From Candidatus Omnitrophota bacterium (GTDB taxonomy: Bacteria; Omnitrophota; Gorgyraeia; Zapsychrales; Fredricksoniimonadaceae), in the NCBI GenBank assembly GCA_903860135.1, contig CAIOPG010000002.1, positions 1,192 to 65,191 of the forward strand: DNA of 64,000 bases, given 5' to 3'. The position numbers were made by a program, and so were the translations under genes. Positions 1 to 64,000 of the stretch are shown in pieces. The notes below the pieces were generated by a model. That model was not told where the DNA came from. It did not search any database and saw nothing but the letters and a program-made list of their open reading frames with translations. How positions within the stretch are numbered: the first letter of the stretch is position 1; each line of letters begins with the position of its first letter.

Positions 1-542
1 ATGATGATGATCACCGGAATACACAAGGAAAAGAAGAAGGCCGCCTTCGCGTTAAGGCTGTACATGAAAACGAGGATCAGGACCAGCGCCAACGCCCCGC
101 GCAAGGTGCTCGATAAAAACTGAGTGAAAAAATTATTGAGCGCCTCGGTATCATTGACAATGTTGGTGATGATGCTTCCCGAGGAATGCTGGTCAAAATA
201 TTTCAATGACAGCCCCTGGATGTGCCGGAAAAGGTCCATCCGTATGGCCCGGACAACAGCCTGCCCGGTCTTCTGCAGGGCAATATCCTGATAGTAGGAA
301 AAGGCAAATGAAAGGATCACCAGCCCAAGATACCCCGCCGCCATCCAAATGACCGCCTGGATATTGGGATGCGCGACAACAATAAAACGGTCAATGGCTT
401 CCTTGATAAGGTAAGGCTGGGCCAGTTCAATGGTTACAACAATGATCACAAACAATAATGACACCGCCACGCGCCACCGGTAAAGCCGAAGGTACGGTAA
501 GAAAATATGGAGCGAACTCTTGTGCCGGGGTTGTTGCCGCAT
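1..542 (-). CDS. ABC transporter permease/ATP-binding protein (exporter type), N-terminal part; 3' end lies beyond the window start
   Basis: Hand translation of the minus strand from the ATG at 542: MRQQPRHKSSLHIFLPYLRLYRWRVAVSLLFVIIVVTIELAQPYLIKEAIDRF...HSSGSIITNIV... This is a typical ABC-exporter transmembrane-domain N-terminus. It lies 12 nt downstream of the MFS gene on the same strand. Confidence 0.6.
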   Translation of the reverse strand, partial: MRQQPRHKSSLHIFLPYLRLYRWRVAVSLLFVIIVVTIELAQPYLIKEAIDRFIVVAHPNIQAVIWMAAGYLGLVILSFAFSYYQDIALQKTGQAVVRAIRMDLFRHIQGLSLKYFDQHSSGSIITNIVNDTEALNNFFTQFLSSTLRGALALVLILVFMYSLNAKAAFFFSLCIPVIII

Positions 543-554
543 GCTGATACCTGA

Positions 555-1850
555 TCACTGCTCGACGGCAATGATCCCCTTCTCAATATAAATCGGCAGG
601 ACCTTGGCTCTCAGTCGCGCAAAACTCTGCCAGAAGATCAATGTTGTCACCAAAGCCAGGCTGCCGCCGATCAAAAACGTGAGTGGCAACCCCAGTGTGC
701 CCGAAGACGCCCCTGCGATCACGCTCCCGACGGGGCCCGCCCCGATCAAAACCGTGCCATACAGGCTCATGATCCTGCCCCTTTTATCTTCCTCAACGAT
801 CGCCTGAAGGATCGAATTCGTTGAAGCCACCTGCATCATGGTCACAAAGCCGACAAGGAAGGACACCCCGGCGGCCAGACGGACATCATGCACATAGCCA
901 AAAGCCATGATAAGAAACCCCAGCCCCGGCAGTGCCACCCCGATATGCCGCCAAAGCCCGCGGATACTCTGTCGCCCTGCCAGGTACAAAGCCGCGCCTA
1001 CAGCACCGATACCAGCGGCCCCAATGATAAGACCGAAAGCTTCCGGCCCGGTGTGGTATTGCTCTTTCACAAAGACCGGCATCAGCGTCTGAAACGCCCC
1101 CTGCAACAGGCTCATGATACCCAGCATCAACAGGAGCGCCCGGATCGGCGAAAACCTGGTGGCATAACGGAAGCCTTCCCCGAGTTCTCCAAGAAAACTG
1201 CCGTTCCCGCCGGGTTTGGCCTGCCCGCGAGGCAACTTGAGGGACAATAGGACCATAACGATCGGGATAAAACTGAAGGCATTCAAGGTAAAACACCAGC
1301 CTTCCCCCACGAGCGCGATCAGGATACCCGCCAGTGCCGGCCCCAATAGCTTTGAAATGTTCATCGCTGATGCATTGAGCGCAATGGCATTGCTCAGATC
1401 GTTCTTGTCATCGATCAATTCCTTGATGAACGCTTGACGGATCGGCAGTTCAAAGGCATTGACGATCCCCAGGAAGAGGCCGAGGCCCATCAGGGTCGCC
1501 GTGTTCACCTTTCCCGTCAGGACAACCGCCGCCAGAAGGCACGCCTGGATCATCAGGCATGCCTGCGCCCAGAAAAGCAACCAGCGCCGGTCATAACGAT
1601 CGGAAAGAACCCCGGCAAACGGCGACAGGACGATCGACGGAGCCTGCGAAGCAAAGGCCACGGCGCCCAGGAGCAATGGCGAATGGGTCAAACGATACAC
1701 CAGCCAACCCATGGCCACCGCCTGCATCCAGGTCCCGATCGACGAAAATCCCCAGGCAAAATAATACCGCCGGTAATTGACATTTTTGAGCGCCCGGAAC
1801 ATCAATTCACGATGCGCATTGGACTGGTTTAATATCTCGCGGATAGGCAT
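555..1850 (-). CDS. MFS transporter (EntS/YbdA-like MFS family)
   Basis: 431-aa ORF with about 12 predicted TM helices. N-terminal motif YRRYYFAWGFSSIGTWMQAVAMGWLVY and loop SDRYDRRWLL are typical of macrolide/enterobactin-exporter-type MFS proteins. Confidence 0.8.
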   Translation of the reverse strand: MPIREILNQSNAHRELMFRALKNVNYRRYYFAWGFSSIGTWMQAVAMGWLVYRLTHSPLLLGAVAFASQAPSIVLSPFAGVLSDRYDRRWLLFWAQACLMIQACLLAAVVLTGKVNTATLMGLGLFLGIVNAFELPIRQAFIKELIDDKNDLSNAIALNASAMNISKLLGPALAGILIALVGEGWCFTLNAFSFIPIVMVLLSLKLPRGQAKPGGNGSFLGELGEGFRYATRFSPIRALLLMLGIMSLLQGAFQTLMPVFVKEQYHTGPEAFGLIIGAAGIGAVGAALYLAGRQSIRGLWRHIGVALPGLGFLIMAFGYVHDVRLAAGVSFLVGFVTMMQVASTNSILQAIVEEDKRGRIMSLYGTVLIGAGPVGSVIAGASSGTLGLPLTFLIGGSLALVTTLIFWQSFARLRAKVLPIYIEKGIIAVEQ

Positions 1851-1853
1851 ACG

Positions 1854-3704
1854 CTATGGCTCTTCTTCCACGCCGGCTGACTGCGCGGCTTCAACTTCCT
1901 GCTCAACCATAAGAATATTCCCCTGCGTCCCGGTCATCGCCGAAGGCGACGGTGCTGGCACGGTGGTATCGCCGGATTGTTTCTGCCACAAACGGGCGTA
2001 AAGCCCCCGCGCCTCTACCAGCGCCTCATGTGTGCCGCGCTCCACAATACGCCCTTCTTCGAGCATCAGGATCTCATCCGCATGCCGGACAGCGCTTAAA
2101 CGATGCGCGATCACGATCGTTGTTTTGCGGTTGAGCCCTGTGGCCATGTCCTGCAAATTCTTCACAATGATGCGTTCGGTCTTTGTGTCCACCGCGCTCA
2201 AGCTGTCGTCGAGTATCTGCAACGGCGCATCCTTGTAGATCATCCGTGCGATGGCAACCCGCTGTTTCTGCCCGCCCGAAAGGCGCACCCCCTGTTCGCC
2301 GATCTCCGTACGGTAACCTTCAGGGAAATGCCGGATATTCTCATCCACGGATGCCACACGCGCCGCCAATTCTGCCCGACCAAGATCAGGCTGAACATCC
2401 GAAAAACCGATATTGTTCAAGACCGACGCTGAAAATAAGAAACCATCTTGCGGGACATAAGCGATCCCCTGACGCAGGCGCAATAAAGGATACCGCAGAA
2501 TATCCTCATCGTCGATAAACAGCATCCCCGGAGCTGGGTCATACAATCTCAGCAATAGATTAGCCAGCGTCGTCTTGCCACTGCCCATGGAGCCGATAAT
2601 GCCGAGCGTCCGGCCTTGCTGAAGATCAAACGAAATATCCGTCAGCACATCCCGATCAGTACCCGGATAACGGAACGTCAGGTTATCGGCCCTGATATGC
2701 CCCCGCACAGGACGATCGCATAAAACTCCCGCCCGGTCCTGTACCGCCGGAACGACGTTCAACAAGGCCGCAAGCCGGTCCAGTGATGCCGCGGCACGCT
2801 GGCCCATATTAAACACCTGCCCGAGATGTTCCAGGGGCATTTTCAACATCATCAGATACAACGTGAAGGCGATCAAATCGCCCAGTGAAATGGCCCCGGA
2901 GATCGTCAGTGATCCGCCATACCCCATGACAATAACAAACCCCAGCGATGCCATGAGCGGGATCAGGGCACTGAAAAGCGCTGACAAGCGCACAAACTTA
3001 ATCTTCTCGTCAACAATCACGTCGACTTTCCGTGCGAACTGATCCAGGGATACAGCTTCATTGCCAAAAGCCTTGACCGCCCGGATCCCGCCGATAACTT
3101 CCTCGACCGTCTGGGCCATCCGGCCAAGGGCCTCCTGGGAACGCGTCGACTGGTGCTTGATCCGGGGCCCCATGATACGGACGATCACCGGGATCATGAT
3201 CAGCGGGCCCAATCCGGCCACAGTCAGGCGCCAATCCATATGCACCGCCATCATGAAAGCTGCCGCCCCCAGCAGTGACACCCCCGCGATCGACACATTC
3301 AACCCCATGGTCATCAGTTCGCGGACCGCTTCGACGTCGCTCAAAGCATGCGACAGAAGATCGCCAATGCTGTGCCGGTGATAATAGCCGGGGGGCATTG
3401 CCTCCCATTTCACAAAAAGATCACGCCGGAGTTTATAAGCCAACAGGCGCCCATGAGAATGGATCAACGTGCGGCCCAGCCAGCCCGCCACCACACGGAT
3501 CAACCCGATCCCGATGATCCACCCCGCACCTACCGCCACATCCCCGGCACCGATAGCACCGCGCTGTAACCTATCGGTCATCAGCCCGATCAAACGGGGG
3601 ATCCACACATTCAGGAGGCTGGACCCGATCAAAAGCGCTGCCCCCATGCTGTAGATCACAGCATATCCTTTGACATGCGCCCCGATGATACGCCAACCCG
3701 ACAT
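1854..3704 (-). CDS. ABC transporter ATP-binding/permease protein (MsbA-like exporter)
   Basis: 616 aa with an N-terminal 6-TM domain. Walker A GSMGSGKTT, ABC signature LSGGQKQRVAIARM, Walker B LQILDDSLSAVD. Confidence 0.85.
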   Translation of the reverse strand: MSGWRIIGAHVKGYAVIYSMGAALLIGSSLLNVWIPRLIGLMTDRLQRGAIGAGDVAVGAGWIIGIGLIRVVAGWLGRTLIHSHGRLLAYKLRRDLFVKWEAMPPGYYHRHSIGDLLSHALSDVEAVRELMTMGLNVSIAGVSLLGAAAFMMAVHMDWRLTVAGLGPLIMIPVIVRIMGPRIKHQSTRSQEALGRMAQTVEEVIGGIRAVKAFGNEAVSLDQFARKVDVIVDEKIKFVRLSALFSALIPLMASLGFVIVMGYGGSLTISGAISLGDLIAFTLYLMMLKMPLEHLGQVFNMGQRAAASLDRLAALLNVVPAVQDRAGVLCDRPVRGHIRADNLTFRYPGTDRDVLTDISFDLQQGRTLGIIGSMGSGKTTLANLLLRLYDPAPGMLFIDDEDILRYPLLRLRQGIAYVPQDGFLFSASVLNNIGFSDVQPDLGRAELAARVASVDENIRHFPEGYRTEIGEQGVRLSGGQKQRVAIARMIYKDAPLQILDDSLSAVDTKTERIIVKNLQDMATGLNRKTTIVIAHRLSAVRHADEILMLEEGRIVERGTHEALVEARGLYARLWQKQSGDTTVPAPSPSAMTGTQGNILMVEQEVEAAQSAGVEEEP

Positions 3705-3748
3705 ACGCTCGACCTTTCGGGAGGGTCACAGCCCTCCCCTGCACACCA

Positions 3749-5029
3749 TTATACTTCCACCTCATGATTAAACAAACGCGCGAGATCTGTATCCGGATGA
3801 ATGCCGCAACGCTTGAAGTCATTGCAGTCAACCCCCAGGTGATACTGCCGGCGAATATCGTGCAACCCCTTTGTCAACCGGATAACATACTCCAGCGACG
3901 GGTGTTTCTGCTTCTGGGCATAGAACAATGATCCCTGCGCCAGGCGCAGGATGTTAGCCGACGTCGTCACGCCATGCCGGGCAAAGAATGCAGCACCTTC
4001 AAAGTTCGACCTCAACGCCGCTTCTTCATCTTTAAATCCGTGTGGCTGTGACAATTCCGCCCCGCACACAAACTGCGAACACACATTGCCTCGCCCGAAC
4101 ACCTCCACTCCCGCGATCGCATTGTTGACCCAATAATCCCAGCCAAAGAATTTCGCTTTCCCGGGGCAAATGATATTGAACAACTGCTTGTCCCAGACTT
4201 CCAGGTGCGGCTCTATGGCCGTCACCCCGGCGTCACGGTAACGCAGGAGCTGGTCTTGAGGCACCGCGCTTGAAATGAGGCGCAGCGGGAACGGACGCTT
4301 CCCGAATACCCGCTGGAGCGTCCGGGACACCTTGATGATCTCCTCGACCTCGCGATCATACGGGCGCTCACCCTGAGGATCCGAACCCACAATGAAGGCA
4401 AAGCTTGTCCAGCGGCCTTGTTCCTTGAGGGCCTCGTTCACCGTCTCATAAATATCCTGCAATGACGCTTCGGTATGCGTCTCGTTCTTGGTGGTGAAAT
4501 TCTGCACAGAGCCGCAATACTGGCAAGCCAGTTTGTGTTTCCAGAAATAGCAATAATTATACACGTTAATGCCTAAAACATTACTGCTCCCGCGCACCAC
4601 CTTGTTCATCGGAATGCCCCGGCTTGTTGTTTTGCCATAAAACTGCGGCACCGGCGTGAAAAAAACAGGTTCAACCTTCTTTTCACCATCCAAAAGCCAG
4701 GCTTTGCCGTCGACAATATCCAGGGTGTACGGATTACCGATGCGCTGAAGATGGTATTTCTTGACGGAGATAGAATCTTCCAGCCCGCGGACGATCGACC
4801 CGTCGCGAAACTGCGCCCCTCCAAAAACAAGCTCACCTTCACCTTTGTCATCTTCTTTTGCTTCCGGTGCCCTGAAAATAGCCCCGTCTTGCTCGGCCTG
4901 TGCCACCGCCGCCGCCGTAACCTGCACCCCGCGGTACGCCGTGTCGAGCTTGATGATCGTGATCCGGGGATAATCAGGATACTTTACTATAAGTTCCTTA
5001 ACACTCAAATCATTTCCTGCCTGACCCAT
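3749..5029 (-). CDS. Hypothetical two-domain protein, radical-SAM-like, with a non-canonical Cx8Cx2C cysteine cluster
   Basis: 426 aa. The central motif NYCYFWKHKLACQYCG spaces its cysteines as C-x8-C-x2-C rather than the CxxxCxxC of canonical radical SAM enzymes. It is followed by FAFIVGSDP (GGE-like) and a segment resembling an alpha/beta-barrel core. The N-terminal domain of about 130 aa is unassigned. The call is uncertain. Confidence 0.35.
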   Translation of the reverse strand: MGQAGNDLSVKELIVKYPDYPRITIIKLDTAYRGVQVTAAAVAQAEQDGAIFRAPEAKEDDKGEGELVFGGAQFRDGSIVRGLEDSISVKKYHLQRIGNPYTLDIVDGKAWLLDGEKKVEPVFFTPVPQFYGKTTSRGIPMNKVVRGSSNVLGINVYNYCYFWKHKLACQYCGSVQNFTTKNETHTEASLQDIYETVNEALKEQGRWTSFAFIVGSDPQGERPYDREVEEIIKVSRTLQRVFGKRPFPLRLISSAVPQDQLLRYRDAGVTAIEPHLEVWDKQLFNIICPGKAKFFGWDYWVNNAIAGVEVFGRGNVCSQFVCGAELSQPHGFKDEEAALRSNFEGAAFFARHGVTTSANILRLAQGSLFYAQKQKHPSLEYVIRLTKGLHDIRRQYHLGVDCNDFKRCGIHPDTDLARLFNHEVEV

Positions 5030-5059
5030 ATAACCTCCCTTTTTCTCAAGTAAAAACTA

Positions 5060-5533
5060 TTAAGCCGCAACCAGTTCTCTGTCCAGGTGACGGAAGAACG
5101 GATGCTTCGTATCTTCCTCAGCCCTTCGCACCGACGGAGTTTCATCCTTGACCGACTCCGGACGAATATACCACAGGCCCGAAAGCTCGGAATCAGGGCC
5201 TTTCCTGGCACGCAATTTCCGGTAATACTCCCGGAACAGATTGCTCACAAAGTCATACCGCTCCACCTTGCCCTTGATCTGATATGACGTGCCATCCCTA
5301 CCTTTAACAGTGATCGCCACATGCTTGTCAAACCACAGGGAATGGATCAGGTTTGAATTGGTGTGCGACGACTCAATGACCTCGGCGTAAACGATCGTGC
5401 CGTCATCGAGAAGATCGATCTTGTGGTTCTTGAACACCACATGCGGATGCCCCTTATCGTCGACCGTCGCCAACACCTTGAATACATCCGGATCTTTTAA
5501 CAATGCTTTTACCTCAGGTGATAAGACACTCAT
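5060..5533 (-). CDS. Pyridoxamine 5'-phosphate oxidase-like FMN-binding split-barrel protein
   Basis: 157 aa. LATVDDKGHPHVVFK...YAEV pattern is typical of PNPOx-like/general stress protein 26 fold proteins. Confidence 0.5.
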   Translation of the reverse strand: MSVLSPEVKALLKDPDVFKVLATVDDKGHPHVVFKNHKIDLLDDGTIVYAEVIESSHTNSNLIHSLWFDKHVAITVKGRDGTSYQIKGKVERYDFVSNLFREYYRKLRARKGPDSELSGLWYIRPESVKDETPSVRRAEEDTKHPFFRHLDRELVAA

Positions 5534-5557
5534 ACAACCTCTTTTCCTTTATTGCGT

Positions 5558-6634
5558 TCATTTAACATTAATATTCCCGTCAACATCATGCGGCGGCCAG
5601 AAGTCTTCAAGCCCCTGCGCCTTGAGCGCCGCGTTCAGGTAACTCCGGTCGACCCACTCATCCACGTCGAATTCCTTGCGGATAAACCCTCTTTCCTTGG
5701 CGAAGGCCACCGCATTTTTGTAGTGCTGGACCGCGAACGGATCCAGCAGAGGATCGATAATCTCCTTAACCTCACGGCCCTCAAGGTCTTCCTTGTAAAA
5801 TGCCAGCGGTGTGCCCGTCATGGCCATGAGCCTCAGCACCTCTTGTCGATTCTCAGGCAAAGATGCCCAGTACGCTGTCTGCACATACACATTCATGATC
5901 CGCTGAATGATCTCCGGGTGTTCTTTGGAAAAACGGTCCAGGACAACCACCTGGCCAAACGCCTTCCAATCGTCGGGCACGCCTTTATCACCGGTACTCC
6001 AGATGAGCCTCGCAAGCCCCTGATTGCGCAGCTTGAGCAAGTTGGTACTGCCGAATAAAGCATCGATCTCTCCTCCCGATAACGCATTATCACCGTCCTG
6101 GCCGGAAAGATTGATCAGCCTGAAATCTTTCTCCTGCAACCCCTGTGATTTGATCAGATTATTAAAAACAAGCTGTGAGGTTGTCCCTTTGGAAATCCCG
6201 ATCTTTTTCCCGCGAAGGTCGGCAATGCTTTTAGCATTCGAATCTTTGGGAACAGCAATATACGCCGACGTCCTTTTGTAACTTGTCGAGATCAAATGGT
6301 GCCGTACCCCGCCAGCCCGTGAAATGATCGCCGGAAAATCCCCATAAGCCCCTATATCCAGCAGGCCATTGGCAAAGGCCTCATTGATCGCCGGGCCAGC
6401 CCCCTTGAACACCGTCCAGTTGATCTTGATCCCGTCAGGCTCGAATTCCTTTTCCAAAGCCCCTTTGGCCAGAACAAGCCCGACCAGATAAATAGAGAAC
6501 GGCTTGCCGTAACCACCGCCCGAGCAACCGAAGCGGATCTCTTTAAGCTTCTGGGGTTCTGCCGATGCCGTTGTGGCCCCGACGGCACTCACAATAAATA
6601 CTCCTGCCAACACCATGCTCCATAACCTTTTCAT
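5558..6634 (-). CDS. ABC-type periplasmic substrate-binding protein, NMT1/SsuA (NitT/TauT) family
   Basis: Signal peptide MKRLWSMVLAGVFIVSAVGATTASA. Binding-protein fold motifs IRFGCSGGGYGKPF and KIGISKGTTSQ, as in aliphatic sulfonate/nitrate/thiamin-precursor binding proteins. Confidence 0.65.
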   Translation of the reverse strand: MKRLWSMVLAGVFIVSAVGATTASAEPQKLKEIRFGCSGGGYGKPFSIYLVGLVLAKGALEKEFEPDGIKINWTVFKGAGPAINEAFANGLLDIGAYGDFPAIISRAGGVRHHLISTSYKRTSAYIAVPKDSNAKSIADLRGKKIGISKGTTSQLVFNNLIKSQGLQEKDFRLINLSGQDGDNALSGGEIDALFGSTNLLKLRNQGLARLIWSTGDKGVPDDWKAFGQVVVLDRFSKEHPEIIQRIMNVYVQTAYWASLPENRQEVLRLMAMTGTPLAFYKEDLEGREVKEIIDPLLDPFAVQHYKNAVAFAKERGFIRKEFDVDEWVDRSYLNAALKAQGLEDFWPPHDVDGNINVK

Positions 6635-6659
6635 ATATACATCTCCTTGTTATTACTGA

Positions 6660-8066
6660 TTAAAAACCATACTGAAACTGCACTAAATATTCGTCATACG
6701 CCGCCCCTGCTACCACGCCCTTGTTCTGATTCGTCACATGATTCACATTCAGCTGAAGCTTGGTGGTTTCGGCGAAAAATATATTCAGCCCCAGCGTCCG
6801 GGTGCCGATCTGGTCATGGCTGACCGTTTTGTTCGGATCCCACTTCTCATAACGGATGAACGGCTGATAGGTCTTCGGATACCAGTCATCAAAGCGTTCC
6901 TGATCCTTGTTCTTCAGGAACTGCTGGCCGAAGTTATAATATCCCGTGAAAATATACCCGTCACTGCGCGTCTGGCGTTCCACGGCGTTGGCTGGCGTCG
7001 TCCCTGTCAAGGTGGGATCAATGCCCTGGGCATATTCAGCGGTAAGGCCGACGGGCATGCGGTTGTACGCCACATCATACCCCCACCTGTTCCTGTTCAA
7101 CCGGCGCGTAAGATTGGTGCTTGTCGATGATGTCACCGACTTCGGTCCGCTCCAACCGGAAACGCCTGCCGACAAACCTCTAAAAATGGAATTGTAATCC
7201 ACCGGCGCGTTCAACCCCACACGCCCGACAAGATCCTTGGACGCATTGTCATCCACCCCGTTACCGCTGGCCACACCCTTGCCGTTAACAACACCAAAAG
7301 CATATTCAACGAGTGGCGCGCGGTAATTGAACGCATAATCTGTCGTCGGCAAAAGATCACCGCGAAAAATGATACCGACGTCACGCGTCCCCAAAGCCAG
7401 GTTCGTATCCGTGAGGGCTGTGTTGATCGTTGGCTTGTATTCATCGCCCGTCTGCGGGTCACGCCCGAAAGGCTTTTTCTGCTGCCCCACCGCCACCGCT
7501 AATAATGGTGTCGATATATCCTTGGTCGCCAGAAAATTATACGTCAGGTAACCGTCGGTCAATAATGGCGCCGCACCATTGGCACTGCTCAACCCGAAAG
7601 CATAATCCAGGTTCTTGCCTTCCTGGTTATCTTTATACAGATTGCCTTTAAACGTCAACCCCACCGATGGCACGCTGAAGCCGTTGCTCGTCGTAGCCGT
7701 TGCGCTGCGCGATACAGTGGCGCGCGTTGTTACGGTGCCACCGAGCGTGAGCGAACGTTTGGTCTGGGCGGTCTTCTTGTCCAAGGTCCTCTGCCACTGA
7801 TCGCGCAGGGTGTCAAGGTCGTTCCTGACACCATCAAGGTCGTTCTGTGTGGCCACCTCCGCCGCAGGTTCCTGTGCCGTAACAGAAAATTTACCCTGCG
7901 CGGTCTTCACCGTCTTTAATTCATCCTTCAAGAACTTAACCTCATCGCGCAATGCCTGCAGTTCTCCTTTTAGATCTGCCAGGTCATCGGCAAATGCCGG
8001 ATCAAATGAATTGGCCAGAAAAATAACGGCCAATAATGCCACGGCGATACGTTTCAACTTCTTCAT
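6660..8066 (-). CDS. Outer-membrane porin (porin O/P-like beta-barrel) with N-terminal coiled-coil
   Basis: Signal peptide MKKLKRIAVALLAVIFLANSFDPAFA. Heptad-rich segment DLADLKGELQALRDEVKFLKDELK. Alternating amphipathic beta-strands, ending in ...QFQYGF (C-terminal Phe is an OMP signature). Confidence 0.55.
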   Translation of the reverse strand: MKKLKRIAVALLAVIFLANSFDPAFADDLADLKGELQALRDEVKFLKDELKTVKTAQGKFSVTAQEPAAEVATQNDLDGVRNDLDTLRDQWQRTLDKKTAQTKRSLTLGGTVTTRATVSRSATATTSNGFSVPSVGLTFKGNLYKDNQEGKNLDYAFGLSSANGAAPLLTDGYLTYNFLATKDISTPLLAVAVGQQKKPFGRDPQTGDEYKPTINTALTDTNLALGTRDVGIIFRGDLLPTTDYAFNYRAPLVEYAFGVVNGKGVASGNGVDDNASKDLVGRVGLNAPVDYNSIFRGLSAGVSGWSGPKSVTSSTSTNLTRRLNRNRWGYDVAYNRMPVGLTAEYAQGIDPTLTGTTPANAVERQTRSDGYIFTGYYNFGQQFLKNKDQERFDDWYPKTYQPFIRYEKWDPNKTVSHDQIGTRTLGLNIFFAETTKLQLNVNHVTNQNKGVVAGAAYDEYLVQFQYGF

Positions 8067-8195
8067 AAGAATCCCTCCCTTATCCTCTATTAATTTGCGT
8101 CTTCTCTATCTATGTCCTGAACTGTTCCCGCCCAACCTTCACGGCAGCGCTGCTTTGTGCTGTGACGCCCAGTTCTTAAAAAAAGAAAAAGGCTA

Positions 8196-8225
8196 AAAAA
8201 ACATCCGGGTCGTCCCGAATATATC
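8196..8225 (-). terminator. Putative rho-independent terminator downstream of the tautomerase gene
   Basis: Minus-strand read UCGGGACGACCCGA hairpin followed by UGUUUUUUUAGCC. Confidence 0.4.
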
Positions 8226-8274
8226 TTTAGCCTTCCAGTTGACTGGTAAAACTAACGCAACTATTTTTGCTACA

Positions 8275-8454
8275 TCATCCCAGGAGGTTGTCCCCCTTGG
8301 CCCAATTTTCCGCGCTATACTCCTCGATCACCAACTGCGTCTTATCCTTGGCCTTGCCCACCACCTTTAACAAGGTATCCGAGAATTCCCTGGCAATGAT
8401 TTGCTTCTGTTCGCGGGTCAATTTCCCAACAAGCTTCAAGTTAATGAACGGCAT
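8275..8454 (-). CDS. 4-oxalocrotonate tautomerase family protein (59 aa; below the ORF-track length cutoff)
   Basis: Hand translation: MPFINLKLVGKLTREQKQIIAREFSDTLLKVVGKAKDKTQLVIEEYSAENWAKGDNLLG. Met-Pro start (catalytic Pro1 after Met removal), about 60 aa, beta-alpha-beta tautomerase pattern. It overlaps the spurious plus-strand ORF 8267..8470. Confidence 0.7.
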   Translation of the reverse strand: MPFINLKLVGKLTREQKQIIAREFSDTLLKVVGKAKDKTQLVIEEYSAENWAKGDNLLG

Positions 8455-8818
8455 AGTTTTCCTTTCCTAAAATAAAAAACCCACTCTATCAGCTCAACCA
8501 GCGATAAGTAGTGGGTTGTCCCGTCTACGCATCAAATCCAATATCACGACCATCTCTACTGAGATGGTAGAAATATACCACACGCAACAAAGTTGTCAAG
8601 AATATTTTTTACACCCGACGACGCTGAAACTATTTATTAATGAAAACATCCTCTGCTCACCCTTTCACCGGAAAAATCTTCAGGTATTCTCCGGCAGGAG
8701 TAACGGATAATATACGCGGGGCTTTTCGACATGTTTAGCGCAAATACTGCGTTCCCTTGATCATTATTGCGGAAATTCCGAATTTATGATATTCTTCATG
8801 GAAGAAAAGGAGATCGTT

Positions 8819-9061
8819 ATGACGATTACATTGACAGGAAAAAATCAGATCACTATCCCTGGAAAATTTGTAAAACACCTCGGACTATCGAGAGGATCAC
8901 TGTTTGACATCCGGCTCAACGGCAACCGGCTGGAACTTGTCCCCATGGAAACCATCGAAAAGACATTCACCGATGAAGAATACCTGAAACTTGAAAACAT
9001 TTTTCAGAAAGAAAAAAATACCGCCAAAAAGATAACATGCGAAAATATCGAAAGGCTCTAA
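8819..9061 (+). CDS. Type II antitoxin, AbrB/MazE/SpoVT looped-hinge-helix family
   Basis: MTITLTGKNQITIPGKFVKHLGLSRGSLFDIRLNGNRLELVP is the SpoVT/AbrB-like swapped-hairpin pattern. RBS AAGGAG lies 8 nt upstream of this ATG. It is 3 nt upstream of the toxin gene. Confidence 0.6.
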   Translation: MTITLTGKNQITIPGKFVKHLGLSRGSLFDIRLNGNRLELVPMETIEKTFTDEEYLKLENIFQKEKNTAKKITCENIERL

Positions 9062-9064
9062 CCC

Positions 9065-9367
9065 ATGCCTTACGAACTTCTTTTGTTATCATCTTTCGAA
9101 CGTGCTATCAAACGGCTTGATCCTAATGAAAAAGCAACGATCAAATTGGCCTTACAAGCACTTTTGATCTATTTCTCGTCCAATAACAATCTTGAAGAAG
9201 CCCAAAGAATAGCACCCAGGTTTTTCTTTAAACAACTGCGCAAGCCATTCTATGAAACTGGTATCGAAGGCAGACTCCGCATTGTGCTCCGTAAAGACGA
9301 CCTGTCATTCTTTGCGATCCTCGCCGGCAATCACGATGATGTCCAACGACTCCTGATGCGAAGCTAA
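9065..9367 (+). CDS. Type II toxin, RelE/ParE superfamily (putative)
   Basis: 100 aa. FERAIKRLDPNEKATIKLAL...GRLRIVLRKDDLSFFAILAGNHDDV matches the RelE/ParE layout (xxKxL motif with C-terminal catalytic region). It follows the AbrB-type antitoxin. Confidence 0.5.
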   Translation: MPYELLLLSSFERAIKRLDPNEKATIKLALQALLIYFSSNNNLEEAQRIAPRFFFKQLRKPFYETGIEGRLRIVLRKDDLSFFAILAGNHDDVQRLLMRS

Positions 9368-9391
9368 AAACACCCTGTCAACAACGACCTT

Positions 9392-10222
9392 TCACAACCC
9401 CCGGCTCCGGCGCAGTTCGTCGTCGGGAACGATCAGGACATTGGGCTTGCCTGAAATAGGGTTTTTGTTCACCACCACGATCGTTTTATAAACTTCTTCG
9501 ATAACCTGGTAATTGATGACTTCTTCGGGGGTTCCCGCTGTAAAAATACGCCCGCTTGACATCAGCGCCATGCGGCTGCAATATTCACTGGCCAGATTAA
9601 GGTCGTGCAAGACCATGACCACCGTCAAATTCATTTCTCTGACAAGCTTCCTTAAAAGATCCATGATCACCACTTGGTGCGTGATATCGAGGTGCGCTGT
9701 TGGTTCATCGAGCAACAAGAGGCGCGGTTCCTGGGCGAGTGCGCGGGCGATCCCGGCCAGCTGACGTTCGCCGCCGCTCAGCTGATTCATCGGCTTGTCG
9801 CGCAAACGCAGTGAATCCGTCAACGCCATGCTCTTTAAGGCCACCGCGCTATCCTGCGCTGACTCCACAAACTGCATATCTTTAAAATACGGCAACCGGC
9901 CTAAAAGGACGAACTCCTCGACCGTCAGATCAACCACCGGAAGGACCTGTGCCACCACCGTGACCTGACGCGCCAGATCACGCCCGGGGATAGCCGCAAG
10001 CCTCTGCCCGTCAAGGATGATCTCCCCAGCCATAGGCCTGATCGCCCGTGACACGGCGCGCAGCAACGTGGTCTTGCCTGAACCATTAGGACCGATAAGC
10101 CCGAAGAATTCACCGCGCTGAACATCAAGATCAACGCCGGAAATAATGGTTTTCTTCCCATAACCACAGGCAAGCCCGGTGACCTTAAGCATGTTCAGCG
10201 CCTCCTTTTTTAGCAAGCGCAT
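9392..10222 (-). CDS. ABC transporter ATP-binding protein, FecE/FepC/BtuD-like (iron-siderophore/cobalamin importer ATPase)
   Basis: Walker A GPNGSGKTTLLRAVS, signature LSGGERQLAGIARAL, Walker B LLLLDEPTAHLD. The likely true start is the internal MLKVTGL. Confidence 0.85.
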   Translation of the reverse strand: MRLLKKEALNMLKVTGLACGYGKKTIISGVDLDVQRGEFFGLIGPNGSGKTTLLRAVSRAIRPMAGEIILDGQRLAAIPGRDLARQVTVVAQVLPVVDLTVEEFVLLGRLPYFKDMQFVESAQDSAVALKSMALTDSLRLRDKPMNQLSGGERQLAGIARALAQEPRLLLLDEPTAHLDITHQVVIMDLLRKLVREMNLTVVMVLHDLNLASEYCSRMALMSSGRIFTAGTPEEVINYQVIEEVYKTIVVVNKNPISGKPNVLIVPDDELRRSRGL

Positions 10223-11189
10223 AAATAAAAATACTCCCGCCCACGATCCCGGTGATCACACCGACAGGCAGTTCCAGCGGCGCGATGACGACGCGTGCCA
10301 GGGTATCGCTGGCAACCAGAAAGATCGCCCCTCCCAAGAAAGACGCCCCCAGCAATATCCGGTGATCCGTGCCGACGAGCCGCCGCATCACATGCGGCAC
10401 CACAAGTCCCACGAACCCGATCATCCCGGCCATGGACACGCAAATCCCGGTCAGGATAGCGCAAAATATAAAAAGGATCTTTTTCACCTGTTCAACAGGG
10501 ATCCCCAAATGGCGCGCCTCTTCTTCGCCGAGCGCGAGCGCATTCAGCGGCAGGCAGAACGCATAGCCCGTCGCCAATGCCGCAAAGGCAAGGCCAAGCA
10601 TGAAGTTAATAAATGAAATATCCGCCCCGCCCAATGACCCCATCATCCAGAACACAATGCCGTGCAGGCTTTCACTGCTGGCGATCGACATCAGCAGCAT
10701 GACCAAGGACGATGCGATAAAACTGATCATGACCCCATTCAACAAAAGCCCCTGCAGTTTGACAGGCCCGGTCCTAAGACTCGAGAAATAAAGGAACACG
10801 ATGACCGCCCCTGCGCCGAGCAACCCCGACACCGGCAAGGTATATGCCCCAACAGCGGAAATGCCCAGGGCAATATTGGCCGCCACCCCCAGCGCCGCCC
10901 CGCCGGAAATACCCAGCGTATATGGCTCAACCAGGGGATTACGGAAAAGTCCCTGCAGGATCACCCCTGCCAGGCTCAGACAACCGCCAATGGCAAGTCC
11001 CATCAGAATACGCGGCAGGCGGATATCACAAATGATGCTGTGCTCCACCGGGCTCCCACCCTGGAGCAGGATACCGATCACTTTCCCCGCCGGAATACCC
11101 GAAGCTCCAACGGACAATGACCACACGATCACCCCCGCCAAAAGCACGATCAAAAAGCCAAGCCAGGATGCCCAGTGTGTGTATTTCAT
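10185..11189 (-). CDS. FecCD-family ABC importer permease (BtuC-like)
   Basis: 334 aa, about 9-10 TM helices, typical FecCD/BtuC profile (LLLNGVMISFIASS..., GIVGGSIFIYAL). Confidence 0.85.
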   Translation of the reverse strand: MKYTHWASWLGFLIVLLAGVIVWSLSVGASGIPAGKVIGILLQGGSPVEHSIICDIRLPRILMGLAIGGCLSLAGVILQGLFRNPLVEPYTLGISGGAALGVAANIALGISAVGAYTLPVSGLLGAGAVIVFLYFSSLRTGPVKLQGLLLNGVMISFIASSLVMLLMSIASSESLHGIVFWMMGSLGGADISFINFMLGLAFAALATGYAFCLPLNALALGEEEARHLGIPVEQVKKILFIFCAILTGICVSMAGMIGFVGLVVPHVMRRLVGTDHRILLGASFLGGAIFLVASDTLARVVIAPLELPVGVITGIVGGSIFIYALAKKGGAEHA

Positions 11190-12022
11190 GATTTAATCTC
11201 CGGATGTACATACCCCATGATCACCTTGAGCGTCTCCACAAAACTTACCGGCGTGGGACTGCACAGCAAATACTCATCCAGGATATTGATCCTCTTTTCC
11301 GTCACGACCTTAAGCGAGCTGAACCGTTCCCAGTTCACCTTCTCGCGCGCCCCGTCAAAACCCATGCTCGAGATCAGGATCACATCCGGAGCTTGCTTAA
11401 GCACCATCTCACGGGAATACTGCACATAGCCCTCTTCCGTCACAATATTCGCCCCACCCGCCATCGTAATAAGGTCGTTCACAAAAGCCCCCTGGCCGAT
11501 CGTAACCAGCGGATTCACCCCCACCTGCACAAACACACTCACCTTCTTCACCGCCTTCAGGCTCGATGTTAAAGCAACAACCTTTTGCCGGGAAGCCGCG
11601 ATGATCGCTTCCGCCTCTTTGTCCCTGCCAAGGATCTGCGCCACCATTTTGAACACTTCACACACCCCGTTAAAATCCCGGGCATTGGGCACATCCACCA
11701 CCTTGATCCCAAGGCTCCGCAATTTCTCTTTAGCCCGGGGATCCGTCAACACCGTCGACAGGACAAGATCCGGCTTTAACGCCACGACCTTTTCAATATT
11801 GATATCCTGGATACTGCCAACGCGCTCTTTCAACTTCGCCGCTTCCGGCCGCGTGCAATACGTCGTCACCCCCACCAGCCGGTCTTCCCCGCCAAGCAGA
11901 TAAATTTCCTCCGTCAACACCGGCCCCAAAGAAATGATCCTCTCCGCCAATTTCTCCTGCGCCTGCGTAAGCGGGTAAAAGAATAATGAAAAAATTAAAA
12001 CCAACGTCCAATTAAGCTTCAT
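11186..12022 (-). CDS. Periplasmic binding protein of iron-siderophore/cobalamin ABC importer (BtuF/FecB-like)
   Basis: Signal peptide MKLNWTLVLIFSLFFYPLTQA. RIISLGPVLTEEIYLLGGEDRLVGVT motif, as in BtuF-type class III binding proteins. Confidence 0.75.
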   Translation of the reverse strand: MKLNWTLVLIFSLFFYPLTQAQEKLAERIISLGPVLTEEIYLLGGEDRLVGVTTYCTRPEAAKLKERVGSIQDINIEKVVALKPDLVLSTVLTDPRAKEKLRSLGIKVVDVPNARDFNGVCEVFKMVAQILGRDKEAEAIIAASRQKVVALTSSLKAVKKVSVFVQVGVNPLVTIGQGAFVNDLITMAGGANIVTEEGYVQYSREMVLKQAPDVILISSMGFDGAREKVNWERFSSLKVVTEKRINILDEYLLCSPTPVSFVETLKVIMGYVHPEIKS

Positions 12023-12135
12023 TGAAAATAATCGTTTCTACTTTTAAGGATTGATCTGAACTTTAGTACCAATTGGCAATATGCCGTACAATTCTTCTAC
12101 ATCCTGATTATCCAATGCCACGCATCCCCATGTCC

Positions 12136-12161
12136 AATCTTTGCGTGAATCTTTGCGTGAA
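12136..12161. repeat. Perfect 13-bp tandem direct repeat AATCTTTGCGTGA x2, about 115-140 bp upstream of the binding-protein gene start
   Basis: Read directly from sequence: aatctttgcgtga aatctttgcgtga. Confidence 0.6.
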
Positions 12162-12263
12162 CCTTTTCCATGAATTCATATCAAAATCCTTTTTTATGCA
12201 CATTCTTCATAAAACTTTTGACACTATCTTGCCAATCATGATTAGCCCTTTTTACCCAAAAGG

Positions 12264-13247
12264 CTAAACTTCACTGACAACATCAAATCCTTTGAAGCTT
12301 CCGGTAATCGCCAGGCCGATAAGCTCGCCGCGGCACAAGCCCTGAGTCTTGATCTTGCGGGCAGTTTCATTCAATGTTGACCCTGAACCGACAGCATCAT
12401 CGATCAAGAGGATGTTGTTATACACCTGCTTCTCGTTAACAATGATGGACGCTGCCGCATTCTCGATGCGATCATTCAGTTTATTCAATGTTTTCTGGGG
12501 AACAATAACCGGCGTCTTCACTTTCACAAATGAAATCTGTGGCTGACTGAGCCCCAGCCGGTGGTCGAGCTCCTTCATTAACTGCACTTCCCGCTTCACT
12601 GTCGGCGGAATAAAGCCAACAGCGTTGATATTGTACTCTTCGAGCAGGCGCTCTACCGAAGGCTTGATGGTATCTACCAGATCAAATATCTGGCGCCTGT
12701 CCTGCGACTGCTTGGCATAAAGGAGCCATTGGCCAAGCTTCGTCTTCCCGAACCGTTCAATCGCATAGAAATCCAGATAAAAAAGATGATCCAAATAAAC
12801 CTTGTTGAAGGTCGCCCTGAATTTTCGCATCCCGTCAATTAAACCGTCTTTCTTAAACGCCTCATATTTCTTGAGCGTAACGCTATACTCAGCCGCCGTC
12901 TTTAGCACATCCAGCGACTGCTTCTCACACCAATAACGAAACGCAGGAACCCCGCTCAAGGGATTCCCCGTCGGTGTAATAAGATAGAAATTATCCTCGA
13001 TCTTTTTCTGAATGGCAGAAGGAATTTCTACGCCCAAAGCCACGGCTTGCCTGTCGTCGATGGAATAAAACACCTTCGGCGGCTTTCCAATCTTCTTCAG
13101 TTTGTTTTGAAGGATGAGCCGAGCCAACTGTCGAAAGACAGCCTGCGGAGAAAGGCCAAGATAACCGCTCAACGCATGAGCCGTTACATTTCCTTTTTGC
13201 TGAACATACGCTACGATCTTATTAGCCGTATCTGTTTTCATCGTCAA
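12264..13247 (-). CDS. Putative regulator: N-terminal winged-HTH with C-terminal type I phosphoribosyltransferase-like domain (PurR/ComF-like architecture)
   Basis: N-terminus AHALSGYLGLSPQAVFRQLARL is HTH-like. The C-terminal PRPP-binding loop is ILLIDDAVGSGSTLNE. Confidence 0.45.
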   Translation of the reverse strand: MTMKTDTANKIVAYVQQKGNVTAHALSGYLGLSPQAVFRQLARLILQNKLKKIGKPPKVFYSIDDRQAVALGVEIPSAIQKKIEDNFYLITPTGNPLSGVPAFRYWCEKQSLDVLKTAAEYSVTLKKYEAFKKDGLIDGMRKFRATFNKVYLDHLFYLDFYAIERFGKTKLGQWLLYAKQSQDRRQIFDLVDTIKPSVERLLEEYNINAVGFIPPTVKREVQLMKELDHRLGLSQPQISFVKVKTPVIVPQKTLNKLNDRIENAAASIIVNEKQVYNNILLIDDAVGSGSTLNETARKIKTQGLCRGELIGLAITGSFKGFDVVSEV

Positions 13248-13273
13248 TAGTTTATAGTTTATACTAAACTATA
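13247..13273. promoter_or_regulatory. Candidate operator: tandem ATAGTTT heptads plus a perfect 9-bp inverted repeat TATAGTTTA-tac-TAAACTATA in the upstream region of the HTH-PRTase gene
   Basis: Seen in sequence. The 13-mer TATAGTTTATACT recurs at 19691..19703, directly upstream of giant gene 1. Confidence 0.35.
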
Positions 13274-13332
13274 CCTCATGTGTCATAAGTATATCCAAAG
13301 ATCAGCAATAAGTCAATGCGGACAACCCGGCA

Positions 13333-14547
13333 TCAAAACACCTGGGAACAAGAGTCGCAGGGGGTGGCCTCGATCTTGCGACGTCTCTTCATCGCCAATT
13401 CACGCAATTTTAACAGGCGTCGCCCGGCTTCGCGCAGGGTTGCTTCTTTTTTGGCAAAGTGGAACCGTATGAGATGCCGGACATCTTCCTTGAAAAAACT
13501 CGACCCCGGCACCGCGGCGACCCCCACTGACTGCGCCATCCATTCACAGAATTCAACGTCGCTCTCGGCCTTAAATTCAGAGATGTCAACCATCACATAA
13601 TACGCCCCCCGGGGGTTGGTATATTTAAGCCCGGCGGCATCAAGCAGCCCGAGAAAAAGATCTTTCTTCGCCTGATAATGCGCCTGAAGTTCTTCATAAT
13701 ACTCATCCGGGAAAAGCAAGGCCGTCACAGCGGCTTCTTGCAGGGGCGCGGCCGCTCCCACTGTCAGAAAATCATGGACCTTGCGTGCGGCCTCAATGGC
13801 CTTGGCCGGGGCAATGATATACCCCAGGCGCCAGCCCGTGATCGAATAGGTCTTCGACAGGGAACTGCACATGAGCGTCCGCTCAAACATCCCGGGCAGG
13901 GTCGAAAAATAAACATGCTTGAACGGCGGGTACACAATATGCTCGTAAACCTCGTCGGTAATAACCCAGGCATCAAACTCTTCGGCCAGCGCCGCGATCT
14001 CGATCAATTCTTCCCGGCTGAAAACTTTGCCCGTCGGATTGCCCGGATTACACAGGATAAGCGCCTTCGGATGCTGTTCAAACGCCGCCCGTAAGACCTT
14101 CCTGTCAAAATTAAACTCCGGCGGCACCAGCGGCACATAGATCGGAATAGCCCCTGTCAGGATAGTGTCCGCCCCGTAATTTTCATAGAACGGTGAAAAA
14201 ACGATCACCTTGTCGCCGGGATTAGTCACGGACATCAGCGCCGCCATCATGGCTTCGGTACTGCCGCAGGTCACCACGATATTTGCCTGCGGATCGATCG
14301 TCATGCCGGTGAAACGGTGGTGCTTCAGCGCCAGTGCCTCACGGAAATTCGCCGCCCCCCAGGTGACCGCATATTGATGCGGCCCCTTGATCCCCGTTGC
14401 GCTCAAGGCCTCCTGCAATGCCTGCGGCGGATCAAAATCAGGAAACCCCTGCGACAAATTAACCGCGTCGAACTGATTGGCCACACGCGTCATCCGGCGG
14501 ATCATGGATTCATTGAAAATTTTGGTACGTTCACTGATATCAGGCAT
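13333..14547 (-). CDS. PLP-dependent aminotransferase, class I/II (methionine/aspartate/kynurenine aminotransferase-like)
   Basis: 404 aa. MIRRMTRVANQFDAVNLSQGFPDFDPP N-terminal motif and SLSKTYSITGWRLGY PLP-lysine motif are typical of the YbdL/KAT subfamily. Confidence 0.85.
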   Translation of the reverse strand: MPDISERTKIFNESMIRRMTRVANQFDAVNLSQGFPDFDPPQALQEALSATGIKGPHQYAVTWGAANFREALALKHHRFTGMTIDPQANIVVTCGSTEAMMAALMSVTNPGDKVIVFSPFYENYGADTILTGAIPIYVPLVPPEFNFDRKVLRAAFEQHPKALILCNPGNPTGKVFSREELIEIAALAEEFDAWVITDEVYEHIVYPPFKHVYFSTLPGMFERTLMCSSLSKTYSITGWRLGYIIAPAKAIEAARKVHDFLTVGAAAPLQEAAVTALLFPDEYYEELQAHYQAKKDLFLGLLDAAGLKYTNPRGAYYVMVDISEFKAESDVEFCEWMAQSVGVAAVPGSSFFKEDVRHLIRFHFAKKEATLREAGRRLLKLRELAMKRRRKIEATPCDSCSQVF

Positions 14548-14604
14548 GACGTTGTCCTCTCATCGCTTATCCCTAACAGCACGGCGGATGTTCCCGATTA
14601 CTGA

Positions 14605-15603
14605 TCAAACCCTGTACCGCCCCAGTTCCTCTTCGCGCATCGGCGTGGCCTTCAGCGTTTCAACGACGCCCTCTTCGGGCAATGTGTGAAGGATGTCGGC
14701 GGCGGTGCGGCCGTTGAGGTCCGCGTAACGGCATAGGGCCCTGATGGACAGCGCGATCTGCTCCGGCGTGAATACGCCACGGCCCAGCGCCACAGGACCG
14801 GCAACGTCAATGGTCTTAAATAAATGATCCCCGGGCTTTGCCAGGCGCAGGAGCGTGTTGTTCTGTAATTCATCGCGCCCGATCACAAGTTTGGCCGAAG
14901 GAGCCAGACGGAAATGTCGCCCTGTTTTAAGGAGCTGCATGTTGGGCATATCCACAGGGCCATGCGCCAGCAAGTCTTTCACACGACGGGAAAAACCTTC
15001 ATCTGTCAGCAGGCACCCGCCAGCGGCACAAGGATAATCGTTCAGGCCAAGCTCTTTGGCAAGGGCGATCTGTGGTTTGCGCGAACGGCCTGAGATCGCC
15101 AGCATGTGATCGCGCTTGACCCAACCCTGCTCTTCGGGGATGCTCGGCGGCAACAGCTTCGCCGACAAAGGCCGAAGCACCAATCCTTCCAGCCCGGCCT
15201 CTTTTTCGATCAGGGCGATCTGGCGCTTCAACTGGCTCATCGGGCGCTGACCAACCACTTCGCCGGTAATGATGAACCCTGCCCCGATCTCGAGCATGAT
15301 CTCTTTGGCCTTCTTGAAAAACAGGATACGGCAATCCTGGCACGGGTTCATATGAGAACCATACCCATGCTTGGGCGCCTTGAGCATCGCCAGAAAATCA
15401 TCACCGGCATTGATGCTACGGCACGGCATCCCCAGCTTGGCCGCCACCGTCTGGGCCGTATGCGCGCACCCATTGATATGCTTGTCGCACTGGCAAAACG
15501 GCGTCTTGTAATTAACCGCCAGCACATCCAGCCCCTCTTTGACCATCAACTCAGCGACCAACGTGCTATCGAGCCCGCCGGAAAGTAACAATACTGCCTT
15601 CAT
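14605..15603 (-). CDS. PP-loop ATP pyrophosphatase, ThiI-like (tRNA sulfurtransferase family) without a THUMP domain, Cys-rich
   Basis: N-terminal PP-loop LLLSGGLDSTLVA. GEVVGQRPMSQ...LVLRPL resembles the ThiI GEALGQVSSQT...LRPL block. Extra Cys motifs CQCDKHINGC, CQDC and CAAGGC suggest Fe-S or persulfide chemistry. Confidence 0.5.
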   Translation of the reverse strand: MKAVLLLSGGLDSTLVAELMVKEGLDVLAVNYKTPFCQCDKHINGCAHTAQTVAAKLGMPCRSINAGDDFLAMLKAPKHGYGSHMNPCQDCRILFFKKAKEIMLEIGAGFIITGEVVGQRPMSQLKRQIALIEKEAGLEGLVLRPLSAKLLPPSIPEEQGWVKRDHMLAISGRSRKPQIALAKELGLNDYPCAAGGCLLTDEGFSRRVKDLLAHGPVDMPNMQLLKTGRHFRLAPSAKLVIGRDELQNNTLLRLAKPGDHLFKTIDVAGPVALGRGVFTPEQIALSIRALCRYADLNGRTAADILHTLPEEGVVETLKATPMREEELGRYRV

Positions 15604-15714
15604 AGCCTATTCCTTTTCATTATCGACGAGGTTATGCCTGAAACCTGCGCTTGATAATAGGCGAAATCCAGGAAACCCACAATAACTTTCTTTCTGATCC
15701 GCAAGCATAATAAT

Positions 15715-15757
15715 ATCAAAAAAGACGGCGTTGATCCGATTTCTGGACCAACGCCGC
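15715..15757 (-). terminator. Rho-independent terminator downstream of cysK
   Basis: Minus-strand 8-bp stem CGGCGTTG/CAACGCCG with a 15-nt loop, followed by UCUUUUUUGA. Confidence 0.5.
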
Positions 15758-15809
15758 ATTCAAACTAACACATTCAATCATGCCACGCAGGCATAGTCTT
15801 CAACACGCC

Positions 15810-16745
15810 TTACGCCTTGATCTCCTGGAAAAGCCAGGTTGACAGATAGCGCTCGCCGGTGTCCGGCAGGACCACAACGATCGTCTTCCCTTTGTTTTCA
15901 GGACGCTTAGCGACTTCGAGTGCGGCCCAGGCGGCAGCACCGCTGGAAATGCCGACGAGGATACCTTCCTGTACGGCAAGTTGGCGTGCGGTGGCACCGG
16001 CATCATCGGTCTTGACCTGGATGATCTCATCGACGATCCCGGCATTAAAGATCGCCGGCACAAAGCCCGCGCCAATGCCCTGGATCTTGTGGGGCCCTGG
16101 CTTCCCGCCGGACAACACCGGGGAATCAAGGGGCTCGACGGCAATGGCCTTGAAGCCAGGCTTGCGCTTCTTGAGGACCTCTGAAATACCCGTGATGGTG
16201 CCGCCGGTTCCAACACCCGCGACCAGAATATCCACCTTGCCGTCGGTATCATTCCAGATCTCTTCAGCCGTTGTCTCACGGTGGATCTGGGGATTAGCCG
16301 GATTGGCAAACTGCTGTAATAAAACCGCATTCGGCGTCGCTGCAGCCAATTCTTCAGCTCTGCGCACCGCCCCCTTCATGCCCTCAAGTCCGGGGGTCAA
16401 TACCAACTGCGCCCCGAAGATCCCCAACAGCTGACGACGCTCGATCGACATGGTCTCGGGCATGGTCAGGATCAGTTTATACCCCTTGGCCGCCGCCACG
16501 AACGCCAGCGCAATGCCCGTATTGCCACTCGTTGGCTCGACGATCACAGAATCCTTGTTCAAGACGCCGCGCTTCTCGGCATCCTCGATCATGGCCAACC
16601 CGATACGATCCTTGACGCTCGACAAAGGATTAAACGATTCTATCTTCGCCAAGACTTCAGCGCTCGCCCCTTCGGCAATGCGGTTCAGGCGGACCAGCGG
16701 TGTCCGGCCGATCGTTTTGGTAATATCACTAAAAATAGCACCCAT
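15810..16745 (-). CDS. cysK: Cysteine synthase A (O-acetylserine sulfhydrylase)
   Basis: 311 aa. [16 protein letters not shown] with PLP-Lys, [10 protein letters not shown] and GTGGTITG motifs. Confidence 0.9.
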
Positions 16746-16782
16746 GTTGTTCTCCTTCCGATGATGTTATTGAAAATACCTG

Positions 16783-18096
<1,314 letters not shown>

Positions 18097-18143
18097 TTAG
18101 CTTTTTAATCCTACCATTATCCCACTTGCCCATAAAACATTCC

Positions 18144-18347
18144 CTAGATCCCGCCACCATCCTGGACTATCCACACCTCGTCAAAACGGCTCTTCTTAGA
18201 AATTTCCATCTGCACGATCCTGGCATTATGCACCGTGATCGTTACCGTTCCATAATTAAGCCCGTGGATCGAATCACTGATATCTTTGATGATCGCGTCA
18301 TTAACAATACTTTTGTTCACCGGCTGAGTCGCCATTTTATTCTCCAT
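18144..18347 (-). CDS. YezD/DUF2292-family small protein (commonly linked to sulfur-assimilation genes)
   Basis: GTVTITVHNARIVQMEISKKSRF matches the YezD core. It sits immediately upstream of metY-cysK on the same strand. The true start may be the internal MATQ. Confidence 0.55.
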   Translation of the reverse strand: MENKMATQPVNKSIVNDAIIKDISDSIHGLNYGTVTITVHNARIVQMEISKKSRFDEVWIVQDGGGI

Positions 18348-18392
18348 TGCCGTGTCGCCATCTAATTCCCACTAACCCTATCGGGATTATGG

Positions 18393-18421
18393 AAATATAC
18401 CATGCCATACGCTTTTGTCAA
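18393..18421 (-). promoter_or_regulatory. Putative sigma70-type promoter for yezD-metY-cysK
   Basis: Minus-strand TTGACA-17 nt-TATATT about 45 nt upstream of the yezD start. No S-box or SAM riboswitch was recognisable. Confidence 0.3.
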
Positions 18422-18581
18422 GGAAATTCTTACGCACCGCCAGCATCCCCCTCCGTATCTTTCACCTTCCTGGTATTCACCCGCGCCGGGCGTGACTTGT
18501 CGTGCACCTTGGCTTTGGGGTTGATCAACCATACCTTGCGGCACTTGCGCATCACTTCGCGAGACCTGCTAGTAGATGGTT

Positions 18582-19628
18582 TCATAACGACCTCTGCGCC
18601 CAGCGCACGACCGCGCTCCTGGAACGCGGGTTATCGTGACGCTCCTGTGCCCCGGCCCGGATCGGTTCACGGCTGATGGCCGCATACACCCCTGACACAC
18701 ACCCGGCCTCCAACGCCTGCATCACGCGGTTATCTTCACCGGAATGAAATGTCAAAATAGCCGCCTTACCGCCGGGCTTAAGGCAGAACGGCAAATGCCT
18801 CAGGAATTGCTCGAGCACCTGAAATTCATCGTTAACAGCAATGCGCAGGGCCTGAAATGTCCTGCGGACCGAACGGGTATTTTCCTCTTCCGCAGCGTCA
18901 GTCGACGGCCGGGGCAATGCGCGCCGCACCGCCGCACACAGGGCTGTTGTGGTCAGGATCGGCTGGCGGCATTTAAACACCGCCTTGGCGATCCCCTTGG
19001 CCTGCGGCTCATCCGCATGGGCGATGAGGATTTGCTCGAAATCTTTTTCGGATAATGACTGAAGAAGGGCTGCTGCCGATTGCCCGCGCCCGGGATTCAG
19101 CCGCAGGTCCAGCGGGCCTTCATGCTTGAAAGTAAACCCGCGTGCCGGATCATCCAACTGCATCGACGACACCCCCAGGTCCGCGAGGATCAGGTCAAAC
19201 CCCTGCCCCGCCTCCGCCGCAAGCCTGGACACCCCGGCAAAATTCATGCACCGCGCCTTGAATACCTCTTCCCCATACCCCAGTGCCGTCAGGCGCGCCA
19301 CGGTACGTTTGATCTCGACAGGATCCGCATCGATCCCCCACAGGCAACCGCCGGGGATAATGCGTGCCAGGATCTCGCGGGCATGCCCGCCATAGCCCAG
19401 CGTCGCATCGAGCACCACCTGACCCGGCCGCGGATCAAGGATCGCCAGGATCTCCGCCACACACACCGAACGGTGCGTACCCGCCAGGGTTTTCCCGCCA
19501 AGGACGATCTTTGACGCCTCTTCCGCATAACGCGCCGCGTCATGCTCTTTGTATTTCTCGTCAAACCTGCGCGGATGCTTCCCCGCATACCGCGCCCGGC
19601 GCTGAGGCAAAAGAGGATCAACTGACAT
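18582..19628 (-). CDS. rsmH: 16S rRNA (cytosine1402-N4)-methyltransferase RsmH (MraW)
   Basis: VCVAEILAILDPRPGQVVLDATLGYGGHAREIL...GIDADPVEI matches the RsmH SAM-binding core. It has an N-terminal extension of about 40 aa and is not followed by ftsL/ftsI. Confidence 0.8.
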   Translation of the reverse strand: MSVDPLLPQRRARYAGKHPRRFDEKYKEHDAARYAEEASKIVLGGKTLAGTHRSVCVAEILAILDPRPGQVVLDATLGYGGHAREILARIIPGGCLWGIDADPVEIKRTVARLTALGYGEEVFKARCMNFAGVSRLAAEAGQGFDLILADLGVSSMQLDDPARGFTFKHEGPLDLRLNPGRGQSAAALLQSLSEKDFEQILIAHADEPQAKGIAKAVFKCRQPILTTTALCAAVRRALPRPSTDAAEEENTRSVRRTFQALRIAVNDEFQVLEQFLRHLPFCLKPGGKAAILTFHSGEDNRVMQALEAGCVSGVYAAISREPIRAGAQERHDNPRSRSAVVRWAQRSL

Positions 19629-19709
19629 TATTTCCTATCCCCCGCTGTTTCCAGATAAAATAATTTACTCTGATTAGCATACCACTAATATATAGTTTAT
19701 ACTTCGAGC

Positions 19710-22700
19710 ATGCATCGAAATTCTATTTTAACCCGCATCTATGCCATGATCACGGTATTTGCCTTTGGGGTGAATATGATCGGTCCCCTCTATGCGCAAT
19801 CCGGCCCATCATTCCTGCCGGACCCGGGGCATATGATCGCGTTAAGCCGCCCGTTTAATCCCTTGCTCCTCAAAGGGCTCAAGGTTTACCCGGACAATCC
19901 TTTCCGGTTTGAATTCATCCTCAATCCGGGCGATGCCAGCCTGGCAGGCCAGCCCCTGAAAGAAGCATCGGCACGCCTCATCAAATATTTCCTTGCCAGC
20001 CTCACGATCCCTGAAAAAGACCTTTGGGTTAACCTGTCTCCGTACGAAAAAAACCGCATCGTCCCCGAAACTTTCGGGCAAACCGAAATGGGGCGCGACT
20101 TGCTGGCGCAGGATTATCTCCTGAAACAGATAACCGCCTCGGCCATTTATCCGGAAAGCGACCTTGGCCAGCAATTCTGGCATAAAGTCTATGCCCAGGC
20201 ACAGCAAAAATACGGCACAACAGATATCCCGATCGACACCTTCAATAAAGTCTGGATCGTCCCCGCCAAAGCGGCCCTGTACGAAAATGCCGCCGCCGGC
20301 ACAGCCTACATAACGGGATCAAGTCTCAAGGTCATGCTGGAATCAGATTATAAGGCGATCACAGAGAATGAGTCATTCGCACGTAGGGGCGGGTCCGTGA
20401 CCCGCCCTCTTTTATCGGATACGCCAACACCTCAAGGCGTCGACCGCATGTCATCCGATATCGCCAAGAACGTCCTCCGCGAGTTCATCATCCCCGCGCT
20501 CGAGAAAGAAGTGAATACAGGAGAAAACTTTGCCCAACTGCGGCAGATCTATCAAGCCCTGATCCTGGCTACATGGTACAAACAAAAAGTAAAAAATTCT
20601 CTCCTGTCACGCGTTTATGTTGACCGGCATAAAATTACAGGCGTCCGTATCCCTGACCCCCGGGAATCCGAGAAAATCTGGAGCCGTTACGTCGAGGCAT
20701 TCCAACAGGGCGTGTTTAACTATATCCAGGAAACCCGGGATCCGGCAACAATGGAAACGATCCCCAGAAAATTCTTCGCCGGCGGGGTTGACGCGTCCGC
20801 CATCTCCACCATCATCGATGCCAGCGGATCGATCGCGCCTTCAGATGCCGCAGGGAACAACACCACGTTAAGCATTTTATTGGTTAAAACCAAGGATAAT
20901 GCCAGTCATGAACAGCAGGCACAATCTCTTTATGAAAGCATATGGCCGTCCCTCGTGCCCTGGGAAAAACTGCCGGCCATCAGCCAGAAAGTTTTTGAAT
21001 GGAGCCGGGGGAAGAACGATTGGGAACAATTATTAAAACTCCGATATTTCCATCCCAGATCATTTCTCCTGAGCCACCTCCCTGCTCTTGCAAGTTTTTT
21101 GGGATCACAACAGGATTGGATTAATCTCTATCCTTTTATAAAACACATTGCCTCTTTCGATGAACACAACCAGGATGTCTTATACAATAAAACACTGCCA
21201 GCCCTCTACGCTTGCTTCAAGGATCGCTTGCCGATCGAACAGATCCTTGTTATTGCCGGCTTATTAAAAAACGAAATCCCCTCTCAAGAGATTGAAGTAT
21301 TCATCAACACGTTCATGAAGCCTCATCTTGAAACAACACCCCTGAGCGTAGAAGATTTTATCGCTGAATCAAACCGACTTTTAGAATGGAACCAGTACCG
21401 GAGTATAAACAATTTTTATCCATTTATAGGAAGTGCCCTGTCCAAGGATGATATAACACCATTGCTGGCATCATCCCAAATATCAGAACCTGACAAATTC
21501 AAGCTGTTGACCGGTTTTTGCGTCACGCATCCTGAAGCGGCCGCCCAGGATATGTTGACATATTTCAATCAATTCAAGTCCGGGATCACTTTATCCCAGG
21601 CCTCCTGGCTTATACTTGCTTTCGGGAAAATAAAGACACCTGTCATATTGCCCTATATGATAAATCTCTGGAATAAATCCGATGACGACAATGACTATGA
21701 GAACGGCAAAATAATATTCTTATCAACCATAAAATATTGGCCCAGGAACCTTATTACTGCTCTCCTAAAGTCAGACGACATTCCGCCTTCCTTCGCTCTA
21801 GAGATGATGGCTACCGAGGCAGATAAACAATCTTTACAAGATGCCCCCAACGATCTTTGCCGCACCCTCTTTAAAATATCTTCTTATCAAGAGATCATCA
21901 AAAGCCTCAGAATACTTAATAGAATACCTGACGCCCTCATCTTAACCCCCTTGATAGATCGCCTTTTTCAATCGATGACCACGAGCATCCAGTTGTCTCT
22001 AGACCATGGCATCGGTGCAGAAGGATCAACAATTAACATTGCTAATTTGAAATCCATCGGCACTTTCCTGCACTTTTTCATCACCAACGCCCCTAACCTC
22101 GCCTATAATTGCAAATCATCCCTGACCCGCCTGATCCGCCGATTGCCTATAGGTAACCGGCAGATCAAGCGCGTGAAGGATATTGCTGACCAGCTGGTGG
22201 ACGCCGTCGGGGGCCGACGGCTTATCCTTGAGGGGGGGGCACATTTTATCGTAGACCTGCGCGACGAGATTCATAAGCACATCAACTTTCTGACCGTGTT
22301 CAAGGTCAAAGCCTACGCCCATTATCTATCGACAGGCGATCAAACCATGCTCCGAGCCATGGAAGTCACGATCGATGACGAAGCTCCATTCAGCAAGCTG
22401 TCCCTAATGCAAACTAATCGCATAACAAATGTAGAAACCATCCTCAACGAGCTTATAGAGAAAATGAATATCATTTTTAACGGCGGTGGGACAAATTCCA
22501 AAGAAGTAATCGTTAACTACAATCTTTCCATCCATCCCCTTAACATCGCATTACGGAACAGCTTTGATGCTGTATTGACCACATCCGAAACCCTCGACAC
22601 TCTTCTGTCCCAACCGTTAAACAACGACAGCCTTGTTGAAGGCTTGCGACTCATGACGCAACTGAAAGAATCCCTCGCCACCTTAAGAGCAGATGAACGC

Positions 22701-24845
22701 TACCGGGATGAACAACTGTTATTCCTCCTGCTCGACGTTGAACTCGAGACCTACCTTTATCGCCTGCTGGCCAAAATACCGCCGGAACAAGAGATGACGA
22801 TCCCCACCCTGCTGGCCATTCTTCATCCGGTCATCGGCCTGGCCCGGGAGAGTTTCAATATTCAAGCACAGGAAGAACTGGGCGTGATCAGCGATGAATT
22901 ACGGCAGATCATCGACGCTGAAAAAACCCCGGGGTCAACCGTCAACGGCTCTCCCCTGCGTGTATTTGCCATTGTCGAGCGCCTCCTGCGGCGGATCCGG
23001 CAGTTCAGCCAGGAAACCAGCGCGGTCTACCAGCCTATCGTCAACGACCAAACCCGAGGCCAAAATATCTTCGAAAAGGAAAAAATTGATGACGTTACGG
23101 CTGATCTTATCCGCGTGGAAAATCCTTATCAGCTTTCGCTGGTCGCGCAACAGCTCGAAGCTGTCCTTGCCCGGGAACTTCACCTGTCCTGGCTGGTGGC
23201 TCGTCCGGGAACAGGCCAGGGGCAGTTGATCCATGTGAAAGAATCTGACAATCTCCAGCAGGTGATCGACCAGTTGACCCAACCTGCCATCCTGATCGCG
23301 GAACGTATCCCGAATAATATCCTGCTAAACCCCTATGTCCGCGGCTATGTGACGCGCGAAGAACAGGGGGTCCTGTCGCATCCCGCCATACGTTCCGACA
23401 ACAATGCGCCGGTGGTCCTTGTCCAGGCGATCGGCAGTAAATACACGGAACTGATCGCCACAGCCGAGGCATCGCCGGATGCATTCTTCCAGATAACCGC
23501 CGCCGATAACGAGGTTGCTATCAACAAGATTGATACACTTGATCCAATGACGACCACCGCCCCCCAGGCCGCTATCCCCGTCGAGGCTGATCTCAGCATC
23601 AGGGGTCTGATCACTGATATTAATGCCTATACGCCGGAAACTGTCGGCAACAAAGGCTACAGCTTAAAACGCTTGCACGATGCCATCGAACGCCTGAAAG
23701 CCGCTGGTCTGATTCCCCAGAACTTCATTCTTTCGGTCCCCCAGAGCATTGCCTTGCCCTTTGGCTATTTTGAAGCGATCCTCGATGCCAATGGCGCCAT
23801 GGGCCAGCAGATCCGTACCTTACGGGAGCAGTTGAAGGCTCCCCCCGATGAGAATGACACCAAAGGCATCCTGATCCAGCTTGAACAACTGATCCTGCAA
23901 CTTGATATCGATCCCGAAATGATTGACACGATCGCTCACATCATCGGTGCTTCCATGGTGCGGTTGTGCCCCACGGTCGATGATCTTTCCAGGAATGCCG
24001 CCGCCGGTGTCTATGGCTCATTTGAACACGTGGCACGCGCTCAATTGGGCGACCATATCCGACGTGGCTACGCATCGTTATACACCCTCACGGCCTTCAT
24101 GGACAGGCGCCAGCATCAGATAGAGGAAGATAACGTTCACGCCGCGATGATTTTCCAGATCATGGCAACAGGCAATGCTTTTGTGGCTTTCAGCCAGGAC
24201 CCTACCCTTCAAAATGAAACGGATCGGCGGAACGCCATGCTGTTGGAAATGATCCCCGGGCTGGGCAAGACGCTCATGTCCGGCGAACCCGAATTCCAGG
24301 GATCCCCCCACCGCTTCAGATACTCCGTCAGCGCAGGCAATGCCCAGCGCCTGGCGTATGCCAACAAGAGCTACCGCCTTGTCGTCGACGCTGGGGTCTT
24401 GCAGGTGCGTTTGAATGATTACCGGCAGGATCCTTTAAGCCAGGAAGAAAATCCTTCATGGATCAAGGATCTGTTTGCGCTTCTTCGGGATATAACGGGC
24501 GATGCGACCATCGGCCGTGATATGGAAGGCTCCGTTGAGTTCAAAGACGGGATCTACTATGTGTTTCTACTGCAGGACCGTGACAATATAAAGTTCAATA
24601 CGACCAATACCGCCGGACAAACCGGAAAAGACGCCAAACGCTCCACCGCCAACCCGGAATATACAGGCGGTATTGACCTAAGGGCCCCGGCGTTAACACT
24701 CAACAAGAGCACCGTGCATTTTCAGTTTTCCCCCGATCAACTCGCCGCCTTCGAAAGCGCCCCCGGCCTGCGCCCCGTGATCCTCAAAGCCAGCCCGATC
24801 AAGGATCTGAAACTCTTCTTATCAACCCCCGCTGTTTCCAGATGA
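19710..24845 (+). CDS. Giant exported multidomain protein 1 (1711 aa): conserved N-terminal domain of unknown function, AT-rich variable core, PEP-utilizer phosphohistidine domain plus PPDK_N-type nucleotide-binding domain, conserved C-terminal tail
   Basis: Single uninterrupted ORF. Predicted signal peptide ...MIGPLYA|QS. The N-terminal ~330 aa are ~55-60% identical to the N-terminus of ORF 43155..47735. The C-terminal TGGIDL...APGLRPVI...DLKLFL tail is shared with that ORF. Confidence 0.8.
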   Translation: MHRNSILTRIYAMITVFAFGVNMIGPLYAQSGPSFLPDPGHMIALSRPFNPLLLKGLKVYPDNPFRFEFILNPGDASLAGQPLKEASARLIKYFLASLTIPEKDLWVNLSPYEKNRIVPETFGQTEMGRDLLAQDYLLKQITASAIYPESDLGQQFWHKVYAQAQQKYGTTDIPIDTFNKVWIVPAKAALYENAAAGTAYITGSSLKVMLESDYKAITENESFARRGGSVTRPLLSDTPTPQGVDRMSSDIAKNVLREFIIPALEKEVNTGENFAQLRQIYQALILATWYKQKVKNSLLSRVYVDRHKITGVRIPDPRESEKIWSRYVEAFQQGVFNYIQETRDPATMETIPRKFFAGGVDASAISTIIDASGSIAPSDAAGNNTTLSILLVKTKDNASHEQQAQSLYESIWPSLVPWEKLPAISQKVFEWSRGKNDWEQLLKLRYFHPRSFLLSHLPALASFLGSQQDWINLYPFIKHIASFDEHNQDVLYNKTLPALYACFKDRLPIEQILVIAGLLKNEIPSQEIEVFINTFMKPHLETTPLSVEDFIAESNRLLEWNQYRSINNFYPFIGSALSKDDITPLLASSQISEPDKFKLLTGFCVTHPEAAAQDMLTYFNQFKSGITLSQASWLILAFGKIKTPVILPYMINLWNKSDDDNDYENGKIIFLSTIKYWPRNLITALLKSDDIPPSFALEMMATEADKQSLQDAPNDLCRTLFKISSYQEIIKSLRILNRIPDALILTPLIDRLFQSMTTSIQLSLDHGIGAEGSTINIANLKSIGTFLHFFITNAPNLAYNCKSSLTRLIRRLPIGNRQIKRVKDIADQLVDAVGGRRLILEGGAHFIVDLRDEIHKHINFLTVFKVKAYAHYLSTGDQTMLRAMEVTIDDEAPFSKLSLMQTNRITNVETILNELIEKMNIIFNGGGTNSKEVIVNYNLSIHPLNIALRNSFDAVLTTSETLDTLLSQPLNNDSLVEGLRLMTQLKESLATLRADERYRDEQLLFLLLDVELETYLYRLLAKIPPEQEMTIPTLLAILHPVIGLARESFNIQAQEELGVISDELRQIIDAEKTPGSTVNGSPLRVFAIVERLLRRIRQFSQETSAVYQPIVNDQTRGQNIFEKEKIDDVTADLIRVENPYQLSLVAQQLEAVLARELHLSWLVARPGTGQGQLIHVKESDNLQQVIDQLTQPAILIAERIPNNILLNPYVRGYVTREEQGVLSHPAIRSDNNAPVVLVQAIGSKYTELIATAEASPDAFFQITAADNEVAINKIDTLDPMTTTAPQAAIPVEADLSIRGLITDINAYTPETVGNKGYSLKRLHDAIERLKAAGLIPQNFILSVPQSIALPFGYFEAILDANGAMGQQIRTLREQLKAPPDENDTKGILIQLEQLILQLDIDPEMIDTIAHIIGASMVRLCPTVDDLSRNAAAGVYGSFEHVARAQLGDHIRRGYASLYTLTAFMDRRQHQIEEDNVHAAMIFQIMATGNAFVAFSQDPTLQNETDRRNAMLLEMIPGLGKTLMSGEPEFQGSPHRFRYSVSAGNAQRLAYANKSYRLVVDAGVLQVRLNDYRQDPLSQEENPSWIKDLFALLRDITGDATIGRDMEGSVEFKDGIYYVFLLQDRDNIKFNTTNTAGQTGKDAKRSTANPEYTGGIDLRAPALTLNKSTVHFQFSPDQLAAFESAPGLRPVILKASPIKDLKLFLSTPAVSR
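23290..23520 (+). other. PEP-utilizing-enzyme mobile (phosphohistidine) domain within giant protein 1
   Basis: VARPGTGQGQLIHV...PAILIAERIPNNILLNPYVRGYVTREEQGVLSHPAIRSDNNAPVVLV aligns to the consensus G.VTe.GG.TSHAAI.ARE.GIPAVVG. The predicted catalytic His is in LSHPAI. Confidence 0.7.
23620..24580 (+). other. PPDK_N / PEP-synthase-type ATP(nucleotide)-binding domain within giant protein 1
   Basis: ETVGNKGYSLKRL (cf. LGGKNASLGEM), IPQNFILS (cf. VPNGFATT), VRLCPTVDDLSRNAAAGVYGSF (cf. VRSSATAEDMPDASFAGQQETF), AFVAFSQDP...LLEMIPGLGKTLMSGE (cf. GVMFSRDP...IEAAWGLGEAVVSG). Confidence 0.75.
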
Positions 24846-27800
24846 AATAGATCACCGGATACACCAATAATTCGAGAATGAAACTGCTGAAGATCCCGCC
24901 GATCATGGGGGCGGCGATGCGTTTCATGACATCGGCGCCGGCGCCTGTGGACCACATGATGGGGACAAGGCCCATGAACATGGCGGCAACCGTCATCAGT
25001 TTCGGGCGGACACGTTTGACCGCGCCATGGACAATGGCTTCCGTTAAGTCTTCCCGGGTTTTCATTTTCCCCTGACGCACGGCATCGTCATAGGCCATAT
25101 CGAGAAAAAGGAGCATGAAGACCCCTGTTTCAGCGTCAAGCCCCATCAGCGCGATCATGCCCACCCAGACGGCGATCGACATATTGTACCCCAGCAGCCA
25201 CAACAGCCAGACAGCCCCCACCAGAGAAAACGGCACGGCCAGCATGACGATGCCAGCCTTGACCGGTGAACGGGTGTTCATATACAAAAGGATGAAAATA
25301 AGAAAGATCGTCAGCGGCAATACCACACGCATCCGCTCGCGCACGCGCAGCATATTCTCAAACTGGCCGCTCCACTGCAGGGAATACCCCGTCGGCACCT
25401 TCAACTGCGCCTCAACGGCCTTCCTGGCTTCCGCGACAAAACTGCCCACATCACGTCCGGCAATGTCCACATAAACATACCCCGCCAGCATGCCGTTCTC
25501 ATCCCGGATCATGGCCGGCCCCGTGGTAAGGTTGATCGTCGCCAGCTGTTCAAGCGGCACATGGGCACCCGAAGGCGTCGGCACGAGGACGCGGCGCAGT
25601 TGGGGCAAATCGTCGCGGAAGTCGCGGGCATAACGGACATTCACCGTATAGCGTTCCCGGCCTTCAATCGTCGTGGTCACGGTTTCCCCGCCGATCGCCG
25701 ACACAATGACATCCTCAACATCCTTGACAGACAAACCATACGGCGCCAAGGCCAGACGCTTGATATCAAAATCAATGAAATACCCGCCGGTCACGCGCTC
25801 GGCGTAAACACTGCGCGCCCCCTTGATCCCCTTGACAATACCTTCAACTGCGATCCCGACCTTCTCGATCTGCGCCAGGTCCGCGCCATAGACCTTGATC
25901 CCGACCGGCGTCCTGATGCCCGTCGATAACATGTCGATCCTGGCTTTGATGGGCATGGTCCACGCATTGGACACCCCCGGGAACTGCATCTTTTTGTCGA
26001 GGTCGGCGATCACGTCTTCCCAGGAGATCCGGTCAGGCCAGATCGCACGGAAAGGCATCTGCAGAAAACCAGGCAACGCGGAATACCAGCGCGGTACATG
26101 CCGCCATTCACTTTCTGGCTTTAAAATGATCGTTGTTTCCATCATGGAAAACGGTGCCGGGTCCGTCGATGTTTCCGCCCGTCCGGCCTTGCCGAACACA
26201 CGCTCCACTTCAGGCACCGTTTTGATCACCTTGTCCATCTGCTGTAACAGCTCCCCCGCCCCGGTCACGGACAAACCCGGCAAGGTGGTCGGCATATAAA
26301 GGATAGCCCCTTCATTGAGCGGCGGCATGAACTCCGACCCCAGGCGCATGAAAACCGGGATCGTCGACAGCACTAGGATGCCCGCCGCGATCAAGGTCTG
26401 TTTCCGGTACTTCAGGACAAAACGGCATACCGGTTCATAATACTTGAAAAGCACCCGGCTGACAGGATGCTTTTCTTCCGCATAATATTTCCCGACAAAA
26501 AGGCTATTGAACGCCGCAGATATCCAGACAGGCTTAAAACAAATCGGATCAAGGCGCGTGAAAAACATCCGCATCGCCGGATTGAGCGTTACAGCGAGGA
26601 TCGCGGCTATGGCCATGGCAAAATTCTTGCTGAACGCCAGCGGCCTAAAAAGCCGCCCTTCCTGATCGAGCAAGGTGAACACAGGCAAAAACGCCACCGC
26701 GATCACCAGCAGTGAAAAAAATACCGACGGCCCAACCTCTTTCAGGGCCTTAAGGAGGACATCACGGTAATCCCCCTGACGCCCCCCCGCATCCCACAAT
26801 TGAAGTTTCTTGTACGCATTCTCGACTTCGATGATAGCGCCATCAACGAGCACCCCGATCGAGATCGCGATCCCGGCCAGCGACATGATATTGGATGTCA
26901 GTTTCATCATGAGCATCGGGATAAAACTGAGGAGCACCGCGATGGGGATCGTGATAATGGGAACACTGGCTGAAGGGAAATGCCACAGGAAGAAAATGAT
27001 GACCAGCGCCACAATGATCATTTCCTCGATCAACTGATGCTTGAGCGTATCAATGGCGCGATGGATCAGATCCGAACGGTCATACGTCGTCACCAGCTCA
27101 ACGCCCGGCGGCAGGGACGCCTTGACGTCCTTCAACTTTTCTTTAACCCGCTCAATGACATTCAGGGCATTTTCGCCTGAACGCATGAGCACAATGCCGC
27201 CCACGGTATCGCCTTCCCCATCCAGATCAGCGATCCCCCGCCGCATCTCCGGGCCGATCACCACCGACGCCACATTTTTAACAAGGATCGGCGTCCCCTG
27301 GGCATCATTGCCGATCACAATATCCTCAATATCCTTGACCGACTTGATATATCCCCGCCCGCGCACCATATACTCTGTGCCCGCCAGCTCAATGAGGCGC
27401 CCCCCCACATCGTTATTGCTGTTACGGACCGCATCAATGACACGCGTGAGCGGCATATTGTACGCCAAGAGCGCGTTAGGCTTCACGTTCACCTGATACT
27501 GCTTCTGAAACCCGCCCACCGACGCCACCTCGGCCACCCCCGGCACCGCCTGCAGCCAGTACCGCAGATACCAATCCTGGAACGAACGCAACTGCGCGAG
27601 GTCATTCTTCCCCGACTTATCGACGAGCGCATATTGATACACCCAGCCCACAGATGTCGCGTCAGGGCCGATCTCTGTCTTGACACCTTCGGGCAATCGC
27701 GGCAGTACCTTGTTCAGGTACTCGAGCGTCCGGCTGCGTGCCCAATAAATATCCGTGCCATCCTTGAAAATAATATAAACAAAAGAATAGCCGAAGTCCG

Positions 27801-28053
27801 AGAAGCCACGGATCGATTTCACATCCGGCGCCCCCAGGAGGGCCGTCACAACAGGATAGGTGACCTGATCCTCAATGATATCCGGCGAGCGATCCCAGCG
27901 GGAATAAACAATGACCTGCGTATCCGAAAGATCCGGGATAGCATCGAGCGGAATATTCCTGATACTGTACACAGCCCCCAATATAGCCGCCAGCGTCAGG
28001 ATCATGACGATATATTTATTTTTCGCCGAGAATTCTATGATTTTCTCGATCAT
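24799..28053 (-). CDS. cusA: Heavy-metal efflux RND pump, CusA/CzcA family
   Basis: 1084 aa, 12-TM RND. MIEKIIEFSAKNKYIVMILTLAAILG...IPLDAIPDLSDTQVIVYSRW... matches the CusA N-terminus. Its 3' end overlaps the 3' end of giant gene 1 (convergent). Confidence 0.9.
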   Translation of the reverse strand: MIEKIIEFSAKNKYIVMILTLAAILGAVYSIRNIPLDAIPDLSDTQVIVYSRWDRSPDIIEDQVTYPVVTALLGAPDVKSIRGFSDFGYSFVYIIFKDGTDIYWARSRTLEYLNKVLPRLPEGVKTEIGPDATSVGWVYQYALVDKSGKNDLAQLRSFQDWYLRYWLQAVPGVAEVASVGGFQKQYQVNVKPNALLAYNMPLTRVIDAVRNSNNDVGGRLIELAGTEYMVRGRGYIKSVKDIEDIVIGNDAQGTPILVKNVASVVIGPEMRRGIADLDGEGDTVGGIVLMRSGENALNVIERVKEKLKDVKASLPPGVELVTTYDRSDLIHRAIDTLKHQLIEEMIIVALVIIFFLWHFPSASVPIITIPIAVLLSFIPMLMMKLTSNIMSLAGIAISIGVLVDGAIIEVENAYKKLQLWDAGGRQGDYRDVLLKALKEVGPSVFFSLLVIAVAFLPVFTLLDQEGRLFRPLAFSKNFAMAIAAILAVTLNPAMRMFFTRLDPICFKPVWISAAFNSLFVGKYYAEEKHPVSRVLFKYYEPVCRFVLKYRKQTLIAAGILVLSTIPVFMRLGSEFMPPLNEGAILYMPTTLPGLSVTGAGELLQQMDKVIKTVPEVERVFGKAGRAETSTDPAPFSMMETTIILKPESEWRHVPRWYSALPGFLQMPFRAIWPDRISWEDVIADLDKKMQFPGVSNAWTMPIKARIDMLSTGIRTPVGIKVYGADLAQIEKVGIAVEGIVKGIKGARSVYAERVTGGYFIDFDIKRLALAPYGLSVKDVEDVIVSAIGGETVTTTIEGRERYTVNVRYARDFRDDLPQLRRVLVPTPSGAHVPLEQLATINLTTGPAMIRDENGMLAGYVYVDIAGRDVGSFVAEARKAVEAQLKVPTGYSLQWSGQFENMLRVRERMRVVLPLTIFLIFILLYMNTRSPVKAGIVMLAVPFSLVGAVWLLWLLGYNMSIAVWVGMIALMGLDAETGVFMLLFLDMAYDDAVRQGKMKTREDLTEAIVHGAVKRVRPKLMTVAAMFMGLVPIMWSTGAGADVMKRIAAPMIGGIFSSFILELLVYPVIYFIWKQRGLIRRVSDP

Positions 28054-28154
28054 AAAATATTACTCCAAAATATATTATCGATCCAAAAGAACATCCTACA
28101 CTTCACTCTTTATATACAAGTACGCATTAGAAGCTGTAAGCATGCCTCGGCTAA

Positions 28155-29024
28155 CTACATGGCATTCTTTAATTTACTCTCAGCATCGATCAGGAAATTG
28201 CCGCTTGTGGCAACTTCCTCGCCTTCTTCCAAGCCGGACACCACGGCATAAAATTCGCCGGCCCTGGGACCCAGGGTCACTGCCCGTGCCACAAAACGAT
28301 TGTCCTTCACAACATAAACGATCTTGCGCAGGCCCGAATCCATGACCGCCTCCGCCGGGACTGACAGTTTCTCACCGAGGTCGATCATGATCTTGGCGTT
28401 AACAAACATATCCGGCTTAAGCTTGCCCTTCTTGTCTTCCACATCCACCTTCACACGCATGGTGCGGCTTTGCGCATTGATGACAGGCCGTAAGGCGGCC
28501 ACCTTGCCCTTGAACACTTCTCCCGGATAAGCCACCGCATCAACCAGGACATCCTGCCCCTTGCGTACAAGCCCCAGCTCATATTCATACACCGCCATAT
28601 AGATCGACGTCCGACCGGCATTCCGCCACCGCGGCGAAGGCGTACCTATTTCCTTCAGATAATCAACCTGACCGGCAGCAAGATCCGGGTCATACGCCAC
28701 CTTGCCTGTCGTCACGATCTCCACCGCCAGCTTCTGGCGTGTTACCCGGCTCTTTTTTACCCCGATCAATTGCTGTCGGTCAGTATTGATCGCAACCCCA
28801 GCCGTCGGCTTATCGGAGGCATTAGGCTCCGCCTCTTTCTTCACCAGATCCATCCCGCAAATAGGGCATGACCCCTTGTGATCAGCGATGATCTGCGGAT
28901 GCATGGGGCACACATAAACCGCCTTCACCGCCTGCTGATCCGCCTTGTCCATGGCGAAGCCCTGCGACAGGGTCCCGCCACTGAACATTAAAACTAATAA
29001 CACATACAATAATCTTATATTCAT
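28155..29024 (-). CDS. cusB: RND efflux periplasmic adaptor (CusB-like) with N-terminal heavy-metal-binding domain
   Basis: Signal peptide. YVCPMHPQIIADHKGSCPICGMDLV is the HMBD/YHS-like motif of CusB-type adaptors. Membrane-fusion-protein beta-barrel and lipoyl-domain pattern. Confidence 0.8.
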   Translation of the reverse strand: MNIRLLYVLLVLMFSGGTLSQGFAMDKADQQAVKAVYVCPMHPQIIADHKGSCPICGMDLVKKEAEPNASDKPTAGVAINTDRQQLIGVKKSRVTRQKLAVEIVTTGKVAYDPDLAAGQVDYLKEIGTPSPRWRNAGRTSIYMAVYEYELGLVRKGQDVLVDAVAYPGEVFKGKVAALRPVINAQSRTMRVKVDVEDKKGKLKPDMFVNAKIMIDLGEKLSVPAEAVMDSGLRKIVYVVKDNRFVARAVTLGPRAGEFYAVVSGLEEGEEVATSGNFLIDAESKLKNAM

Positions 29025-29037
29025 AATCTCTCCTGGC

Positions 29038-29343
29038 TTAGCGCCCCATCGGCATATCTTTCATGGCCTTTTGGCTCGCTTCAACTTCCTGTGCCGCGAT
29101 CTTGCTGTACTTTTCGGGATCCGCCTTGAAACGCCCGATACACCCGCCGCAACAAAGGTTGTAACGTTTTCCTTTATACTCAAACGTCGCCGGCTCCATC
29201 CCTGAGGCCGGATTGATCTTCGCCCCGGATACAGGGCATACGGTATTCTCGACATTAACAACTTTTTCCGCCGCCCTCACGGACCCGCCTGCCAACAGCG
29301 CAACCCCTGCCAATATACCCAGCATAAGAATGATCGTTTTCAT
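29038..29343 (-). CDS. Secreted YHS-domain (copper-binding) protein
   Basis: Signal peptide. CPVSGAKI...FEYKGKRYNLCCGGCIGRFKADPEKY matches the YHS/TRASH pattern. Confidence 0.6.
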   Translation of the reverse strand: MKTIILMLGILAGVALLAGGSVRAAEKVVNVENTVCPVSGAKINPASGMEPATFEYKGKRYNLCCGGCIGRFKADPEKYSKIAAQEVEASQKAMKDMPMGR

Positions 29344-29458
29344 ACAGCCTCCATTTTCTCTATTTTTATGTCATCTGATTATCTCACAAAAAGACGCCCC
29401 GTCAGCATATCTTTCGCGAACAAAAGACAGCCCGGCAACACCGTGTATCAATGCAGGA

Positions 29459-29848
29459 TTATAAAAGGAGAGTGTGATACTGAAGATAAAACGGAAGAGC
29501 ATGCCTTGACCCTGGAGGCGCACCGCCATAAGCCGTGCTCAACCGGGCCACTTGAAACAACGGGTCAACACCAACAAGCACCGCATCCAAAGCCGAGCCA
29601 TGTGCCAAGAACACTACTGTTGCCGCACCAACCGCTTCGATCTCGGCAATACCGAATTTCTTGAACGAACACGTGCAGGGTTTGGCATCTTTTTCATCCG
29701 ATGCCTTGTCGCCATGACAGCACGATGCTGCGGCCGATCGCTTGACCGCGTGCGCCTGCGCCAGCTTTTCGATACAGCAACAAAACACCGCCGAAGCACC
29801 AACCGCGGCGATCAAGAAGACCACGATATAAGTTTTAAGGGATTTCAT
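29459..29848 (-). CDS. Small membrane-anchored Cys-rich protein (putative metal-binding), hypothetical
   Basis: N-terminal TM helix followed by CCC, CCH and CTC clusters. It lies inside the cus cluster. Coding status is uncertain. Confidence 0.3.
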   Translation of the reverse strand: MKSLKTYIVVFLIAAVGASAVFCCCIEKLAQAHAVKRSAAASCCHGDKASDEKDAKPCTCSFKKFGIAEIEAVGAATVVFLAHGSALDAVLVGVDPLFQVARLSTAYGGAPPGSRHALPFYLQYHTLLL

Positions 29849-29971
29849 CATACGCCACAACCTTGCCGAGGGTTCAATCGCTATCTCTTCATTAAGGTTA
29901 GCACACCCGCCTGCGGCACATCAAGAGAATTCCATATCCCCGCGCGACATAACATTTACAGAGAGTACCTA

Positions 29972-30493
29972 TCATTGGATCGCTTCACAATTGATATACT
30001 GCCCCTTCATGAGCTTCTGCACATCATACAAACGGTTGATCTTATCGATGATCGCATAAGCCTCACAGGTCGGGTGTTTCTTAAAGCTCACAGAGACGCC
30101 GTACTTTACAGGTGCTGCCCGGGAAGCCACTTCCTCTTGAGCCTGTTCAAGTGAACTACGCGTATCAACACGCAAAAGCTGTTTGAATTGCTCAAGCCGT
30201 GCCTTAATGCTTGCCGGAAAAACATCGGGAACCATCACCTCATCCTGCCTCGCCAGTGCCCAGGTGCACTGATTCACCGCATTAACAGGATCTTCGCGGC
30301 CCTTACCGTCAACGGTCGCGTTCCAACACACGCTATGCCCCTCACATTCAATTGCTTTCTCAAACATCAACAGGGCGTTGCGTTGTTCCTTAACAGATAC
30401 GCCGGCCTTCAGAATAGACTGCCGATCCCAGCCATCCACGCAAGCCCTCAAAAAGATCACGGCAACCAGCACCCCAACGATCATGATCCAGCG
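29972..30493 (-). CDS. Hypothetical membrane-anchored protein
   Basis: ORF with an N-terminal hydrophobic segment MRWIMIVGVLVAVIFL. No recognisable domain. Confidence 0.3.
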   Translation of the reverse strand, partial: RWIMIVGVLVAVIFLRACVDGWDRQSILKAGVSVKEQRNALLMFEKAIECEGHSVCWNATVDGKGREDPVNAVNQCTWALARQDEVMVPDVFPASIKARLEQFKQLLRVDTRSSLEQAQEEVASRAAPVKYGVSVSFKKHPTCEAYAIIDKINRLYDVQKLMKGQYINCEAIQ

Positions 30494-30865
30494 CATACAT
30501 ACCCTTTCAGTGGCACGGTGTCCAACGATGCCGTTACTCCCTAAGTTACTGCAGGCATGCCGGGTGAACACCTTCTTTCCCCATCAAAATATTTTCTGAT
30601 CCTGCTCTGCTTGAAACAGGCCTCTCTAGTCCATAAACTCAATATTCGCCGAAAGCTGAGCGTTTATCAACAATATTCTTTAGATGTTAAAGTATGTTGT
30701 TGGAAGTAGTCATTAAGGAATTTAGAAAAATTATTCAACTCAGTCAGCCCATCTATCTGAAACCCTCCACAGCCTAACGAGTAACATTGTTCAATGAGTC
30801 AATGGATATTTTATGGGAGGCCGGCGGGGAAGATAACGGCATATGCGGGTAAATCGTGTTCTTTG

Positions 30866-31261
30866 TTACACGCTCCAGTCTTGCCAATGAAGTCCCGGGA
30901 TACGGGAAAATTCTTTTATATTATGTGTAATCAGCGTGCCCCGGCGTGAAATCACGGTGGCGGCGATCATGAGGTCGTTGGAACCAATCGGCTTCCCTTT
31001 CTTTTCCAACGCCATGCGTAAATCACCGTAAATCTCCGCAGCTGGGGCATCAAAAGGAATCACCTCAAAGGGCAGCATAAAGAACGCCACCGCTTTATGG
31101 GCCGACACCGTTGCCGCCTTGCAGGCTCCAAAAGAAAGTTCAGCCAGGACCACTGCCGGGATCTTGATCAACCCGTGAGGTGTCTGTTTCATCTGTTCCA
31201 GCGCAGGCGCAGAAGACCCCCGCAAGATAAAAACACAGGTATCCGTATCCAGGAAGAACAT
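30866..31261 (-). CDS. vapC: Type II toxin VapC (PIN-domain ribonuclease)
   Basis: MFFLDTDTCVFIL... with conserved acidic residues (D6, E..., D near C-terminus SNDLMIAATVI). PIN fold. Overlaps the antitoxin stop. Confidence 0.8.
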   Translation of the reverse strand: MFFLDTDTCVFILRGSSAPALEQMKQTPHGLIKIPAVVLAELSFGACKAATVSAHKAVAFFMLPFEVIPFDAPAAEIYGDLRMALEKKGKPIGSNDLMIAATVISRRGTLITHNIKEFSRIPGLHWQDWSV

Positions 31262-31494
31262 TACAGCACGCTCCTTTTACAATCCAGCGAAGAGCTTAAA
31301 TCCGGGGGGATGTCGATCCCTTTACAGGGACTCTTTTGCAAAAATTCAAAATAACCCGGAGGCCATCCCTTTTCTTCCAAAGATGCGGTCAACCGCTGCT
31401 TGACCCAGCGTGAAATGGAAGCTTTTTCCTGACGCGCCGAACGCTCGATCCGCAACAATGTCGCATCATCAATATAAATAGTTAGTTGTGCCAT
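31261..31494 (-). CDS. VapB-type antitoxin (ribbon-helix-helix-like)
   Basis: MAQLTIYIDDATLLRIERSARQEKASISRWVKQRL... is about 77 aa with its stop overlapping the vapC ATG. The ORF-track start at 31593 is probably too far upstream. Confidence 0.5.
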   Translation of the reverse strand: MAQLTIYIDDATLLRIERSARQEKASISRWVKQRLTASLEEKGWPPGYFEFLQKSPCKGIDIPPDLSSSLDCKRSVL

Positions 31495-31571
31495 AAGCAC
31501 CTCTCTTTCAGAATGAGCATAGCAGAAATATGCTCGGCTTTCAAATATATGTGGACATATATGTGTCAGCG

Positions 31572-32468
31572 CTACGGATGGTGTCGCAAGCATTGCGCTA
31601 TGGCACGCTTGGCGGTGCGGGAAAGGTTGAAGGCTGTCAGGACCGCGTCGATCTTTCCTGGCGGGAGGCCGTGCACCAGCGCGGCCAGGCGTTCTTCGCG
31701 GGCAGCGCCGCAGCGGACAAGGAGCGCCCGGTCTTCAGCTTCATAAGAAATATACCGCACCGCGCCCCACAAAGATAAAAGATCGAGTGCAGGAGCCGGG
31801 TCTTTCTCATCGAGGATACGCCCCAGCTCCAGGAAATAACGGACCGGCGTGATGGTGGTCATGGCCCCCGCGCCCACAGCCGCCTCGAGCGCTTCCTGGG
31901 TCAGGGCATCCAGCTGAAATCCGAAACGGGCGGCATACCGAGCGGCACGCAGGATACGGGTCGGGTCATCGCGAAAACTTTCCGGATAAGTCGTACGGAT
32001 CAGGCGGGCCTCAAGATCCGTAAGGCCCTCAAGGTCATCACGGACAACTCCCCGGTTATCCGCATTGAGCCCGCAGGCCAAAGCATTGACCGTAAAATCC
32101 CGCCGAAAAAGATCATCGTCCATGGTCCCAGGGACAATATCAGGCAGAGCGCCGGGCCGCGCATAAGACTCACGGCGCGCGGTCACAAGGTCGAGCGACA
32201 ATCCATCCTTAAATGTCAATACCGCTGTCCTGAACGGGGTATGCACCCTGACAGCCGCCGACAGCTGTCCCGCCAGGCGGCGGGCAAACGCAGGGGCATC
32301 CCCTTCAAGGACAATATCAATGTCCGACACCGGCACCCCCAGCAGGAGGTCGCGAACAACCCCGCCGACGATAAAAATACGCACACCCGCCTTATCGGCC
32401 TCAGCACCGATATGCTGTAAAAGCTCCCGGACATGGGGCGCAAGCGGCGCAAGGTCAAGGCGTTGCAT
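31572..32468 (-). CDS. tRNA nucleotidyltransferase/poly(A) polymerase family protein (short, 298 aa)
   Basis: IFIVGGVVRDLLLGVPVSDIDIVLEGD is the pol-beta nucleotidyltransferase head, followed by RRDFTVNAL. It is shorter than typical CCA-adding enzymes, so possibly a CC- or A-adding half-enzyme. Confidence 0.6.
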   Translation of the reverse strand: MQRLDLAPLAPHVRELLQHIGAEADKAGVRIFIVGGVVRDLLLGVPVSDIDIVLEGDAPAFARRLAGQLSAAVRVHTPFRTAVLTFKDGLSLDLVTARRESYARPGALPDIVPGTMDDDLFRRDFTVNALACGLNADNRGVVRDDLEGLTDLEARLIRTTYPESFRDDPTRILRAARYAARFGFQLDALTQEALEAAVGAGAMTTITPVRYFLELGRILDEKDPAPALDLLSLWGAVRYISYEAEDRALLVRCGAAREERLAALVHGLPPGKIDAVLTAFNLSRTAKRAIAQCLRHHP

Positions 32469-32474
32469 AATAAA

Positions 32475-33365
32475 CTACCCTCTGGGATGACATTGTTGAT
32501 GCACCGCGCGCAAGCGCTCCCGGTCCACATGCGTGTAGATCTGCGTGGTGGCAATATCCGTATGCCCGAGCATTTCCTGAACACTCCTTAAGTCCGCGCC
32601 GTGCTCCAGCAGATGGGTCGCGAACGTATGACGCAACGTGTGCGGCTTGATGTTCTTTTTGATACCGGCCCGGCTGGCGCAGTCCTTGATGATCTTCCAC
32701 GCGCTCTGCCGCGACATCGACTGGCCCAACCGGCTAAGAAAAAGCGCATCTCCCGGGCGGCCCCGCTGCAGCTTCGGGCGTGCCTTGTCAAAATATTTGG
32801 CAAGAGCCTCGAGCGCCTTGCCGCCGACGGGAATTAACCGCTCCTTGCTCCCCTTGCCGATACAACGCACCAGCCCCGACTCCAGGTTCAGGTCCTCCAT
32901 GCGCAGCGCCACCAGTTCCGACACCCGCAAGCCCGACGCATAGAACAGTTCGAGCATCGCCCGGTCACGCAGTCCCTGCGTATCACGCCCTGAAGCAGCA
33001 CCGAGCATGGCCGCAACCTCGGCGTGGGTCAAGACATTCGGGATGCGCTTCCACTGGCGCGGCGTGTCCACAAGCCCCGTCGGATCTTCTTGAGCCAGAT
33101 CTTCGCGCACCAGGAAACGATGGAACATGCGGATAGCGGCAAGGCTCCGGCAAATGGAGTTCACTTCCATCTTCTTCTTTTTCTGCACCATCATGTAACG
33201 GGAAATGTGCTGATGCTTTAACGCCTCGGGAGAAGTAACCCCTTCGGTCTCCTGAAGATACGCGCAATAAGCCGTAAGGTCACGCCGGTAAGCCATCAAG
33301 GTATTTTTCGCGAGACCGCGCTCGACAGAAATATAATTGATGAATTCCGGGATCAATGCGGTCAT
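32475..33365 (-). CDS. xerD: Site-specific tyrosine recombinase XerD
   Basis: 296 aa. Catalytic R...K...HxxR...Y pattern: ASGLRVSEL, HTLRHTFATHLLEHGADLRSVQEMLGH, IYTHV. Confidence 0.85.
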   Translation of the reverse strand: MTALIPEFINYISVERGLAKNTLMAYRRDLTAYCAYLQETEGVTSPEALKHQHISRYMMVQKKKKMEVNSICRSLAAIRMFHRFLVREDLAQEDPTGLVDTPRQWKRIPNVLTHAEVAAMLGAASGRDTQGLRDRAMLELFYASGLRVSELVALRMEDLNLESGLVRCIGKGSKERLIPVGGKALEALAKYFDKARPKLQRGRPGDALFLSRLGQSMSRQSAWKIIKDCASRAGIKKNIKPHTLRHTFATHLLEHGADLRSVQEMLGHTDIATTQIYTHVDRERLRAVHQQCHPRG

Positions 33366-33874
33366 CGCAGCACAACAGCCTCCGGCTTGAAATTCCTGAA
33401 AAGATCCCGCTCGATGTTGTGCATCTCCCGCGTCAGAAGATCATACCGGCGCAGGCCGGCAGGCTTATCGTAGATCTGAAGGGCTGCCACAAGGCGGGCG
33501 CGCAACGCCAACGCCTTGTCACGGGCAGGACCTGTCAACAAGGCTATCATGCCGTCAAAATGCGCCAGGATCTGGTTGATCATGTATTGCTCGCGCTTGG
33601 CACTGCCATCCCGACGCCCAAGAATATCCCCGAGGTCCTTGAAATAAACCTTCTCCATCGCGTAATGATCACGGTAAACCTGCGCTGAAGACTCCACCAC
33701 CTTTGCATACACCTCCGGCTGAAGGACCGGAACAAAATCCTCGGCCTTGGCAGGGCCTTTCTTCACGCGGGTAAACTTTTTCCGCAAAGAAACGCACCCC
33801 GTCAATGTGGTCATCCCCAAGATCAGCGCCAGCACGGCCGCTACGATCCTTTTTCTATCATCGGGTCTTGTCAT
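33362..33874 (-). CDS. Hypothetical lipoprotein
   Basis: Signal peptide with lipobox LTGC. No recognisable domain. Confidence 0.4.
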   Translation of the reverse strand: MTRPDDRKRIVAAVLALILGMTTLTGCVSLRKKFTRVKKGPAKAEDFVPVLQPEVYAKVVESSAQVYRDHYAMEKVYFKDLGDILGRRDGSAKREQYMINQILAHFDGMIALLTGPARDKALALRARLVAALQIYDKPAGLRRYDLLTREMHNIERDLFRNFKPEAVVLR

Positions 33875-35904
33875 GCGGTCAACTCCTCAAATGCCTGTTC
33901 ATTGATGATCCTGATCCCCATGCGCCGGGCCTTTTCAAGTTTTGATCCGGCACCTTCACCGGCCACCACACACGCTGTCGTTTTGGTTACAGCCGCCCCC
34001 ACGTCACCGCCGAGAGCTATAACTTTCAGCCCGGCCGCGTGCCGGGTATGGCGCAAAAGCTCGCCGGTAAAAACAAAGGTCATCCCGGACAATTTACCGG
34101 TGCCGGTTGCCCGCGGCTCGATCATGTTCACGCCGGCGGCTTTCAGCGCAGACACCTGGTGCCGGACCGCTTCCCTGGAAAAATACTCGACCACCGCCGA
34201 AGCACTGATCTCTCCCAGGTCCGCCACAGCACAAATATCTGCCTCACTGGCGGCCGAGAGGGCCTCCATACTGCCAAAATGACGAGCCAGTGCCTGCGAA
34301 GCTTTGACACCGATATTGGCAATGCCCAGCGCAAAGATCAACCGGGACAAGGGCCGCTCACAACTTTGCTTCACCGCCGCCAGTAACTGCGCCGCCTTTT
34401 TGGCACCAAAAAGATCGAGCTTGAGCAACGCGTCTGTGTCCAAAGTATAAATATCCGCCACCGTGCGCACAAGCCCTTTTTCAAGCAATTGCCGGACTGC
34501 CGCCTCACCCATGCCATCAATATCCATCGCGTCGCGCGCAGCAAAATGAACCAGCCTTCGCTCCAACTGCCTGGGGCACTCGGGATTAATGCACCGGTGC
34601 AGGACACCGTCAAACTCCTGCCCCGCCAGGGCCGTCACCACAAATTCCTCCCGGCACAGCGGGCAGTCCGTCGGCAGTTTCCGTACTGCCTTACGCTCCG
34701 GCGCCCGTTCCAGGACCTTCACGATCTTGGGGATGACGTCTCCGGCGCGCTCGATGAGAACCCGGTCGCCGGCGGCAACCCCCAGCCGCTCGATCTCGTC
34801 AAAATTATGCAACGTCGCACGCGCAATGGTAACCCCGCCGCAAAAGACAGGATCGAATTCCGCCACAGGGGTGAGCACCCCTGTGCGCCCGACCTGAACA
34901 ACGATATCACGGATCGTCGTCGTCGCCTGATACGCCGCGAATTTAAAAGCCACCGCCCAGCGGGGGCTTTTCATGGTTTCACCCAGGGCACGCTGGTCGT
35001 CGAACCGGTCAACCTTGATGACCGCCCCGTCCACATCATAGGGCAGGTCCGCGCGCATCGCCTCCAACGCCGTGCAGGCAACGAGGATCGCGTCAATCCC
35101 GCGGCAAAGACGGGTATGGGTATTAACCGGAAACCCCCAGGCACGGGCCTGTTCCAGAAAAGCGGAATGGCTCGCCATAGCCGCAGCGCCATTGACACGC
35201 GCAAAGGAATGAAGGAAAAACCGTAAATGCCGGCCGGCGGCCTCGACGGGATCCATCAACTTCAACGCCCCGGCAGCCGCATTGCGGGGGTTGACAAAAG
35301 GCTCTTCGCCCGCACGGGCACGGGCCGCATTAAGTTTCTCAAAATCCGCCTTGTCCATATAAACTTCGCCGCGCACATCCACATAGTCCGGCGCGCCCGG
35401 GCGCAGTCTGAGCGGCACCGACCGCATGGTACGGATATTGTGCGTAACATCCTCGCCTGTCTCCCCGTCGCCGCGCGTGGCACCTCTGACCAGGAGGCCC
35501 TGCTCATAGGTGATCGCCGCACTCACCCCGTCGATCTTGAGTTCCACGACAAAATCGACATCGTCGCGCCCGAGCCCCTTGTAAACACGGCCCAGCCAGG
35601 CGCGCAGGTCTTCAGCGGCATATGTATTGTCGAGCGAAAGCAGTCTGACATCGTGCCGGAGGGTGCGTGTGCCCGAAGGCATCTTCGCCCCCACGCGCTG
35701 TGTCGGCGAATCGGCCGTAACAAGCTCGGGATATTGTGCTTCGAGCGCGGCCAGGCGCTTCATCAGGGCATCATATTCCTGATCCGCAACAACGGGCGCT
35801 GCCAGGACATAATACTGATGGTCATGCCGCGCAAGAGCCTCGCGCAAGCTGAAGATTTCTTCTGATGGATGACAGGGAATAAGCCGCGATGCACGATCGG
35901 ACAT
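33871..35904 (-). CDS. ligA: NAD-dependent DNA ligase
   Basis: 677 aa. Adenylation motif KIDG (VELKIDGVSAAITY), OB fold, Zn finger C...C..C...C, HhH and C-terminal BRCT (FVFTGEL). Confidence 0.95.
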   Translation of the reverse strand: MSDRASRLIPCHPSEEIFSLREALARHDHQYYVLAAPVVADQEYDALMKRLAALEAQYPELVTADSPTQRVGAKMPSGTRTLRHDVRLLSLDNTYAAEDLRAWLGRVYKGLGRDDVDFVVELKIDGVSAAITYEQGLLVRGATRGDGETGEDVTHNIRTMRSVPLRLRPGAPDYVDVRGEVYMDKADFEKLNAARARAGEEPFVNPRNAAAGALKLMDPVEAAGRHLRFFLHSFARVNGAAAMASHSAFLEQARAWGFPVNTHTRLCRGIDAILVACTALEAMRADLPYDVDGAVIKVDRFDDQRALGETMKSPRWAVAFKFAAYQATTTIRDIVVQVGRTGVLTPVAEFDPVFCGGVTIARATLHNFDEIERLGVAAGDRVLIERAGDVIPKIVKVLERAPERKAVRKLPTDCPLCREEFVVTALAGQEFDGVLHRCINPECPRQLERRLVHFAARDAMDIDGMGEAAVRQLLEKGLVRTVADIYTLDTDALLKLDLFGAKKAAQLLAAVKQSCERPLSRLIFALGIANIGVKASQALARHFGSMEALSAASEADICAVADLGEISASAVVEYFSREAVRHQVSALKAAGVNMIEPRATGTGKLSGMTFVFTGELLRHTRHAAGLKVIALGGDVGAAVTKTTACVVAGEGAGSKLEKARRMGIRIINEQAFEELTA

Positions 35905-35973
35905 AGAACCTCATGAAGGCAGGCGTGAATAATCCCGGATGCAATTCCCGGAACAAAACAGACAAACAAAAAT

Positions 35974-36050
35974 TGGTCGGGAGAGGGGGGTTTGAACCCC
36001 CGACCTCAACGTCCCGAACGTTGCGCGCTAGCCAGCTGCGCTATCTCCCG
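35974..36050 (-). tRNA. tRNA-Pro (anticodon CGG), 3' CCA encoded
   Basis: Reverse complement: CGGGAGATAGCGCAGCTGGCTAGCGCGCAACGTTCGGGACGTTGAGGTCGGGGGTTCAAACCCCCTCTCCCGACCA. Cloverleaf with anticodon loop UUCGGGA. Confidence 0.85.
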
Positions 36051-36141
36051 ATATGTCGACCAAAGAAGGCGTAATTCTAACATCGCACCAAGACTTCGTC
36101 AATTACATCTTTTGGCATCTTTTCCCGTCAACAACAAACGC

Positions 36142-36576
36142 TCACACTTCCTTGATCCCGAAACCGATCTCGGCTTCGACCGCGATGGCATCGCCCACAA
36201 AACATTTGCATTCCAGGAACCCCGCCTTGGCCAGCAGTTTCATGGTCTTGACCTCGATACGGAGCTGATCGCCTGGCACCACCACCCGGTGGAACTTGGC
36301 GGTTGTCTTGGCAAGGTAATAGATGAGGTTTTTGCCCTGCATATTCTTGGAATAATAAAAATAAATACATCCCGCCTGGGCCATGGCTTCGACCATGAGC
36401 ACCCCCGGCATCACCTTCTCGGCCGGAAAATGCCCCTGAAAATGCGCCTCATTCACCGACACATTCTTGATCGCCACAAGCTTTTCATTAGGGATAAGCT
36501 CGATGACCCGGTCGATCATCAGAAACGGAAAACGATGCGGAATGACTTTCTGAATTTCCTGGATATCCAATTGCAT
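36142..36576 (-). CDS. fabZ: 3-hydroxyacyl-ACP dehydratase FabZ
   Basis: 144 aa hot-dog fold. PHRFPFLMIDRV...EAHFQGHFP...PGVLMVEAMAQ. Confidence 0.9.
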   Translation of the reverse strand: MQLDIQEIQKVIPHRFPFLMIDRVIELIPNEKLVAIKNVSVNEAHFQGHFPAEKVMPGVLMVEAMAQAGCIYFYYSKNMQGKNLIYYLAKTTAKFHRVVVPGDQLRIEVKTMKLLAKAGFLECKCFVGDAIAVEAEIGFGIKEV

Positions 36577-36577
36577 T

Positions 36578-37177
36578 TTACCCCCTCGTTGGTTTAAAAA
36601 CTGCCGATTTCAATATGTATTTCGCCAACAGATCCGTTTCGATATTCACCTCAGCCCCGGTTTTTTTGGCACCGATAGATGTCACCTTGAGCGTATGCGG
36701 AATGAAATATACGGCGAACCAGTCCTTGCGCACGGCGCCGACGGTCAGGCTGATACCATCCAGGGCCACCGAACCCTTGGGAACAATATAACGCATCAGG
36801 TCACGTGCCGCGCTGATACGGTATTCCACATAATTCGGCAGGGTCAGAATATCCCGGATACGGCCAACACCATCCACATGCCCGGTCACAAAATGCCCGC
36901 CCAGCCGTGCGTCTGCCTTCATGGCGCGTTCAAGGTTAAGGACCGTCCCGGGAACAACATGCTTCAGGGTGGTTGCCTCAAGGGTTTCTTTCATCAGGTC
37001 AAAATAATAACAGCCGCCCTTGATCGCGATGACGGTTAAACAGACCCCGTCATTGGCAATGCTGTCGCCAACCTTAATATCATCAAAATTCCCGGGGCAT
37101 TTAACTGCCAGTGTGATCAAATTCTCGGTCTTTTCCAGGGCCTTAACAACCCCCTGCGCCTCAATGATGCCTGTGAA
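36578..37177 (-). CDS. ribE: Riboflavin synthase (alpha subunit)
   Basis: MFTGIIEAQGVV...SIANDGVCLTV, with the two lumazine-binding repeats. The start is taken at the internal MFTGII. Confidence 0.85.
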   Translation of the reverse strand, partial: FTGIIEAQGVVKALEKTENLITLAVKCPGNFDDIKVGDSIANDGVCLTVIAIKGGCYYFDLMKETLEATTLKHVVPGTVLNLERAMKADARLGGHFVTGHVDGVGRIRDILTLPNYVEYRISAARDLMRYIVPKGSVALDGISLTVGAVRKDWFAVYFIPHTLKVTSIGAKKTGAEVNIETDLLAKYILKSAVFKPTRG

Positions 37178-38252
37178 CATGGTCTGCCTCAATAAAAATA
37201 TCCGGACCGATACGCTCGACGGATCTTATCTCAAATCCGCCCCCGTTGAATACCCCTGCCAGGTCAACCCCGTCAATCGCGTCGGCATGCGCTTTGCCCA
37301 TGATCTGCGGAGCGATATACGCATGCACACAGTCTGCCAATCCCGCCGCCAGGACAGCCTTGACCAGCGTCGGCCCGCCCTCTATTAAGATACGGACAAG
37401 CCCGATTTTTGCAAGCGCTTTAAAGAGAGCTTTCAGATCAACCCGGCCATCCTTGGCCGGGCAAACGATGATACCCATGCCGCGCTTTAAGAAAGCCTGC
37501 CGCTGGGCCAGCGCTGCCCGCCGGGTCACCGCCACGATCACCTGCCCCGGCCGCACGCCGTTGAACAACTTCGCCTCAACGGGCATCCTGAGCGTGGAAT
37601 CAACAACGACTTTCACGAGTGCCCTGCCCGGCGCATCGAGCTGCGGGTCATCGGCGATAACCGTATCCACCCCGACGACAATGGCATCGAAATCATTCCT
37701 GCGTTCCTTGGCCTTGAGCCGTGTGTCCGGGGAGGTGATCCATTTTACCTGGCCTGAACGCGTCCCTGCCTTGCCGTCGATGGTCTGGGCGGTCTTGACC
37801 GTGACATGCGGCATCGCTGCCGTGATATATTTGATAAACGCCACATTCAGCTGACGGGCTTCATTTTCACAAACGCCTGTCAGGACCGTAACCCCGCTGG
37901 CGCGCAATTTTTCAACAGACTTGCCATTGGTCCTTGGATTAGGGTCGAGCATGGCCACCACCACGCGCGCGATCCCTGCCGCCAACAGCGCCTCTACACA
38001 CGGCGGTGTCCGGCCCTGGTGCGCGCAAGGCTCCAGGGTCACATACGCCGTTGCCCCGCAAGCCTTGCCCCCCGCTTTCTTCAGGGCATCAACCTCGGCA
38101 TGATCACCGCCGCAACACTGATGCCAGCCCTCGGCGATCACGCGGCCAGCCTTGACAAGCAGGCACCCGACCATGGGATTGGGTGCGGTACGCCCCGCCC
38201 CGCGAAGGGCCAGGGCTAAGGCCCGGTGCATATAGCGTTCATCGCGGGTCAT
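37161..38252 (-). CDS. ribD: Bifunctional diaminohydroxyphosphoribosylaminopyrimidine deaminase / 5-amino-6-(5-phosphoribosylamino)uracil reductase
   Basis: CMP/dCMP-deaminase Zn motif HAEVDAL...LEPCAH...PPC, followed by the RibD C-terminal reductase domain. Confidence 0.85.
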   Translation of the reverse strand: MTRDERYMHRALALALRGAGRTAPNPMVGCLLVKAGRVIAEGWHQCCGGDHAEVDALKKAGGKACGATAYVTLEPCAHQGRTPPCVEALLAAGIARVVVAMLDPNPRTNGKSVEKLRASGVTVLTGVCENEARQLNVAFIKYITAAMPHVTVKTAQTIDGKAGTRSGQVKWITSPDTRLKAKERRNDFDAIVVGVDTVIADDPQLDAPGRALVKVVVDSTLRMPVEAKLFNGVRPGQVIVAVTRRAALAQRQAFLKRGMGIIVCPAKDGRVDLKALFKALAKIGLVRILIEGGPTLVKAVLAAGLADCVHAYIAPQIMGKAHADAIDGVDLAGVFNGGGFEIRSVERIGPDIFIEADHVHRHH

Positions 38253-39082
38253 ACCGGCCTCCGGGTGCGCTCCTTCAACTTTTCTACCCAATGATATGGC
38301 ACCCGCGACTTGCCAATATACGTGTTTGTTTTTGAAGCACCATGGGCATCGGAACCGCCCGTCACCACAAGGTCATACTTTTTGGCCAAAGCCAGATAAC
38401 GATTGACCGTATCCATAAAACAATTGGGATAATACGCCTCGAGCCCACCTAAGCCAGCCTTAACTAACTCCGGGATAAGCTCATCCCGCTGGGTCAGGAC
38501 AGGATGCGCCATGACCGCCACCCCGCCCGAAGCGCGGATAAGCCGTATGGCCTCTGCCGGCGTCTGTTTGAATTTCGGGAAATAGGCACTGGCCCCCTCG
38601 GAAAGGTATTGCCTGAAGGCCTGGTCGAGCGACCGCACATGCCCGCGCTCAAGCAGGAGTTTGGCCAGATGCAGGCGCCCGAGCGAATCCGAATGGGTCA
38701 TGCCGGCAACATCCTCTAGGCGCATATCCTTCATCCCGAGTTCGTCAAGACGGGCGAGCATTTGCTGCATCCGTGCCACCCGCGCGGCCTGCATTTCTTT
38801 GAGGCGAAGCACCAGCGGACCATCCAAACAGTCAAAGCCATAACCCAGGATATGGATATCCTTGCCCTTATAGTCCGACGACAATTCCACCGCGCTGATC
38901 ACTTCCAGTCCATGCGGCGCAGCCGCAGCCAGCGTATCGGCAATGCCATCGAGCGTATCATGGTCAGCGACCGCGATACAGGCTAAGTCCGCGCGCACAG
39001 CCTCGTCGACCACTTCCGCCGGTGAAGCCGTGCTGTCAGAGAAAAAAGTATGAATATGCAGGTCGGCAAAACGATCCGTCAT
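38249..39082 (-). CDS. PHP-domain metal-dependent phosphoesterase (TrpH/YciV-like)
   Basis: [15 protein letters not shown]...AVADHDTL is the PHP motif. 277 aa. Confidence 0.7.
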
Positions 39083-39510
39083 GAGGCAGGGCCGGCAGGC
39101 ACGATCTCTTTCTTGTGAACCTTGTCGAGGATGCCGTTGACAAACTTCCCGGAATCGTGGTCGCCGTATTTCTTGGCAAGATCAACCGCTTCATTGATCG
39201 CAACTTTGGGGGGGATCCCTACCGTGAATTTCAATTCATAAAGCCCGATGCGCAAGACATTGCGGTCAATGACCGCCATGCGGTTCAACTGCCAGTTGGT
39301 GGCGTATTCGCCAAGCTTCTCATCGATCTCCTGAAGGTGCGCATGAATACCGTCGACCAGCTTGACGGCAAAATCACGGACATCTTCCGGATGCTCGCTT
39401 TCCTGCAACCAGAAATATCCGGCCGCATTATCAGGCAAACGGCCTGTCATTTCCATCTGATAAAGTATCTTGAGGGCGCATTCCCTGGCTACACTACGTT
39501 TACGCATCAC
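39079..39510 (-). CDS. nusB: Transcription antitermination factor NusB
   Basis: 143 aa. [13 protein letters not shown]...all-helical NusB pattern, [12 protein letters not shown]. Confidence 0.85.
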
Positions 39511-39517
39511 AGCCCTC

Positions 39518-39985
39518 TCACATTGTCTTCAGGACCTGGGTCATCGATAAGGCGGCACGCGCGGCGGCAGCCCCCTTGTTATCGGTGTCGCCTTCCAAGG
39601 CGCGGTCCTGGCATAGCTTGATCGTATCCGCCGCCAGCACTTCAAAAATAACCGGCTTACCTATGGCCAGCATCACATCCATAAGGCCACGGGCGCACGC
39701 CTCGGCCACCAGCTCATAATGCAACGTTTCACCACGGATCACAGCCCCTAAGCAGATCACCGCAAGGATATTCTTCCGCTGACCCATTTTAAGGGCCGTC
39801 AGCGGCAGTTCAAAAGCACCGGGGACGCGCACGATCTCTATTTCACATTCACACACACCATGCCGCGAAAACTCGTCCAGGCAGGCCTTCAGGAGGCTTT
39901 CGGTGATGGTAGAATGGAACTCGGCGACCGCCACAGCAAAGCGCGGTTTTCCGGCACACGAGGGCTGCGTCACTTTCTTTACCAT
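39518..39985 (-). CDS. ribH: 6,7-dimethyl-8-ribityllumazine synthase
   Basis: [32 protein letters not shown]...[10 protein letters not shown] matches RibH. The start is taken at the internal MVKK; the ORF-track start overlaps ribBA. Confidence 0.85.
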
Positions 39986-39986
39986 T

Positions 39987-41186
39987 TTACAGCCAATGCC
40001 CCATCTTCTGCTTTTTGGCTTCCAGGTATTTTTTGTTCTTTTCATTATGGGCGATCTGCAAGGGGACACGCTCAACCACGCTGAGCCCGTAGCCTTCAAG
40101 GCCGACGATCTTGCAAGGATTGTTGGTCAGAAGCCTGATCTGCTTCAGCCCGATATCCACCATGATCTGGGCACCGATCCCGTAATCGCGCAAGTCCGCC
40201 GCAAAACCCAGCGCTTCATTGGCCTCGACCGTATCCATACCCTTGTCCTGAAGCGTATAAGCTTTCACCTTGTTGACAAGCCCGATGCCACGGCCTTCCT
40301 GGCGCATATAAAGCAGGACACCGGCACCTTCCTTGGCCAAACGCTTCATCGATTCCTGCAGCTGCCCGTTGCAATCACAGCGCAAGGACCCGAACACATC
40401 GCCGGTCAGGCATTCCGACTGCACACGCACCAAAACTGGCGTCGTATCATCGACCTTGCCGAGCACCAGCGCCACATGCTGATAATTATCGATCGTTGAT
40501 GAATAAACGATCATCCTGAAATCGCCATTGGCCGTCGGCAGGACCCCCTCAACTTCACGGGTAATAAACTTCTCGTTCTTGCGGCGGTATTCGATCAGGC
40601 TGTCGATCGTGCAGATCTTCAGTTTATGTTTCTTGGAAAATTCAACAAGGTCATTCGTGCGCGCCATGGTGCCATCGTCATTCATGATCTCGCAAATAAC
40701 ACCCGCCGGATAAAGGCCGGCCATGCTGGTAAGGTCAACCGAAGCTTCCGTATGCCCGGCACGGACAAGGACGCCGCCTTTCTTGGCGCGCAACGGGAAC
40801 AGATGCCCCGGGGTGATCAGGTCTTTGGGGGTGGATTTCGGATCAATGAGAAGCTTGACCGTATAGGCCCGATCAGCCGTCGAGATCCCGGTCGTGGCAC
40901 CATGCGCCGCATCAACCGTGATCGCCCAGCCGGTATTGCATGGCTGATGCAGGTCGCTCGTCGCATCCTTCATGGGGTAAAGCCCCAGCGCATCCAGGCG
41001 TTCAGGGAGCATGGGCACACAAATAAGCCCGCGCGCATGCCTCGCCATAAAATTGATGACTTCCGGCGTTACAAATTCGGCCGCCACCAGCACATCGCCT
41101 TCATTTTCCCGCCCTTCATCGTCCATGACGATGACCATGCGGCCCTGACGGAGTTCTTCAAGAATTTCGGGGATAGGATGGAACAT
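39987..41186 (-). CDS. ribBA: Bifunctional 3,4-dihydroxy-2-butanone-4-phosphate synthase / GTP cyclohydrolase II
   Basis: 399 aa. DHBP synthase motif ([15 protein letters not shown]) and GTP cyclohydrolase II Zn motif [14 protein letters not shown]. Confidence 0.9.
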
Positions 41187-41206
41187 AGAGAATTCTTTCC
41201 TTTGTC

Positions 41207-41237
41207 AAATGACCAAAAAAACCGCCTTCCCGGCGGT
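41207..41237 (-). terminator. Hairpin plus U-run in the ribBA leader (putative attenuator/terminator)
   Basis: Minus-strand ACCGCCGGGAAGGCGGUUUUUUUGG lies between a TTGACA-17 nt-TATTAT promoter-like element (about 41262..41290) and the ribBA start. The leader is too short for an FMN riboswitch. Confidence 0.3.
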
Positions 41238-41302
41238 AATAGTTTTTCATAATATTCTAATTATAAAAGCTTGTCAAGCCGTTTATCCCCCCTTCAGACG
41301 TC

Positions 41303-42532
41303 CTATATTGATGCGAAATAAGTTTCGATGGGCGTTGAAAGAAATTCTTCCAGTTTGATCCCTTCAGGACCAACAAGAATGACGCGCGCCTGGGGAAACT
41401 TTTTTAAAAACAACTGAAATTGCTCTGCGTGTCTTTCATAATTTGTTTTGACTTCAATGGCTATCAGCTTTGAGCCTTTGCGCAGGACAAAATCAATTTC
41501 ATTTTTATCGTCACGCCAGTAATACACCTCATAATTATGCATTTTCCCCTGATTGATCAAATAAGCGCCAACCGACGCCTCCACGAGGCGCCCCCAATAC
41601 ACAGGATCTTTTACGGCTTCCACCCTCGGGAAATTCTTGACAGCGGAAATTAACCCGGAATTTAAAGGAACCCACTTGGGAGAAGAATTTCTCCGAAGAA
41701 GATCTTTACCTGACCATTTTTGTAAACCCAAAAGAAGATAGGTTTGTTCGAGCATTCGCTGATAGCCGGAAATTGTCAGCACACTCTTGACATCTTTAAA
41801 ATGCCCCTGGATCTTCCGATAAGCCAATTCTTGCCCTGCATAATGGCACGCCAAAAAAAACAGGTTGCGCAAAAGTGCCGGATTGCGCACTTCGGTCAAT
41901 AGCGGAATGTCCCGCGATAGAACAGGCTCAATGACGGCATCCATAATATAATGCCGCCAGCGCTCTTCATCATGCCTGAAAGTGGCTCCCCCCGGATACC
42001 CGCCAAAATACAAATAATCTTCTAAAGAAAAATCAAAGGCTTCCTTACATTCAAGATACGACCAATGCATGAACCATATGATCTCAAAGCGCCCCATTAA
42101 ACTTTCCGACAACCCTTTCTGCATCATCAACGCCGATGACCCCAATAAAACGACACAGACATTCCTTTTTTCAAACGAATCCTCATCCCACAACCTTTTG
42201 ATCTCAGTTGACCATGCCCTGATCTTTTGAATCTCGTCAAAAACAAGAATAACTTTATTCCCGCCTTTTTCCTTATCCCTGGCTTGATGCCAATACGACG
42301 TAATCCACTCAACACCCGGGGTCGGCGAAACAAAGTCAGCAATAGCATAAACATACGGATCGGAGAGTTCTCTTATAACACCATTGACCGCCCACGACTT
42401 GCCCACCTGACGCGGGCCAAGCACAATCTGAATCGTACGACGCGGCTCCGCCAGCCTGCTTTTTAGGATACCTGCCACCGGATGCACGTAATCTTTATTA
42501 TTCATAACACCTTTGGTAATCAGATGATACAA
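41303..42532 (-). CDS. AAA+ ATPase, AAA_14/DUF4143 family
   Basis: Walker A GPRQVGKSW, Walker B VILVFDEIQ. The C-terminal DUF4143-like region is typical of COG1373 predicted ATPases. Confidence 0.75.
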   Translation of the reverse strand: MYHLITKGVMNNKDYVHPVAGILKSRLAEPRRTIQIVLGPRQVGKSWAVNGVIRELSDPYVYAIADFVSPTPGVEWITSYWHQARDKEKGGNKVILVFDEIQKIRAWSTEIKRLWDEDSFEKRNVCVVLLGSSALMMQKGLSESLMGRFEIIWFMHWSYLECKEAFDFSLEDYLYFGGYPGGATFRHDEERWRHYIMDAVIEPVLSRDIPLLTEVRNPALLRNLFFLACHYAGQELAYRKIQGHFKDVKSVLTISGYQRMLEQTYLLLGLQKWSGKDLLRRNSSPKWVPLNSGLISAVKNFPRVEAVKDPVYWGRLVEASVGAYLINQGKMHNYEVYYWRDDKNEIDFVLRKGSKLIAIEVKTNYERHAEQFQLFLKKFPQARVILVGPEGIKLEEFLSTPIETYFASI

Positions 42533-42686
42533 ATTTGGTAATCATGATTTTCAATTATAATAATGATATTTAATTTGTCAACAAAAAGTCGGAACCTATC
42601 CAAATTTTGAACATATTTAGCGCGATAGTATACAGGCATTCTAAATGCTCTTGTAATTATAATTCATAACCCTTAAGATAGTTCCC

Positions 42687-43166
42687 ATGACACAGCTCCA
42701 ACACCTCGCGCAACACTTGACCGCCAGCCGCCAAACTTTAGCCACCGCCGAATCCTGCACCGGCGGGCTGATCGCCCATACCCTGACCAATATCCCCGGC
42801 GCTTCGGCCTGGTTTAAAGGCGGGGTCGTGGCTTATGCCAATACGGCCAAATCTGATATGCTGGGAGTCGCTCCTGAGCTGATCCTGCAACACGGCGCGG
42901 TCAGTGCCCCAGTGGCAGAAGCCATGGCTCAGGGTGCACGCCTGCGCTTTGATACCACTTTCGCCATCGCCACAACCGGCATCGCCGGTCCATCGGGCGG
43001 CACACCCGCCAAGCCCGTGGGCCTTGTCTTCATCGCCGTTGCCTCGGCCAAAACAACAACCGCCTCAAAATTTCTTTTTACCGGAACCCGCGCCCGGATC
43101 AAACGCCAAACCCTGGCCACAGCCATCAAACTGCTCAACGCACGACTGTCACTTTCAATGCTGTGA
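42687..43166 (+). CDS. CinA C-terminal domain protein (nicotinamide-nucleotide amidohydrolase PncC-like)
   Basis: 159 aa. LATAESCTGGLIAHTLTNIPGASAWFKGGVVAYAN matches CinA_C. Confidence 0.8.
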   Translation: MTQLQHLAQHLTASRQTLATAESCTGGLIAHTLTNIPGASAWFKGGVVAYANTAKSDMLGVAPELILQHGAVSAPVAEAMAQGARLRFDTTFAIATTGIAGPSGGTPAKPVGLVFIAVASAKTTTASKFLFTGTRARIKRQTLATAIKLLNARLSLSML

Positions 43167-46100
43167 AGACGGCATTCCCAGAAACGCCGGCAGATCCACC
43201 GCATCCTCCACGCCAATAATCACCGGCACAAATCCCGGCGCCGCCGCCAACCGCGCCACCTCAGCCGGGTCAACATCAAAAACATCCCCCATCGCACCCG
43301 CTGTCGAGATCCGCATCCGGTCAGCCGTCAGATCAATACCACCGGTGCCATTCGCCCTGTCAATCACTGGACTCTTCAACAATTCACTTTGATTAACTAT
43401 CCTCTTTAAGATACTATCCGCTGTTAAATTACCCTCTTGACTCGCCTTTTCCAAAGCACGAATAATACCTAAACTATTTTCAACCAGAAACTTATTCATT
43501 TCCTCAACGTTATTTATCCCGCTCGGGAGAATTTTACGGATACGCGCACTATATCTAACCCCTGAAGAATTTACCTTGTTTTTCCCTTGCAACAATAAAT
43601 CATGAATTGCAAAAGCGAAGATCTGATGCGCAAGGAATCGACTGTTCGGATCCAGGGATATCCATAAAAACAAAGAAGGCTGTTTATCTTTGTAATTTTC
43701 AACAACCTGAATTGCAAGAATATCTGAACTTTTCATGGAAACAGCTACATAAATATCCGTTCCCGTCTTCGTATTAGATAATTCATCAACCAAAACCAAC
43801 AATCCCAATATTTTGCCAGTCATAGCGAATTGAGGATTAATTGTAATGACCTTTTTTAATTTTTCCAGAAAAAGGGTTCTCTTGTTTCCTTTTAAATCAC
43901 TGAATCTAACAACATCAGCCAATAAATATTGCCCATCACGTTCAAAAACAACCTTATTCACTAATTCACCAGTAAACAAATTAAACGCACCCTCATCTTT
44001 CAACTCATTATTTGAAGCAAAGTCAGCGACTGTATTGCGTTTTACTACATCATTTTGACCCTGAGTTGTCGTTGCGATCTCGCGCAAATAGGCTGTTTCC
44101 CGCGTATGCCGGGCCATAAGGTCATCGCCTGATGCTACGGTGATGTAGGGATTTTGTTGCTGGATCAAGCCCAGCATCGCCGTAGCAGATGCCTGTTCTT
44201 TTTGGGAGACTTCTTTTGTTTCAGCCATGCGCCATCCCAATATCGCTTTAGAATAAATCGTCCGTAACAACACGCTGTTCAAGCGCGCAACTTCCTGATC
44301 ATTCAAAGAATTTTCATCCTTGACAGCCTTTTGCAACAAAACTTTAGCATCCTCGTCCAGCCAGCGCTTGTCAGCATCTTCGACATAACGATAAAAATCC
44401 CGCCGTTGCACGATGGCATTAATCAAATTCTTCGGCGTGCTCCGTGGATAAAGGGTCTTTAATAAAAATCTTTTGAATCGTTTCCCATCCGAAGTATTAT
44501 TCAGTTTGATCCATTCTTGTGCATCAATAAGGTCCCTTGATTGAACGCTAAGAGTCTTAATAATGGTATTAATTGCGTGCAAGTGGTCATCACTTAATGC
44601 ATGGGCCTGCTTTAACTTAACAAAAGCAATAAATGATGCTTCGCTTTTATTCAAAGCGTCAATGAGCTCTTCCATAGAAGTCCCTGACGAAATGGACATC
44701 TTCGTATCAGATTCAATTAAACGAGTCAATGCCTGTAGTTGATCAAAATCTTCAAATTCAGCCACTTTCAAATCCAGAAAGCCATTAATCACTTGCATAA
44801 AATCACTCTTTAAAACATCCTTCAACGAAGCATTTGTAAGCTTCGCTAATTCTTGAAGCATTAACTGATTAGTCTTCTGGTGCTTATCGTCCCCGATGGC
44901 CTCACGCAATAATTCAACATCAAGGTCGCCCGGCGTGACCACAAAAGAATTCTTCATAAAATTATGCCTTATAAGGGCGCGCACCTGACTCCGGTTCAAC
45001 GGTTCATTTATCTTGCGAGGCTTTTTGTTCTGAATATCCATCAACCAACTAACACGCTGGCCGGTCTTCGTTTCCCCTTTCACTAGAGCAGCGTTCAATT
45101 CCTGAAGAAAACTTTCAGATCCCAGCAATGCATTAACCCTGTCAATGTCTGTATCTGCCGACGGGACATTAAATCCGGCACGCTCAATCGCCGCAATAAC
45201 CTCTACCACCCTGGCATTGCTGAATTTATCGCCGCGCCTTTGAAACTCTGGCTTTAAAAAAAACGAAAGGCTTTGCAATAATCCATGGATCACACGATGC
45301 GCATTATGCCATAAAAATACAAACCCTTCTTTTTCGATCTGTTCCTGGTCATGCCAGGCAAACGCAGTGACCTGATCGACCGCCGAAAAACTACCTTGCC
45401 GGTAGAAATTTATCCGCGATCCCATCACGAGATGACCTGTTTTCTTTTCAACAACCTGAACAGCCATAATCTCCAACTGCCCCTTCTTGTTTCTTTCTAC
45501 AGCCGCATAAACCTCGCGTTGGCCCAACAACCCCTTGGCAATGGTTTTAGCCAATGAAAGCGTCGAAAAAACATCCCCGGCATTGATGGCCCCCATACTC
45601 CGGCTCTGCCTCACCAAGGCCTTGACAAATGCTTGCCGCAATAGCTTCGCCTCCTCACTTTTCGTCGCGCTCACCTTGACCACATCCACAGCCCGGTACT
45701 CGCCCCCGGGGCTTTGCATGATCACTTTCTTTTCCAAAGCGCCATTGAACAGACGAACATCCTCGGTTGAATTCTCCTTTAAACTTGCCTGTCCATCCGA
45801 TCCTTGTTGTTCGGACAAGCTGTGTCCCAAGTTTTTATTGATTCTATTATTCAAATCAGGGGCATTCTGACCGGGGATCAACAAATTCTCATTGTCTCTC
45901 AATTGCTCCAACATCTTGTTTGCTGACACATTCCCCGCAAGCGCATCCGCGTTCAGTTCCACAATAATGTTATCCTGCACATACTTCAGCATACCCGGGA
46001 GATTGCTACGCATCGACGCCCTCTTCACCTCTCTAGATGACGCTCCAGGGGGCACATTGCTGAACCCAAAAGCCCCTCCCGCATCCATCATATCCAAAGA

Positions 46101-47735
46101 CACACCAGCGGCATTGAGCTCATTGATAACCAAAAATAATAACCGTTGCGCCACGGCCATCTGCCCTTCCTCGGCTACCCAGGGCATAATGGATATAGGC
46201 AACTTATTAGTATTTTTCCAAGTCATTTTCCTGGGCCTGCGCACCGGCTGAACCGCCAGTATCCGCCCATCAGGCATAACCGCCGCATATAAATCAATTT
46301 CCTGCGCTATGGCGTATTTCTCCCTGGTCAATGCATCCAGCAAATGCGCAAGAGTTATGAACGATGTTGCTATACTTTGCTTATGGAGCCACTGCTTTTT
46401 CAGAGACTCGATCAATTTTTCCCCTGCGGGTGTCGCCACATTTCTGATCCTGACGACCTTAACAAATTGATAAACACCCTCGACCTTGGCTACGACGGGT
46501 TTCGTCAGTACTTCTCCCCCCCGGGCAGTAAAAATAGCTGCCTGCTCAGCGCTTATCTGCACGTTGACCTGCCTCGATTGAACAGGAAGCTCGGCAGGGT
46601 CAACTGTACTGACCATGGTCATAGCCGTGATCTTGGCCAAAACCCCGCCCGCGAAATATTTACGCGGGATCGTCTCGCGTGTCAGGGGGTCATACTCTTC
46701 GCGGATATAATTATAAACACCTTTTTTGAAAGCCTCCACATAACGGCCCCAGATTTTGACCGCTTCTTGCGGATCGTTGATATTCACGCCCGCAACCTTC
46801 CGGCGGTCGACATACACCCGTGACAACAGGCTGTCCTTGACTTTCTTCTTGTACCAGGTAGCCAGGATCAGCGAGTGGTAAACCTGACGTAATTGAGTAA
46901 AATTCCGGCCTTCGTTCACCTCTTTTTCAAGGACAGGAATAATGACTTGCCGGAGAATCTCCTTGACATCATCCGAGGCAGACGCCGTCGGTGCAACATA
47001 CCCCGCCTGTTGACGTGCCGCCAGATAATCCGAATCCAGCATGACCTTCAGGCGCGATTTGACCACATAAGCCGTATGGGTTGGCGCATTCTCGTAAACA
47101 ACCACTTCGGCAGGGACGATCCATACCTTGTTAAACGTATCGACCGGAATATTGGCACTGCCGAACTTCTGCGCCGCCAGGGCATAGATCTTCTGCCAGA
47201 ACAGCTTGCCGGTGTCCCCTTCAGGATAGATCAGGCTTGAGGTGATCTGCTTCAGGAAATAATCCTGCGCCAGGAGGTCGCGGCCCATCTCGGTCTGGCC
47301 AAAGGCTTCCGGGACAATGCGGTCTTTCTCATAAGGGCTGAGATTGACCCACAGATCATCTTCCGGTATGGTCAAGGCGGCCAGAAAATACCGGATCAAC
47401 CGGCTGGCCGTCGCACGTTCAGAGGCCTCGGGAACAGCCCCGGCAGCCTCACCGGGATCGAGGATAAAATCGAAGCGGAACGGTTCCTTAACATAAAGCT
47501 TAACCCCATTCAGCACCGCAGGATGACACGCGTTGCTTAAGCCCACCAGTCTTCCGGGCAACGGCATCACAACCTCGGCATACGCCAGCGGAAAAAAAGA
47601 TTCCGTTAAAAATACCACACAAATGAACAAAGCCACAATCCGCCGCATGCCTACTCCCTTTTGCCAATAATGCCTATTTTTATTGAAATGACCACCGATG
47701 AATAAAAATATAACATATAGAATCATGGTTAACAA
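43155..47735 (-). CDS. Giant exported multidomain protein 2 (~1500 aa), a paralogue of giant protein 1: conserved N-terminal domain, three internal repeats, AT-rich variable core, conserved C-terminal tail
   Basis: Uninterrupted ORF. The likely start is MRRIVALFICVV... (about 47651) with signal peptide ...PLAYA|EV. The N-terminus is homologous to ORF 19710..24845. The C-terminal TGGIDL...APGFVPVI...DLPAFL tail is shared. Confidence 0.8.
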   Translation of the reverse strand: MLTMILYVIFLFIGGHFNKNRHYWQKGVGMRRIVALFICVVFLTESFFPLAYAEVVMPLPGRLVGLSNACHPAVLNGVKLYVKEPFRFDFILDPGEAAGAVPEASERATASRLIRYFLAALTIPEDDLWVNLSPYEKDRIVPEAFGQTEMGRDLLAQDYFLKQITSSLIYPEGDTGKLFWQKIYALAAQKFGSANIPVDTFNKVWIVPAEVVVYENAPTHTAYVVKSRLKVMLDSDYLAARQQAGYVAPTASASDDVKEILRQVIIPVLEKEVNEGRNFTQLRQVYHSLILATWYKKKVKDSLLSRVYVDRRKVAGVNINDPQEAVKIWGRYVEAFKKGVYNYIREEYDPLTRETIPRKYFAGGVLAKITAMTMVSTVDPAELPVQSRQVNVQISAEQAAIFTARGGEVLTKPVVAKVEGVYQFVKVVRIRNVATPAGEKLIESLKKQWLHKQSIATSFITLAHLLDALTREKYAIAQEIDLYAAVMPDGRILAVQPVRRPRKMTWKNTNKLPISIMPWVAEEGQMAVAQRLLFLVINELNAAGVSLDMMDAGGAFGFSNVPPGASSREVKRASMRSNLPGMLKYVQDNIIVELNADALAGNVSANKMLEQLRDNENLLIPGQNAPDLNNRINKNLGHSLSEQQGSDGQASLKENSTEDVRLFNGALEKKVIMQSPGGEYRAVDVVKVSATKSEEAKLLRQAFVKALVRQSRSMGAINAGDVFSTLSLAKTIAKGLLGQREVYAAVERNKKGQLEIMAVQVVEKKTGHLVMGSRINFYRQGSFSAVDQVTAFAWHDQEQIEKEGFVFLWHNAHRVIHGLLQSLSFFLKPEFQRRGDKFSNARVVEVIAAIERAGFNVPSADTDIDRVNALLGSESFLQELNAALVKGETKTGQRVSWLMDIQNKKPRKINEPLNRSQVRALIRHNFMKNSFVVTPGDLDVELLREAIGDDKHQKTNQLMLQELAKLTNASLKDVLKSDFMQVINGFLDLKVAEFEDFDQLQALTRLIESDTKMSISSGTSMEELIDALNKSEASFIAFVKLKQAHALSDDHLHAINTIIKTLSVQSRDLIDAQEWIKLNNTSDGKRFKRFLLKTLYPRSTPKNLINAIVQRRDFYRYVEDADKRWLDEDAKVLLQKAVKDENSLNDQEVARLNSVLLRTIYSKAILGWRMAETKEVSQKEQASATAMLGLIQQQNPYITVASGDDLMARHTRETAYLREIATTTQGQNDVVKRNTVADFASNNELKDEGAFNLFTGELVNKVVFERDGQYLLADVVRFSDLKGNKRTLFLEKLKKVITINPQFAMTGKILGLLVLVDELSNTKTGTDIYVAVSMKSSDILAIQVVENYKDKQPSLFLWISLDPNSRFLAHQIFAFAIHDLLLQGKNKVNSSGVRYSARIRKILPSGINNVEEMNKFLVENSLGIIRALEKASQEGNLTADSILKRIVNQSELLKSPVIDRANGTGGIDLTADRMRISTAGAMGDVFDVDPAEVARLAAAPGFVPVIIGVEDAVDLPAFLGMPSSQH

Positions 47736-47800
47736 AGAAAACCGCCTTTTCCTTTTCAGAAAAAGACGGTTTAAAAAACAGCGCGTACTATTGGGTTATA

Positions 47801-48538
47801 TCAGTCTCTGCCGCGCAATTTCGCCAACAGCTGCAAGATCTCCATATAAAGCCAAATGAGCGTTACCATGAGGCCGAAAGCACCGACCCATTCCATGTAT
47901 TTCGGAGCTCCGGCTTGCGCGCCCTGTTCGATAAAATCAAAGTCGAGCACCAGATTCAGCGCCGCGATACCGACCACAAACAGGCTAAAACCAATGCTCA
48001 TCAGGCTCGAACCAACCATGAACGGAACAGCAACATGAAAAAATCCCAGCACAAAGGATACCAGATACACCAGCCCGATGGCCATCGTGGCCACCATAAC
48101 ACCCGTACGGAATTTCTCGGTCACACGGATCAGACCGGTCTTGTACGCCATGAGCAGGCAGAACAGCGTCCCGAACGTAAGCGCCACCGCCTGCATCACA
48201 ATGCCGGGAAAGCGCAGCTCAAAGAGCGCCGAGATCCCTCCGAGCACAAGGCCTTCACACAGGGCATAGCCCGGCGTCGTGAACCCGGCCCACTCTTTCT
48301 TGAACATCGTCACCAACGCAAGGATCAACCCGACAATGCCGCCGCCCACAATAAAAGGCAGGGCTTTGGAGATCGGGGCACTCCAGACCCACATGGCCGA
48401 AGCCATCAAAAGGATCAGCAGGATCAGGGACTTGTTGACCACCCCCTGGACGGTCATGACCTGCCCCGGGGCGAAACTTTCCGCTGCGGCAAATACATCA
48501 TCTTTTAAAATTGGATTGGATGTTCTCATCGGTACCAC
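47801..48538 (-). CDS. Bax inhibitor-1/YccA (TMBIM) family membrane protein
   Basis: 245 aa, 7 TM helices. Profile typical of BI-1/YccA modulators of FtsH. Confidence 0.7.
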   Translation of the reverse strand: MVPMRTSNPILKDDVFAAAESFAPGQVMTVQGVVNKSLILLILLMASAMWVWSAPISKALPFIVGGGIVGLILALVTMFKKEWAGFTTPGYALCEGLVLGGISALFELRFPGIVMQAVALTFGTLFCLLMAYKTGLIRVTEKFRTGVMVATMAIGLVYLVSFVLGFFHVAVPFMVGSSLMSIGFSLFVVGIAALNLVLDFDFIEQGAQAGAPKYMEWVGAFGLMVTLIWLYMEILQLLAKLRGRD

Positions 48539-48547
48539 CTCCTGTAA

Positions 48548-49003
48548 TTAAGCGATTCCAATAATACGAACTGCCACCTGCAGTACGATATTCGTATAAA
48601 TGCCGGCCATGATATCATCGAGCATGATCCCCCTGGCCCCGCCCATATCCTCCAGTTTATTCGCGGGAAAAGTCTTGAACATGTCAAACGCACGGAACAG
48701 GAAGAACCCTGTCGCCATGACAGGCCATGTCATGGGCAAGAAAAGAAAAGATACCATAATACCCGCCGCTTCGTCAATAACAATGCAACCGGGATCTTTC
48801 TTGCCCGAAAGTTCTTCGGCCCGCCCGGCTGTCAGAAAGCCGACAACGGTAATGAACACGCCGACCGCGATGTACAACGGCCAGGAATGATGCACAAGGA
48901 AAGCCACCCCCAGCGCCGCGGCACTGGCCAGCGTCCCCGGCGCGAGCGGCAAATCACCGATATGAAAAAATGTCGCGCAGAAACGCGCCACACGGTCATT
49001 CAT
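48548..49003 (-). CDS. pgpA: Phosphatidylglycerophosphatase A
   Basis: FHIGDLPLAPGTLASAAAL...IVIDEAAGIMVSF...DMFKTFPANKLEDMGGARGIMLDDIMAGIY is the PgpA pattern. The start is taken at the internal MNDRV. Confidence 0.75.
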   Translation of the reverse strand: MNDRVARFCATFFHIGDLPLAPGTLASAAALGVAFLVHHSWPLYIAVGVFITVVGFLTAGRAEELSGKKDPGCIVIDEAAGIMVSFLFLPMTWPVMATGFFLFRAFDMFKTFPANKLEDMGGARGIMLDDIMAGIYTNIVLQVAVRIIGIA

Positions 49004-49571
49004 GCGTGGCCTTCTCTTTCGGAATGGCCCGAAAATATTCAACCCCGGACCAGACGCTGAGCACCAGCGCAAAAATAATGAACGCGACGATGAGCCCGCG
49101 CCACTGGAATTCCATCAGGTTCGCCCCTGTCGACGTGGCAGGGTACGACCACAACACCCGGTAAACCAGCGCCACAAGGATGGCCGCTATCTGCACAATG
49201 GTCTTGATCTTGCCCGTCTGTTCAGCGGGGATCACCTGGCCTTTGGTCATGGCGTGCAAGCGCGAAGCCGTCACCACGATCTCGCGGAAGGCAATAACAA
49301 GGATCATCCACAATGGCGCAAGCCCCTCAAAAGCCAGGATAAAGAAAGCAGAAAGTGTCAGGAATTTGTCGGCCACCGGATCCATAAGCTTCCCGAACGT
49401 CGTGATCAAGTTATGCTTGCGGGCAATGTGTCCGTCGAGCATATCGGTCAGCGCCGCGATGATAAAAAATATCAACGCCAGCACCGCCCCTGGCGCCCCC
49501 TGTTGCATAAAAATGATAAACACGCATGTCAGCACCAAACGGGACATGGTCAGCATATTCGGCAGGTTCAT
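48996..49571 (-). CDS. pgsA: CDP-diacylglycerol--glycerol-3-phosphate 3-phosphatidyltransferase
   Basis: CDP-alcohol phosphatidyltransferase motif DMLDGHIARKHNLITTFGKLMDPVADK. Confidence 0.85.
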   Translation of the reverse strand: MNLPNMLTMSRLVLTCVFIIFMQQGAPGAVLALIFFIIAALTDMLDGHIARKHNLITTFGKLMDPVADKFLTLSAFFILAFEGLAPLWMILVIAFREIVVTASRLHAMTKGQVIPAEQTGKIKTIVQIAAILVALVYRVLWSYPATSTGANLMEFQWRGLIVAFIIFALVLSVWSGVEYFRAIPKEKATHE

Positions 49572-50884
49572 ACAGCGTCTCCTTCCAGATCATAATCCAT
49601 GGCACCGGTTACCCGGACCATGGTAAATTCACCGATACGCAAAGGCTTGCGTGTGCGCACATACACAACACCATCGACTTCAGGCGCATCAAAAGCACTA
49701 CGCCCGATATAACCACCATCGGGGCCTTCGGCCCCTTCTTCTATCAGCACCTTTAAAGTCTGCCCGACAAGCCGCGCATTCAGGCGTGCCGCCACCCCTT
49801 GCTGGGCCTGCATGAGCACCTCATACCTCCGGCGGGCCGTCGCGGCTGGCACCTTGCCAGGCAGATCATACGCCGCCGTCCCTTCCTCGCGGGAATACGT
49901 AAAAACACCCACGCGTTCAAAGGGTTGTTCCTCAAGGAACGCTAAAAGTGCGCGAAAATCTTTTTCAGTCTCCCCCGGGAAACCGGCAATGAACGTTGTC
50001 CGCAGGGAAATCCCGGGGACAACCCGGCGGATCTTCGTGACCAGCGCCACTATGTCCGCGCGCGTCATCGGACGATTCATCCGCCGTAGGACACTTTCGC
50101 TGACATGCTGCAGGGGTATATCCAGATACCGGCAGATCCCCGGATGCGCCGCCATCACGGCCAGGAGTTCATCCGTAATGTGTGCCGGATGCGCGTACAA
50201 AAGCCTTATCCAGCCGTCAAATACCTGCGCGGCTTTCCCGAGCAATTCTGCCAATGCCCGGCGCTGATAAAGATCCAGGCCATACGCTGTCACATCCTGC
50301 CCGATAAGATTGATCTCGCGCACCCCACGGTCATTCAGTCGTCGGATATCCTCGATCACCGCCTCCATCGGGCGCGAAACAAATTTTCCCTTGATCCGGG
50401 GAATAATGCAAAAACTGCAGGTATTATAACAGCTTTCACATATCTTGACATAAGCATAATGGGCCGGCGTCAGCGAAGCCGATAAGGCTGGCGCAGAAGA
50501 GGCCAACGCCTGAACACCGGTAAACGCATCGACGCCTTTCAACTCTGCCGCCAGTTCCTTGCCGTAACGCTGCGACAGGCATCCGGCGACGACGATCTTT
50601 TTGATCTGCCCTTTTTCCTTCAGCGCCACCAGTTCAAGGATCGCGTCGATGGATTCTTTCCTGGCAGATTCAATGAAGGCGCACGTATTGATAACAACAG
50701 TATCCGCTTTTTCCAACGGAGCCAGGACGCCGCCCTTGCTTTCAAGCCCGGCAATGATATTCTGGGAATCGACGGTATTGCGCGCGCACCCCAAGCTGAT
50801 CACCGCAAAAGATGCCCCCCGGGACAGCACGCCACCTTCTTCAAGCCGCCCCAGATGAAACAGATCAAGACCGGGAGCAGGCAT
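49568..50884 (-). CDS. rimO: Ribosomal protein S12 methylthiotransferase RimO (MiaB-family radical SAM MTTase)
   Basis: N-terminal MTTase domain, radical SAM CxxxCxxC (CYNTCSFC) and C-terminal TRAM. Length and spacing fit RimO better than MiaB. Confidence 0.7.
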   Translation of the reverse strand: MPAPGLDLFHLGRLEEGGVLSRGASFAVISLGCARNTVDSQNIIAGLESKGGVLAPLEKADTVVINTCAFIESARKESIDAILELVALKEKGQIKKIVVAGCLSQRYGKELAAELKGVDAFTGVQALASSAPALSASLTPAHYAYVKICESCYNTCSFCIIPRIKGKFVSRPMEAVIEDIRRLNDRGVREINLIGQDVTAYGLDLYQRRALAELLGKAAQVFDGWIRLLYAHPAHITDELLAVMAAHPGICRYLDIPLQHVSESVLRRMNRPMTRADIVALVTKIRRVVPGISLRTTFIAGFPGETEKDFRALLAFLEEQPFERVGVFTYSREEGTAAYDLPGKVPAATARRRYEVLMQAQQGVAARLNARLVGQTLKVLIEEGAEGPDGGYIGRSAFDAPEVDGVVYVRTRKPLRIGEFTMVRVTGAMDYDLEGDAV

Positions 50885-50888
50885 GCCG

Positions 50889-51761
50889 TTATTTCTCGAC
50901 CGTAAGGCCTTCAGGCGTCACGATGACCTTCCTGGCCTTCATGTCGCGGCGCGCGATCTTGCCGATATTCTTACCATTCACCTCGAATTCAAGGGCTCCC
51001 AGATCCTGGACGGAAATCTCGATCTTCTTCGCCGAAGACCAGCTCTCGGCAGTCCCTTTCTTGAGGCGATCCTGAAAAACAGTGGCACCATCACACCTGA
51101 CTGTTATCCATGTGGTTGTCTGGGCACGGACCGTTACAGCCACTCGCCCCGTCGAACGGGCCGGTCTGGTCTGCGCCTTGTCTGCTGGCGAAGCTGCCGC
51201 GGCCAACGGCTTGCCCGACATATTGGCCGGACGTGCATTTATTTTAGTTTTCCTCGACTGACCATTGGAATTCGACGCCGCATCGAGCGCACGACTTACC
51301 GCTATCGCATTGACAACCTTACGGATCAAAACCCCTGCGGCAAAAAGTCCCGCCAGGATACATACACCAGCCAATACAACCACTATAACCTTTTTCTTCT
51401 TCCTCAAAATATCAGGGGAACGCAAGACAGCCATCCGCTCGCGCACGCCTTCAACGCGGTGGGCGCCGACAGCCAGCCCCTTGACCGGCTTGGGAAGCTT
51501 TAACACCGCCGGCGACTGCGGATGATGGACCGGCACCAGCGCCAACACAACACCCGCGTCAAGCCCCAAATACTGGGCATATATTTTGACAAAACTTTTG
51601 TAGTAAAACCCGGTCAAGGAACGCGCTTTATAGCCTTCCTCGATGGCTTTAAGTGCATCAAGCGGGATCTTGGTTGCCTCATGGACCACATCGAGCGCAA
51701 TACCTTTGGACGTCCGTTCGTGTTTTAAAAGCGCGCCGACATCACGGGGAATTTCGTTCAT
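50889..51761 (-). CDS. rodZ: Cytoskeleton protein RodZ (HTH-XRE domain, TM segment, C-terminal DUF4115)
   Basis: LLKHERTSKGIALDVVHEATKIPLDALKAIEEG is the HTH. A Lys-rich juxtamembrane segment precedes the TM VIVVVLAGVCILAGLFAAGV. C-terminal WITVRCDGATVFQDRL...LEFEVNG beta-domain. Confidence 0.6.
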   Translation of the reverse strand: MNEIPRDVGALLKHERTSKGIALDVVHEATKIPLDALKAIEEGYKARSLTGFYYKSFVKIYAQYLGLDAGVVLALVPVHHPQSPAVLKLPKPVKGLAVGAHRVEGVRERMAVLRSPDILRKKKKVIVVVLAGVCILAGLFAAGVLIRKVVNAIAVSRALDAASNSNGQSRKTKINARPANMSGKPLAAAASPADKAQTRPARSTGRVAVTVRAQTTTWITVRCDGATVFQDRLKKGTAESWSSAKKIEISVQDLGALEFEVNGKNIGKIARRDMKARKVIVTPEGLTVEK

Positions 51762-53986
51762 GCTGCTCCTTCCTGCGGTGTCGCAGCACCGCCCGTTGCC
51801 TTCCGGTGATCCTCCAGCCACTGCTCTCGGTCAACCAGAATATCTCTGGGCTTACTGCCGGCATTAGGTCCCACGATCCCCGCGCGCTCCATCTGGTCAA
51901 TGATACGTCCCGCACGCGAAAACCCAAGGCTCAACCGCCGCTGAAGCAACGACGCCGACGCCTGACCTGTTTCCATCACGACGCGCAGGGCTTCATCAAA
52001 AATATCATCTTTCTCCTCGGAGCCACCTGCGGCAACCGCAGGTCGTGCCGTGACCGCCTCATCATATTTAGGTTTTTCCTGACGGCGGATAAAATCCATG
52101 ACCTTATGGATCTCTTCGTCAGAAATATAACTGCATTGCCCCCGCAGCGGTTTGGGGTCTCCCGGCCGTATAAAAAGCATATCGCCCTTGCCGAGCAGAT
52201 CCTCCGCACCTTTTTCGTCGAGGATCGTGCGTGAATCGATCTGCGACGCAACCTTGAAAGCGATCCGTGCCGGCAAATTCGCCTTGATCGTCCCGGTGAT
52301 CACATTGACCGAGGGGCGTTGGGTGGCAAGGATCAAATGGATGCCTACCGCGCGCGCCAGCTGGGCCAGCCGCGTGATCGCGCCTTCAATGACCTTGCCG
52401 GAGGTCTGCATGAGATCCGCGAACTCATCGACAACAACGACGATATACGGCATCTCAAACCCCTTGGCATGATACGCCTTGATATTTCTCACCTGGTGCT
52501 TCTGCAGGGTCTTGTAACGTGATTCCATTTCCGCGATGACCCAACCCAGCGCGGCCGCCACCTTCTTGTGGTCCGTGATCGCCGGGCAAAGCATATGCGG
52601 TATGTCATTATACTGGTTCAACTCCACCATCTTGGGATCGATCATGATGAACTTCACCTCATGCGGTGAAGCGTTATAAACAATGGACATGATGATAACA
52701 TTCAGGCACACCGACTTACCCGCGCCTGTGGCACCGGCCACCAGCAGATGCGGCATTTCCGCCAGGTCGGCGATGATCGGCTTGCCGGCGGTATCTTTAC
52801 CCAGCGCCAGCGTGATCTTTGACTTAGCCTTGCGGATATCTCCCTGGATAAGCACATCTTTAAGGACAACCGCCGCAGACGCCCCGTTAGGAACCTCGAT
52901 CCCCACACGGTTCTTCCCGGGAATAGGCGCCTGGATACGCACCGATGAAGCCTGCATCGCCAGCGCAATATCATCTGCCAAAGAATTGATACTCTGCACC
53001 CGCACACCCGGCGCAGGCTCAAGCTCATAGCGCGTGATAACAGGCCCGCGCTCAATATCAGCCACGCGCGCCAGCACACCAAAACTCGCCAACGCCTGTT
53101 CAAGGGTTTTGGCGCCATTCACCAACGTCTGCTGGACATTGGATTCGGACACTTTGGGAGGATCATTCAGCAAATCAAACGGTGGAAGCTGATAATTACC
53201 GATCACCAGCGGCTTATCTTCTCTTTCCGGGGCAGGTTGTTCTATCTTGTCCTGAACAATGCGGATATTCGGTGCCTGCCTGGGAACGGCCTCGGCCTTT
53301 CCTTTTTTGACTTTAACGGCCGCCTTCTCGGGCGAAGCCATTTTATCGCTGGACAGCATCTCACCGGGATCCATTGCTTTTGGATCTTCAACGCGATCCC
53401 TGGAATGGACCAGCGCCCAGGGCCACAACGACTTTCCCTGACGTAAATTTTCCATACCATCGATCATGGCGCGTGTGAGCCGTACAATGAGCGGTGACAC
53501 AAGAAAATCCGCTGTAATAACCAGGCACAGGCATGCCGTAGCGATAAGGACTACATAGGCACCGATAACCCCCAGATTCCCTGCCAAAAAGTCAGCGAAC
53601 AAAACGCCGATCAATCCGCCGCGATGAAACTTCAACGCTGTGATGGATGATCCCATCAAACTAAAGAAACCGCTCATGACCGCCACCAGGATCGTCAAAC
53701 TCACCGCGCGCGCCGCTGAAATATGCGTCTGACGTGATGTAAAGATATTCCAACTCCAGAAAAAAAGGAAAAGGACTAAGAAGTAAGCACTGTACCCGGT
53801 CAGAAAAAAAGAAATCCCGGCAACATAAGCACCGGTAAGACGGATCAGATTATGGGCGGGAACATTGGGATGTGCTGTGAACCAGGACAGATCATCAGGA
53901 ACATACGAAGCCAAGCTGGCCAGAAGGATAACCGCCAGCGCAAGGATGATAATGCCCTTGATCTCGTTAAGGTGTTCCGTTCGCAT
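51758..53986 (-). CDS. ftsK: DNA translocase FtsK
   Basis: N-terminal 4-5 TM helices, Pro/Ala-rich linker, motor domain with Walker A GATGAGKSV and Walker B, C-terminal gamma winged-helix. The start is taken at the internal MRTEHL to avoid overlapping pnp. Confidence 0.9.
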   Translation of the reverse strand: MRTEHLNEIKGIIILALAVILLASLASYVPDDLSWFTAHPNVPAHNLIRLTGAYVAGISFFLTGYSAYFLVLFLFFWSWNIFTSRQTHISAARAVSLTILVAVMSGFFSLMGSSITALKFHRGGLIGVLFADFLAGNLGVIGAYVVLIATACLCLVITADFLVSPLIVRLTRAMIDGMENLRQGKSLWPWALVHSRDRVEDPKAMDPGEMLSSDKMASPEKAAVKVKKGKAEAVPRQAPNIRIVQDKIEQPAPEREDKPLVIGNYQLPPFDLLNDPPKVSESNVQQTLVNGAKTLEQALASFGVLARVADIERGPVITRYELEPAPGVRVQSINSLADDIALAMQASSVRIQAPIPGKNRVGIEVPNGASAAVVLKDVLIQGDIRKAKSKITLALGKDTAGKPIIADLAEMPHLLVAGATGAGKSVCLNVIIMSIVYNASPHEVKFIMIDPKMVELNQYNDIPHMLCPAITDHKKVAAALGWVIAEMESRYKTLQKHQVRNIKAYHAKGFEMPYIVVVVDEFADLMQTSGKVIEGAITRLAQLARAVGIHLILATQRPSVNVITGTIKANLPARIAFKVASQIDSRTILDEKGAEDLLGKGDMLFIRPGDPKPLRGQCSYISDEEIHKVMDFIRRQEKPKYDEAVTARPAVAAGGSEEKDDIFDEALRVVMETGQASASLLQRRLSLGFSRAGRIIDQMERAGIVGPNAGSKPRDILVDREQWLEDHRKATGGAATPQEGAA

Positions 53987-54071
53987 GGCTATTGTTATGA
54001 GATTTTCAAACTCCACCAGGTGGAGAGAAAGTACCCTCTTCCGGCACAGGCCGGAAGAGGGATACCGGATT

Positions 54072-56180
54072 TTATTTCTTTTCAGCCTTCTTACGGCTAA
54101 GGTTATAACGCCCCATCTTGTCGATCTCGACAAGCAAGACAGGGAACGTATCACCCATTTTTACAAGTTCATTAGGATCTTTGACGAACTTGTCAGAAAG
54201 TTCAGAAACATGCACCAACCCGTCACGACCGGGCATAAACTCACAAAAAGCGCCAAAGTTCATGATCTTGACAACCGTCGCCTCATAGATCTTGCCGACC
54301 TCGGGCATCTCAAGCATGGAGCTGAGATAATTCATGACACAATCAAGCGCCGCCTGATTGGGCGCCGAAATGAACGCCTTGCCTTCGTCGTCAATATCGA
54401 TCGACGTAGCCCCGGTGCTCTCGATGATCTTGCGGATCGTTTTACCGCCAGGACCGATAACCTCGCCGATCTTGTCCTGCGGGATCTGCAGGATCGAAAT
54501 GCGCGGCGCATAGGCGGAAAGCGTCGTCCGCGGCGCAGGCAAGGCTGCGGTCATGGTGTCAAGTATCTTCATGCGTGCTTCACGCGCCTGATCTATCGCC
54601 TGACCGAGCAACTCCACAGAAATATGACGTATCTTCAGGTCCAGCTGAACACCCGTAATACCTTCGCGTGTGCCCGAAACCTTGAAATCCATATCACCGA
54701 AATGATCTTCCATCCCCTGGATATCCGTAATAAGAACAGATCTCTGGGCATCGGAAATAAGACCAACAGAAATACCAGCCACCGGTGCCTTGATCGGAAC
54801 GCCCGCATCCATCAGCGCCAGCGTGCTTGCGCAAACCGTCGCCATGCTCGAAGACCCGTTTGATTCGAGGATCTCGGAAACAACGCGAATGGTATAAGGA
54901 AAATCTTCGGGCGACGGGATAACCGCTTCAAGGGAACGATGCGCCAACGCCCCATGACCGATCTCACGACGACCAGGACCACGCACAGGTTTTGTTTCGC
55001 CAACACTGAAAGGCGGAAAATTATAATGAAGCATGAAACGGCGGTACGTCACGCCATCGAGCGCTTCCATCAACTGCTCATCAATTTTGGTACCGAGCGT
55101 TACCGTTGCCAAACTCTGCGTCTGCCCGCGGGTGAAAAGCCCCGTGCCATGCGTGCGCTCAAAAATACCCGTCTCCGCCGACAAGGCACGGATCTCGTTA
55201 AGGCCACGGCCATCAGCGCGCAACTGACGCTCGAAAACATTCTTGCGCATCACGTCATACTGCATGATCTCAAAAACAGCCTTGACATCATTTTCAGAAA
55301 TATCCGCCTTGCCCTTCTTGAAACCGGCATAGATGGTCATGTCCGCAACCAGCGACGCAAAAAGCTCGTTGAGCGCCTTCTCACGGGTCTTCTTATCAAC
55401 CGTACCGCCAAGGATCTCGGAAAGGCGCGCCATGCCCAACCCTCTGACCTTCTCAACAAAAGCCGGTGGAACAACCTTGGTCTCAACCTGGGTCTTGGCC
55501 TTACCAGCCTCTTTTTGAAGCTGAACTTGAATAGCCCGTACCGGCTGAAGCGCTTTATGGGCAAATGCCAGCATTTCCTTGATCTTGGCCTCGGGAATTT
55601 CTTTGCCATCACCCTCGATCATAACCAAGCCTTCGGCATCACCAGCGACCACGAAATCCAGCTTGCTCTGCGCGCGCTGTTCATACGTCGGGTTAACAAT
55701 AAACTGATCATCAACAAGACCAATGCGCACCGCACTGATAGGTCCATCGAAAGGGATATCGGAAAGCATCAAGGCCGCCGAAGCGCCATTGATGGCCAGC
55801 ACATCCGGATCATTTTCCGGATCAGCACTCAGGACAGTCGCAATGACCTGAACCTCATTAAAAAGCCCCTCGGGGAAAAGCGGACGAATAGGCCGGTCGA
55901 TAAGGCGCGACGTTAAAATCTCTTTTTCAGACTGCCGCCCCTCACGTTTGAAAAAACCACCGGGTATTTTACCTGCGGCGTATGTCTTCTCTTGGTATTC
56001 TACAGTCAAAGGGAAAAAATCAATGCCTTCGCGTGCCTTGCCTGCGATACATACGGTCACCAGAACCGCGGTCCCGCCACAACGTACAAGGACGGCGCCA
56101 GAAGCTTGTTTCGCCAGTTTTCCCGTTTCCATAACCAAACGATTCGTACCGTATTCGACTTCCACACGGGGATAATTCAT
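54072..56180 (-). CDS. pnp: Polynucleotide phosphorylase
   Basis: 702 aa. Two RNase PH domains, KH (GPGGKTIRKI) and S1 domains. Confidence 0.95.
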   Translation of the reverse strand: MNYPRVEVEYGTNRLVMETGKLAKQASGAVLVRCGGTAVLVTVCIAGKAREGIDFFPLTVEYQEKTYAAGKIPGGFFKREGRQSEKEILTSRLIDRPIRPLFPEGLFNEVQVIATVLSADPENDPDVLAINGASAALMLSDIPFDGPISAVRIGLVDDQFIVNPTYEQRAQSKLDFVVAGDAEGLVMIEGDGKEIPEAKIKEMLAFAHKALQPVRAIQVQLQKEAGKAKTQVETKVVPPAFVEKVRGLGMARLSEILGGTVDKKTREKALNELFASLVADMTIYAGFKKGKADISENDVKAVFEIMQYDVMRKNVFERQLRADGRGLNEIRALSAETGIFERTHGTGLFTRGQTQSLATVTLGTKIDEQLMEALDGVTYRRFMLHYNFPPFSVGETKPVRGPGRREIGHGALAHRSLEAVIPSPEDFPYTIRVVSEILESNGSSSMATVCASTLALMDAGVPIKAPVAGISVGLISDAQRSVLITDIQGMEDHFGDMDFKVSGTREGITGVQLDLKIRHISVELLGQAIDQAREARMKILDTMTAALPAPRTTLSAYAPRISILQIPQDKIGEVIGPGGKTIRKIIESTGATSIDIDDEGKAFISAPNQAALDCVMNYLSSMLEMPEVGKIYEATVVKIMNFGAFCEFMPGRDGLVHVSELSDKFVKDPNELVKMGDTFPVLLVEIDKMGRYNLSRKKAEKK

Positions 56181-56203
56181 TTATATTTTTCCCTTACTGT
56201 TAT

Positions 56204-56228
56204 CCCGCCTTCAGATAGCTGAGGCGGG
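56204..56228 (-). promoter_or_regulatory. Stem-loop in the rpsO-pnp intergenic leader (candidate processing/autoregulatory hairpin)
   Basis: Minus-strand CCCGCCU-(11 nt)-AGGCGGG, with no U-run after it. Confidence 0.3.
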
Positions 56229-56291
56229 GATTGAAGCGCATGAACAACCGATAGAACGGCGCGAACCACCAGCCGCACCTGTTACCACCGA

Positions 56292-56561
56292 CTATTTGCG
56301 CAAGCCTAATTTGGTAATGGTATCTTCATACCTGGCCTGATCCGTCTTCTTGAGATAGCTCAAGAGACGGCGACGCTTGCCGATCATGAGCAAAAGACCA
56401 CGACGGGAATGATGATCCCTCTTGTTGGTCTTGAAATGTTCATTGAGGTGATTGATCCGCTCCGTCAAAAGAGCCACCTGCACCGCCGAAGAACCTGTGT
56501 CCTTCGCATGAACCTTGAACGCGCGCGCAACTTCTGTTTTCTTATCTATCACTGATTCCAA
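56292..56561 (-). CDS. rpsO: 30S ribosomal protein S15
   Basis: 89 aa. [50 protein letters not shown]. Confidence 0.9.
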
Positions 56562-56703
56562 CGAACCGCCTCCTGTAAAGAATTAATCTCAACGTCCCGC
56601 TCCTGGGACTCAATATTTTGTGCATTATACTATCGGGTCATATTGAAGTCAAGGCTTTGTTCCGTTCCCTTGTTCTGCTCCATGACCAAGGCAGACATTG
56701 GGT

Positions 56704-57054
56704 TCACTTCTTTTTGAGCTCCATAACCCGGATCTTGTTGCCATCGACCACAACGAGGATCGGGCCATTTTTACCGCTGACAGCTTGTTCCAAAGCAGCC
56801 GACAACGCCGCCGGCGAAGAAAGCAAAACCCGGCTGGCAGGCTGTGATCGCCGCACATCCGCCACGACCTCGGCGATCGACGGGCTTACCCCTGCCACAC
56901 GCCCCGTGCGTGATCCGGCTTCCAGGACGTGAATTTCTGCCTTGGCAGGCGAAGCCGCCCCACCCTCAGCCCCGCACGTCATCACGCCAATAACCGCCAG
57001 GACACATGATATCTTCTTTCTTGAAACAGGGGTTGTCATTTGTTCAATCTTCAA
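56704..57054 (-). CDS. Hypothetical secreted protein
   Basis: ORF with a signal-peptide-like N-terminus. No recognisable domain. Confidence 0.3.
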   Translation of the reverse strand: MKIEQMTTPVSRKKISCVLAVIGVMTCGAEGGAASPAKAEIHVLEAGSRTGRVAGVSPSIAEVVADVRRSQPASRVLLSSPAALSAALEQAVSGKNGPILVVVDGNKIRVMELKKK

Positions 57055-57064
57055 TTATAATTCT

Positions 57065-57340
57065 ACTATGTTTGAAAAAGTTGCCTTCGTCTCCATTCTT
57101 TGCATCCTCTGCGCCGTCGCTATTTTTACTGGCGTTAAGAAAACCATACAAAAAAGCTTCAATGAAGATCCTGCCATGGATAGTTACCATAGTGAAACAA
57201 CCCATGAACGCCAAATTGATAAAACCCTTGATATTAAGGAAGAAAATGAACGTTTGATGGATAAAGTCCGATCACAAAGAGAAAAGAACGAAGCCTCGAT
57301 GGATCGTGTCAGGGCTATGATGGAACGAAACAAACGTTAA
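57065..57340 (+). CDS. Hypothetical small membrane-anchored coiled-coil protein
   Basis: MFEKVAFVSILCILCAVAIFTGV TM segment followed by a charged helical tail. One of the few plus-strand ORFs. Coding status is uncertain. Confidence 0.3.
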   Translation, partial: TMFEKVAFVSILCILCAVAIFTGVKKTIQKSFNEDPAMDSYHSETTHERQIDKTLDIKEENERLMDKVRSQREKNEASMDRVRAMMERNKR

Positions 57341-57353
57341 TACCCCTTACCAC

Positions 57354-57596
57354 CTAATCCGCATGATTTGCAATCATCCCGGTGACAGCTGATCCATACC
57401 CATCAACAAAGGACATGGAATTTTTTAATTGGATCAATTCACCAGCTGGCAAATTCAATACCTTGCCTGTGCCTTCAACAAAAACACCGTGCTTAAGCAA
57501 AACACCACCAATCAGCACAACAATCACGGTGCTGGTAAGCAGAAGATATTCGATAACGTTTTGACCGCGGCTTGAGAATTTTTTTAGCATACGCAC
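57354..57596 (-). CDS. Flp/Fap-family (type IVb, Tad) pilin-like protein, orphan
   Basis: RGQNVIEYLLLTSTVIVVLIGGVL resembles the Flp motif G-x4-EY plus a hydrophobic helix. No tad/cpa genes are nearby. Confidence 0.4.
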   Translation of the reverse strand: MRMLKKFSSRGQNVIEYLLLTSTVIVVLIGGVLLKHGVFVEGTGKVLNLPAGELIQLKNSMSFVDGYGSAVTGMIANHAD

Positions 57597-57680
57597 TCCT
57601 CCTAGAATTTAATTATACCACATACACATCATCCAGGAGCAGCTAAACGAATGCCACGAAAACCATGTGGCTTAAAACCT

Positions 57681-58028
57681 TCAAACATCCAGTCGCAGGG
57701 AAAGGTTATAAATAAAAGGCAGGCGAAAGATCTTGCCACGCAAAGCTTGGATTATGCCCCAAAAAGACACCACCCCAAAAAAGAATAAGGCCGGCTTCAT
57801 CAGAAACGGCAACACAATGCTCACAATAAAGACCGCCATCTCGCACAAGAAGATCGCCAACCCCTGCCGCCCATGAAATCGTACAAAAACATCATCTTTC
57901 TTGCGTACAAGCGGAACAATGCAAAGGATGAAACAATACGCCAGTAGCGCGTAAAGACGGCTCTCATCGAGAGGCGGCGGGGTTTCCGAAAGCCCGTCAC
58001 GGTTACCGCAAGGAACTGGATTAACCAT
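57681..58028 (-). CDS. DUF4870-family small membrane protein
   Basis: YALLAYCFILCIVPL...FVRFHGRQGLAIFL matches the conserved DUF4870 pattern. Confidence 0.5.
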   Translation of the reverse strand: MVNPVPCGNRDGLSETPPPLDESRLYALLAYCFILCIVPLVRKKDDVFVRFHGRQGLAIFLCEMAVFIVSIVLPFLMKPALFFFGVVSFWGIIQALRGKIFRLPFIYNLSLRLDV

Positions 58029-59148
58029 GCGCCTCGACCTCAAGGATGGAATTCATATCCCCAAAACCGTTGGACTCACGGCGTTCATGCGCAGGATCAG
58101 CCTGCCAGCGGCCATCCACAATGAACTGATAGCGGTACAAACCCGCAGGCAGTGCCATCCGCGCAGTCCAGACATCCCCTTCGCGCGTCAAACGGCAAGC
58201 CTCATCGATCGCCCAGGCATTGAAACTTCCGGAAACATATACCGAATGAGCCTCTGGCGCATTAATGCTGAACGTCGTCACCATGGCTTCCATTTCACGT
58301 GTCACAATATCCGTCATCCGCGCTGAGAACTCAACTGTTTCAACAGGCGCGACCACAACAGCCTCAACCGCCTGCTTGGGAGCGAACGCCCCGCCCTCGA
58401 ACGCGATCAGCTCCTTGGCTAACGTGTAATAATCCTTGGCGCCACGGCAATATTTATCGTAAGCCATAACAGGTTTTCCCTCGACGACCGACTCCTTCAG
58501 CTTGACATTGGTGTGCACGATCGTTGTCAACAGCATATCCCCGAACTGACGCTTGATCTTGTCGAGCATCGCAAAGGAGTGCCTCAGGCGCGAATCAAAC
58601 ATGGTGATGAGTACGCGCGGTGTCACCGGATGATTCAGGCGGTCGCGGATCAGGGAGATAATATCCATCAGGTGCTCAACACCCTGCACAGAGAAACGGC
58701 TCATCTCGACGGGGATCATGATCTCGTGGCTGGCGCGCAGCGCGTTGACGGTCAGGAACCCGAGGCTCGGCGGACAATCGATGATAATATAATCATAGGT
58801 ATCCTTGAGCGTCGCGATGCTTTCGACAAGCTTCATCTCACGGCCGATCTCGTCGGCAAGTTCCTGTTCAAGGGTCCCCACCAGCACATTCGAAGGGATG
58901 ATGTCAAAGTTCGTGTCGACGCGCTGAATGATATCCCGCAGAGCAAGCCGGCGCGGCGCTATCTTGGAAATAACATTATAAATGCTGTTCTTATCATCGC
59001 GGTTGAGGCCGAGGGTCGCGTGCGCCTGGGGATCAATATCTATGAGAAGTGTTTTTTTGCCGTTGGCAGCCAGTGCCGACACCAGGTTAATGGCCGTCGT
59101 TGTCTTGCCACAGCCACCCTTTTGATTCGCAACCGATATGATCTTCAT
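58021..59148 (-). CDS. ParA/Soj-family ATPase fused to a C-terminal CBM48 (AMPK-beta/glycogen-binding) domain
   Basis: Deviant Walker A KGGCGKTTTAINL at the N-terminus. The C-terminal ~90 aa, FSINAPEAHSVYVSGSFNAWA...YRYQFIVDGRWQADPAHE, match the AMPK1_CBM/CBM48 glycogen-binding fold. Confidence 0.7.
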   Translation of the reverse strand: MKIISVANQKGGCGKTTTAINLVSALAANGKKTLLIDIDPQAHATLGLNRDDKNSIYNVISKIAPRRLALRDIIQRVDTNFDIIPSNVLVGTLEQELADEIGREMKLVESIATLKDTYDYIIIDCPPSLGFLTVNALRASHEIMIPVEMSRFSVQGVEHLMDIISLIRDRLNHPVTPRVLITMFDSRLRHSFAMLDKIKRQFGDMLLTTIVHTNVKLKESVVEGKPVMAYDKYCRGAKDYYTLAKELIAFEGGAFAPKQAVEAVVVAPVETVEFSARMTDIVTREMEAMVTTFSINAPEAHSVYVSGSFNAWAIDEACRLTREGDVWTARMALPAGLYRYQFIVDGRWQADPAHERRESNGFGDMNSILEVEAHG

Positions 59149-59167
59149 GTTTCCCCCTCCGCTTGTG

Positions 59168-59740
59168 CTAGTTGGAAAAACTGATGTTATCGACAAGAAC
59201 CGTCCCCGCCGGATCTTTCGTATTCCACGCCTCGACCACGAACGCGATGTCCTTAATGAACTTCCAGTCCGTCAGGTTCATCTGCGCGAAAGAGATCGAA
59301 TAATCCTGCCAGTTGTTGCCGATGCCCTCGAGATAATACGCCGCCTGTTCTGCCCTGGCATTGCTGACAACCACTTTCAATATGCCGGGATTCCCGTTCA
59401 TGCTGCGCAAGGATAAATTCAAATGACTGTATTTGGTAACATCCATCGCCGGCACCGCGATCGTCAGATTCTGGATCTGCGGATACTTCCCACCGACGGA
59501 GTAACTCAAGCGTATCGGCGAATTGTTCAGCGCGTAAATAACGCGGCTTTTAAATATATCCCGTCGCTGGGTCAAGAATGCTGTCAAGCCATAAACAACA
59601 CTGACCAGAATGAACGCCGTGATCAACAAATTAATAAGGCGCCAGGCATTGGGGCGGGGCTCGGGTTTTTTCTCTTCAACGACTTCCCGTTTACTCAGAT
59701 AAACCTTGGCCAAATGGTCGTAGATCTCGTCACGATTCAT
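59168..59740 (-). CDS. Hypothetical membrane-anchored protein with C-terminal beta-sandwich-like domain
   Basis: N-terminal TM LINLLITAFILVSVVYGL. Its 3' end overlaps the ParA-CBM48 ORF start. Confidence 0.35.
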   Translation of the reverse strand: MNRDEIYDHLAKVYLSKREVVEEKKPEPRPNAWRLINLLITAFILVSVVYGLTAFLTQRRDIFKSRVIYALNNSPIRLSYSVGGKYPQIQNLTIAVPAMDVTKYSHLNLSLRSMNGNPGILKVVVSNARAEQAAYYLEGIGNNWQDYSISFAQMNLTDWKFIKDIAFVVEAWNTKDPAGTVLVDNISFSN

Positions 59741-59858
59741 ACAACTGTCAACTTCCGACGGAAGATAGGATTTTTGATTAGGATCAAAATTACTTTTTTA
59801 TAATAACAAATAAAGAAATGAATTTAAAATAATATCTGGTATTTTTTATCGCGCGCAA

Positions 59859-59894
59859 TAAAAAAGCCCCGGTATCGCTACCGGGGCTTTTGTG
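59859..59894 (-). terminator. Rho-independent terminator after the OMP gene (bidirectional-looking)
   Basis: GCCCCGGTA-tcgc-TACCGGGGC with U-runs on both strands. Minus strand reads ...GCCCCGGUAGCGAUACCGGGGCUUUUUUAUUG. Confidence 0.5.
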
Positions 59895-59913
59895 ATCATA
59901 CAACGTTGTTCGC

Positions 59914-61233
59914 TTAGAACGCGACGCTGACGCTCGAGAGGAGCTGAGTCGCCGAATCCTTGTTCACTGCCGCGAAGGCATTGCCCGGAGCAAAGTAACC
60001 CGCGCTCACGCCGAACTTCACATCCTCGGTATACGCATACGTCAGGTCGAGGTCAACTTCGTTGCCAAGGCCCTTTTCACCATTAGCAGCAACAGCCTGT
60101 GTGCCACCTGTCGGCTGATTGATCGATGTGACCGCTGCCTTCTGCGCCTTGTTCACATTGTACCAGGTCAACTTCGTGGTCAGATCCTGAACCGGTGTGA
60201 CTTCAAACGCGGCTTCGGCAACGCTGAGGTTGCTGGAACCGAACAGGCTGTCATAGATACGACCAACATTCTGATTCTCATACACAGAATCAAAAGACCT
60301 GGTGTTGCTGTCCGTAAGATCCTTGTCGCCCGAAAGATACGTATAACCGGCAGAAAGAACCGGCTTCACATCCTTAAGGACAGGCAGTGCATAGTTTACC
60401 TTACCCTGAGCACCAAACGCCTTGATCTTGTTCGTCAAAGAGCCCGTGATACCAGCAGTACCCGTTTCATAAGCGCCTTCCAACTGCACATTCAAACCCT
60501 CGATCGGATTCGTACTGACGCGCAAACCAGGAACGTAAAGGTTCGAGGTCTTTGTGTCAGGATACGTGATCGCACTCTTGTCATGCTTGACGAACGTATA
60601 GGCCTCAACAACCGTGCTGAACTTGTCGAGCTTATAGTTCAGGTTGATACCATAAAGATCGGTATCATTGTTATCGTTGGTACCAAGCGTGCTGTTCTCG
60701 TTGATCTTGGAAGCAAACAAATCAACCGTGAGCGGATCATAGCTCAACACAGCCTTGACCGCGTCAAAATTACCATTGCCGGCGAGATCTGTCGCAACAC
60801 CGGTATAGTAATTCTTGTTAGCGGCATTATAGCCAACCAAAAACTGGTTGCCGTAGGCAAGTGTCTGACGACCGATCGTTACCGTAAGAGGAGAATAGAG
60901 CAACTCCTTCATGGTCACGTAGGCAGCATCAAGATAAAATGAATTGTTATCTGAATTGCCGGCAACATTCTGTAAACCCCATGCACCTTCATTGGTGAGC
61001 TTGATCGTGGTGGACACATTGTCCGTCAGATCAGCCGCAACGCCAACGCTGGTGGTTGTGGCAACGAGATTCTGCGCTGTCTCAGCACCAGCACCGGCGC
61101 CAAGGTCAAAACTCTTACGAATAACAGACGTGGTGGACAACGCGCCGCTGACCTTCACGTTCTGCACGGATGCGAACGCAGGTGCCGCCATCAGGGCGAC
61201 GAGCGCGAGCATCATGGTGATTTTCTTAATCAT
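59914..61233 (-). CDS. Outer-membrane beta-barrel protein (putative porin)
   Basis: Signal peptide MIKKITMMLALVALMAAPAFA. Alternating beta-strands rich in aromatic girdle residues. C-terminus ...SSVSVAF. Confidence 0.5.
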   Translation of the reverse strand: MIKKITMMLALVALMAAPAFASVQNVKVSGALSTTSVIRKSFDLGAGAGAETAQNLVATTTSVGVAADLTDNVSTTIKLTNEGAWGLQNVAGNSDNNSFYLDAAYVTMKELLYSPLTVTIGRQTLAYGNQFLVGYNAANKNYYTGVATDLAGNGNFDAVKAVLSYDPLTVDLFASKINENSTLGTNDNNDTDLYGINLNYKLDKFSTVVEAYTFVKHDKSAITYPDTKTSNLYVPGLRVSTNPIEGLNVQLEGAYETGTAGITGSLTNKIKAFGAQGKVNYALPVLKDVKPVLSAGYTYLSGDKDLTDSNTRSFDSVYENQNVGRIYDSLFGSSNLSVAEAAFEVTPVQDLTTKLTWYNVNKAQKAAVTSINQPTGGTQAVAANGEKGLGNEVDLDLTYAYTEDVKFGVSAGYFAPGNAFAAVNKDSATQLLSSVSVAF

Positions 61234-61457
61234 GTGATTCTCCTTAAGATTAGTATAAAAAAGCAACTAGTTATATGTTTACTAGATTATGTACTATTGA
61301 TCCCTATAAACGATGCCCCCTGACCCAGATCCTTTAAAAAACCTTAACACCTCCACCTCCTTTCATGGTCGGACTAGGAACATCTTAGGGTTTAAGATAG
61401 CGTTATCTTCCCACAGCTAACTGGTGGTGTCAATGAAATTCAGGAAATTTTAATGGG

Positions 61458-61491
61458 TTAAAAGACAAAGGGCGGACACAATATCCGCCCC
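61458..61491 (-). terminator. Rho-independent terminator downstream of tRNA-Arg
   Basis: Minus-strand GGGCGGA-uauugug-UCCGCCC followed by UUUGUCUUUU. Confidence 0.5.
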
Positions 61492-61517
61492 GAACATCCG
61501 TCTTTTACTTCTATAAA

Positions 61518-61593
61518 TGGTGCCCCTGGGCCGACTCGAACGGCCGCCACAGCCTTAGGAGAGCCGTGCTCTATCCATTTGAGCTACAGGGGC
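61518..61593 (-). tRNA. tRNA-Arg (anticodon CCU), 3' CCA encoded
   Basis: Reverse complement: GCCCCTGTAGCTCAAATGGATAGAGCACGGCTCTCCTAAGGCTGTGGCGGCCGTTCGAGTCGGCCCAGGGGCACCA. Anticodon loop CUCCUAA. Confidence 0.85.
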
Positions 61594-61671
61594 AAGATAC
61601 ATCAATACCTTTTTTGAACATTTTTGCCCCAGTGATTAAGACCCTAGCGGTCGAAGCCAAGGGAAAAATGA

Positions 61672-62376
61672 TCATTTACTGCCAGTCACCCGGATGGCAA
61701 GGCCTTGCTTAAATTCAGCGGGGGCATCATAACCAAGCTTCTCGGCTTTTTCAAGATAATATTGCGCATCCTGGTATTCATCCATACCAGCCAGGATGAT
61801 CGCCAGATTCGCCAAAGCGTCCATATAGGCCGGATCTAACGCCACCGCGCGCTTAAAAGCAGCCACCGCCTTATCCTGGTGCCCCAGCCGTGACTGCACA
61901 TTGCCCATATTAAAATACAAGACAGGATTCTTTGACGCCGCCAATTCACCTTTGGTATAATATTCCAGCGCCTGAGCCAGGCTCCCGTCAACTTCTTTAA
62001 TATAACCCAGATGCAGGTAAACATCCGGATTATTCAGGCCTTTATCGATGGCGTTCAGATAAAGGTCTTCGGCCTTCGAAGGCATCCCCAAATGAAAATA
62101 GATCGCCCCCAACCTGAAATAAGCAGGCGCAAAACCCTGGGTGCGGGCAAGGACGTCCTCATAAGCACTGATGGCTTCCGGCAAATGCCCCTTCTGCTCC
62201 GCATCAAGGGCCGCGGCCATTAAGCGTTGAACATCAGCCGTTTGCGGTTGAACCGAAGGCATCGCCGAAGAAAAATCAGGCCTGAAAAGGACCGCTGTCA
62301 AAACAGTCAAAGAAAAAACAAGGGTACCAACCAGGAAAAAATTAGAAAACTGGTTATTGTTCCGTACTGGCTTCAT
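61672..62376 (-). CDS. Tetratricopeptide-repeat protein with N-terminal TM anchor
   Basis: TM FFLVGTLVFSLTVLTAVLF followed by several TPR-like 34-aa units (AYFRLGAIYFHLG..., LHLGYIKEVDG..., YFNMGNVQSRLG...). Confidence 0.7.
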   Translation of the reverse strand: MKPVRNNNQFSNFFLVGTLVFSLTVLTAVLFRPDFSSAMPSVQPQTADVQRLMAAALDAEQKGHLPEAISAYEDVLARTQGFAPAYFRLGAIYFHLGMPSKAEDLYLNAIDKGLNNPDVYLHLGYIKEVDGSLAQALEYYTKGELAASKNPVLYFNMGNVQSRLGHQDKAVAAFKRAVALDPAYMDALANLAIILAGMDEYQDAQYYLEKAEKLGYDAPAEFKQGLAIRVTGSK

Positions 62377-62388
62377 GTAGCCTCTTGA

Positions 62389-62910
62389 TCAATACTGGAT
62401 AGCAGAAAAGACCGGAAGGTTTCCAAGCTTGGTGCGCCCATTCAAAAAAGAAAGTTCGATGATGAACCCGACACCCTCGATCCGCGCTCCGGCATCCGCC
62501 ACAAGCTTGACCGCCGCGGCAACGGTACCACCGGTAGCCAAAAGGTCGTCAATGATGACAACCTTATCCCCTTCCTTAAGGGCATCGGCATGGATCTCAA
62601 GGGTGTCTGTGCCATATTCCAGATCGTATGTAACCGTGCGCGTCCTGGCGGGAAGTTTCCCTTTTTTACGCACAGGAATAAAGCCAACCCCAAGCGTGTA
62701 CGCCAGCGCCGTTCCAAAAATAAAACCACGCGATTCAATGCCAACCACATAAGCAATATCTTTGCCGGCAAACGCATGCGCCAGGCTGTCAACCGCCGCC
62801 TTAAGGGCATCTTTGTCCTTGAGCAGAGTCGTAACATCCTTGAACACAATACCTTTTTTCGGAAAATCAGGAATATCGCGGATAAATTTTTTAAGGTCTA
62901 TTTTTGTCAT
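62389..62910 (-). CDS. apt: Adenine phosphoribosyltransferase
   Basis: 173 aa. FPKKGIVFKDVTTLL and PRPP loop VVIIDDLLATGGT. Confidence 0.9.
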   Translation of the reverse strand: MTKIDLKKFIRDIPDFPKKGIVFKDVTTLLKDKDALKAAVDSLAHAFAGKDIAYVVGIESRGFIFGTALAYTLGVGFIPVRKKGKLPARTRTVTYDLEYGTDTLEIHADALKEGDKVVIIDDLLATGGTVAAAVKLVADAGARIEGVGFIIELSFLNGRTKLGNLPVFSAIQY

Positions 62911-62930
62911 ATGTCAACCAAAGCAAAATA

Positions 62931-63773
62931 TTAGAGCGCTTGTTTGTCGGGTTTACCGGAAGATTTAATATGCTCCTGCTTGTCTGCGATCTGCCGCAAG
63001 CGCTTGATGATGGTGACTTCAAGCTGACGGACACGTTCGCGTGAAACCCCCATCACATCCGCGATCTCCGCCAGCGTCCGGCAATCCCCGTTATCGAGTC
63101 CAAACCGCATGGTGATGATCTGGCGTTCCCGTTCGGGCAGTTCCTTGACGATCTCACGCGCCCGTTCCTTGTTCAGGAATTCTTCCAGCTGTTCGTCAGG
63201 CGCGATAAGGGTTTCATCTTCGATCATGTCCTTGACCTGACCATCGCCATCTTCGCCGATAGGCGCGTCGAGGCTGGACATCTTGGAAATGGCCATCTCC
63301 AATTCTTTGATCTTGTCGACCGGCAACTGCATGCGCTTGGCAATTTCACCCACTTGAGGCTTACGGCCAAGTTTATGGGTAAGAACCTCCACGGCCCGGC
63401 GGTACTTGACAAGCTCTTCATTCATATAGACCGGCACACGGATCATCTTGCCCTGATCAATGATCGAACGGGATATCCCCTGCTTGATCCACCAGGCCGC
63501 ATACGTTGAAAAACGATAACCTTTGTCTGGATCGAACTTCTCAACAGACCGCATGAGCCCGATATTGCCTTCTTCGATGAGATCACTTAGAGGGATGCCG
63601 AGATTGATATAACGCTTGGCGATGCTTATGACCAGCCGGAGATTAGAACAGATCATCTTGTCGCGGGCATCCTTGTCGCCGGCCTGAATGGCACGGGCAA
63701 GACCTACCTCATCCTCGGCCGAGAGGAGCGCAATGGGACGAACATCTTTTAAATAAGCGCGAATTGAATCCAT
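62931..63773 (-). CDS. RNA polymerase sigma factor, sigma-70 family (RpoD/RpoS-like, no region 1.1)
   Basis: 280 aa. Region 2: LVISIAKRY...DLIEEGNIGLMRSVEKFDPDKGYRFSTYAAWWIKQ. Region 3. Region 4: RERQIITMRFGL...TLAEIADVMGVSRERVRQLE. Confidence 0.85.
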   Translation of the reverse strand: MDSIRAYLKDVRPIALLSAEDEVGLARAIQAGDKDARDKMICSNLRLVISIAKRYINLGIPLSDLIEEGNIGLMRSVEKFDPDKGYRFSTYAAWWIKQGISRSIIDQGKMIRVPVYMNEELVKYRRAVEVLTHKLGRKPQVGEIAKRMQLPVDKIKELEMAISKMSSLDAPIGEDGDGQVKDMIEDETLIAPDEQLEEFLNKERAREIVKELPERERQIITMRFGLDNGDCRTLAEIADVMGVSRERVRQLEVTIIKRLRQIADKQEHIKSSGKPDKQAL

Positions 63774-63856
63774 ATCTTTTAGTATGCCCTATAACACATG
63801 GATACCGGGAGCTCCAGCCACCAAACCGAAGCTCCCGGTATATTACACCATTTTTA

Positions 63857-64000
63857 TTACTTTTTTACTTTTTTTATTACTTTCTTTGTTGCACTTCCGG
63901 AAGTCTTACCTTCCATCGCCGCCTGCGCCGCCGCTAAACGCGCGATCGGCACGCGGTACGGCGAGCAGGAAACATAATTCATGCCGGCACGCACGCAGAA
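63857..64000 (-). CDS. ppdK: Pyruvate, phosphate dikinase, C-terminal end (partial; 5' portion beyond window)
   Basis: Hand translation of the minus strand: ...[56 protein letters not shown](F/Y)[13 protein letters not shown] is the PPDK C-terminal signature. Confidence 0.7.

Follow-up and report, generated by a model that had tools for sequence, protein, structure and literature searches.

A GWD/PWD-type dikinase core as the probable cargo of an exported Omnitrophota protein

A 64,000-nucleotide window (the whole stretch of DNA that was analysed) from a Candidatus Omnitrophota bacterium encodes giant protein 1, which probably (about 0.6) is a Sec-exported protein carrying a complete GWD/PWD-type catalytic core as its cargo. 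The core consists of a helical part, a phosphohistidine (pHis) domain and an ATP-grasp domain. Judged by sequence, the protein is a member of a large, Omnitrophota-specific family with conserved ends, here called bookends, and swappable cargo. Its features are listed in Table 1.

Table 1. Features of giant protein 1 and a second member of its family, numbered from the first nucleotide of the window
Feature	Residues	Nucleotides	Strand	Basis
Giant protein 1 gene	1711 + stop	19710..24845	+	Intact ORF
Signal-peptide-like N-terminus	1-30	19710..19799	+	Hydropathy scan, family-wide pattern
Conserved N-terminal bookend domain	~35-365	19812..20804	+	Identity to relatives
Lineage-specific middle region	~366-780	20805..22049	+	Homology to P0002 only
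Helical part of GWD/PWD-type catalytic core	~781-1155	22050..23174	+	phmmer ranges, alignment, AF2 helices, hhalign to GWD1
Phosphohistidine swivel domain	~1160-1270	23187..23519	+	PF22973 sub-threshold; homologues pass PF22973 and PF00391
ATP-grasp nucleotide-binding domain (PPDK_N)	1310-1627	23637..24590	+	PF01326, PDB sequence matches to RPH, Foldseek
Conserved C-terminal bookend tail	~1652-1711	24663..24842	+	TGGIDL...FQFSPDQL...APGLRPVILKASP...LKLFL
Second bookend-family member		43155..47735	-	Signal peptide, N-terminal domain, GGIDL tail

The giant protein 1 gene is the only long gene on the forward strand amid a series of reverse-strand genes, and its last 47 nucleotides are shared with the 3' end of a convergent cusA-like gene (24799..28053, reverse strand). 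An identical protein is present in NCBI and ENA (P0001), and the gene is carried on an ENA metagenome scaffold of 399.5 kb. The ortholog P0002 is 61% identical to giant protein 1. Selection was gauged by protein identity to P0002 region by region: the value peaks at 76% in the pHis domain, is 69% in the helical core and falls to 32-60% in the linkers, and from this pattern the dikinase module reads as held under purifying selection. The middle region has a low G+C content (0.47) and is 51% identical to its counterpart in P0002; no homology was detected elsewhere. Neither this region nor the N-terminal domain gave a recognizable fold match. Matches to LINES_C (Pfam, E 0.16) and MARTX_Nterm (NCBIfam, E 0.15) in the protein were discarded as noise.

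Fold comparison was made against the PDB and was complemented by profile-profile alignment to GWD1. The profile of the module family aligned with algal GWD1 at 100% probability (hhalign, E 1.6e-42, 556 columns). The match spans the C-terminal 600 residues of GWD1, taking in residues 806-950 upstream of its His domain, running through that domain and ending at the GWD1 C-terminus. With phmmer, giant protein 1 alone matched algal GWD1 (E 8.6e-14) and the Planctomycetota PWD-like protein P0150 (E 6e-37, aa 979-1621); matches to Planctomycetota-type relatives begin at aa 979-1008. Homology reaches some 400 residues upstream of the module delimited in the preliminary description, into the helical core from aa ~780. 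This core is conserved in dikinase-bearing Omnitrophota paralogues and, from aa ~980-1080 onwards, also in Planctomycetota PWD-like proteins and algal GWD1. A search with the module profile yielded 1269 cluster representatives at E <= 1e-30, which include proteins combining AP_endonuc_2, pHisD and PPDK_N domains that are named 'phosphoglucan, water dikinase' by JGI. The preliminary description had recognized the succession of His domain and nucleotide-binding domain as that of GWD. The positions of the Pfam matches, the match to the GWD-specific PF22973 (sub-threshold in giant protein 1, above threshold in homologues) and the profile alignment to GWD1 all lead to the same reading, and assignment of the module to the GWD/PWD type is thus supported.

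The ATP-grasp domain was identified directly by Pfam PF01326 (PPDK_N), at 61.9 bits (cutoff 27, E 8.5e-17). An AlphaFold model covering aa 1006-1660 (pLDDT 72, pTM 0.75) agrees with this assignment: its ATP-grasp part resembles rifampin phosphotransferase (RPH; Foldseek 5hv1, E 1e-15; 5hv6_B, target TM-score 0.79) and is also paired by Foldseek with PEP synthase and PPDK. RPH entries are the top matches in a sequence search of the PDB as well. The domain contains ETVGNKGYSLKRL (aa 1310-1322), IPQNFILS (aa 1335-1342), VRLCPTVDDL...GSF (aa 1417-1438), AFVAFSQDP (aa 1490-1498) and LEMIPGLGKTLMSGE (aa 1512-1526). Together with GYVTREEQGVLSHPAIRSDNNAPVVLV in the pHis domain (aa 1212-1238, nt 23343-23423), these are the six motifs quoted in the preliminary description, and all lie where it had placed them. 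Its mention of Walker-like residues was a small error, since ATP-grasp domains have no Walker motif.

The pHis domain had been proposed as a PEP-utilizing mobile domain that includes the catalytic His. The His itself was found, whereas the profile PF00391, expected to match alongside PF01326, was silent on giant protein 1 even at E <= 1. PF22973 (GWD1_pHisD) gave a sub-threshold match of 18.9 bits (E 0.0011, aa 1160-1247; cutoff 27). Four Omnitrophota homologues aligned across the His region, however, score above threshold with PF22973 (32-43 bits) as well as with PF00391 (26-35 bits). A fifth, P0007, does so with PF00391 only, its 24.7 bits with PF22973 being just short of the cutoff. His1224 (codon nt 23379-23381) lies within the motif GVLSHPAIR, which hhalign places against VLSHVAVRAR of algal GWD1, and we take it to be the equivalent of potato GWD His992. 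It is kept in all 150 aligned relatives (L1222 in 134, S1223 in 140). Because PF00391 is silent on the protein, the His domain is assigned via PF22973, the homologues and the alignment.

Every residue that is strictly invariant in the 150 relatives is present in giant protein 1 (H1224, K1315, R1418, D1425, E1513, D1604, E1606, Q1622 and R1624), and the ATP-grasp residue Q1483 is kept as well. Around 12 positions that are 85-98% conserved in the same relatives are substituted: S1419L, S1420C, N1422T, E1424D, G1431A, W1454Y, W1458Y, R1461T, E1520K, Q1603R, R1230D and Q1626N. This set is shared with P0002, and on alignment the module is a divergent subclade within its relatives. The motif changes in the ATP-grasp domain are RSS→RLC, which adjoins the phosphate-binding Arg, EDL→DDL, and GLGE→GLGK, a charge reversal; in P0002 part of the GLGE loop is deleted. 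Such changes at near-invariant positions could alter or abolish ATP use or activity. Giant protein 1 might then be a degenerate or repurposed pseudo-dikinase that has kept the fold and lost normal ATP phosphotransfer, with a binding or scaffold role or a different nucleotide. The substitutions, the loop deletion in P0002 and the weak response of the two pHis profiles are consistent with this, but we consider it unlikely. No strictly invariant residue has been lost, the pHis domain is the best-conserved part of the protein, and substitutions common to two orthologs of such limited identity are stable rather than decaying.

The bookend family comprises at least 585 loci, all in Omnitrophota MAGs. 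Its members are laid out as a signal peptide, an N-terminal domain of ~330 residues, a variable cytoplasm-type enzyme cargo and a C-terminal GGIDL tail of ~60 residues. Thousands of Omnitrophota proteins have the N-terminal domain in common with giant protein 1, at 50-60% identity. The N-terminal bookend of giant protein 1 is 50-70% identical to 119 relatives over aa 28-400, matches the motif LPxPG...LWVNLSPYEKDRIVP...FGQTEMGRDLLAQDY and has no match in Pfam, NCBIfam or the PDB. The tail (family consensus GGIDL...APGF.PVI...FLG) is found in giant protein 1, and its motif occurs in 116 of 120 proteins that have the N-terminal bookend domain. Pfam families seen as cargo include SAM methyltransferases, SNF2 helicases, GNATs, CheY, HATPase, PLD and MutS. 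Among the best 150 representatives of the dikinase module family, some of which are fragments, bookends occur in a minority only: 13 carry the tail and five carry both. The second member in the window is 1526 residues long as listed, with a likely true start at Met30 (nt 47648); its N-terminal domain is 56% identical to that of giant protein 1, and its cargo has no Pfam match. We did not find the bookend family, or GWD-type dikinases in Omnitrophota, described in the literature. Within ±3 kb of 80 family loci there was no conserved partner gene and no sign of delivery machinery, and the only recurrent clusters were the bookend family itself and antisense-frame artefacts. The gene neighbourhoods of giant protein 1 and P0002 have no functional theme in common.

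The preliminary description had also proposed a signal for Sec export, and the N-terminus bears this out. Residues 1-30 hold the only hydrophobic segment of the protein in a hydropathy scan, in which a basic n-region (MHRNSILTR) is followed by the hydrophobic core and by PLYAQ↓S. The same pattern runs through the family: the h-region is seen in 106 of 110 members and a preceding K/R in 100, and the conserved N-terminal domain is directly preceded by sites of the AxA type (AQA↓Q, for example). Were the segment instead an uncleaved membrane anchor, the enzyme would face the cytoplasm of the producer and phosphorylate an endogenous polymer, for example glycogen. ATP would then be at hand without any delivery, and the -3/-1 residues of giant protein 1 (L-Y-A↓Q) are not textbook AxA. 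We nevertheless find an anchor improbable. The basic residues before the core and the AQA↓Q-type sites after it predict an N-in orientation, in which everything downstream of the segment is extracytoplasmic; the hydrophobic segment itself is short and signal-like; and no glycan-metabolism or glycogen genes were found near the gene. The preliminary description had offered an effector acting in another cell and a membrane anchor side by side; shared bookends around swappable cargo make the former more plausible. Delivery to another cell is suggested by the need for ATP, the signal peptide and the bookends shared with paralogues that carry cytoplasm-type cargo. Omnitrophota have been reported as predatory or host-dependent (PMC10066038; bioRxiv 10.1101/2023.11.21.568195).

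Two further readings concern the chemistry of the core. It could belong to a phosphotransferase for small molecules (antibiotics or xenobiotics) like RPH, with the helical core binding the ligand and the protein acting in the envelope or cytoplasm of the producer. RPH (5hv1, 5fbs) uses the same dikinase chemistry via a swivelling His domain, has a helical substrate domain and no TIM barrel, and provides both the best solved-structure match and the best PDB sequence matches. The structural match is, however, confined to the ATP-grasp domain (~340 columns), and there is no homology outside this domain. RPH has the opposite domain order (ATP-grasp, RIF-binding domain, His domain), and the NCBIfam RPH model NF041857 scores 40.3 bits (cutoff 999), over the ATP-grasp part only. 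The helical core, moreover, is homologous to that of GWD, and we give an RPH-like function little credence. The literature reads PPDK_N domains of Omnitrophota giant proteins as pyruvate/PEP-interconverting enzymes, but for giant protein 1 this is effectively refuted by the architecture. PEP synthase and PPDK have in common with giant protein 1 an ATP-grasp domain of the PPDK_N family and a His domain of the PEP-utilizers type. Their PEP/pyruvate TIM barrel (PF02896), however, is not detected by Pfam in giant protein 1, as the preliminary description had anticipated, and in them the ATP-grasp domain comes first and the His domain after it. On giant protein 1, NCBIfam PEP synthase models reach 34-44 bits against cutoffs of 598-883, and the His domain and upstream helices match GWD.

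GWD1 (EC 2.7.9.4) and PWD (EC 2.7.9.5) of plants and algae have the same order of helical core, LSH His domain and C-terminal ATP-grasp domain as giant protein 1, and likewise no TIM barrel. Unlike them, giant protein 1 is bacterial, has a signal peptide and Omnitrophota bookends, and is changed at several near-invariant residues. GWD and PWD also carry starch-binding modules (CBM45/Ig_N_CWD1 in GWD, CBM20 in PWD), whereas a Pfam search of the whole of giant protein 1 at E <= 1 gave no match to CBM45, CBM20 or Ig_N_CWD1; in the algal GWD1 control, Ig_N_CWD1 and DUF7067 were found. In GWD1 the motif RSDSNGEDL is displaced to a position after GLGE, whereas in giant protein 1 the motif comes before GLGE. 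RSSxNxEDL before GLGE is the canonical order (102 of 117 relatives) and is also that of PWD. The Planctomycetota PWD-like proteins (AP_endonuc_2 + GWD1_pHisD + PPDK_N, ~1175-1200 aa; e.g. MBF0197474.1) contain the same catalytic core, helices included, and like giant protein 1 come from a bacterial lineage of the PVC group. Their N-terminal partner is a xylose-isomerase-like TIM barrel, where giant protein 1 has its bookend and lineage-specific region, and a motif search found no bookends in the representatives checked. P0150 is a shorter PWD-like relative that lacks the AP_endonuc_2 TIM barrel.

Giant protein 1 has no pyruvate/PEP barrel and neither CBM20 nor CBM45, so its acceptor is not pyruvate and cannot be shown to be starch. 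Our best guess is a hydroxyl of a carbohydrate polymer, either glycogen-like or a cell-envelope glycan. We infer that the module is enzymatically active. By homology to GWD/PWD, PPDK and PEP synthase, the ATP-grasp domain would bind Mg-ATP, the beta-phosphate would pass to His1224 and the gamma-phosphate to water, and AMP would be released. The His domain would then swing to an acceptor site, probably made by the upstream helical core, where the hydroxyl group would be phosphorylated. The bookends may handle export and delivery, and the dikinase would act within another cell or on its surface, as AB-type exotoxins and effectors do. AB toxins are Sec-exported before delivery. Together with MARTX and polymorphic toxins, they place conserved end modules around variable enzymes that use cytosolic cofactors. 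The likeness is one of organization only; modular exotoxins have no sequence or fold similarity to giant protein 1, and the bookends, at ~330 and ~60 aa, are of modest size.

It is possible, if on balance doubtful, that the signal peptide and the bookends form an undescribed, phylum-wide Omnitrophota platform that exports swappable cytoplasm-type enzymes and delivers them into prey or host cells, with the dikinase as one payload. Such a platform would carry dikinases, methyltransferases, SNF2 helicases, acetyltransferases, phospholipases D and receiver/HATPase modules, and its GWD-type cargo would phosphorylate a storage or envelope glycan of the host and thereby allow its breakdown, as GWD does with starch. 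The PPDK_N domain of giant protein 1 is part of a core of the GWD/PWD type, and this class of enzymes is known chiefly from the starch metabolism of plants and algae. There is no experimental structure of a GWD or PWD (PMC12892837), and a bacterial protein with a compact core could offer a model for studying the structure and biochemistry of the class. Complete GWD/PWD cores, if they are common in PVC-group bacteria, could also be relevant to how starch phosphorylation arose in Archaeplastida. With a signal peptide ahead of an enzyme that requires ATP, and a scaffold that recurs at hundreds of loci or more around other cofactor-dependent cargo, giant protein 1 represents a candidate effector-delivery architecture, and this provides candidates for how the ultra-small, uncultured and supposedly predatory or parasitic Omnitrophota may manipulate other cells.

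The open reading frame encoding giant protein 1 (1711 aa) is intact, and NCBI and ENA both contain an identical protein (P0001), encoded on a metagenome scaffold of 399.5 kb. Each motif quoted in the preliminary description was found where it had been placed. The PPDK_N model (PF01326), suggested there as a check on the nucleotide-binding part, scored 61.9 bits (E = 8.5e-17, cutoff 27), and in searches of PDB sequences giant protein 1 matched rifampin phosphotransferase (RPH) of Listeria in its ATP-binding part. Residues 1006-1660 were modelled with AlphaFold (pLDDT 72, pTM 0.75); compared with the PDB, the model matched RPH (5hv1, E = 1e-15) and the isolated RPH ATP-binding domain (5hv6_B, target TM-score 0.79); further matches were HpeI, PEP synthase, PPDK and then D-Ala-D-Ala ligases. 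Given the Pfam score, the PDB sequence matches and the matches of the model, the ATP-grasp assignment is secure.

The phosphohistidine (His) domain is less clear-cut from giant protein 1 alone. PF00391, the model proposed for it, had no match at E ≤ 1, and PF22973, which is specific to alpha-glucan, water dikinase (GWD), scored 18.9 bits (aa 1160-1247, E = 0.0011), under its cutoff of 27. Most of the Omnitrophota homologues aligned with giant protein 1 across the His domain exceed the cutoffs of both models, with 32-43 bits for PF22973 (four of five homologues) and 26-35 bits for PF00391. The proposed catalytic His, His1224 within L-S-H, is invariant in an alignment of 150 relatives. We take this evidence from relatives to settle the presence of the domain at the level of the family.

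Features of giant protein 1 and of the surrounding window
Feature	Window position	Strand	Residues	Remark
Giant protein 1 gene	19710..24845	+	1711 aa
N-terminal bookend	19812..20804	+		giant protein 1 gene
Helical core			~781-1155	giant protein 1
His (phosphohistidine) domain			~1160-1270	giant protein 1
ATP-grasp domain (PPDK_N)			1310-1627	giant protein 1
C-terminal GGIDL tail	24663..24842	+		giant protein 1 gene
cusA-like RND efflux gene	24799..28053	-		convergent with giant protein 1 gene
XerC/D-type tyrosine recombinase (Phage_integrase + SAM-like N-terminal domain) and AAA_14/DUF4143 ATPase	32475..33365 and 41303..42532	-		both between the two bookend genes
Second bookend member	43155..47735	-	1526 aa as listed	likely true start Met30, nt 47648

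A His domain followed by an ATP-grasp domain, without a PEP/pyruvate TIM barrel, is the order of GWD and phosphoglucan, water dikinase (PWD), as had been proposed. We built a profile of 629 positions from nine Omnitrophota modules and searched it against 1.84 billion cluster representatives; 20,236 proteins matched with an E of 1e-3 or lower, among them 1269 with 1e-30 or lower, and many matches spanned the whole profile. The matches sampled include a genuine algal GWD1 (Ig_N_CWD1 + DUF7067 + GWD1_pHisD + PPDK_N), with a Picocystis sequence in its cluster, and a large bacterial group from Planctomycetota (~1175-1200 aa) in which AP_endonuc_2, a xylose-isomerase-like TIM barrel, precedes GWD1_pHisD and PPDK_N; JGI names one of these ‘phosphoglucan, water dikinase’. 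When the module family was compared with algal GWD1 profile to profile, 556 columns aligned (probability 100%, E = 1.6e-42), beginning at residue 806 of GWD1 and running to the end of that protein. Giant protein 1 alone matched a Planctomycetota-type relative over aa 979-1621 (E = 6e-37) and GWD1 over aa 1082-1381 (E = 8.6e-14), and dikinase-bearing Omnitrophota paralogues matched it from aa ~780 to 1705. These match ranges show that the homologous unit, made up of the helical core, the His domain and the ATP-grasp domain, is larger than the interval originally assigned to the module (23290-24580). The RSSxNxEDL motif precedes GLGE in giant protein 1 and in 102 of 117 relatives in which the two motifs could be located, whereas in GWD1-type proteins (15 of 117) it is displaced to after GLGE. 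A Pfam scan of giant protein 1 found no CBM45, CBM20 or Ig_N_CWD1. The identification as a GWD/PWD-type core is made with high confidence. West-Roberts et al. counted PPDK_N among the 20 domains found most often in giant proteins of Omnitrophota and took it to interconvert pyruvate and PEP, a reading that the architecture of giant protein 1 contradicts.

In the 150-relative alignment, giant protein 1 keeps all strictly invariant residues: H1224, K1315 (GxKG), R1418, D1425, G1433, S1456, Q1483, E1513, G1517, G1519, D1604, E1606, Q1622 and R1624. Homology with PPDK and RPH suggests that they include the Lys, the Arg, the Mg-ligand Asp/Glu and the Gln/Arg of the ATP-grasp site. About 12 positions of 85-98% conservation are substituted (RSS→RLC, N1422T, EDL→DDL, G1431A, W1454Y, W1458Y, R1461T, GLGE→GLGK, Q1603R, Q1626N, and RAR→RSD directly after the catalytic His). 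A pseudo-enzyme, or a changed use of nucleotides, is retained as an alternative explanation. The 61%-identical ortholog P0002 carries the same substitutions, which are therefore a stable signature of the subclade and not decay. The two proteins are most alike in the His domain (76% identity), then in the helical core and the N-terminal domain (69% each), followed by the ATP-grasp domain (62%), the middle region (51%) and the linkers (32-60%), a pattern that constraint on the module would produce. Because the substitutions are stable and identity is distributed in this way, we favour a functional but divergent dikinase and have moderate confidence in its enzymatic activity.

The dikinase is the cargo of giant protein 1, the variable enzyme part between two bookends, a conserved ~330-aa N-terminal domain and a ~60-aa C-terminal tail. 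A full-length search scored 8000 candidates and found 3946 significant proteins. The best 120 of these share no more of the query than its first ~20-23% (50-60% identity), and every one with a source name is from Candidatus Omnitrophota; all 119 relatives align to aa 28-400 of giant protein 1. Precomputed Pfam annotation of the cargo after the N-terminal region is highly variable and includes SAM methyltransferases, SNF2 helicases, M48 peptidases with ABC1 kinases, GNAT acetyltransferases, CheY receivers, HATPase, PLD, phosphoribosyltransferase, MutS-like ATPases, HTH domains, and TPR with ATP-grasp. The tail, GGIDLT...(I/L)KFH(L)DPAML.QLQNAPGF(V)PVIINIQP(M)..L..FLG, is present in 116 of the 120 and as a variant in three of the other four; giant protein 1 ends in TGGIDLRAPALTLNKSTVHFQFSPDQLAAFESAPGLRPVILKASPIKDLKLFL. 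With one genome scanned for each species, at least 585 family loci came to light, and many genomes have several. All the loci listed belong to MAGs of Omnitrophota, some of which bear the title ‘uncultured Planctomycetales’, and eight of the 80 listed are in assembly JABDGZ01. No match to the bookends was found in Pfam, NCBIfam or the PDB, and no description of the family in the literature.

The second member in the window has the GGIDL tail and a putative signal peptide (…FFPLAYA↓E), and its N-terminal domain shares 56% identity with the one in giant protein 1; its ~1100-aa cargo has no Pfam match whatever. In the dikinase-bearing Omnitrophota proteins P0003, P0004 and P0129 from outside the window (one named ‘sister chromatid cohesion protein PDS5’ by NCBI), long arrays of HEAT/ARM repeats separate the N-terminal bookend from the GWD core; the corresponding part of giant protein 1 (aa 366-780) shows no detectable similarity to these proteins.

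The single hydrophobic segment of giant protein 1 (aa 6-27) has a basic stretch before it and PLYAQ↓S after it. Among 110 family members, 106 have a hydrophobic N-terminal segment and 100 have K/R ahead of it, with typical signal-peptidase-I sites (AQA↓Q, YAQ↓S, AHA↓D) 3-6 residues ahead of the conserved domain, a pattern that points to cleavable Sec signal peptides. In the periplasm or the medium, a dikinase that depends on ATP would lack its cofactor, as would the paralogues' cargo that depends on SAM, acetyl-CoA, ATP or DNA. AB-type toxins are exported by Sec and act in another cell. The simplest reconciliation of export with the absence of cofactors outside the cytoplasm is that bookend proteins also act in another cell, and we infer by analogy with such toxins that they may do so. 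Omnitrophota have been portrayed as ultra-small predators or parasites (PMC10066038; bioRxiv 10.1101/2023.11.21.568195; bioRxiv 10.64898/2026.06.07.730766). Our confidence in delivery of giant protein 1 is low.

We propose that giant protein 1 would be exported by Sec, its signal peptide probably being cleaved, and then undergo bookend-dependent trafficking or delivery. In an ATP-containing compartment the ATP-grasp domain would transfer the beta-phosphate to His1224 and the gamma-phosphate to water, and the swivelling His domain would bring the phosphate to an acceptor held by the helical core. Our best guess for this acceptor, held with low confidence, would be a glycan hydroxyl, since the core resembles GWD/PWD throughout and is fused to a sugar-isomerase-type barrel in the bacterial sister group.

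Within ±3 kb of 80 family loci, no neighbour gene recurred, and giant protein 1 is flanked by housekeeping and transport genes (rsmH, a Cys/Met PLP enzyme, cusAB-like efflux). Its gene overlaps the cusA-like gene tail to tail by 47 nt (24799..24845), so that the last ~15 codons of the conserved tail are coding on both strands. Almost all long ORFs in the window (1..64000) are on the - strand, giant protein 1 being the conspicuous exception. GC skew is below zero in every 2-kb bin, and G+C is 0.45-0.47 in the cargo and middle parts of both bookend genes compared with about 0.52-0.57 in most other bins. Among the transporter genes, ORFs 3749..5029 (-), 6660..8066 (-) and 12264..13247 (-), of 327-468 aa, had no Pfam match at E ≤ 1e-5.

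The enzyme class is not wholly new in bacteria, since automated pipelines already name some bacterial relatives PWD. We found no prior description in the literature of a GWD/PWD core in Omnitrophota, of the divergent subclade, or of such a core carried as the cargo of a secreted scaffold with bookends; these are new as far as we have found. According to a 2026 review (PMC12892837), no experimental structure of GWD or PWD exists. P0162, P0164, P0178, P0185 and P0216, all from outside the window, combine AP_endonuc_2 with a complete GWD/PWD core and belong to an uncharacterised, fairly large family of bacterial proteins observed in Planctomycetota, whose members are easier targets for structural work and could bear on the evolutionary origin of starch phosphorylation. 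The bookend family itself may represent a new kind of system.

Follow-up and report, generated by a model that had tools for sequence, protein, structure and literature searches.

The three genes described here encode a ParA-type ATPase fused to a CBM48 module, an upstream bitopic membrane protein (TM191) and a downstream DUF4870-like membrane protein, and together they appear to form a previously undescribed system by which Omnitrophota, along with a few further phyla, would position glycogen or material bound to it, or pass it on to daughter cells. The genes lie in a 64,000-nt stretch of a Candidatus Omnitrophota bacterium assembly (GCA_903860135.1 CAIOPG010000002.1:1192-65191), hereafter referred to as the window. 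As a tentative reading, which we place somewhat short of an even chance, we propose that the ATPase bears its own alpha-glucan-binding module and is complemented by a partner peptide anchored in the membrane. No description of a ParA-CBM48 fusion was found in the searchable literature.

In the window DNA, the three ORFs are all encoded on the minus strand at the coordinates given in the table, which bears out the three-gene, membrane-associated module proposed in an initial annotation of this DNA. The fusion ORF (59148..58021, minus strand) encodes 375 aa with zero internal stops and starts at the ATG at 59148; its homologues likewise begin with MKII. The initial annotation also had this gene overlapping both of its neighbors. 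This holds downstream, where the fusion stop overlaps the start of the DUF4870-like gene (ATGGTTAA, 58028..58021) and the two genes are translationally coupled, but not upstream, where a 19-nt gap separates TM191 from the fusion and an overlap arises only with the ORF extended to TTG 59196. The upstream Alginate_exp porin gene ends in an intrinsic-terminator-like hairpin (-23 kcal/mol, z = -6.2, with equally good folding in 0 of 200 shuffles), and the three genes therefore constitute their own transcription unit in the window, with a promoter-like site ahead of it that lies in the AT-rich spacer between the porin terminator and ATG 59740. In 40 loci the porin gene precedes the module, from which the terminator sets it apart in the window; it is a syntenic neighbor, and its membership in the module is uncertain. 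The window block also holds the housekeeping genes for S15, PNPase, FtsK and RodZ, and a TPR gene is syntenic. The DUF4870 assignment of the downstream gene stood only in part: the window protein scores 19.3 bits against PF09685, under the threshold of 25, while 14 of 33 orthologues match this family at E <= 0.01 (best E 2.7e-7). Of 57 close loci, 33 carry this gene 3' of the fusion, with a median gap of -1 nt, and the other 24 lack it.

Table. Features of the ParA-CBM48 locus, in window coordinates
Feature	Coordinates	Strand	Basis or remark
115-aa polytopic membrane protein, divergent DUF4870 (MamF/MmsF-like)	57681..58028	-	Pfam; orthologues
ParA-CBM48 fusion	58021..59148	-	stop codon 58023..58021
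CBM48/AMPK-beta-type module, residues 289-373	58030..58284	-	Pfam, PDB, AF2
Flexible linker, residues 254-288, with short conserved helix (FS.RM..LV)	58285..58389	-	AF2
Soj-like ParA ATPase domain, residues 1-253	58390..59148	-	AAA_31, PDB matches, Foldseek
Shine-Dalgarno GGAGGGGG of fusion gene	59153..59160	-	strong; 4 nt 5' of ATG 59148
TM191, 190-aa bitopic inner-membrane protein, candidate ATPase partner	59168..59740	-	synteny, AF2
TM191 extracytoplasmic beta-sandwich, CBM11/CBM4/CIA30-like jelly roll	59171..59533	-	AF2, Foldseek
TM191 transmembrane helix, ~residues 33-58, N-in/C-out	59567..59644	-	K+R flanks, AF2
TM191 cytoplasmic N-terminal helix MNRDEIYDHLAKVYLSKR, 18 residues	59687..59740	-	most conserved TM191 part; proposed ParA-binding peptide
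Promoter-like site TTTAAA, 17-nt spacer, TG-TATTAT	59800..59828	-	consensus match only
Intrinsic-terminator-like hairpin + U-run, end of upstream porin gene	59860..59892	-	folding energy vs shuffles
Alginate_exp outer-membrane beta-barrel, AlgE-type (porin)	59914..61266	-	PF13372 E 8e-31

The full-length fusion architecture was present in the best 120 protein clusters (58-99% identity), with the number of clusters carrying it exceeding 120, and in 80 independent genome loci. Because the same architecture recurs in these clusters and loci with varying linkers, the fusion is genuine, its recurrence greatly exceeding what chance would give, and an ORF-calling artefact joining two adjacent genes, which the initial annotation had named as a possible refutation, is ruled out by the continuous frame, the strong Shine-Dalgarno sequence, and the in-frame variation in linker length across 80 independent assemblies. 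Most of the loci belong to Omnitrophota, across which the module is vertically conserved, and diverged copies of the fusion occur in Planctomycetota, Myxococcota, Gemmatimonadota and other MAGs. A plasmid partition gene was considered and rejected: although the ATPase is matched by at least 5000 PLSDB records, none covers >=80% of the query, and PLSDB therefore does not contain the CBM fusion.

The N-terminal part of the fusion is most similar to Soj. Residues 1-173 match AAA_31 (E 3.4e-53), CbiA is also matched (E 3e-20), and the deviant Walker A motif KGGCGKTT is encoded at 59121..59098 (minus strand). The best PDB sequence match of the ATPase is M. xanthus ParA (8ray, 164 bits), followed by HpSoj (6iub) and Thermus Soj (1wcv). 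Identity to the Soj/ParA structures is 34-41%, and Foldseek returned TM-scores of 0.72-0.78, normalized to the targets, with E 3e-20 at a TM-score of 0.77. The residues K10, K15, D37, D39 and D124 of Walker A, Walker A' and Walker B are invariant among 82 fusions, an invariance to be read, for Walker A, in light of the use of QKGGCGKT among the seed patterns of the genome scan; from these residues, the Soj-like ATPase is predicted to be catalytically intact. Membership in BcsQ (Pfam CBP_BcsQ, 45.9 bits) was rejected, given a TIGR03371 score of 75.4 bits compared to an equivalog cutoff of 157.85 and the absence of bcs genes from both the window and the loci, as was membership in the BY-kinases, for which the score is far under the cutoff.

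Alignment also places K216 and R235 at the positions of the Soj/ParA DNA-binding arginines, with K216 corresponding to R238 of M. xanthus ParA and R189 of Soj. Previous work found that DNA binding is lost in the M. xanthus ParA R238E mutant. Of 53 close-clade proteins, 52 have K/R at the K216 position; among 29 distant fusions this position is A/S/T in 13, and Ala is the consensus in the clade whose partner is TM2, described below. As the DNA-binding positions are Ala/Ser in the TM2 clade, a nucleoid matrix cannot be universal for these proteins. Of the residues lining the ParB pocket of M. xanthus ParA, L150, L152, L155, L187 and L192 align with L129, F131, V134, L166 and L171 of the fusion, which are invariant or near-invariant and represent five of six pocket residues in a mapping made by hand from the alignments. 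ParA surface region 92-104 varies with the type of partner. From the alignments, we infer that the fusion would dimerize and would bind DNA, a partner and, through its C-terminal module, glucan.

An identity of about 40% to Soj is similar to that between Soj orthologues of different phyla, and the fusion could accordingly be a chromosomal Soj/ParA with an acquired accessory domain, acting in chromosome segregation or replication control. Its location in the S15, PNPase, FtsK and RodZ block would fit such a role, as would the mnmG/gidA-like gene, judged by N-terminal sequence only, that adjoins the fusion in four TM2-type loci (the TM2 gene being recognized in three), which is the classical soj neighborhood, and the ParB-type LGRGL peptide of the clade B partners introduced below. 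However, no parB adjoins the fusion in 86 loci, no ParB-box motif was detected in any ORF of the window or of ~0.8 Mb of flanks from the 86 loci, covering up to 10 kb around each hit, and no parS-like sites were detected in the window or loci, arguing against a ParABS locus. Moreover, the fusion scores 110.5 bits against NCBIfam ParA_partition (NF041546), for which the cutoff is 180, its partner is a membrane protein, and it is also present in MAGs of Myxococcales, an order whose model species possesses its own essential ParAB. We consider a chromosomal Soj role distinctly unlikely.

The C-terminal part of the fusion has the characteristics of a CBM48 module. AMPK1_CBM (PF16561) is matched over residues 299-373 with 55.3 bits (threshold 26.8; E 7.5e-15), and CBM_48 (PF02922) with 24.7 bits, above the Pfam cut-off of 22.4, confirming the initial annotation of a ParA/Soj ATPase and a CBM48 module in one ORF. 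The best PDB sequence match of this region is the AMPK beta1 CBM (1z0m, E 5e-10), followed by neopullulanase, SEX4 and GlgB. Residues 289-371 are predicted by AF2 to be an all-beta domain, or beta-sandwich, most block-mean pLDDT values being 86-94; Foldseek, run with the whole fusion model, gave matches exclusively to the ATPase part. The AMPK beta1 CBM of 1Z0M binds cyclodextrin, with W100, K126, W133, L146 and N150 as its sugar contacts. In the alignment of 82 fusions, the equivalents of W100 and W133 are W312 and W348, both of which are present in 82/82, while N150 corresponds to N/D366, K126 to K/R/Q341 (Gln in the window protein), and L146 mostly to F/Y362. Conservation of the CBM equals that of the ATPase. 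Its nearest relatives are tandem CBM48 proteins with 2-18 repeats, and signal peptides were found in three of the four examined. A search with the CBM alone produced 8700 matches in the representative library, indicating that this type of CBM is widespread, and no fusions were among the best 150 of these matches.

It is nonetheless conceivable, if quite improbable in our estimation, that the module is an Ig-like domain that binds no sugar but rather TM191, DUF4870 or another protein, with the conserved aromatics forming a peptide interface. E-set/CBM48-like folds are reused for protein contacts, and the AMPK CBM itself also packs against the kinase lobe; a weak score for the NCBIfam T9SS plug protein over the CBM region and the lack of a glg gene among the scanned ORFs of the window would be in keeping with such a function. 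The invariant residues are, however, exactly the AMPK-beta sugar contacts, and they are retained across phyla and three types of partner. The relationship to tandem CBM48 repeats, secreted in three of the four cases examined, and the recurrent adjacency of a GH57 gene, discussed below, likewise argue against a purely protein-binding domain.

The segment joining the two domains was modeled by AF2 with pLDDT <50 at residues 254-274 and with a helix at residues 276-286, and ranges from 9 to 100 residues in length among 82 homologues. No confidently modeled contact joins the CBM to the ATPase in the AF2 prediction. A disordered linker of variable length suits a tether better than a docked regulatory or allosteric domain.

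TM191 is directly 5' of the fusion in 57 of 57 close loci, with a median gap of 21 nt, and is the likely partner of the ATPase, a role absent from the initial annotation. It belongs to a family of 189 proteins without a Pfam match, all named members of which are from Omnitrophota, with one labeled Elusimicrobia. Within its N-terminal segment, for which AF2 predicts a helix at residues 3-19, M1, E5, I6, Y7, D8, H9, L10, A11, V13, Y14, L15 and K17 are invariant in 37 sequences with overall identity down to 46%. The spacing of I6/L10/V13/Y14 (i, i+4, i+7, i+8) is the same as that of L11/L15/L18/I19 in ParB. The position of the central Arg/Lys of the ParB motif is occupied by D8-H9 in TM191, near which K12 is found in 29 of 37 sequences (Q/S/N in the remainder) in addition to the invariant K17. 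The central Arg of the ParB motif has been shown to be required for ATPase stimulation, and because it is absent from TM191, this protein may only bind the ATPase. The predicted topology is based on the flanks of the transmembrane helix, which average 5.9 K+R on the N side compared to 2.5 on the C side, 52 of the 57 homologues having the higher count on the N side; AF2 places a helix at residues 31-65. The AF2 model of TM191 has a pLDDT of 82 overall and ~90 over residues 80-190, and its Foldseek matches in the PDB include CBM11 (1v0a, E 2.9e-7), CBM4-2, CBM16, CBM30 and NDUFAF1/CIA30 (7zkq), in agreement with the beta-sandwich-like protein initially annotated at 59740..59168. One TM191 homologue carries the NCBI name 'CIA30 family'.

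Two other types of partner were recognized. TM2, a distant TM191 homologue of the same architecture (hhalign probability 91%), is found in 10 further loci. In the 7 loci of clade B, the neighbor of the fusion is a soluble MinD-like protein instead of TM191, and in 6 of these 7 its N-terminus is a canonical ParB motif, KLG(R/K)GL..(V/I/F)..(F/W)L(S).

The strict linkage of the fusion to TM191, whose sole invariant part faces the cytoplasm, together with the translational coupling to DUF4870, also suggests an alternative in which the envelope complex itself is the cargo. Here, the ATPase would place or space TM191, DUF4870 and perhaps the porin along the cell, much as other envelope machines are positioned by BcsQ, TadZ and ParC, and the CBM48 module would sense storage carbohydrate and modulate the ATPase as in AMPK. 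The synteny of the porin and TPR genes, the Pfam CBP_BcsQ score, and the fact that the closest solved relative of the CBM is the regulatory module of AMPK-beta are consistent with this possibility. Nevertheless, the long and disordered linker of variable length suits a tether better than an allosteric domain, and the AF2 model shows no confident CBM-ATPase connection; furthermore, 24 of 57 close loci lack DUF4870, the terminator sets the porin apart in the window, and the clade B partner is soluble. We therefore regard positioning of an envelope complex as unlikely.

Genomic context provides a further connection between the fusion and alpha-glucan. A GH57 amylopullulanase-type gene (PF03065, E 7e-67; 312 bits against the A. 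aeolicus-type GH57 amylopullulanase 8zyi) is immediately 5' of TM191 in 32 related loci, with a median gap of 58 nt in 30 measurable pairs. This adjacency is absent from the window's own sub-clade (L001-L021). At another locus (L077), genes for a GH57 branching enzyme and a stand-alone CBM48 protein lie beside a fusion gene. Glycogen synthesis is commonly encoded by Omnitrophota MAGs, according to previous work. A search for glg genes, along with GH57 genes, among the window ORFs of >=150 aa found none, and no glycogen-related genes were detected by Pfam around 12 distant fusions lacking a recognized partner. A 1711-aa ORF with PPDK_N and a weak GWD1_pHisD match was evaluated as a cytoplasmic glucan-water dikinase, which would have backed granule biology, and this idea was downgraded as this ORF encodes a member of a huge 'common head/common tail' family and has a signal-peptide-like start. 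As for the role in polysaccharide biology that the initial annotation had proposed, the link itself is supported by the conservation of W312/W348, the GH57 genes in 32 loci, and glycogen synthesis in MAGs, while the positioning or partitioning of granules is what we infer from it.

Based on the data presented above, the three genes could comprise a ParA-type spatial-organization system in which the ATPase has its own cargo-binding module and does not rely solely on an adaptor. In such a system, the ATP-bound fusion would form the usual sandwich dimer, which in the window clade would bind the nucleoid non-specifically through K216 and R235, while the two tethered CBM48 modules of each dimer would bind cytoplasmic alpha-1,4/1,6-glucan, i.e., glycogen. 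Many dimers might thereby hold a glycogen particle, or glycogen-associated enzymes like the co-encoded GH57, on the nucleoid, spreading glycogen through the cell and handing it to both daughters. The N-terminal helix of TM191 would dock, in the manner of the ParB N-peptide, in the hydrophobic pocket that is conserved at the edge of the dimer. Docking would either cause ATP to be hydrolyzed and the dimer to be released, or hold the dimer at the membrane, so that a fixed envelope protein would set the site where glycogen is held or released. In the most speculative step, the system may be coupled to periplasmic glycans by the porin together with the CBM11-like domain that TM191 exposes outward. 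Many Omnitrophota cells are ultra-small, and active positioning of storage granules is not obviously needed in such cells; the model of glycogen positioning also leaves the roles of DUF4870 and the outward beta-sandwich unexplained. In its fullest form, the model would describe the first ATP-driven machinery dedicated to the placement and inheritance of glycogen, a storage polymer other than protein, in which a ParA with its own carbohydrate module and a regulatory peptide on a bitopic envelope protein, whose outward domain is glycan-binding-like, wire envelope or periplasmic glycan status to the location of storage carbohydrate, core to Omnitrophota and scattered in at least 5 other phyla, a proposition that we judge to be rather doubtful.

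ParA/MinD ATPases are the general bacterial means of placing chromosomes, plasmids, carboxysomes, chemoreceptor arrays, flagella and division sites, and to our knowledge, the known systems recognize their cargo via a separate adaptor protein. An ATPase bearing a carbohydrate cargo module would add storage polysaccharide to the actively organized cargos, and the sharing of glycogen between bacterial daughters is relevant to ageing and survival. A single ATPase with an 18-residue peptide would make a simple, testable minimal system, and the interchangeable partners, TM191, TM2 and the MinD-like protein with its LGRGL peptide, amount to a natural experiment in the evolution of specificity between ParA and its partners. 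Since the module is vertically conserved in a phylum known almost solely from metagenome-assembled genomes, it also offers a handle on the cell biology of Omnitrophota.

Compared with known systems, the fusion is most similar to Soj/ParA (8RAY, 6IUB and T. thermophilus 1WCV/2BEK), with which it has in common the fold, the signature lysine, the Walker A' and B aspartates, the hydrophobic pocket for a partner peptide, and, in the close clade, basic residues at the positions aligned with the DNA-binding ones. It differs in the addition of a C-terminal CBM48 module on a flexible linker, in having no adjoining parB/parS and a bitopic membrane protein as its partner, and in falling under the NCBIfam ParA_partition cutoff. 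With McdA/McdB, whose McdA structures are among the Foldseek matches of the fusion, and the other orphan ParA/MinD systems PpfA-TlpT, ParC-ParP, PomXYZ and MipZ, it would share a design in which a ParA-like ATPase encoded away from parB works with an adjoining partner presenting an N-terminal peptide and acts on non-DNA cargo. In those systems, however, cargo recognition resides in the partner or adaptor, whereas in the fusion the carbohydrate module is on the ATPase and the partner is embedded in the membrane. The C-terminal module shares its sequence family, predicted beta-sandwich, and Trp pair and Asn with the AMPK-beta CBM and other CBM48 proteins, including SEX4, the GlgB N-domain and PTST, and plant PTST is likewise a non-catalytic CBM48 protein that would target something to alpha-glucan. 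In those proteins the module accompanies a kinase scaffold, phosphatase, branching enzyme or coiled coil, in contrast with the P-loop positioning ATPase of the fusion, where the K126 equivalent is Q/R/K. BcsQ, too, is a ParA/MinD fold linked to a polysaccharide-related envelope system, but the fusion is far below the equivalog cutoff, has no bcs genes nearby, and finds its best sequence and structure matches in Soj. The closest parallel in concept is with PhaM, a protein that is not an ATPase and that tethers PHB granules to the nucleoid, resulting in their inheritance by both daughters. In both cases a storage polymer would be held on the nucleoid, with the attachment made by the fusion being ATP-gated and regulated by its partner.

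A single polypeptide carries both a ParA-type ATPase and a CBM48 module, as the initial annotation had proposed: Pfam matches to AAA_31 (E 3.4e-53) and CbiA are followed on this protein (hereafter the fusion) by AMPK1_CBM (55.3 bits, threshold 26.8) and CBM_48 (24.7 bits, threshold 22.4). A search of a 5.8-billion-protein collection confirmed that the fusion is real, the best 120 protein clusters all being full length at 58-99% identity with PF16561 in every one. Named members of these clusters are nearly all Candidatus Omnitrophota, annotated as 'chromosome partitioning protein' or 'AAA family ATPase'. With each GTDB species represented by one genome and the peptides QKGGCGKT and H[TVI]NVKLKE as seeds, a genome scan yielded 80 loci; because of this seeding, the scan is biased to this ATPase subfamily and the invariance of the seed motifs adds no weight. 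The query was matched to approximately residue 370, i.e., through the CBM, at 77 of the 80, and the other three are truncated, two where their contig stops. Loci at 47-86% identity are Omnitrophota, some carrying the label 'Planctomycetales', which we take to be mislabelling, and those at 34-44% comprise more Omnitrophota together with MAGs labelled delta proteobacterium, Phycisphaerae/Sedimentisphaerales, Myxococcales, Gemmatimonadales, Eisenbacteria, and Thermodesulfobacteriota. The linker ranges from 9 to 100 residues and is in frame every time. No PLSDB plasmid carries the fusion.

The three ORFs of the module exist as originally named, all on the minus strand, but the overlap described on both sides of the fusion gene is found only downstream, a 19-nt spacer lying upstream. 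The preceding porin gene is closed by a strong hairpin and U-run (-23 kcal/mol, z = -6.2), after which comes an AT-rich spacer with a promoter-like site; since this terminator-like hairpin and promoter-like site precede them, the three genes appear to form their own unit in this genome. In many Omnitrophota, a beta-barrel gene and a TPR gene keep synteny with the module; their pairing is similar to that of AlgK-AlgE/BcsC/PgaA polysaccharide export, with no glycosyltransferase nearby. The start of the small ORF beyond the module looks like a Flp-type (Tad) pilin prepeptide.

Features of the window and, where a locus handle (L) is given, of fusion-bearing loci from other assemblies
Feature	Coordinates	Strand	Remark
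TM191 gene (membrane protein), 190 aa	59740..59168	-	ORF
Shine-Dalgarno of fusion gene	59160..59153	-	strong, GGAGGGGG; inside 19-nt spacer
Fusion gene, 375 codons	59148..58021	-	ORF after 19-nt spacer; ATG at 59148
Fusion stop / next gene start	58028..58021	-	shared, ATGGTTAA
DUF4870-like gene	58028..57681	-	start within fusion stop
Small ORF	57354..57590	-	good SD; start MLKKFSSRGQNVIEYLLL; no Pfam match
AlgE-type 'Alginate_exp' beta-barrel	59914..61266	-	adjoins TPR gene
TPR protein	61672..62376	-	N-terminal membrane anchor or signal; adjoins beta-barrel gene
Giant ORF, 1711 aa	19710..24845	+	shared head and tail
Giant ORF, 1526 aa	43155..47735	-	shared head and tail
Fusion + MinD-like variant	L062:7128-8748
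Fusion + MinD-like variant	L080:7150-8741
Fusion + MinD-like variant	L086:7180-8647
Fusion + MinD-like variant	L077:4476-6219
Stand-alone CBM48, 101 aa	L077:6337-6642	-	adjoins GH57 gene
GH57 + BE_C glycogen branching enzyme	L077:6676-8256	-	beside stand-alone CBM48
Family f2, example	L022:7458-7856
Family f2, example	L005:9460-9975

Elsewhere in the window, the two giant ORFs have in common an N-terminal module of ~360 aa (58% identity) with a signal-peptide-like start and a C-terminal motif of ~60 aa (GGIDL...APGF.PVI). The head recurs at 46-61% identity in >3900 large proteins, the named ones all from Omnitrophota and several possible on one contig, with unrelated middle parts (among them methyltransferases, SNF2 helicases, HATPase, peptidase M48, HEAT/TPR, PPDK_N); the pattern suggests a family spanning the phylum in which head and tail are shared and the cargo varies. 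Residues 1160-1627 of the 1711-aa ORF contain a weak match to GWD1_pHisD, the phosphohistidine domain of alpha-glucan water dikinase (18.9 bits against a threshold of 27), and then PPDK_N (E 8.5e-17), the order in which these domains occur in plant glucan-water dikinases. PF22973 is also present in several homologues of this ORF.

Among solved structures, those closest to the ATPase domain belong to chromosomal ParA/Soj proteins (M. xanthus ParA 8ray, 164 bits; H. pylori Soj; Thermus Soj), with Foldseek TM-scores of 0.72-0.78, normalised to the target. Because K10, K15, D37, D39, and D124 are invariant among 82 non-redundant fusions, the protein should be an active ATPase. Residue K216 aligns with R238 of M. 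xanthus ParA (numbering offset taken from D60A = A41 of the 8ray crystal chain), where the R238E substitution abolishes non-specific DNA binding. Members of the window's clade almost invariably have K216, K218, R235, and K238, whereas in the clade whose partner is TM2, a distant TM191 homologue, the consensus residues at 216 and 235 are Ala and Ser; it is therefore reasonable to expect nucleoid binding of the window's fusion, not of the whole family.

Membership in a ParABS system was rejected: neither parB nor, among the ORFs, a ParB-box motif occurs at any of the 86 loci, which covered up to 10 kb around each fusion, parS was found neither there nor in the window, and the fusion scores 110 bits against NCBIfam ParA_partition (cutoff 180). 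At four TM2-type loci (L056, L059, L060, L067), the module lies between a purQ-like gene and LOG-family and mnmG/gidA-like genes, as called from N-terminal sequences only. This classical soj-spo0J neighbourhood hints that the fusion derived from chromosomal soj. A chromosomal Soj plus accessory domain would fit such an origin; with neither parB nor parS at these loci, we regard it as improbable.

The closest solved sequences to the C-terminal module are the AMPK beta1 and beta2 CBMs (1z0m, E 5e-10), then neopullulanase, SEX4, and GlgB. In the AF2 model, residues 289-371 are all-beta (block-mean pLDDT mostly 86-94); ahead of them come a low-confidence linker (pLDDT below 50) and a short helix that is conserved. 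We take the cyclodextrin contacts of AMPK beta1 in 1Z0M to be W100, K126, W133, L146, and N150, and mapped these onto the fusion by alignment. Both tryptophans (W312 and W348, respectively) are invariant in 82/82 fusions, N150 corresponds to N or D at 366, L146 to mostly F/Y at 362, and K126 to position 341, which is Q in the window's protein and K/R in most distant members. A rival reading has the module as a protein-binding, sugar-independent domain; set beside the two tryptophans, such a role seems unlikely. This CBM type has 8700 representative relatives at E <= 1e-3, with tandem arrays of 2-18 repeats as the top scorers; three of four tandem sequences examined (P0246, P0249, P0252, P0283) are secreted, with signal peptides, the fourth being apparently N-terminally truncated. 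Such relatives are consistent with a genuine carbohydrate-binding family, and the fusion's CBM48 likely binds sugar. Proteins with 3-18 tandem CBM48 copies constitute a large family, its commonest form having four copies in ~480 aa.

Comparison of 86 loci placed TM191 directly upstream of the fusion in 57/57 close-clade loci (median gap 21 nt) and a DUF4870-like gene after it in 33 of these (median gap -1 nt); PF09685 was matched by 14 of the 33 orthologues (best E 2.7e-7), the window protein being sub-threshold. TM191 has no Pfam match, and named sources of its 189-protein family are all Omnitrophota except one labelled Elusimicrobia. Its AF2 model (pLDDT 82) shows a helix at the N-terminus (residues 3-19), then a long transmembrane helix over 31-65, then a beta-sandwich whose best PDB matches are CBM11 (1v0a, E 2.9e-7), CBM4, CBM16, CBM30, and CIA30, a complex-I assembly factor. 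The flanks of the transmembrane helix average 5.9 K+R on the N side versus 2.5 on the C side (N>C in 52/57 homologues), so by the positive-inside rule the N-terminus is predicted to be cytoplasmic. This cytoplasmic peptide, M-(T/N)-RDEIYDHLAKVYLGKR, is the most conserved stretch: M1, E5, I6, Y7, D8, H9, L10, A11, V13, Y14, L15, and K17 are invariant at overall identities down to 46%.

The spacing of I6, L10, V13, and Y14 is that of the ParB motif, which docks in a hydrophobic pocket of ParA (V116, L150, L152, L155, L187, L192). Mapped by hand from the M. xanthus ParA alignment, five of these six align with invariant or near-invariant L129, F131, V134, L166, and L171 of the fusion, and V116 aligns with invariant Q95, suggesting that a ParB-type pocket is conserved. 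ParB needs an Arg at the centre of this motif to stimulate the ATPase, though not to bind; TM191 has D8-H9 in its place.

Ten loci that are more distant have, upstream, a gene for TM2, which shares the architecture of TM191 and a homologous sandwich (hhalign probability 91%, E 1e-6); most members have the N-terminal motif E.LA..YF. Seven other loci have no membrane partner and instead encode a MinD-like protein downstream, which in six opens with the ParB-type ParA-binding motif KLG(R/K)GL..(V/I/F)..(F/W)L(S) and in some members has a degenerate Walker A. A NucS_C/PD-(D/E)XK-like protein follows in 4/7, a conserved three-gene variant in a diverged clade. Across the three partner types, surface region 92-104 of the ParA domain varies systematically with the type, and the hydrophobic pocket is constant.

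An AlgE-type 'Alginate_exp' porin is encoded upstream in 40 loci, and in 32 (the L022-L055 clade) a 520-aa cytoplasmic GH57 enzyme (PF03065, E 6.6e-67; 312 bits to the GH57 amylopullulanase of 8zyi and 9iht) lies between porin and TM191, at a median of 58 nt from the latter (30 measurable pairs). The stand-alone CBM48 and branching enzyme of L077, a Thermodesulfobacteriota MAG, are just downstream of the module. Downstream in 44 loci, and absent from the window, is family f2. Its N-terminal half is extremely rich in Lys and Arg, and its C-terminal part is a small, conserved beta-barrel (THYFPHV..AAVIKLK..GD.I.IKGHTTDF; weak GTP_EFTU_D2 match); f2 may belong to this system as a component that binds the nucleoid or polyanions.

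Judged from sequence, the family appears to be a Soj-derived ATPase accompanied, except in 12 distant fusions with no recognised partner, by a protein with a ParB-like N-terminal peptide, and always bearing a CBM48 whose predicted sugar site is intact and whose tether varies in length. In the simplest mechanism, a ParA cycle, the ATPase itself would hold alpha-glucan and the partner, inner-membrane-anchored in Omnitrophota, would control the site of dimer capture or release. We propose this tentatively, as something short of an even chance. Glycogen as the ligand is supported by the recurring GH57 neighbour and by glycogen synthesis, reported to be widespread in Omnitrophota MAGs. Counting against the ParA cycle are the absence of the activating Arg from TM191 and the loss of DNA-binding residues in the TM2 clade; it is further weakened in that the scanned window ORFs include no glycogen gene and the sub-clade to which the window belongs has no adjacent GH57 gene. 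It also leaves DUF4870 and the outward CBM11-like domain outside the mechanism. In another reading, which we consider unlikely, the membrane module would be what is positioned and the CBM an AMPK-like sensor.

A full-text literature search found no description of a ParA-CBM48 fusion or of an active glycogen-positioning system in bacteria, and the database name of the fusion protein is 'AAA family ATPase'. The fusion is of the same kind as the known ParA/MinD positioning ATPases, but differs from them in its built-in carbohydrate-binding cargo module and in a partner peptide that is anchored in the membrane.
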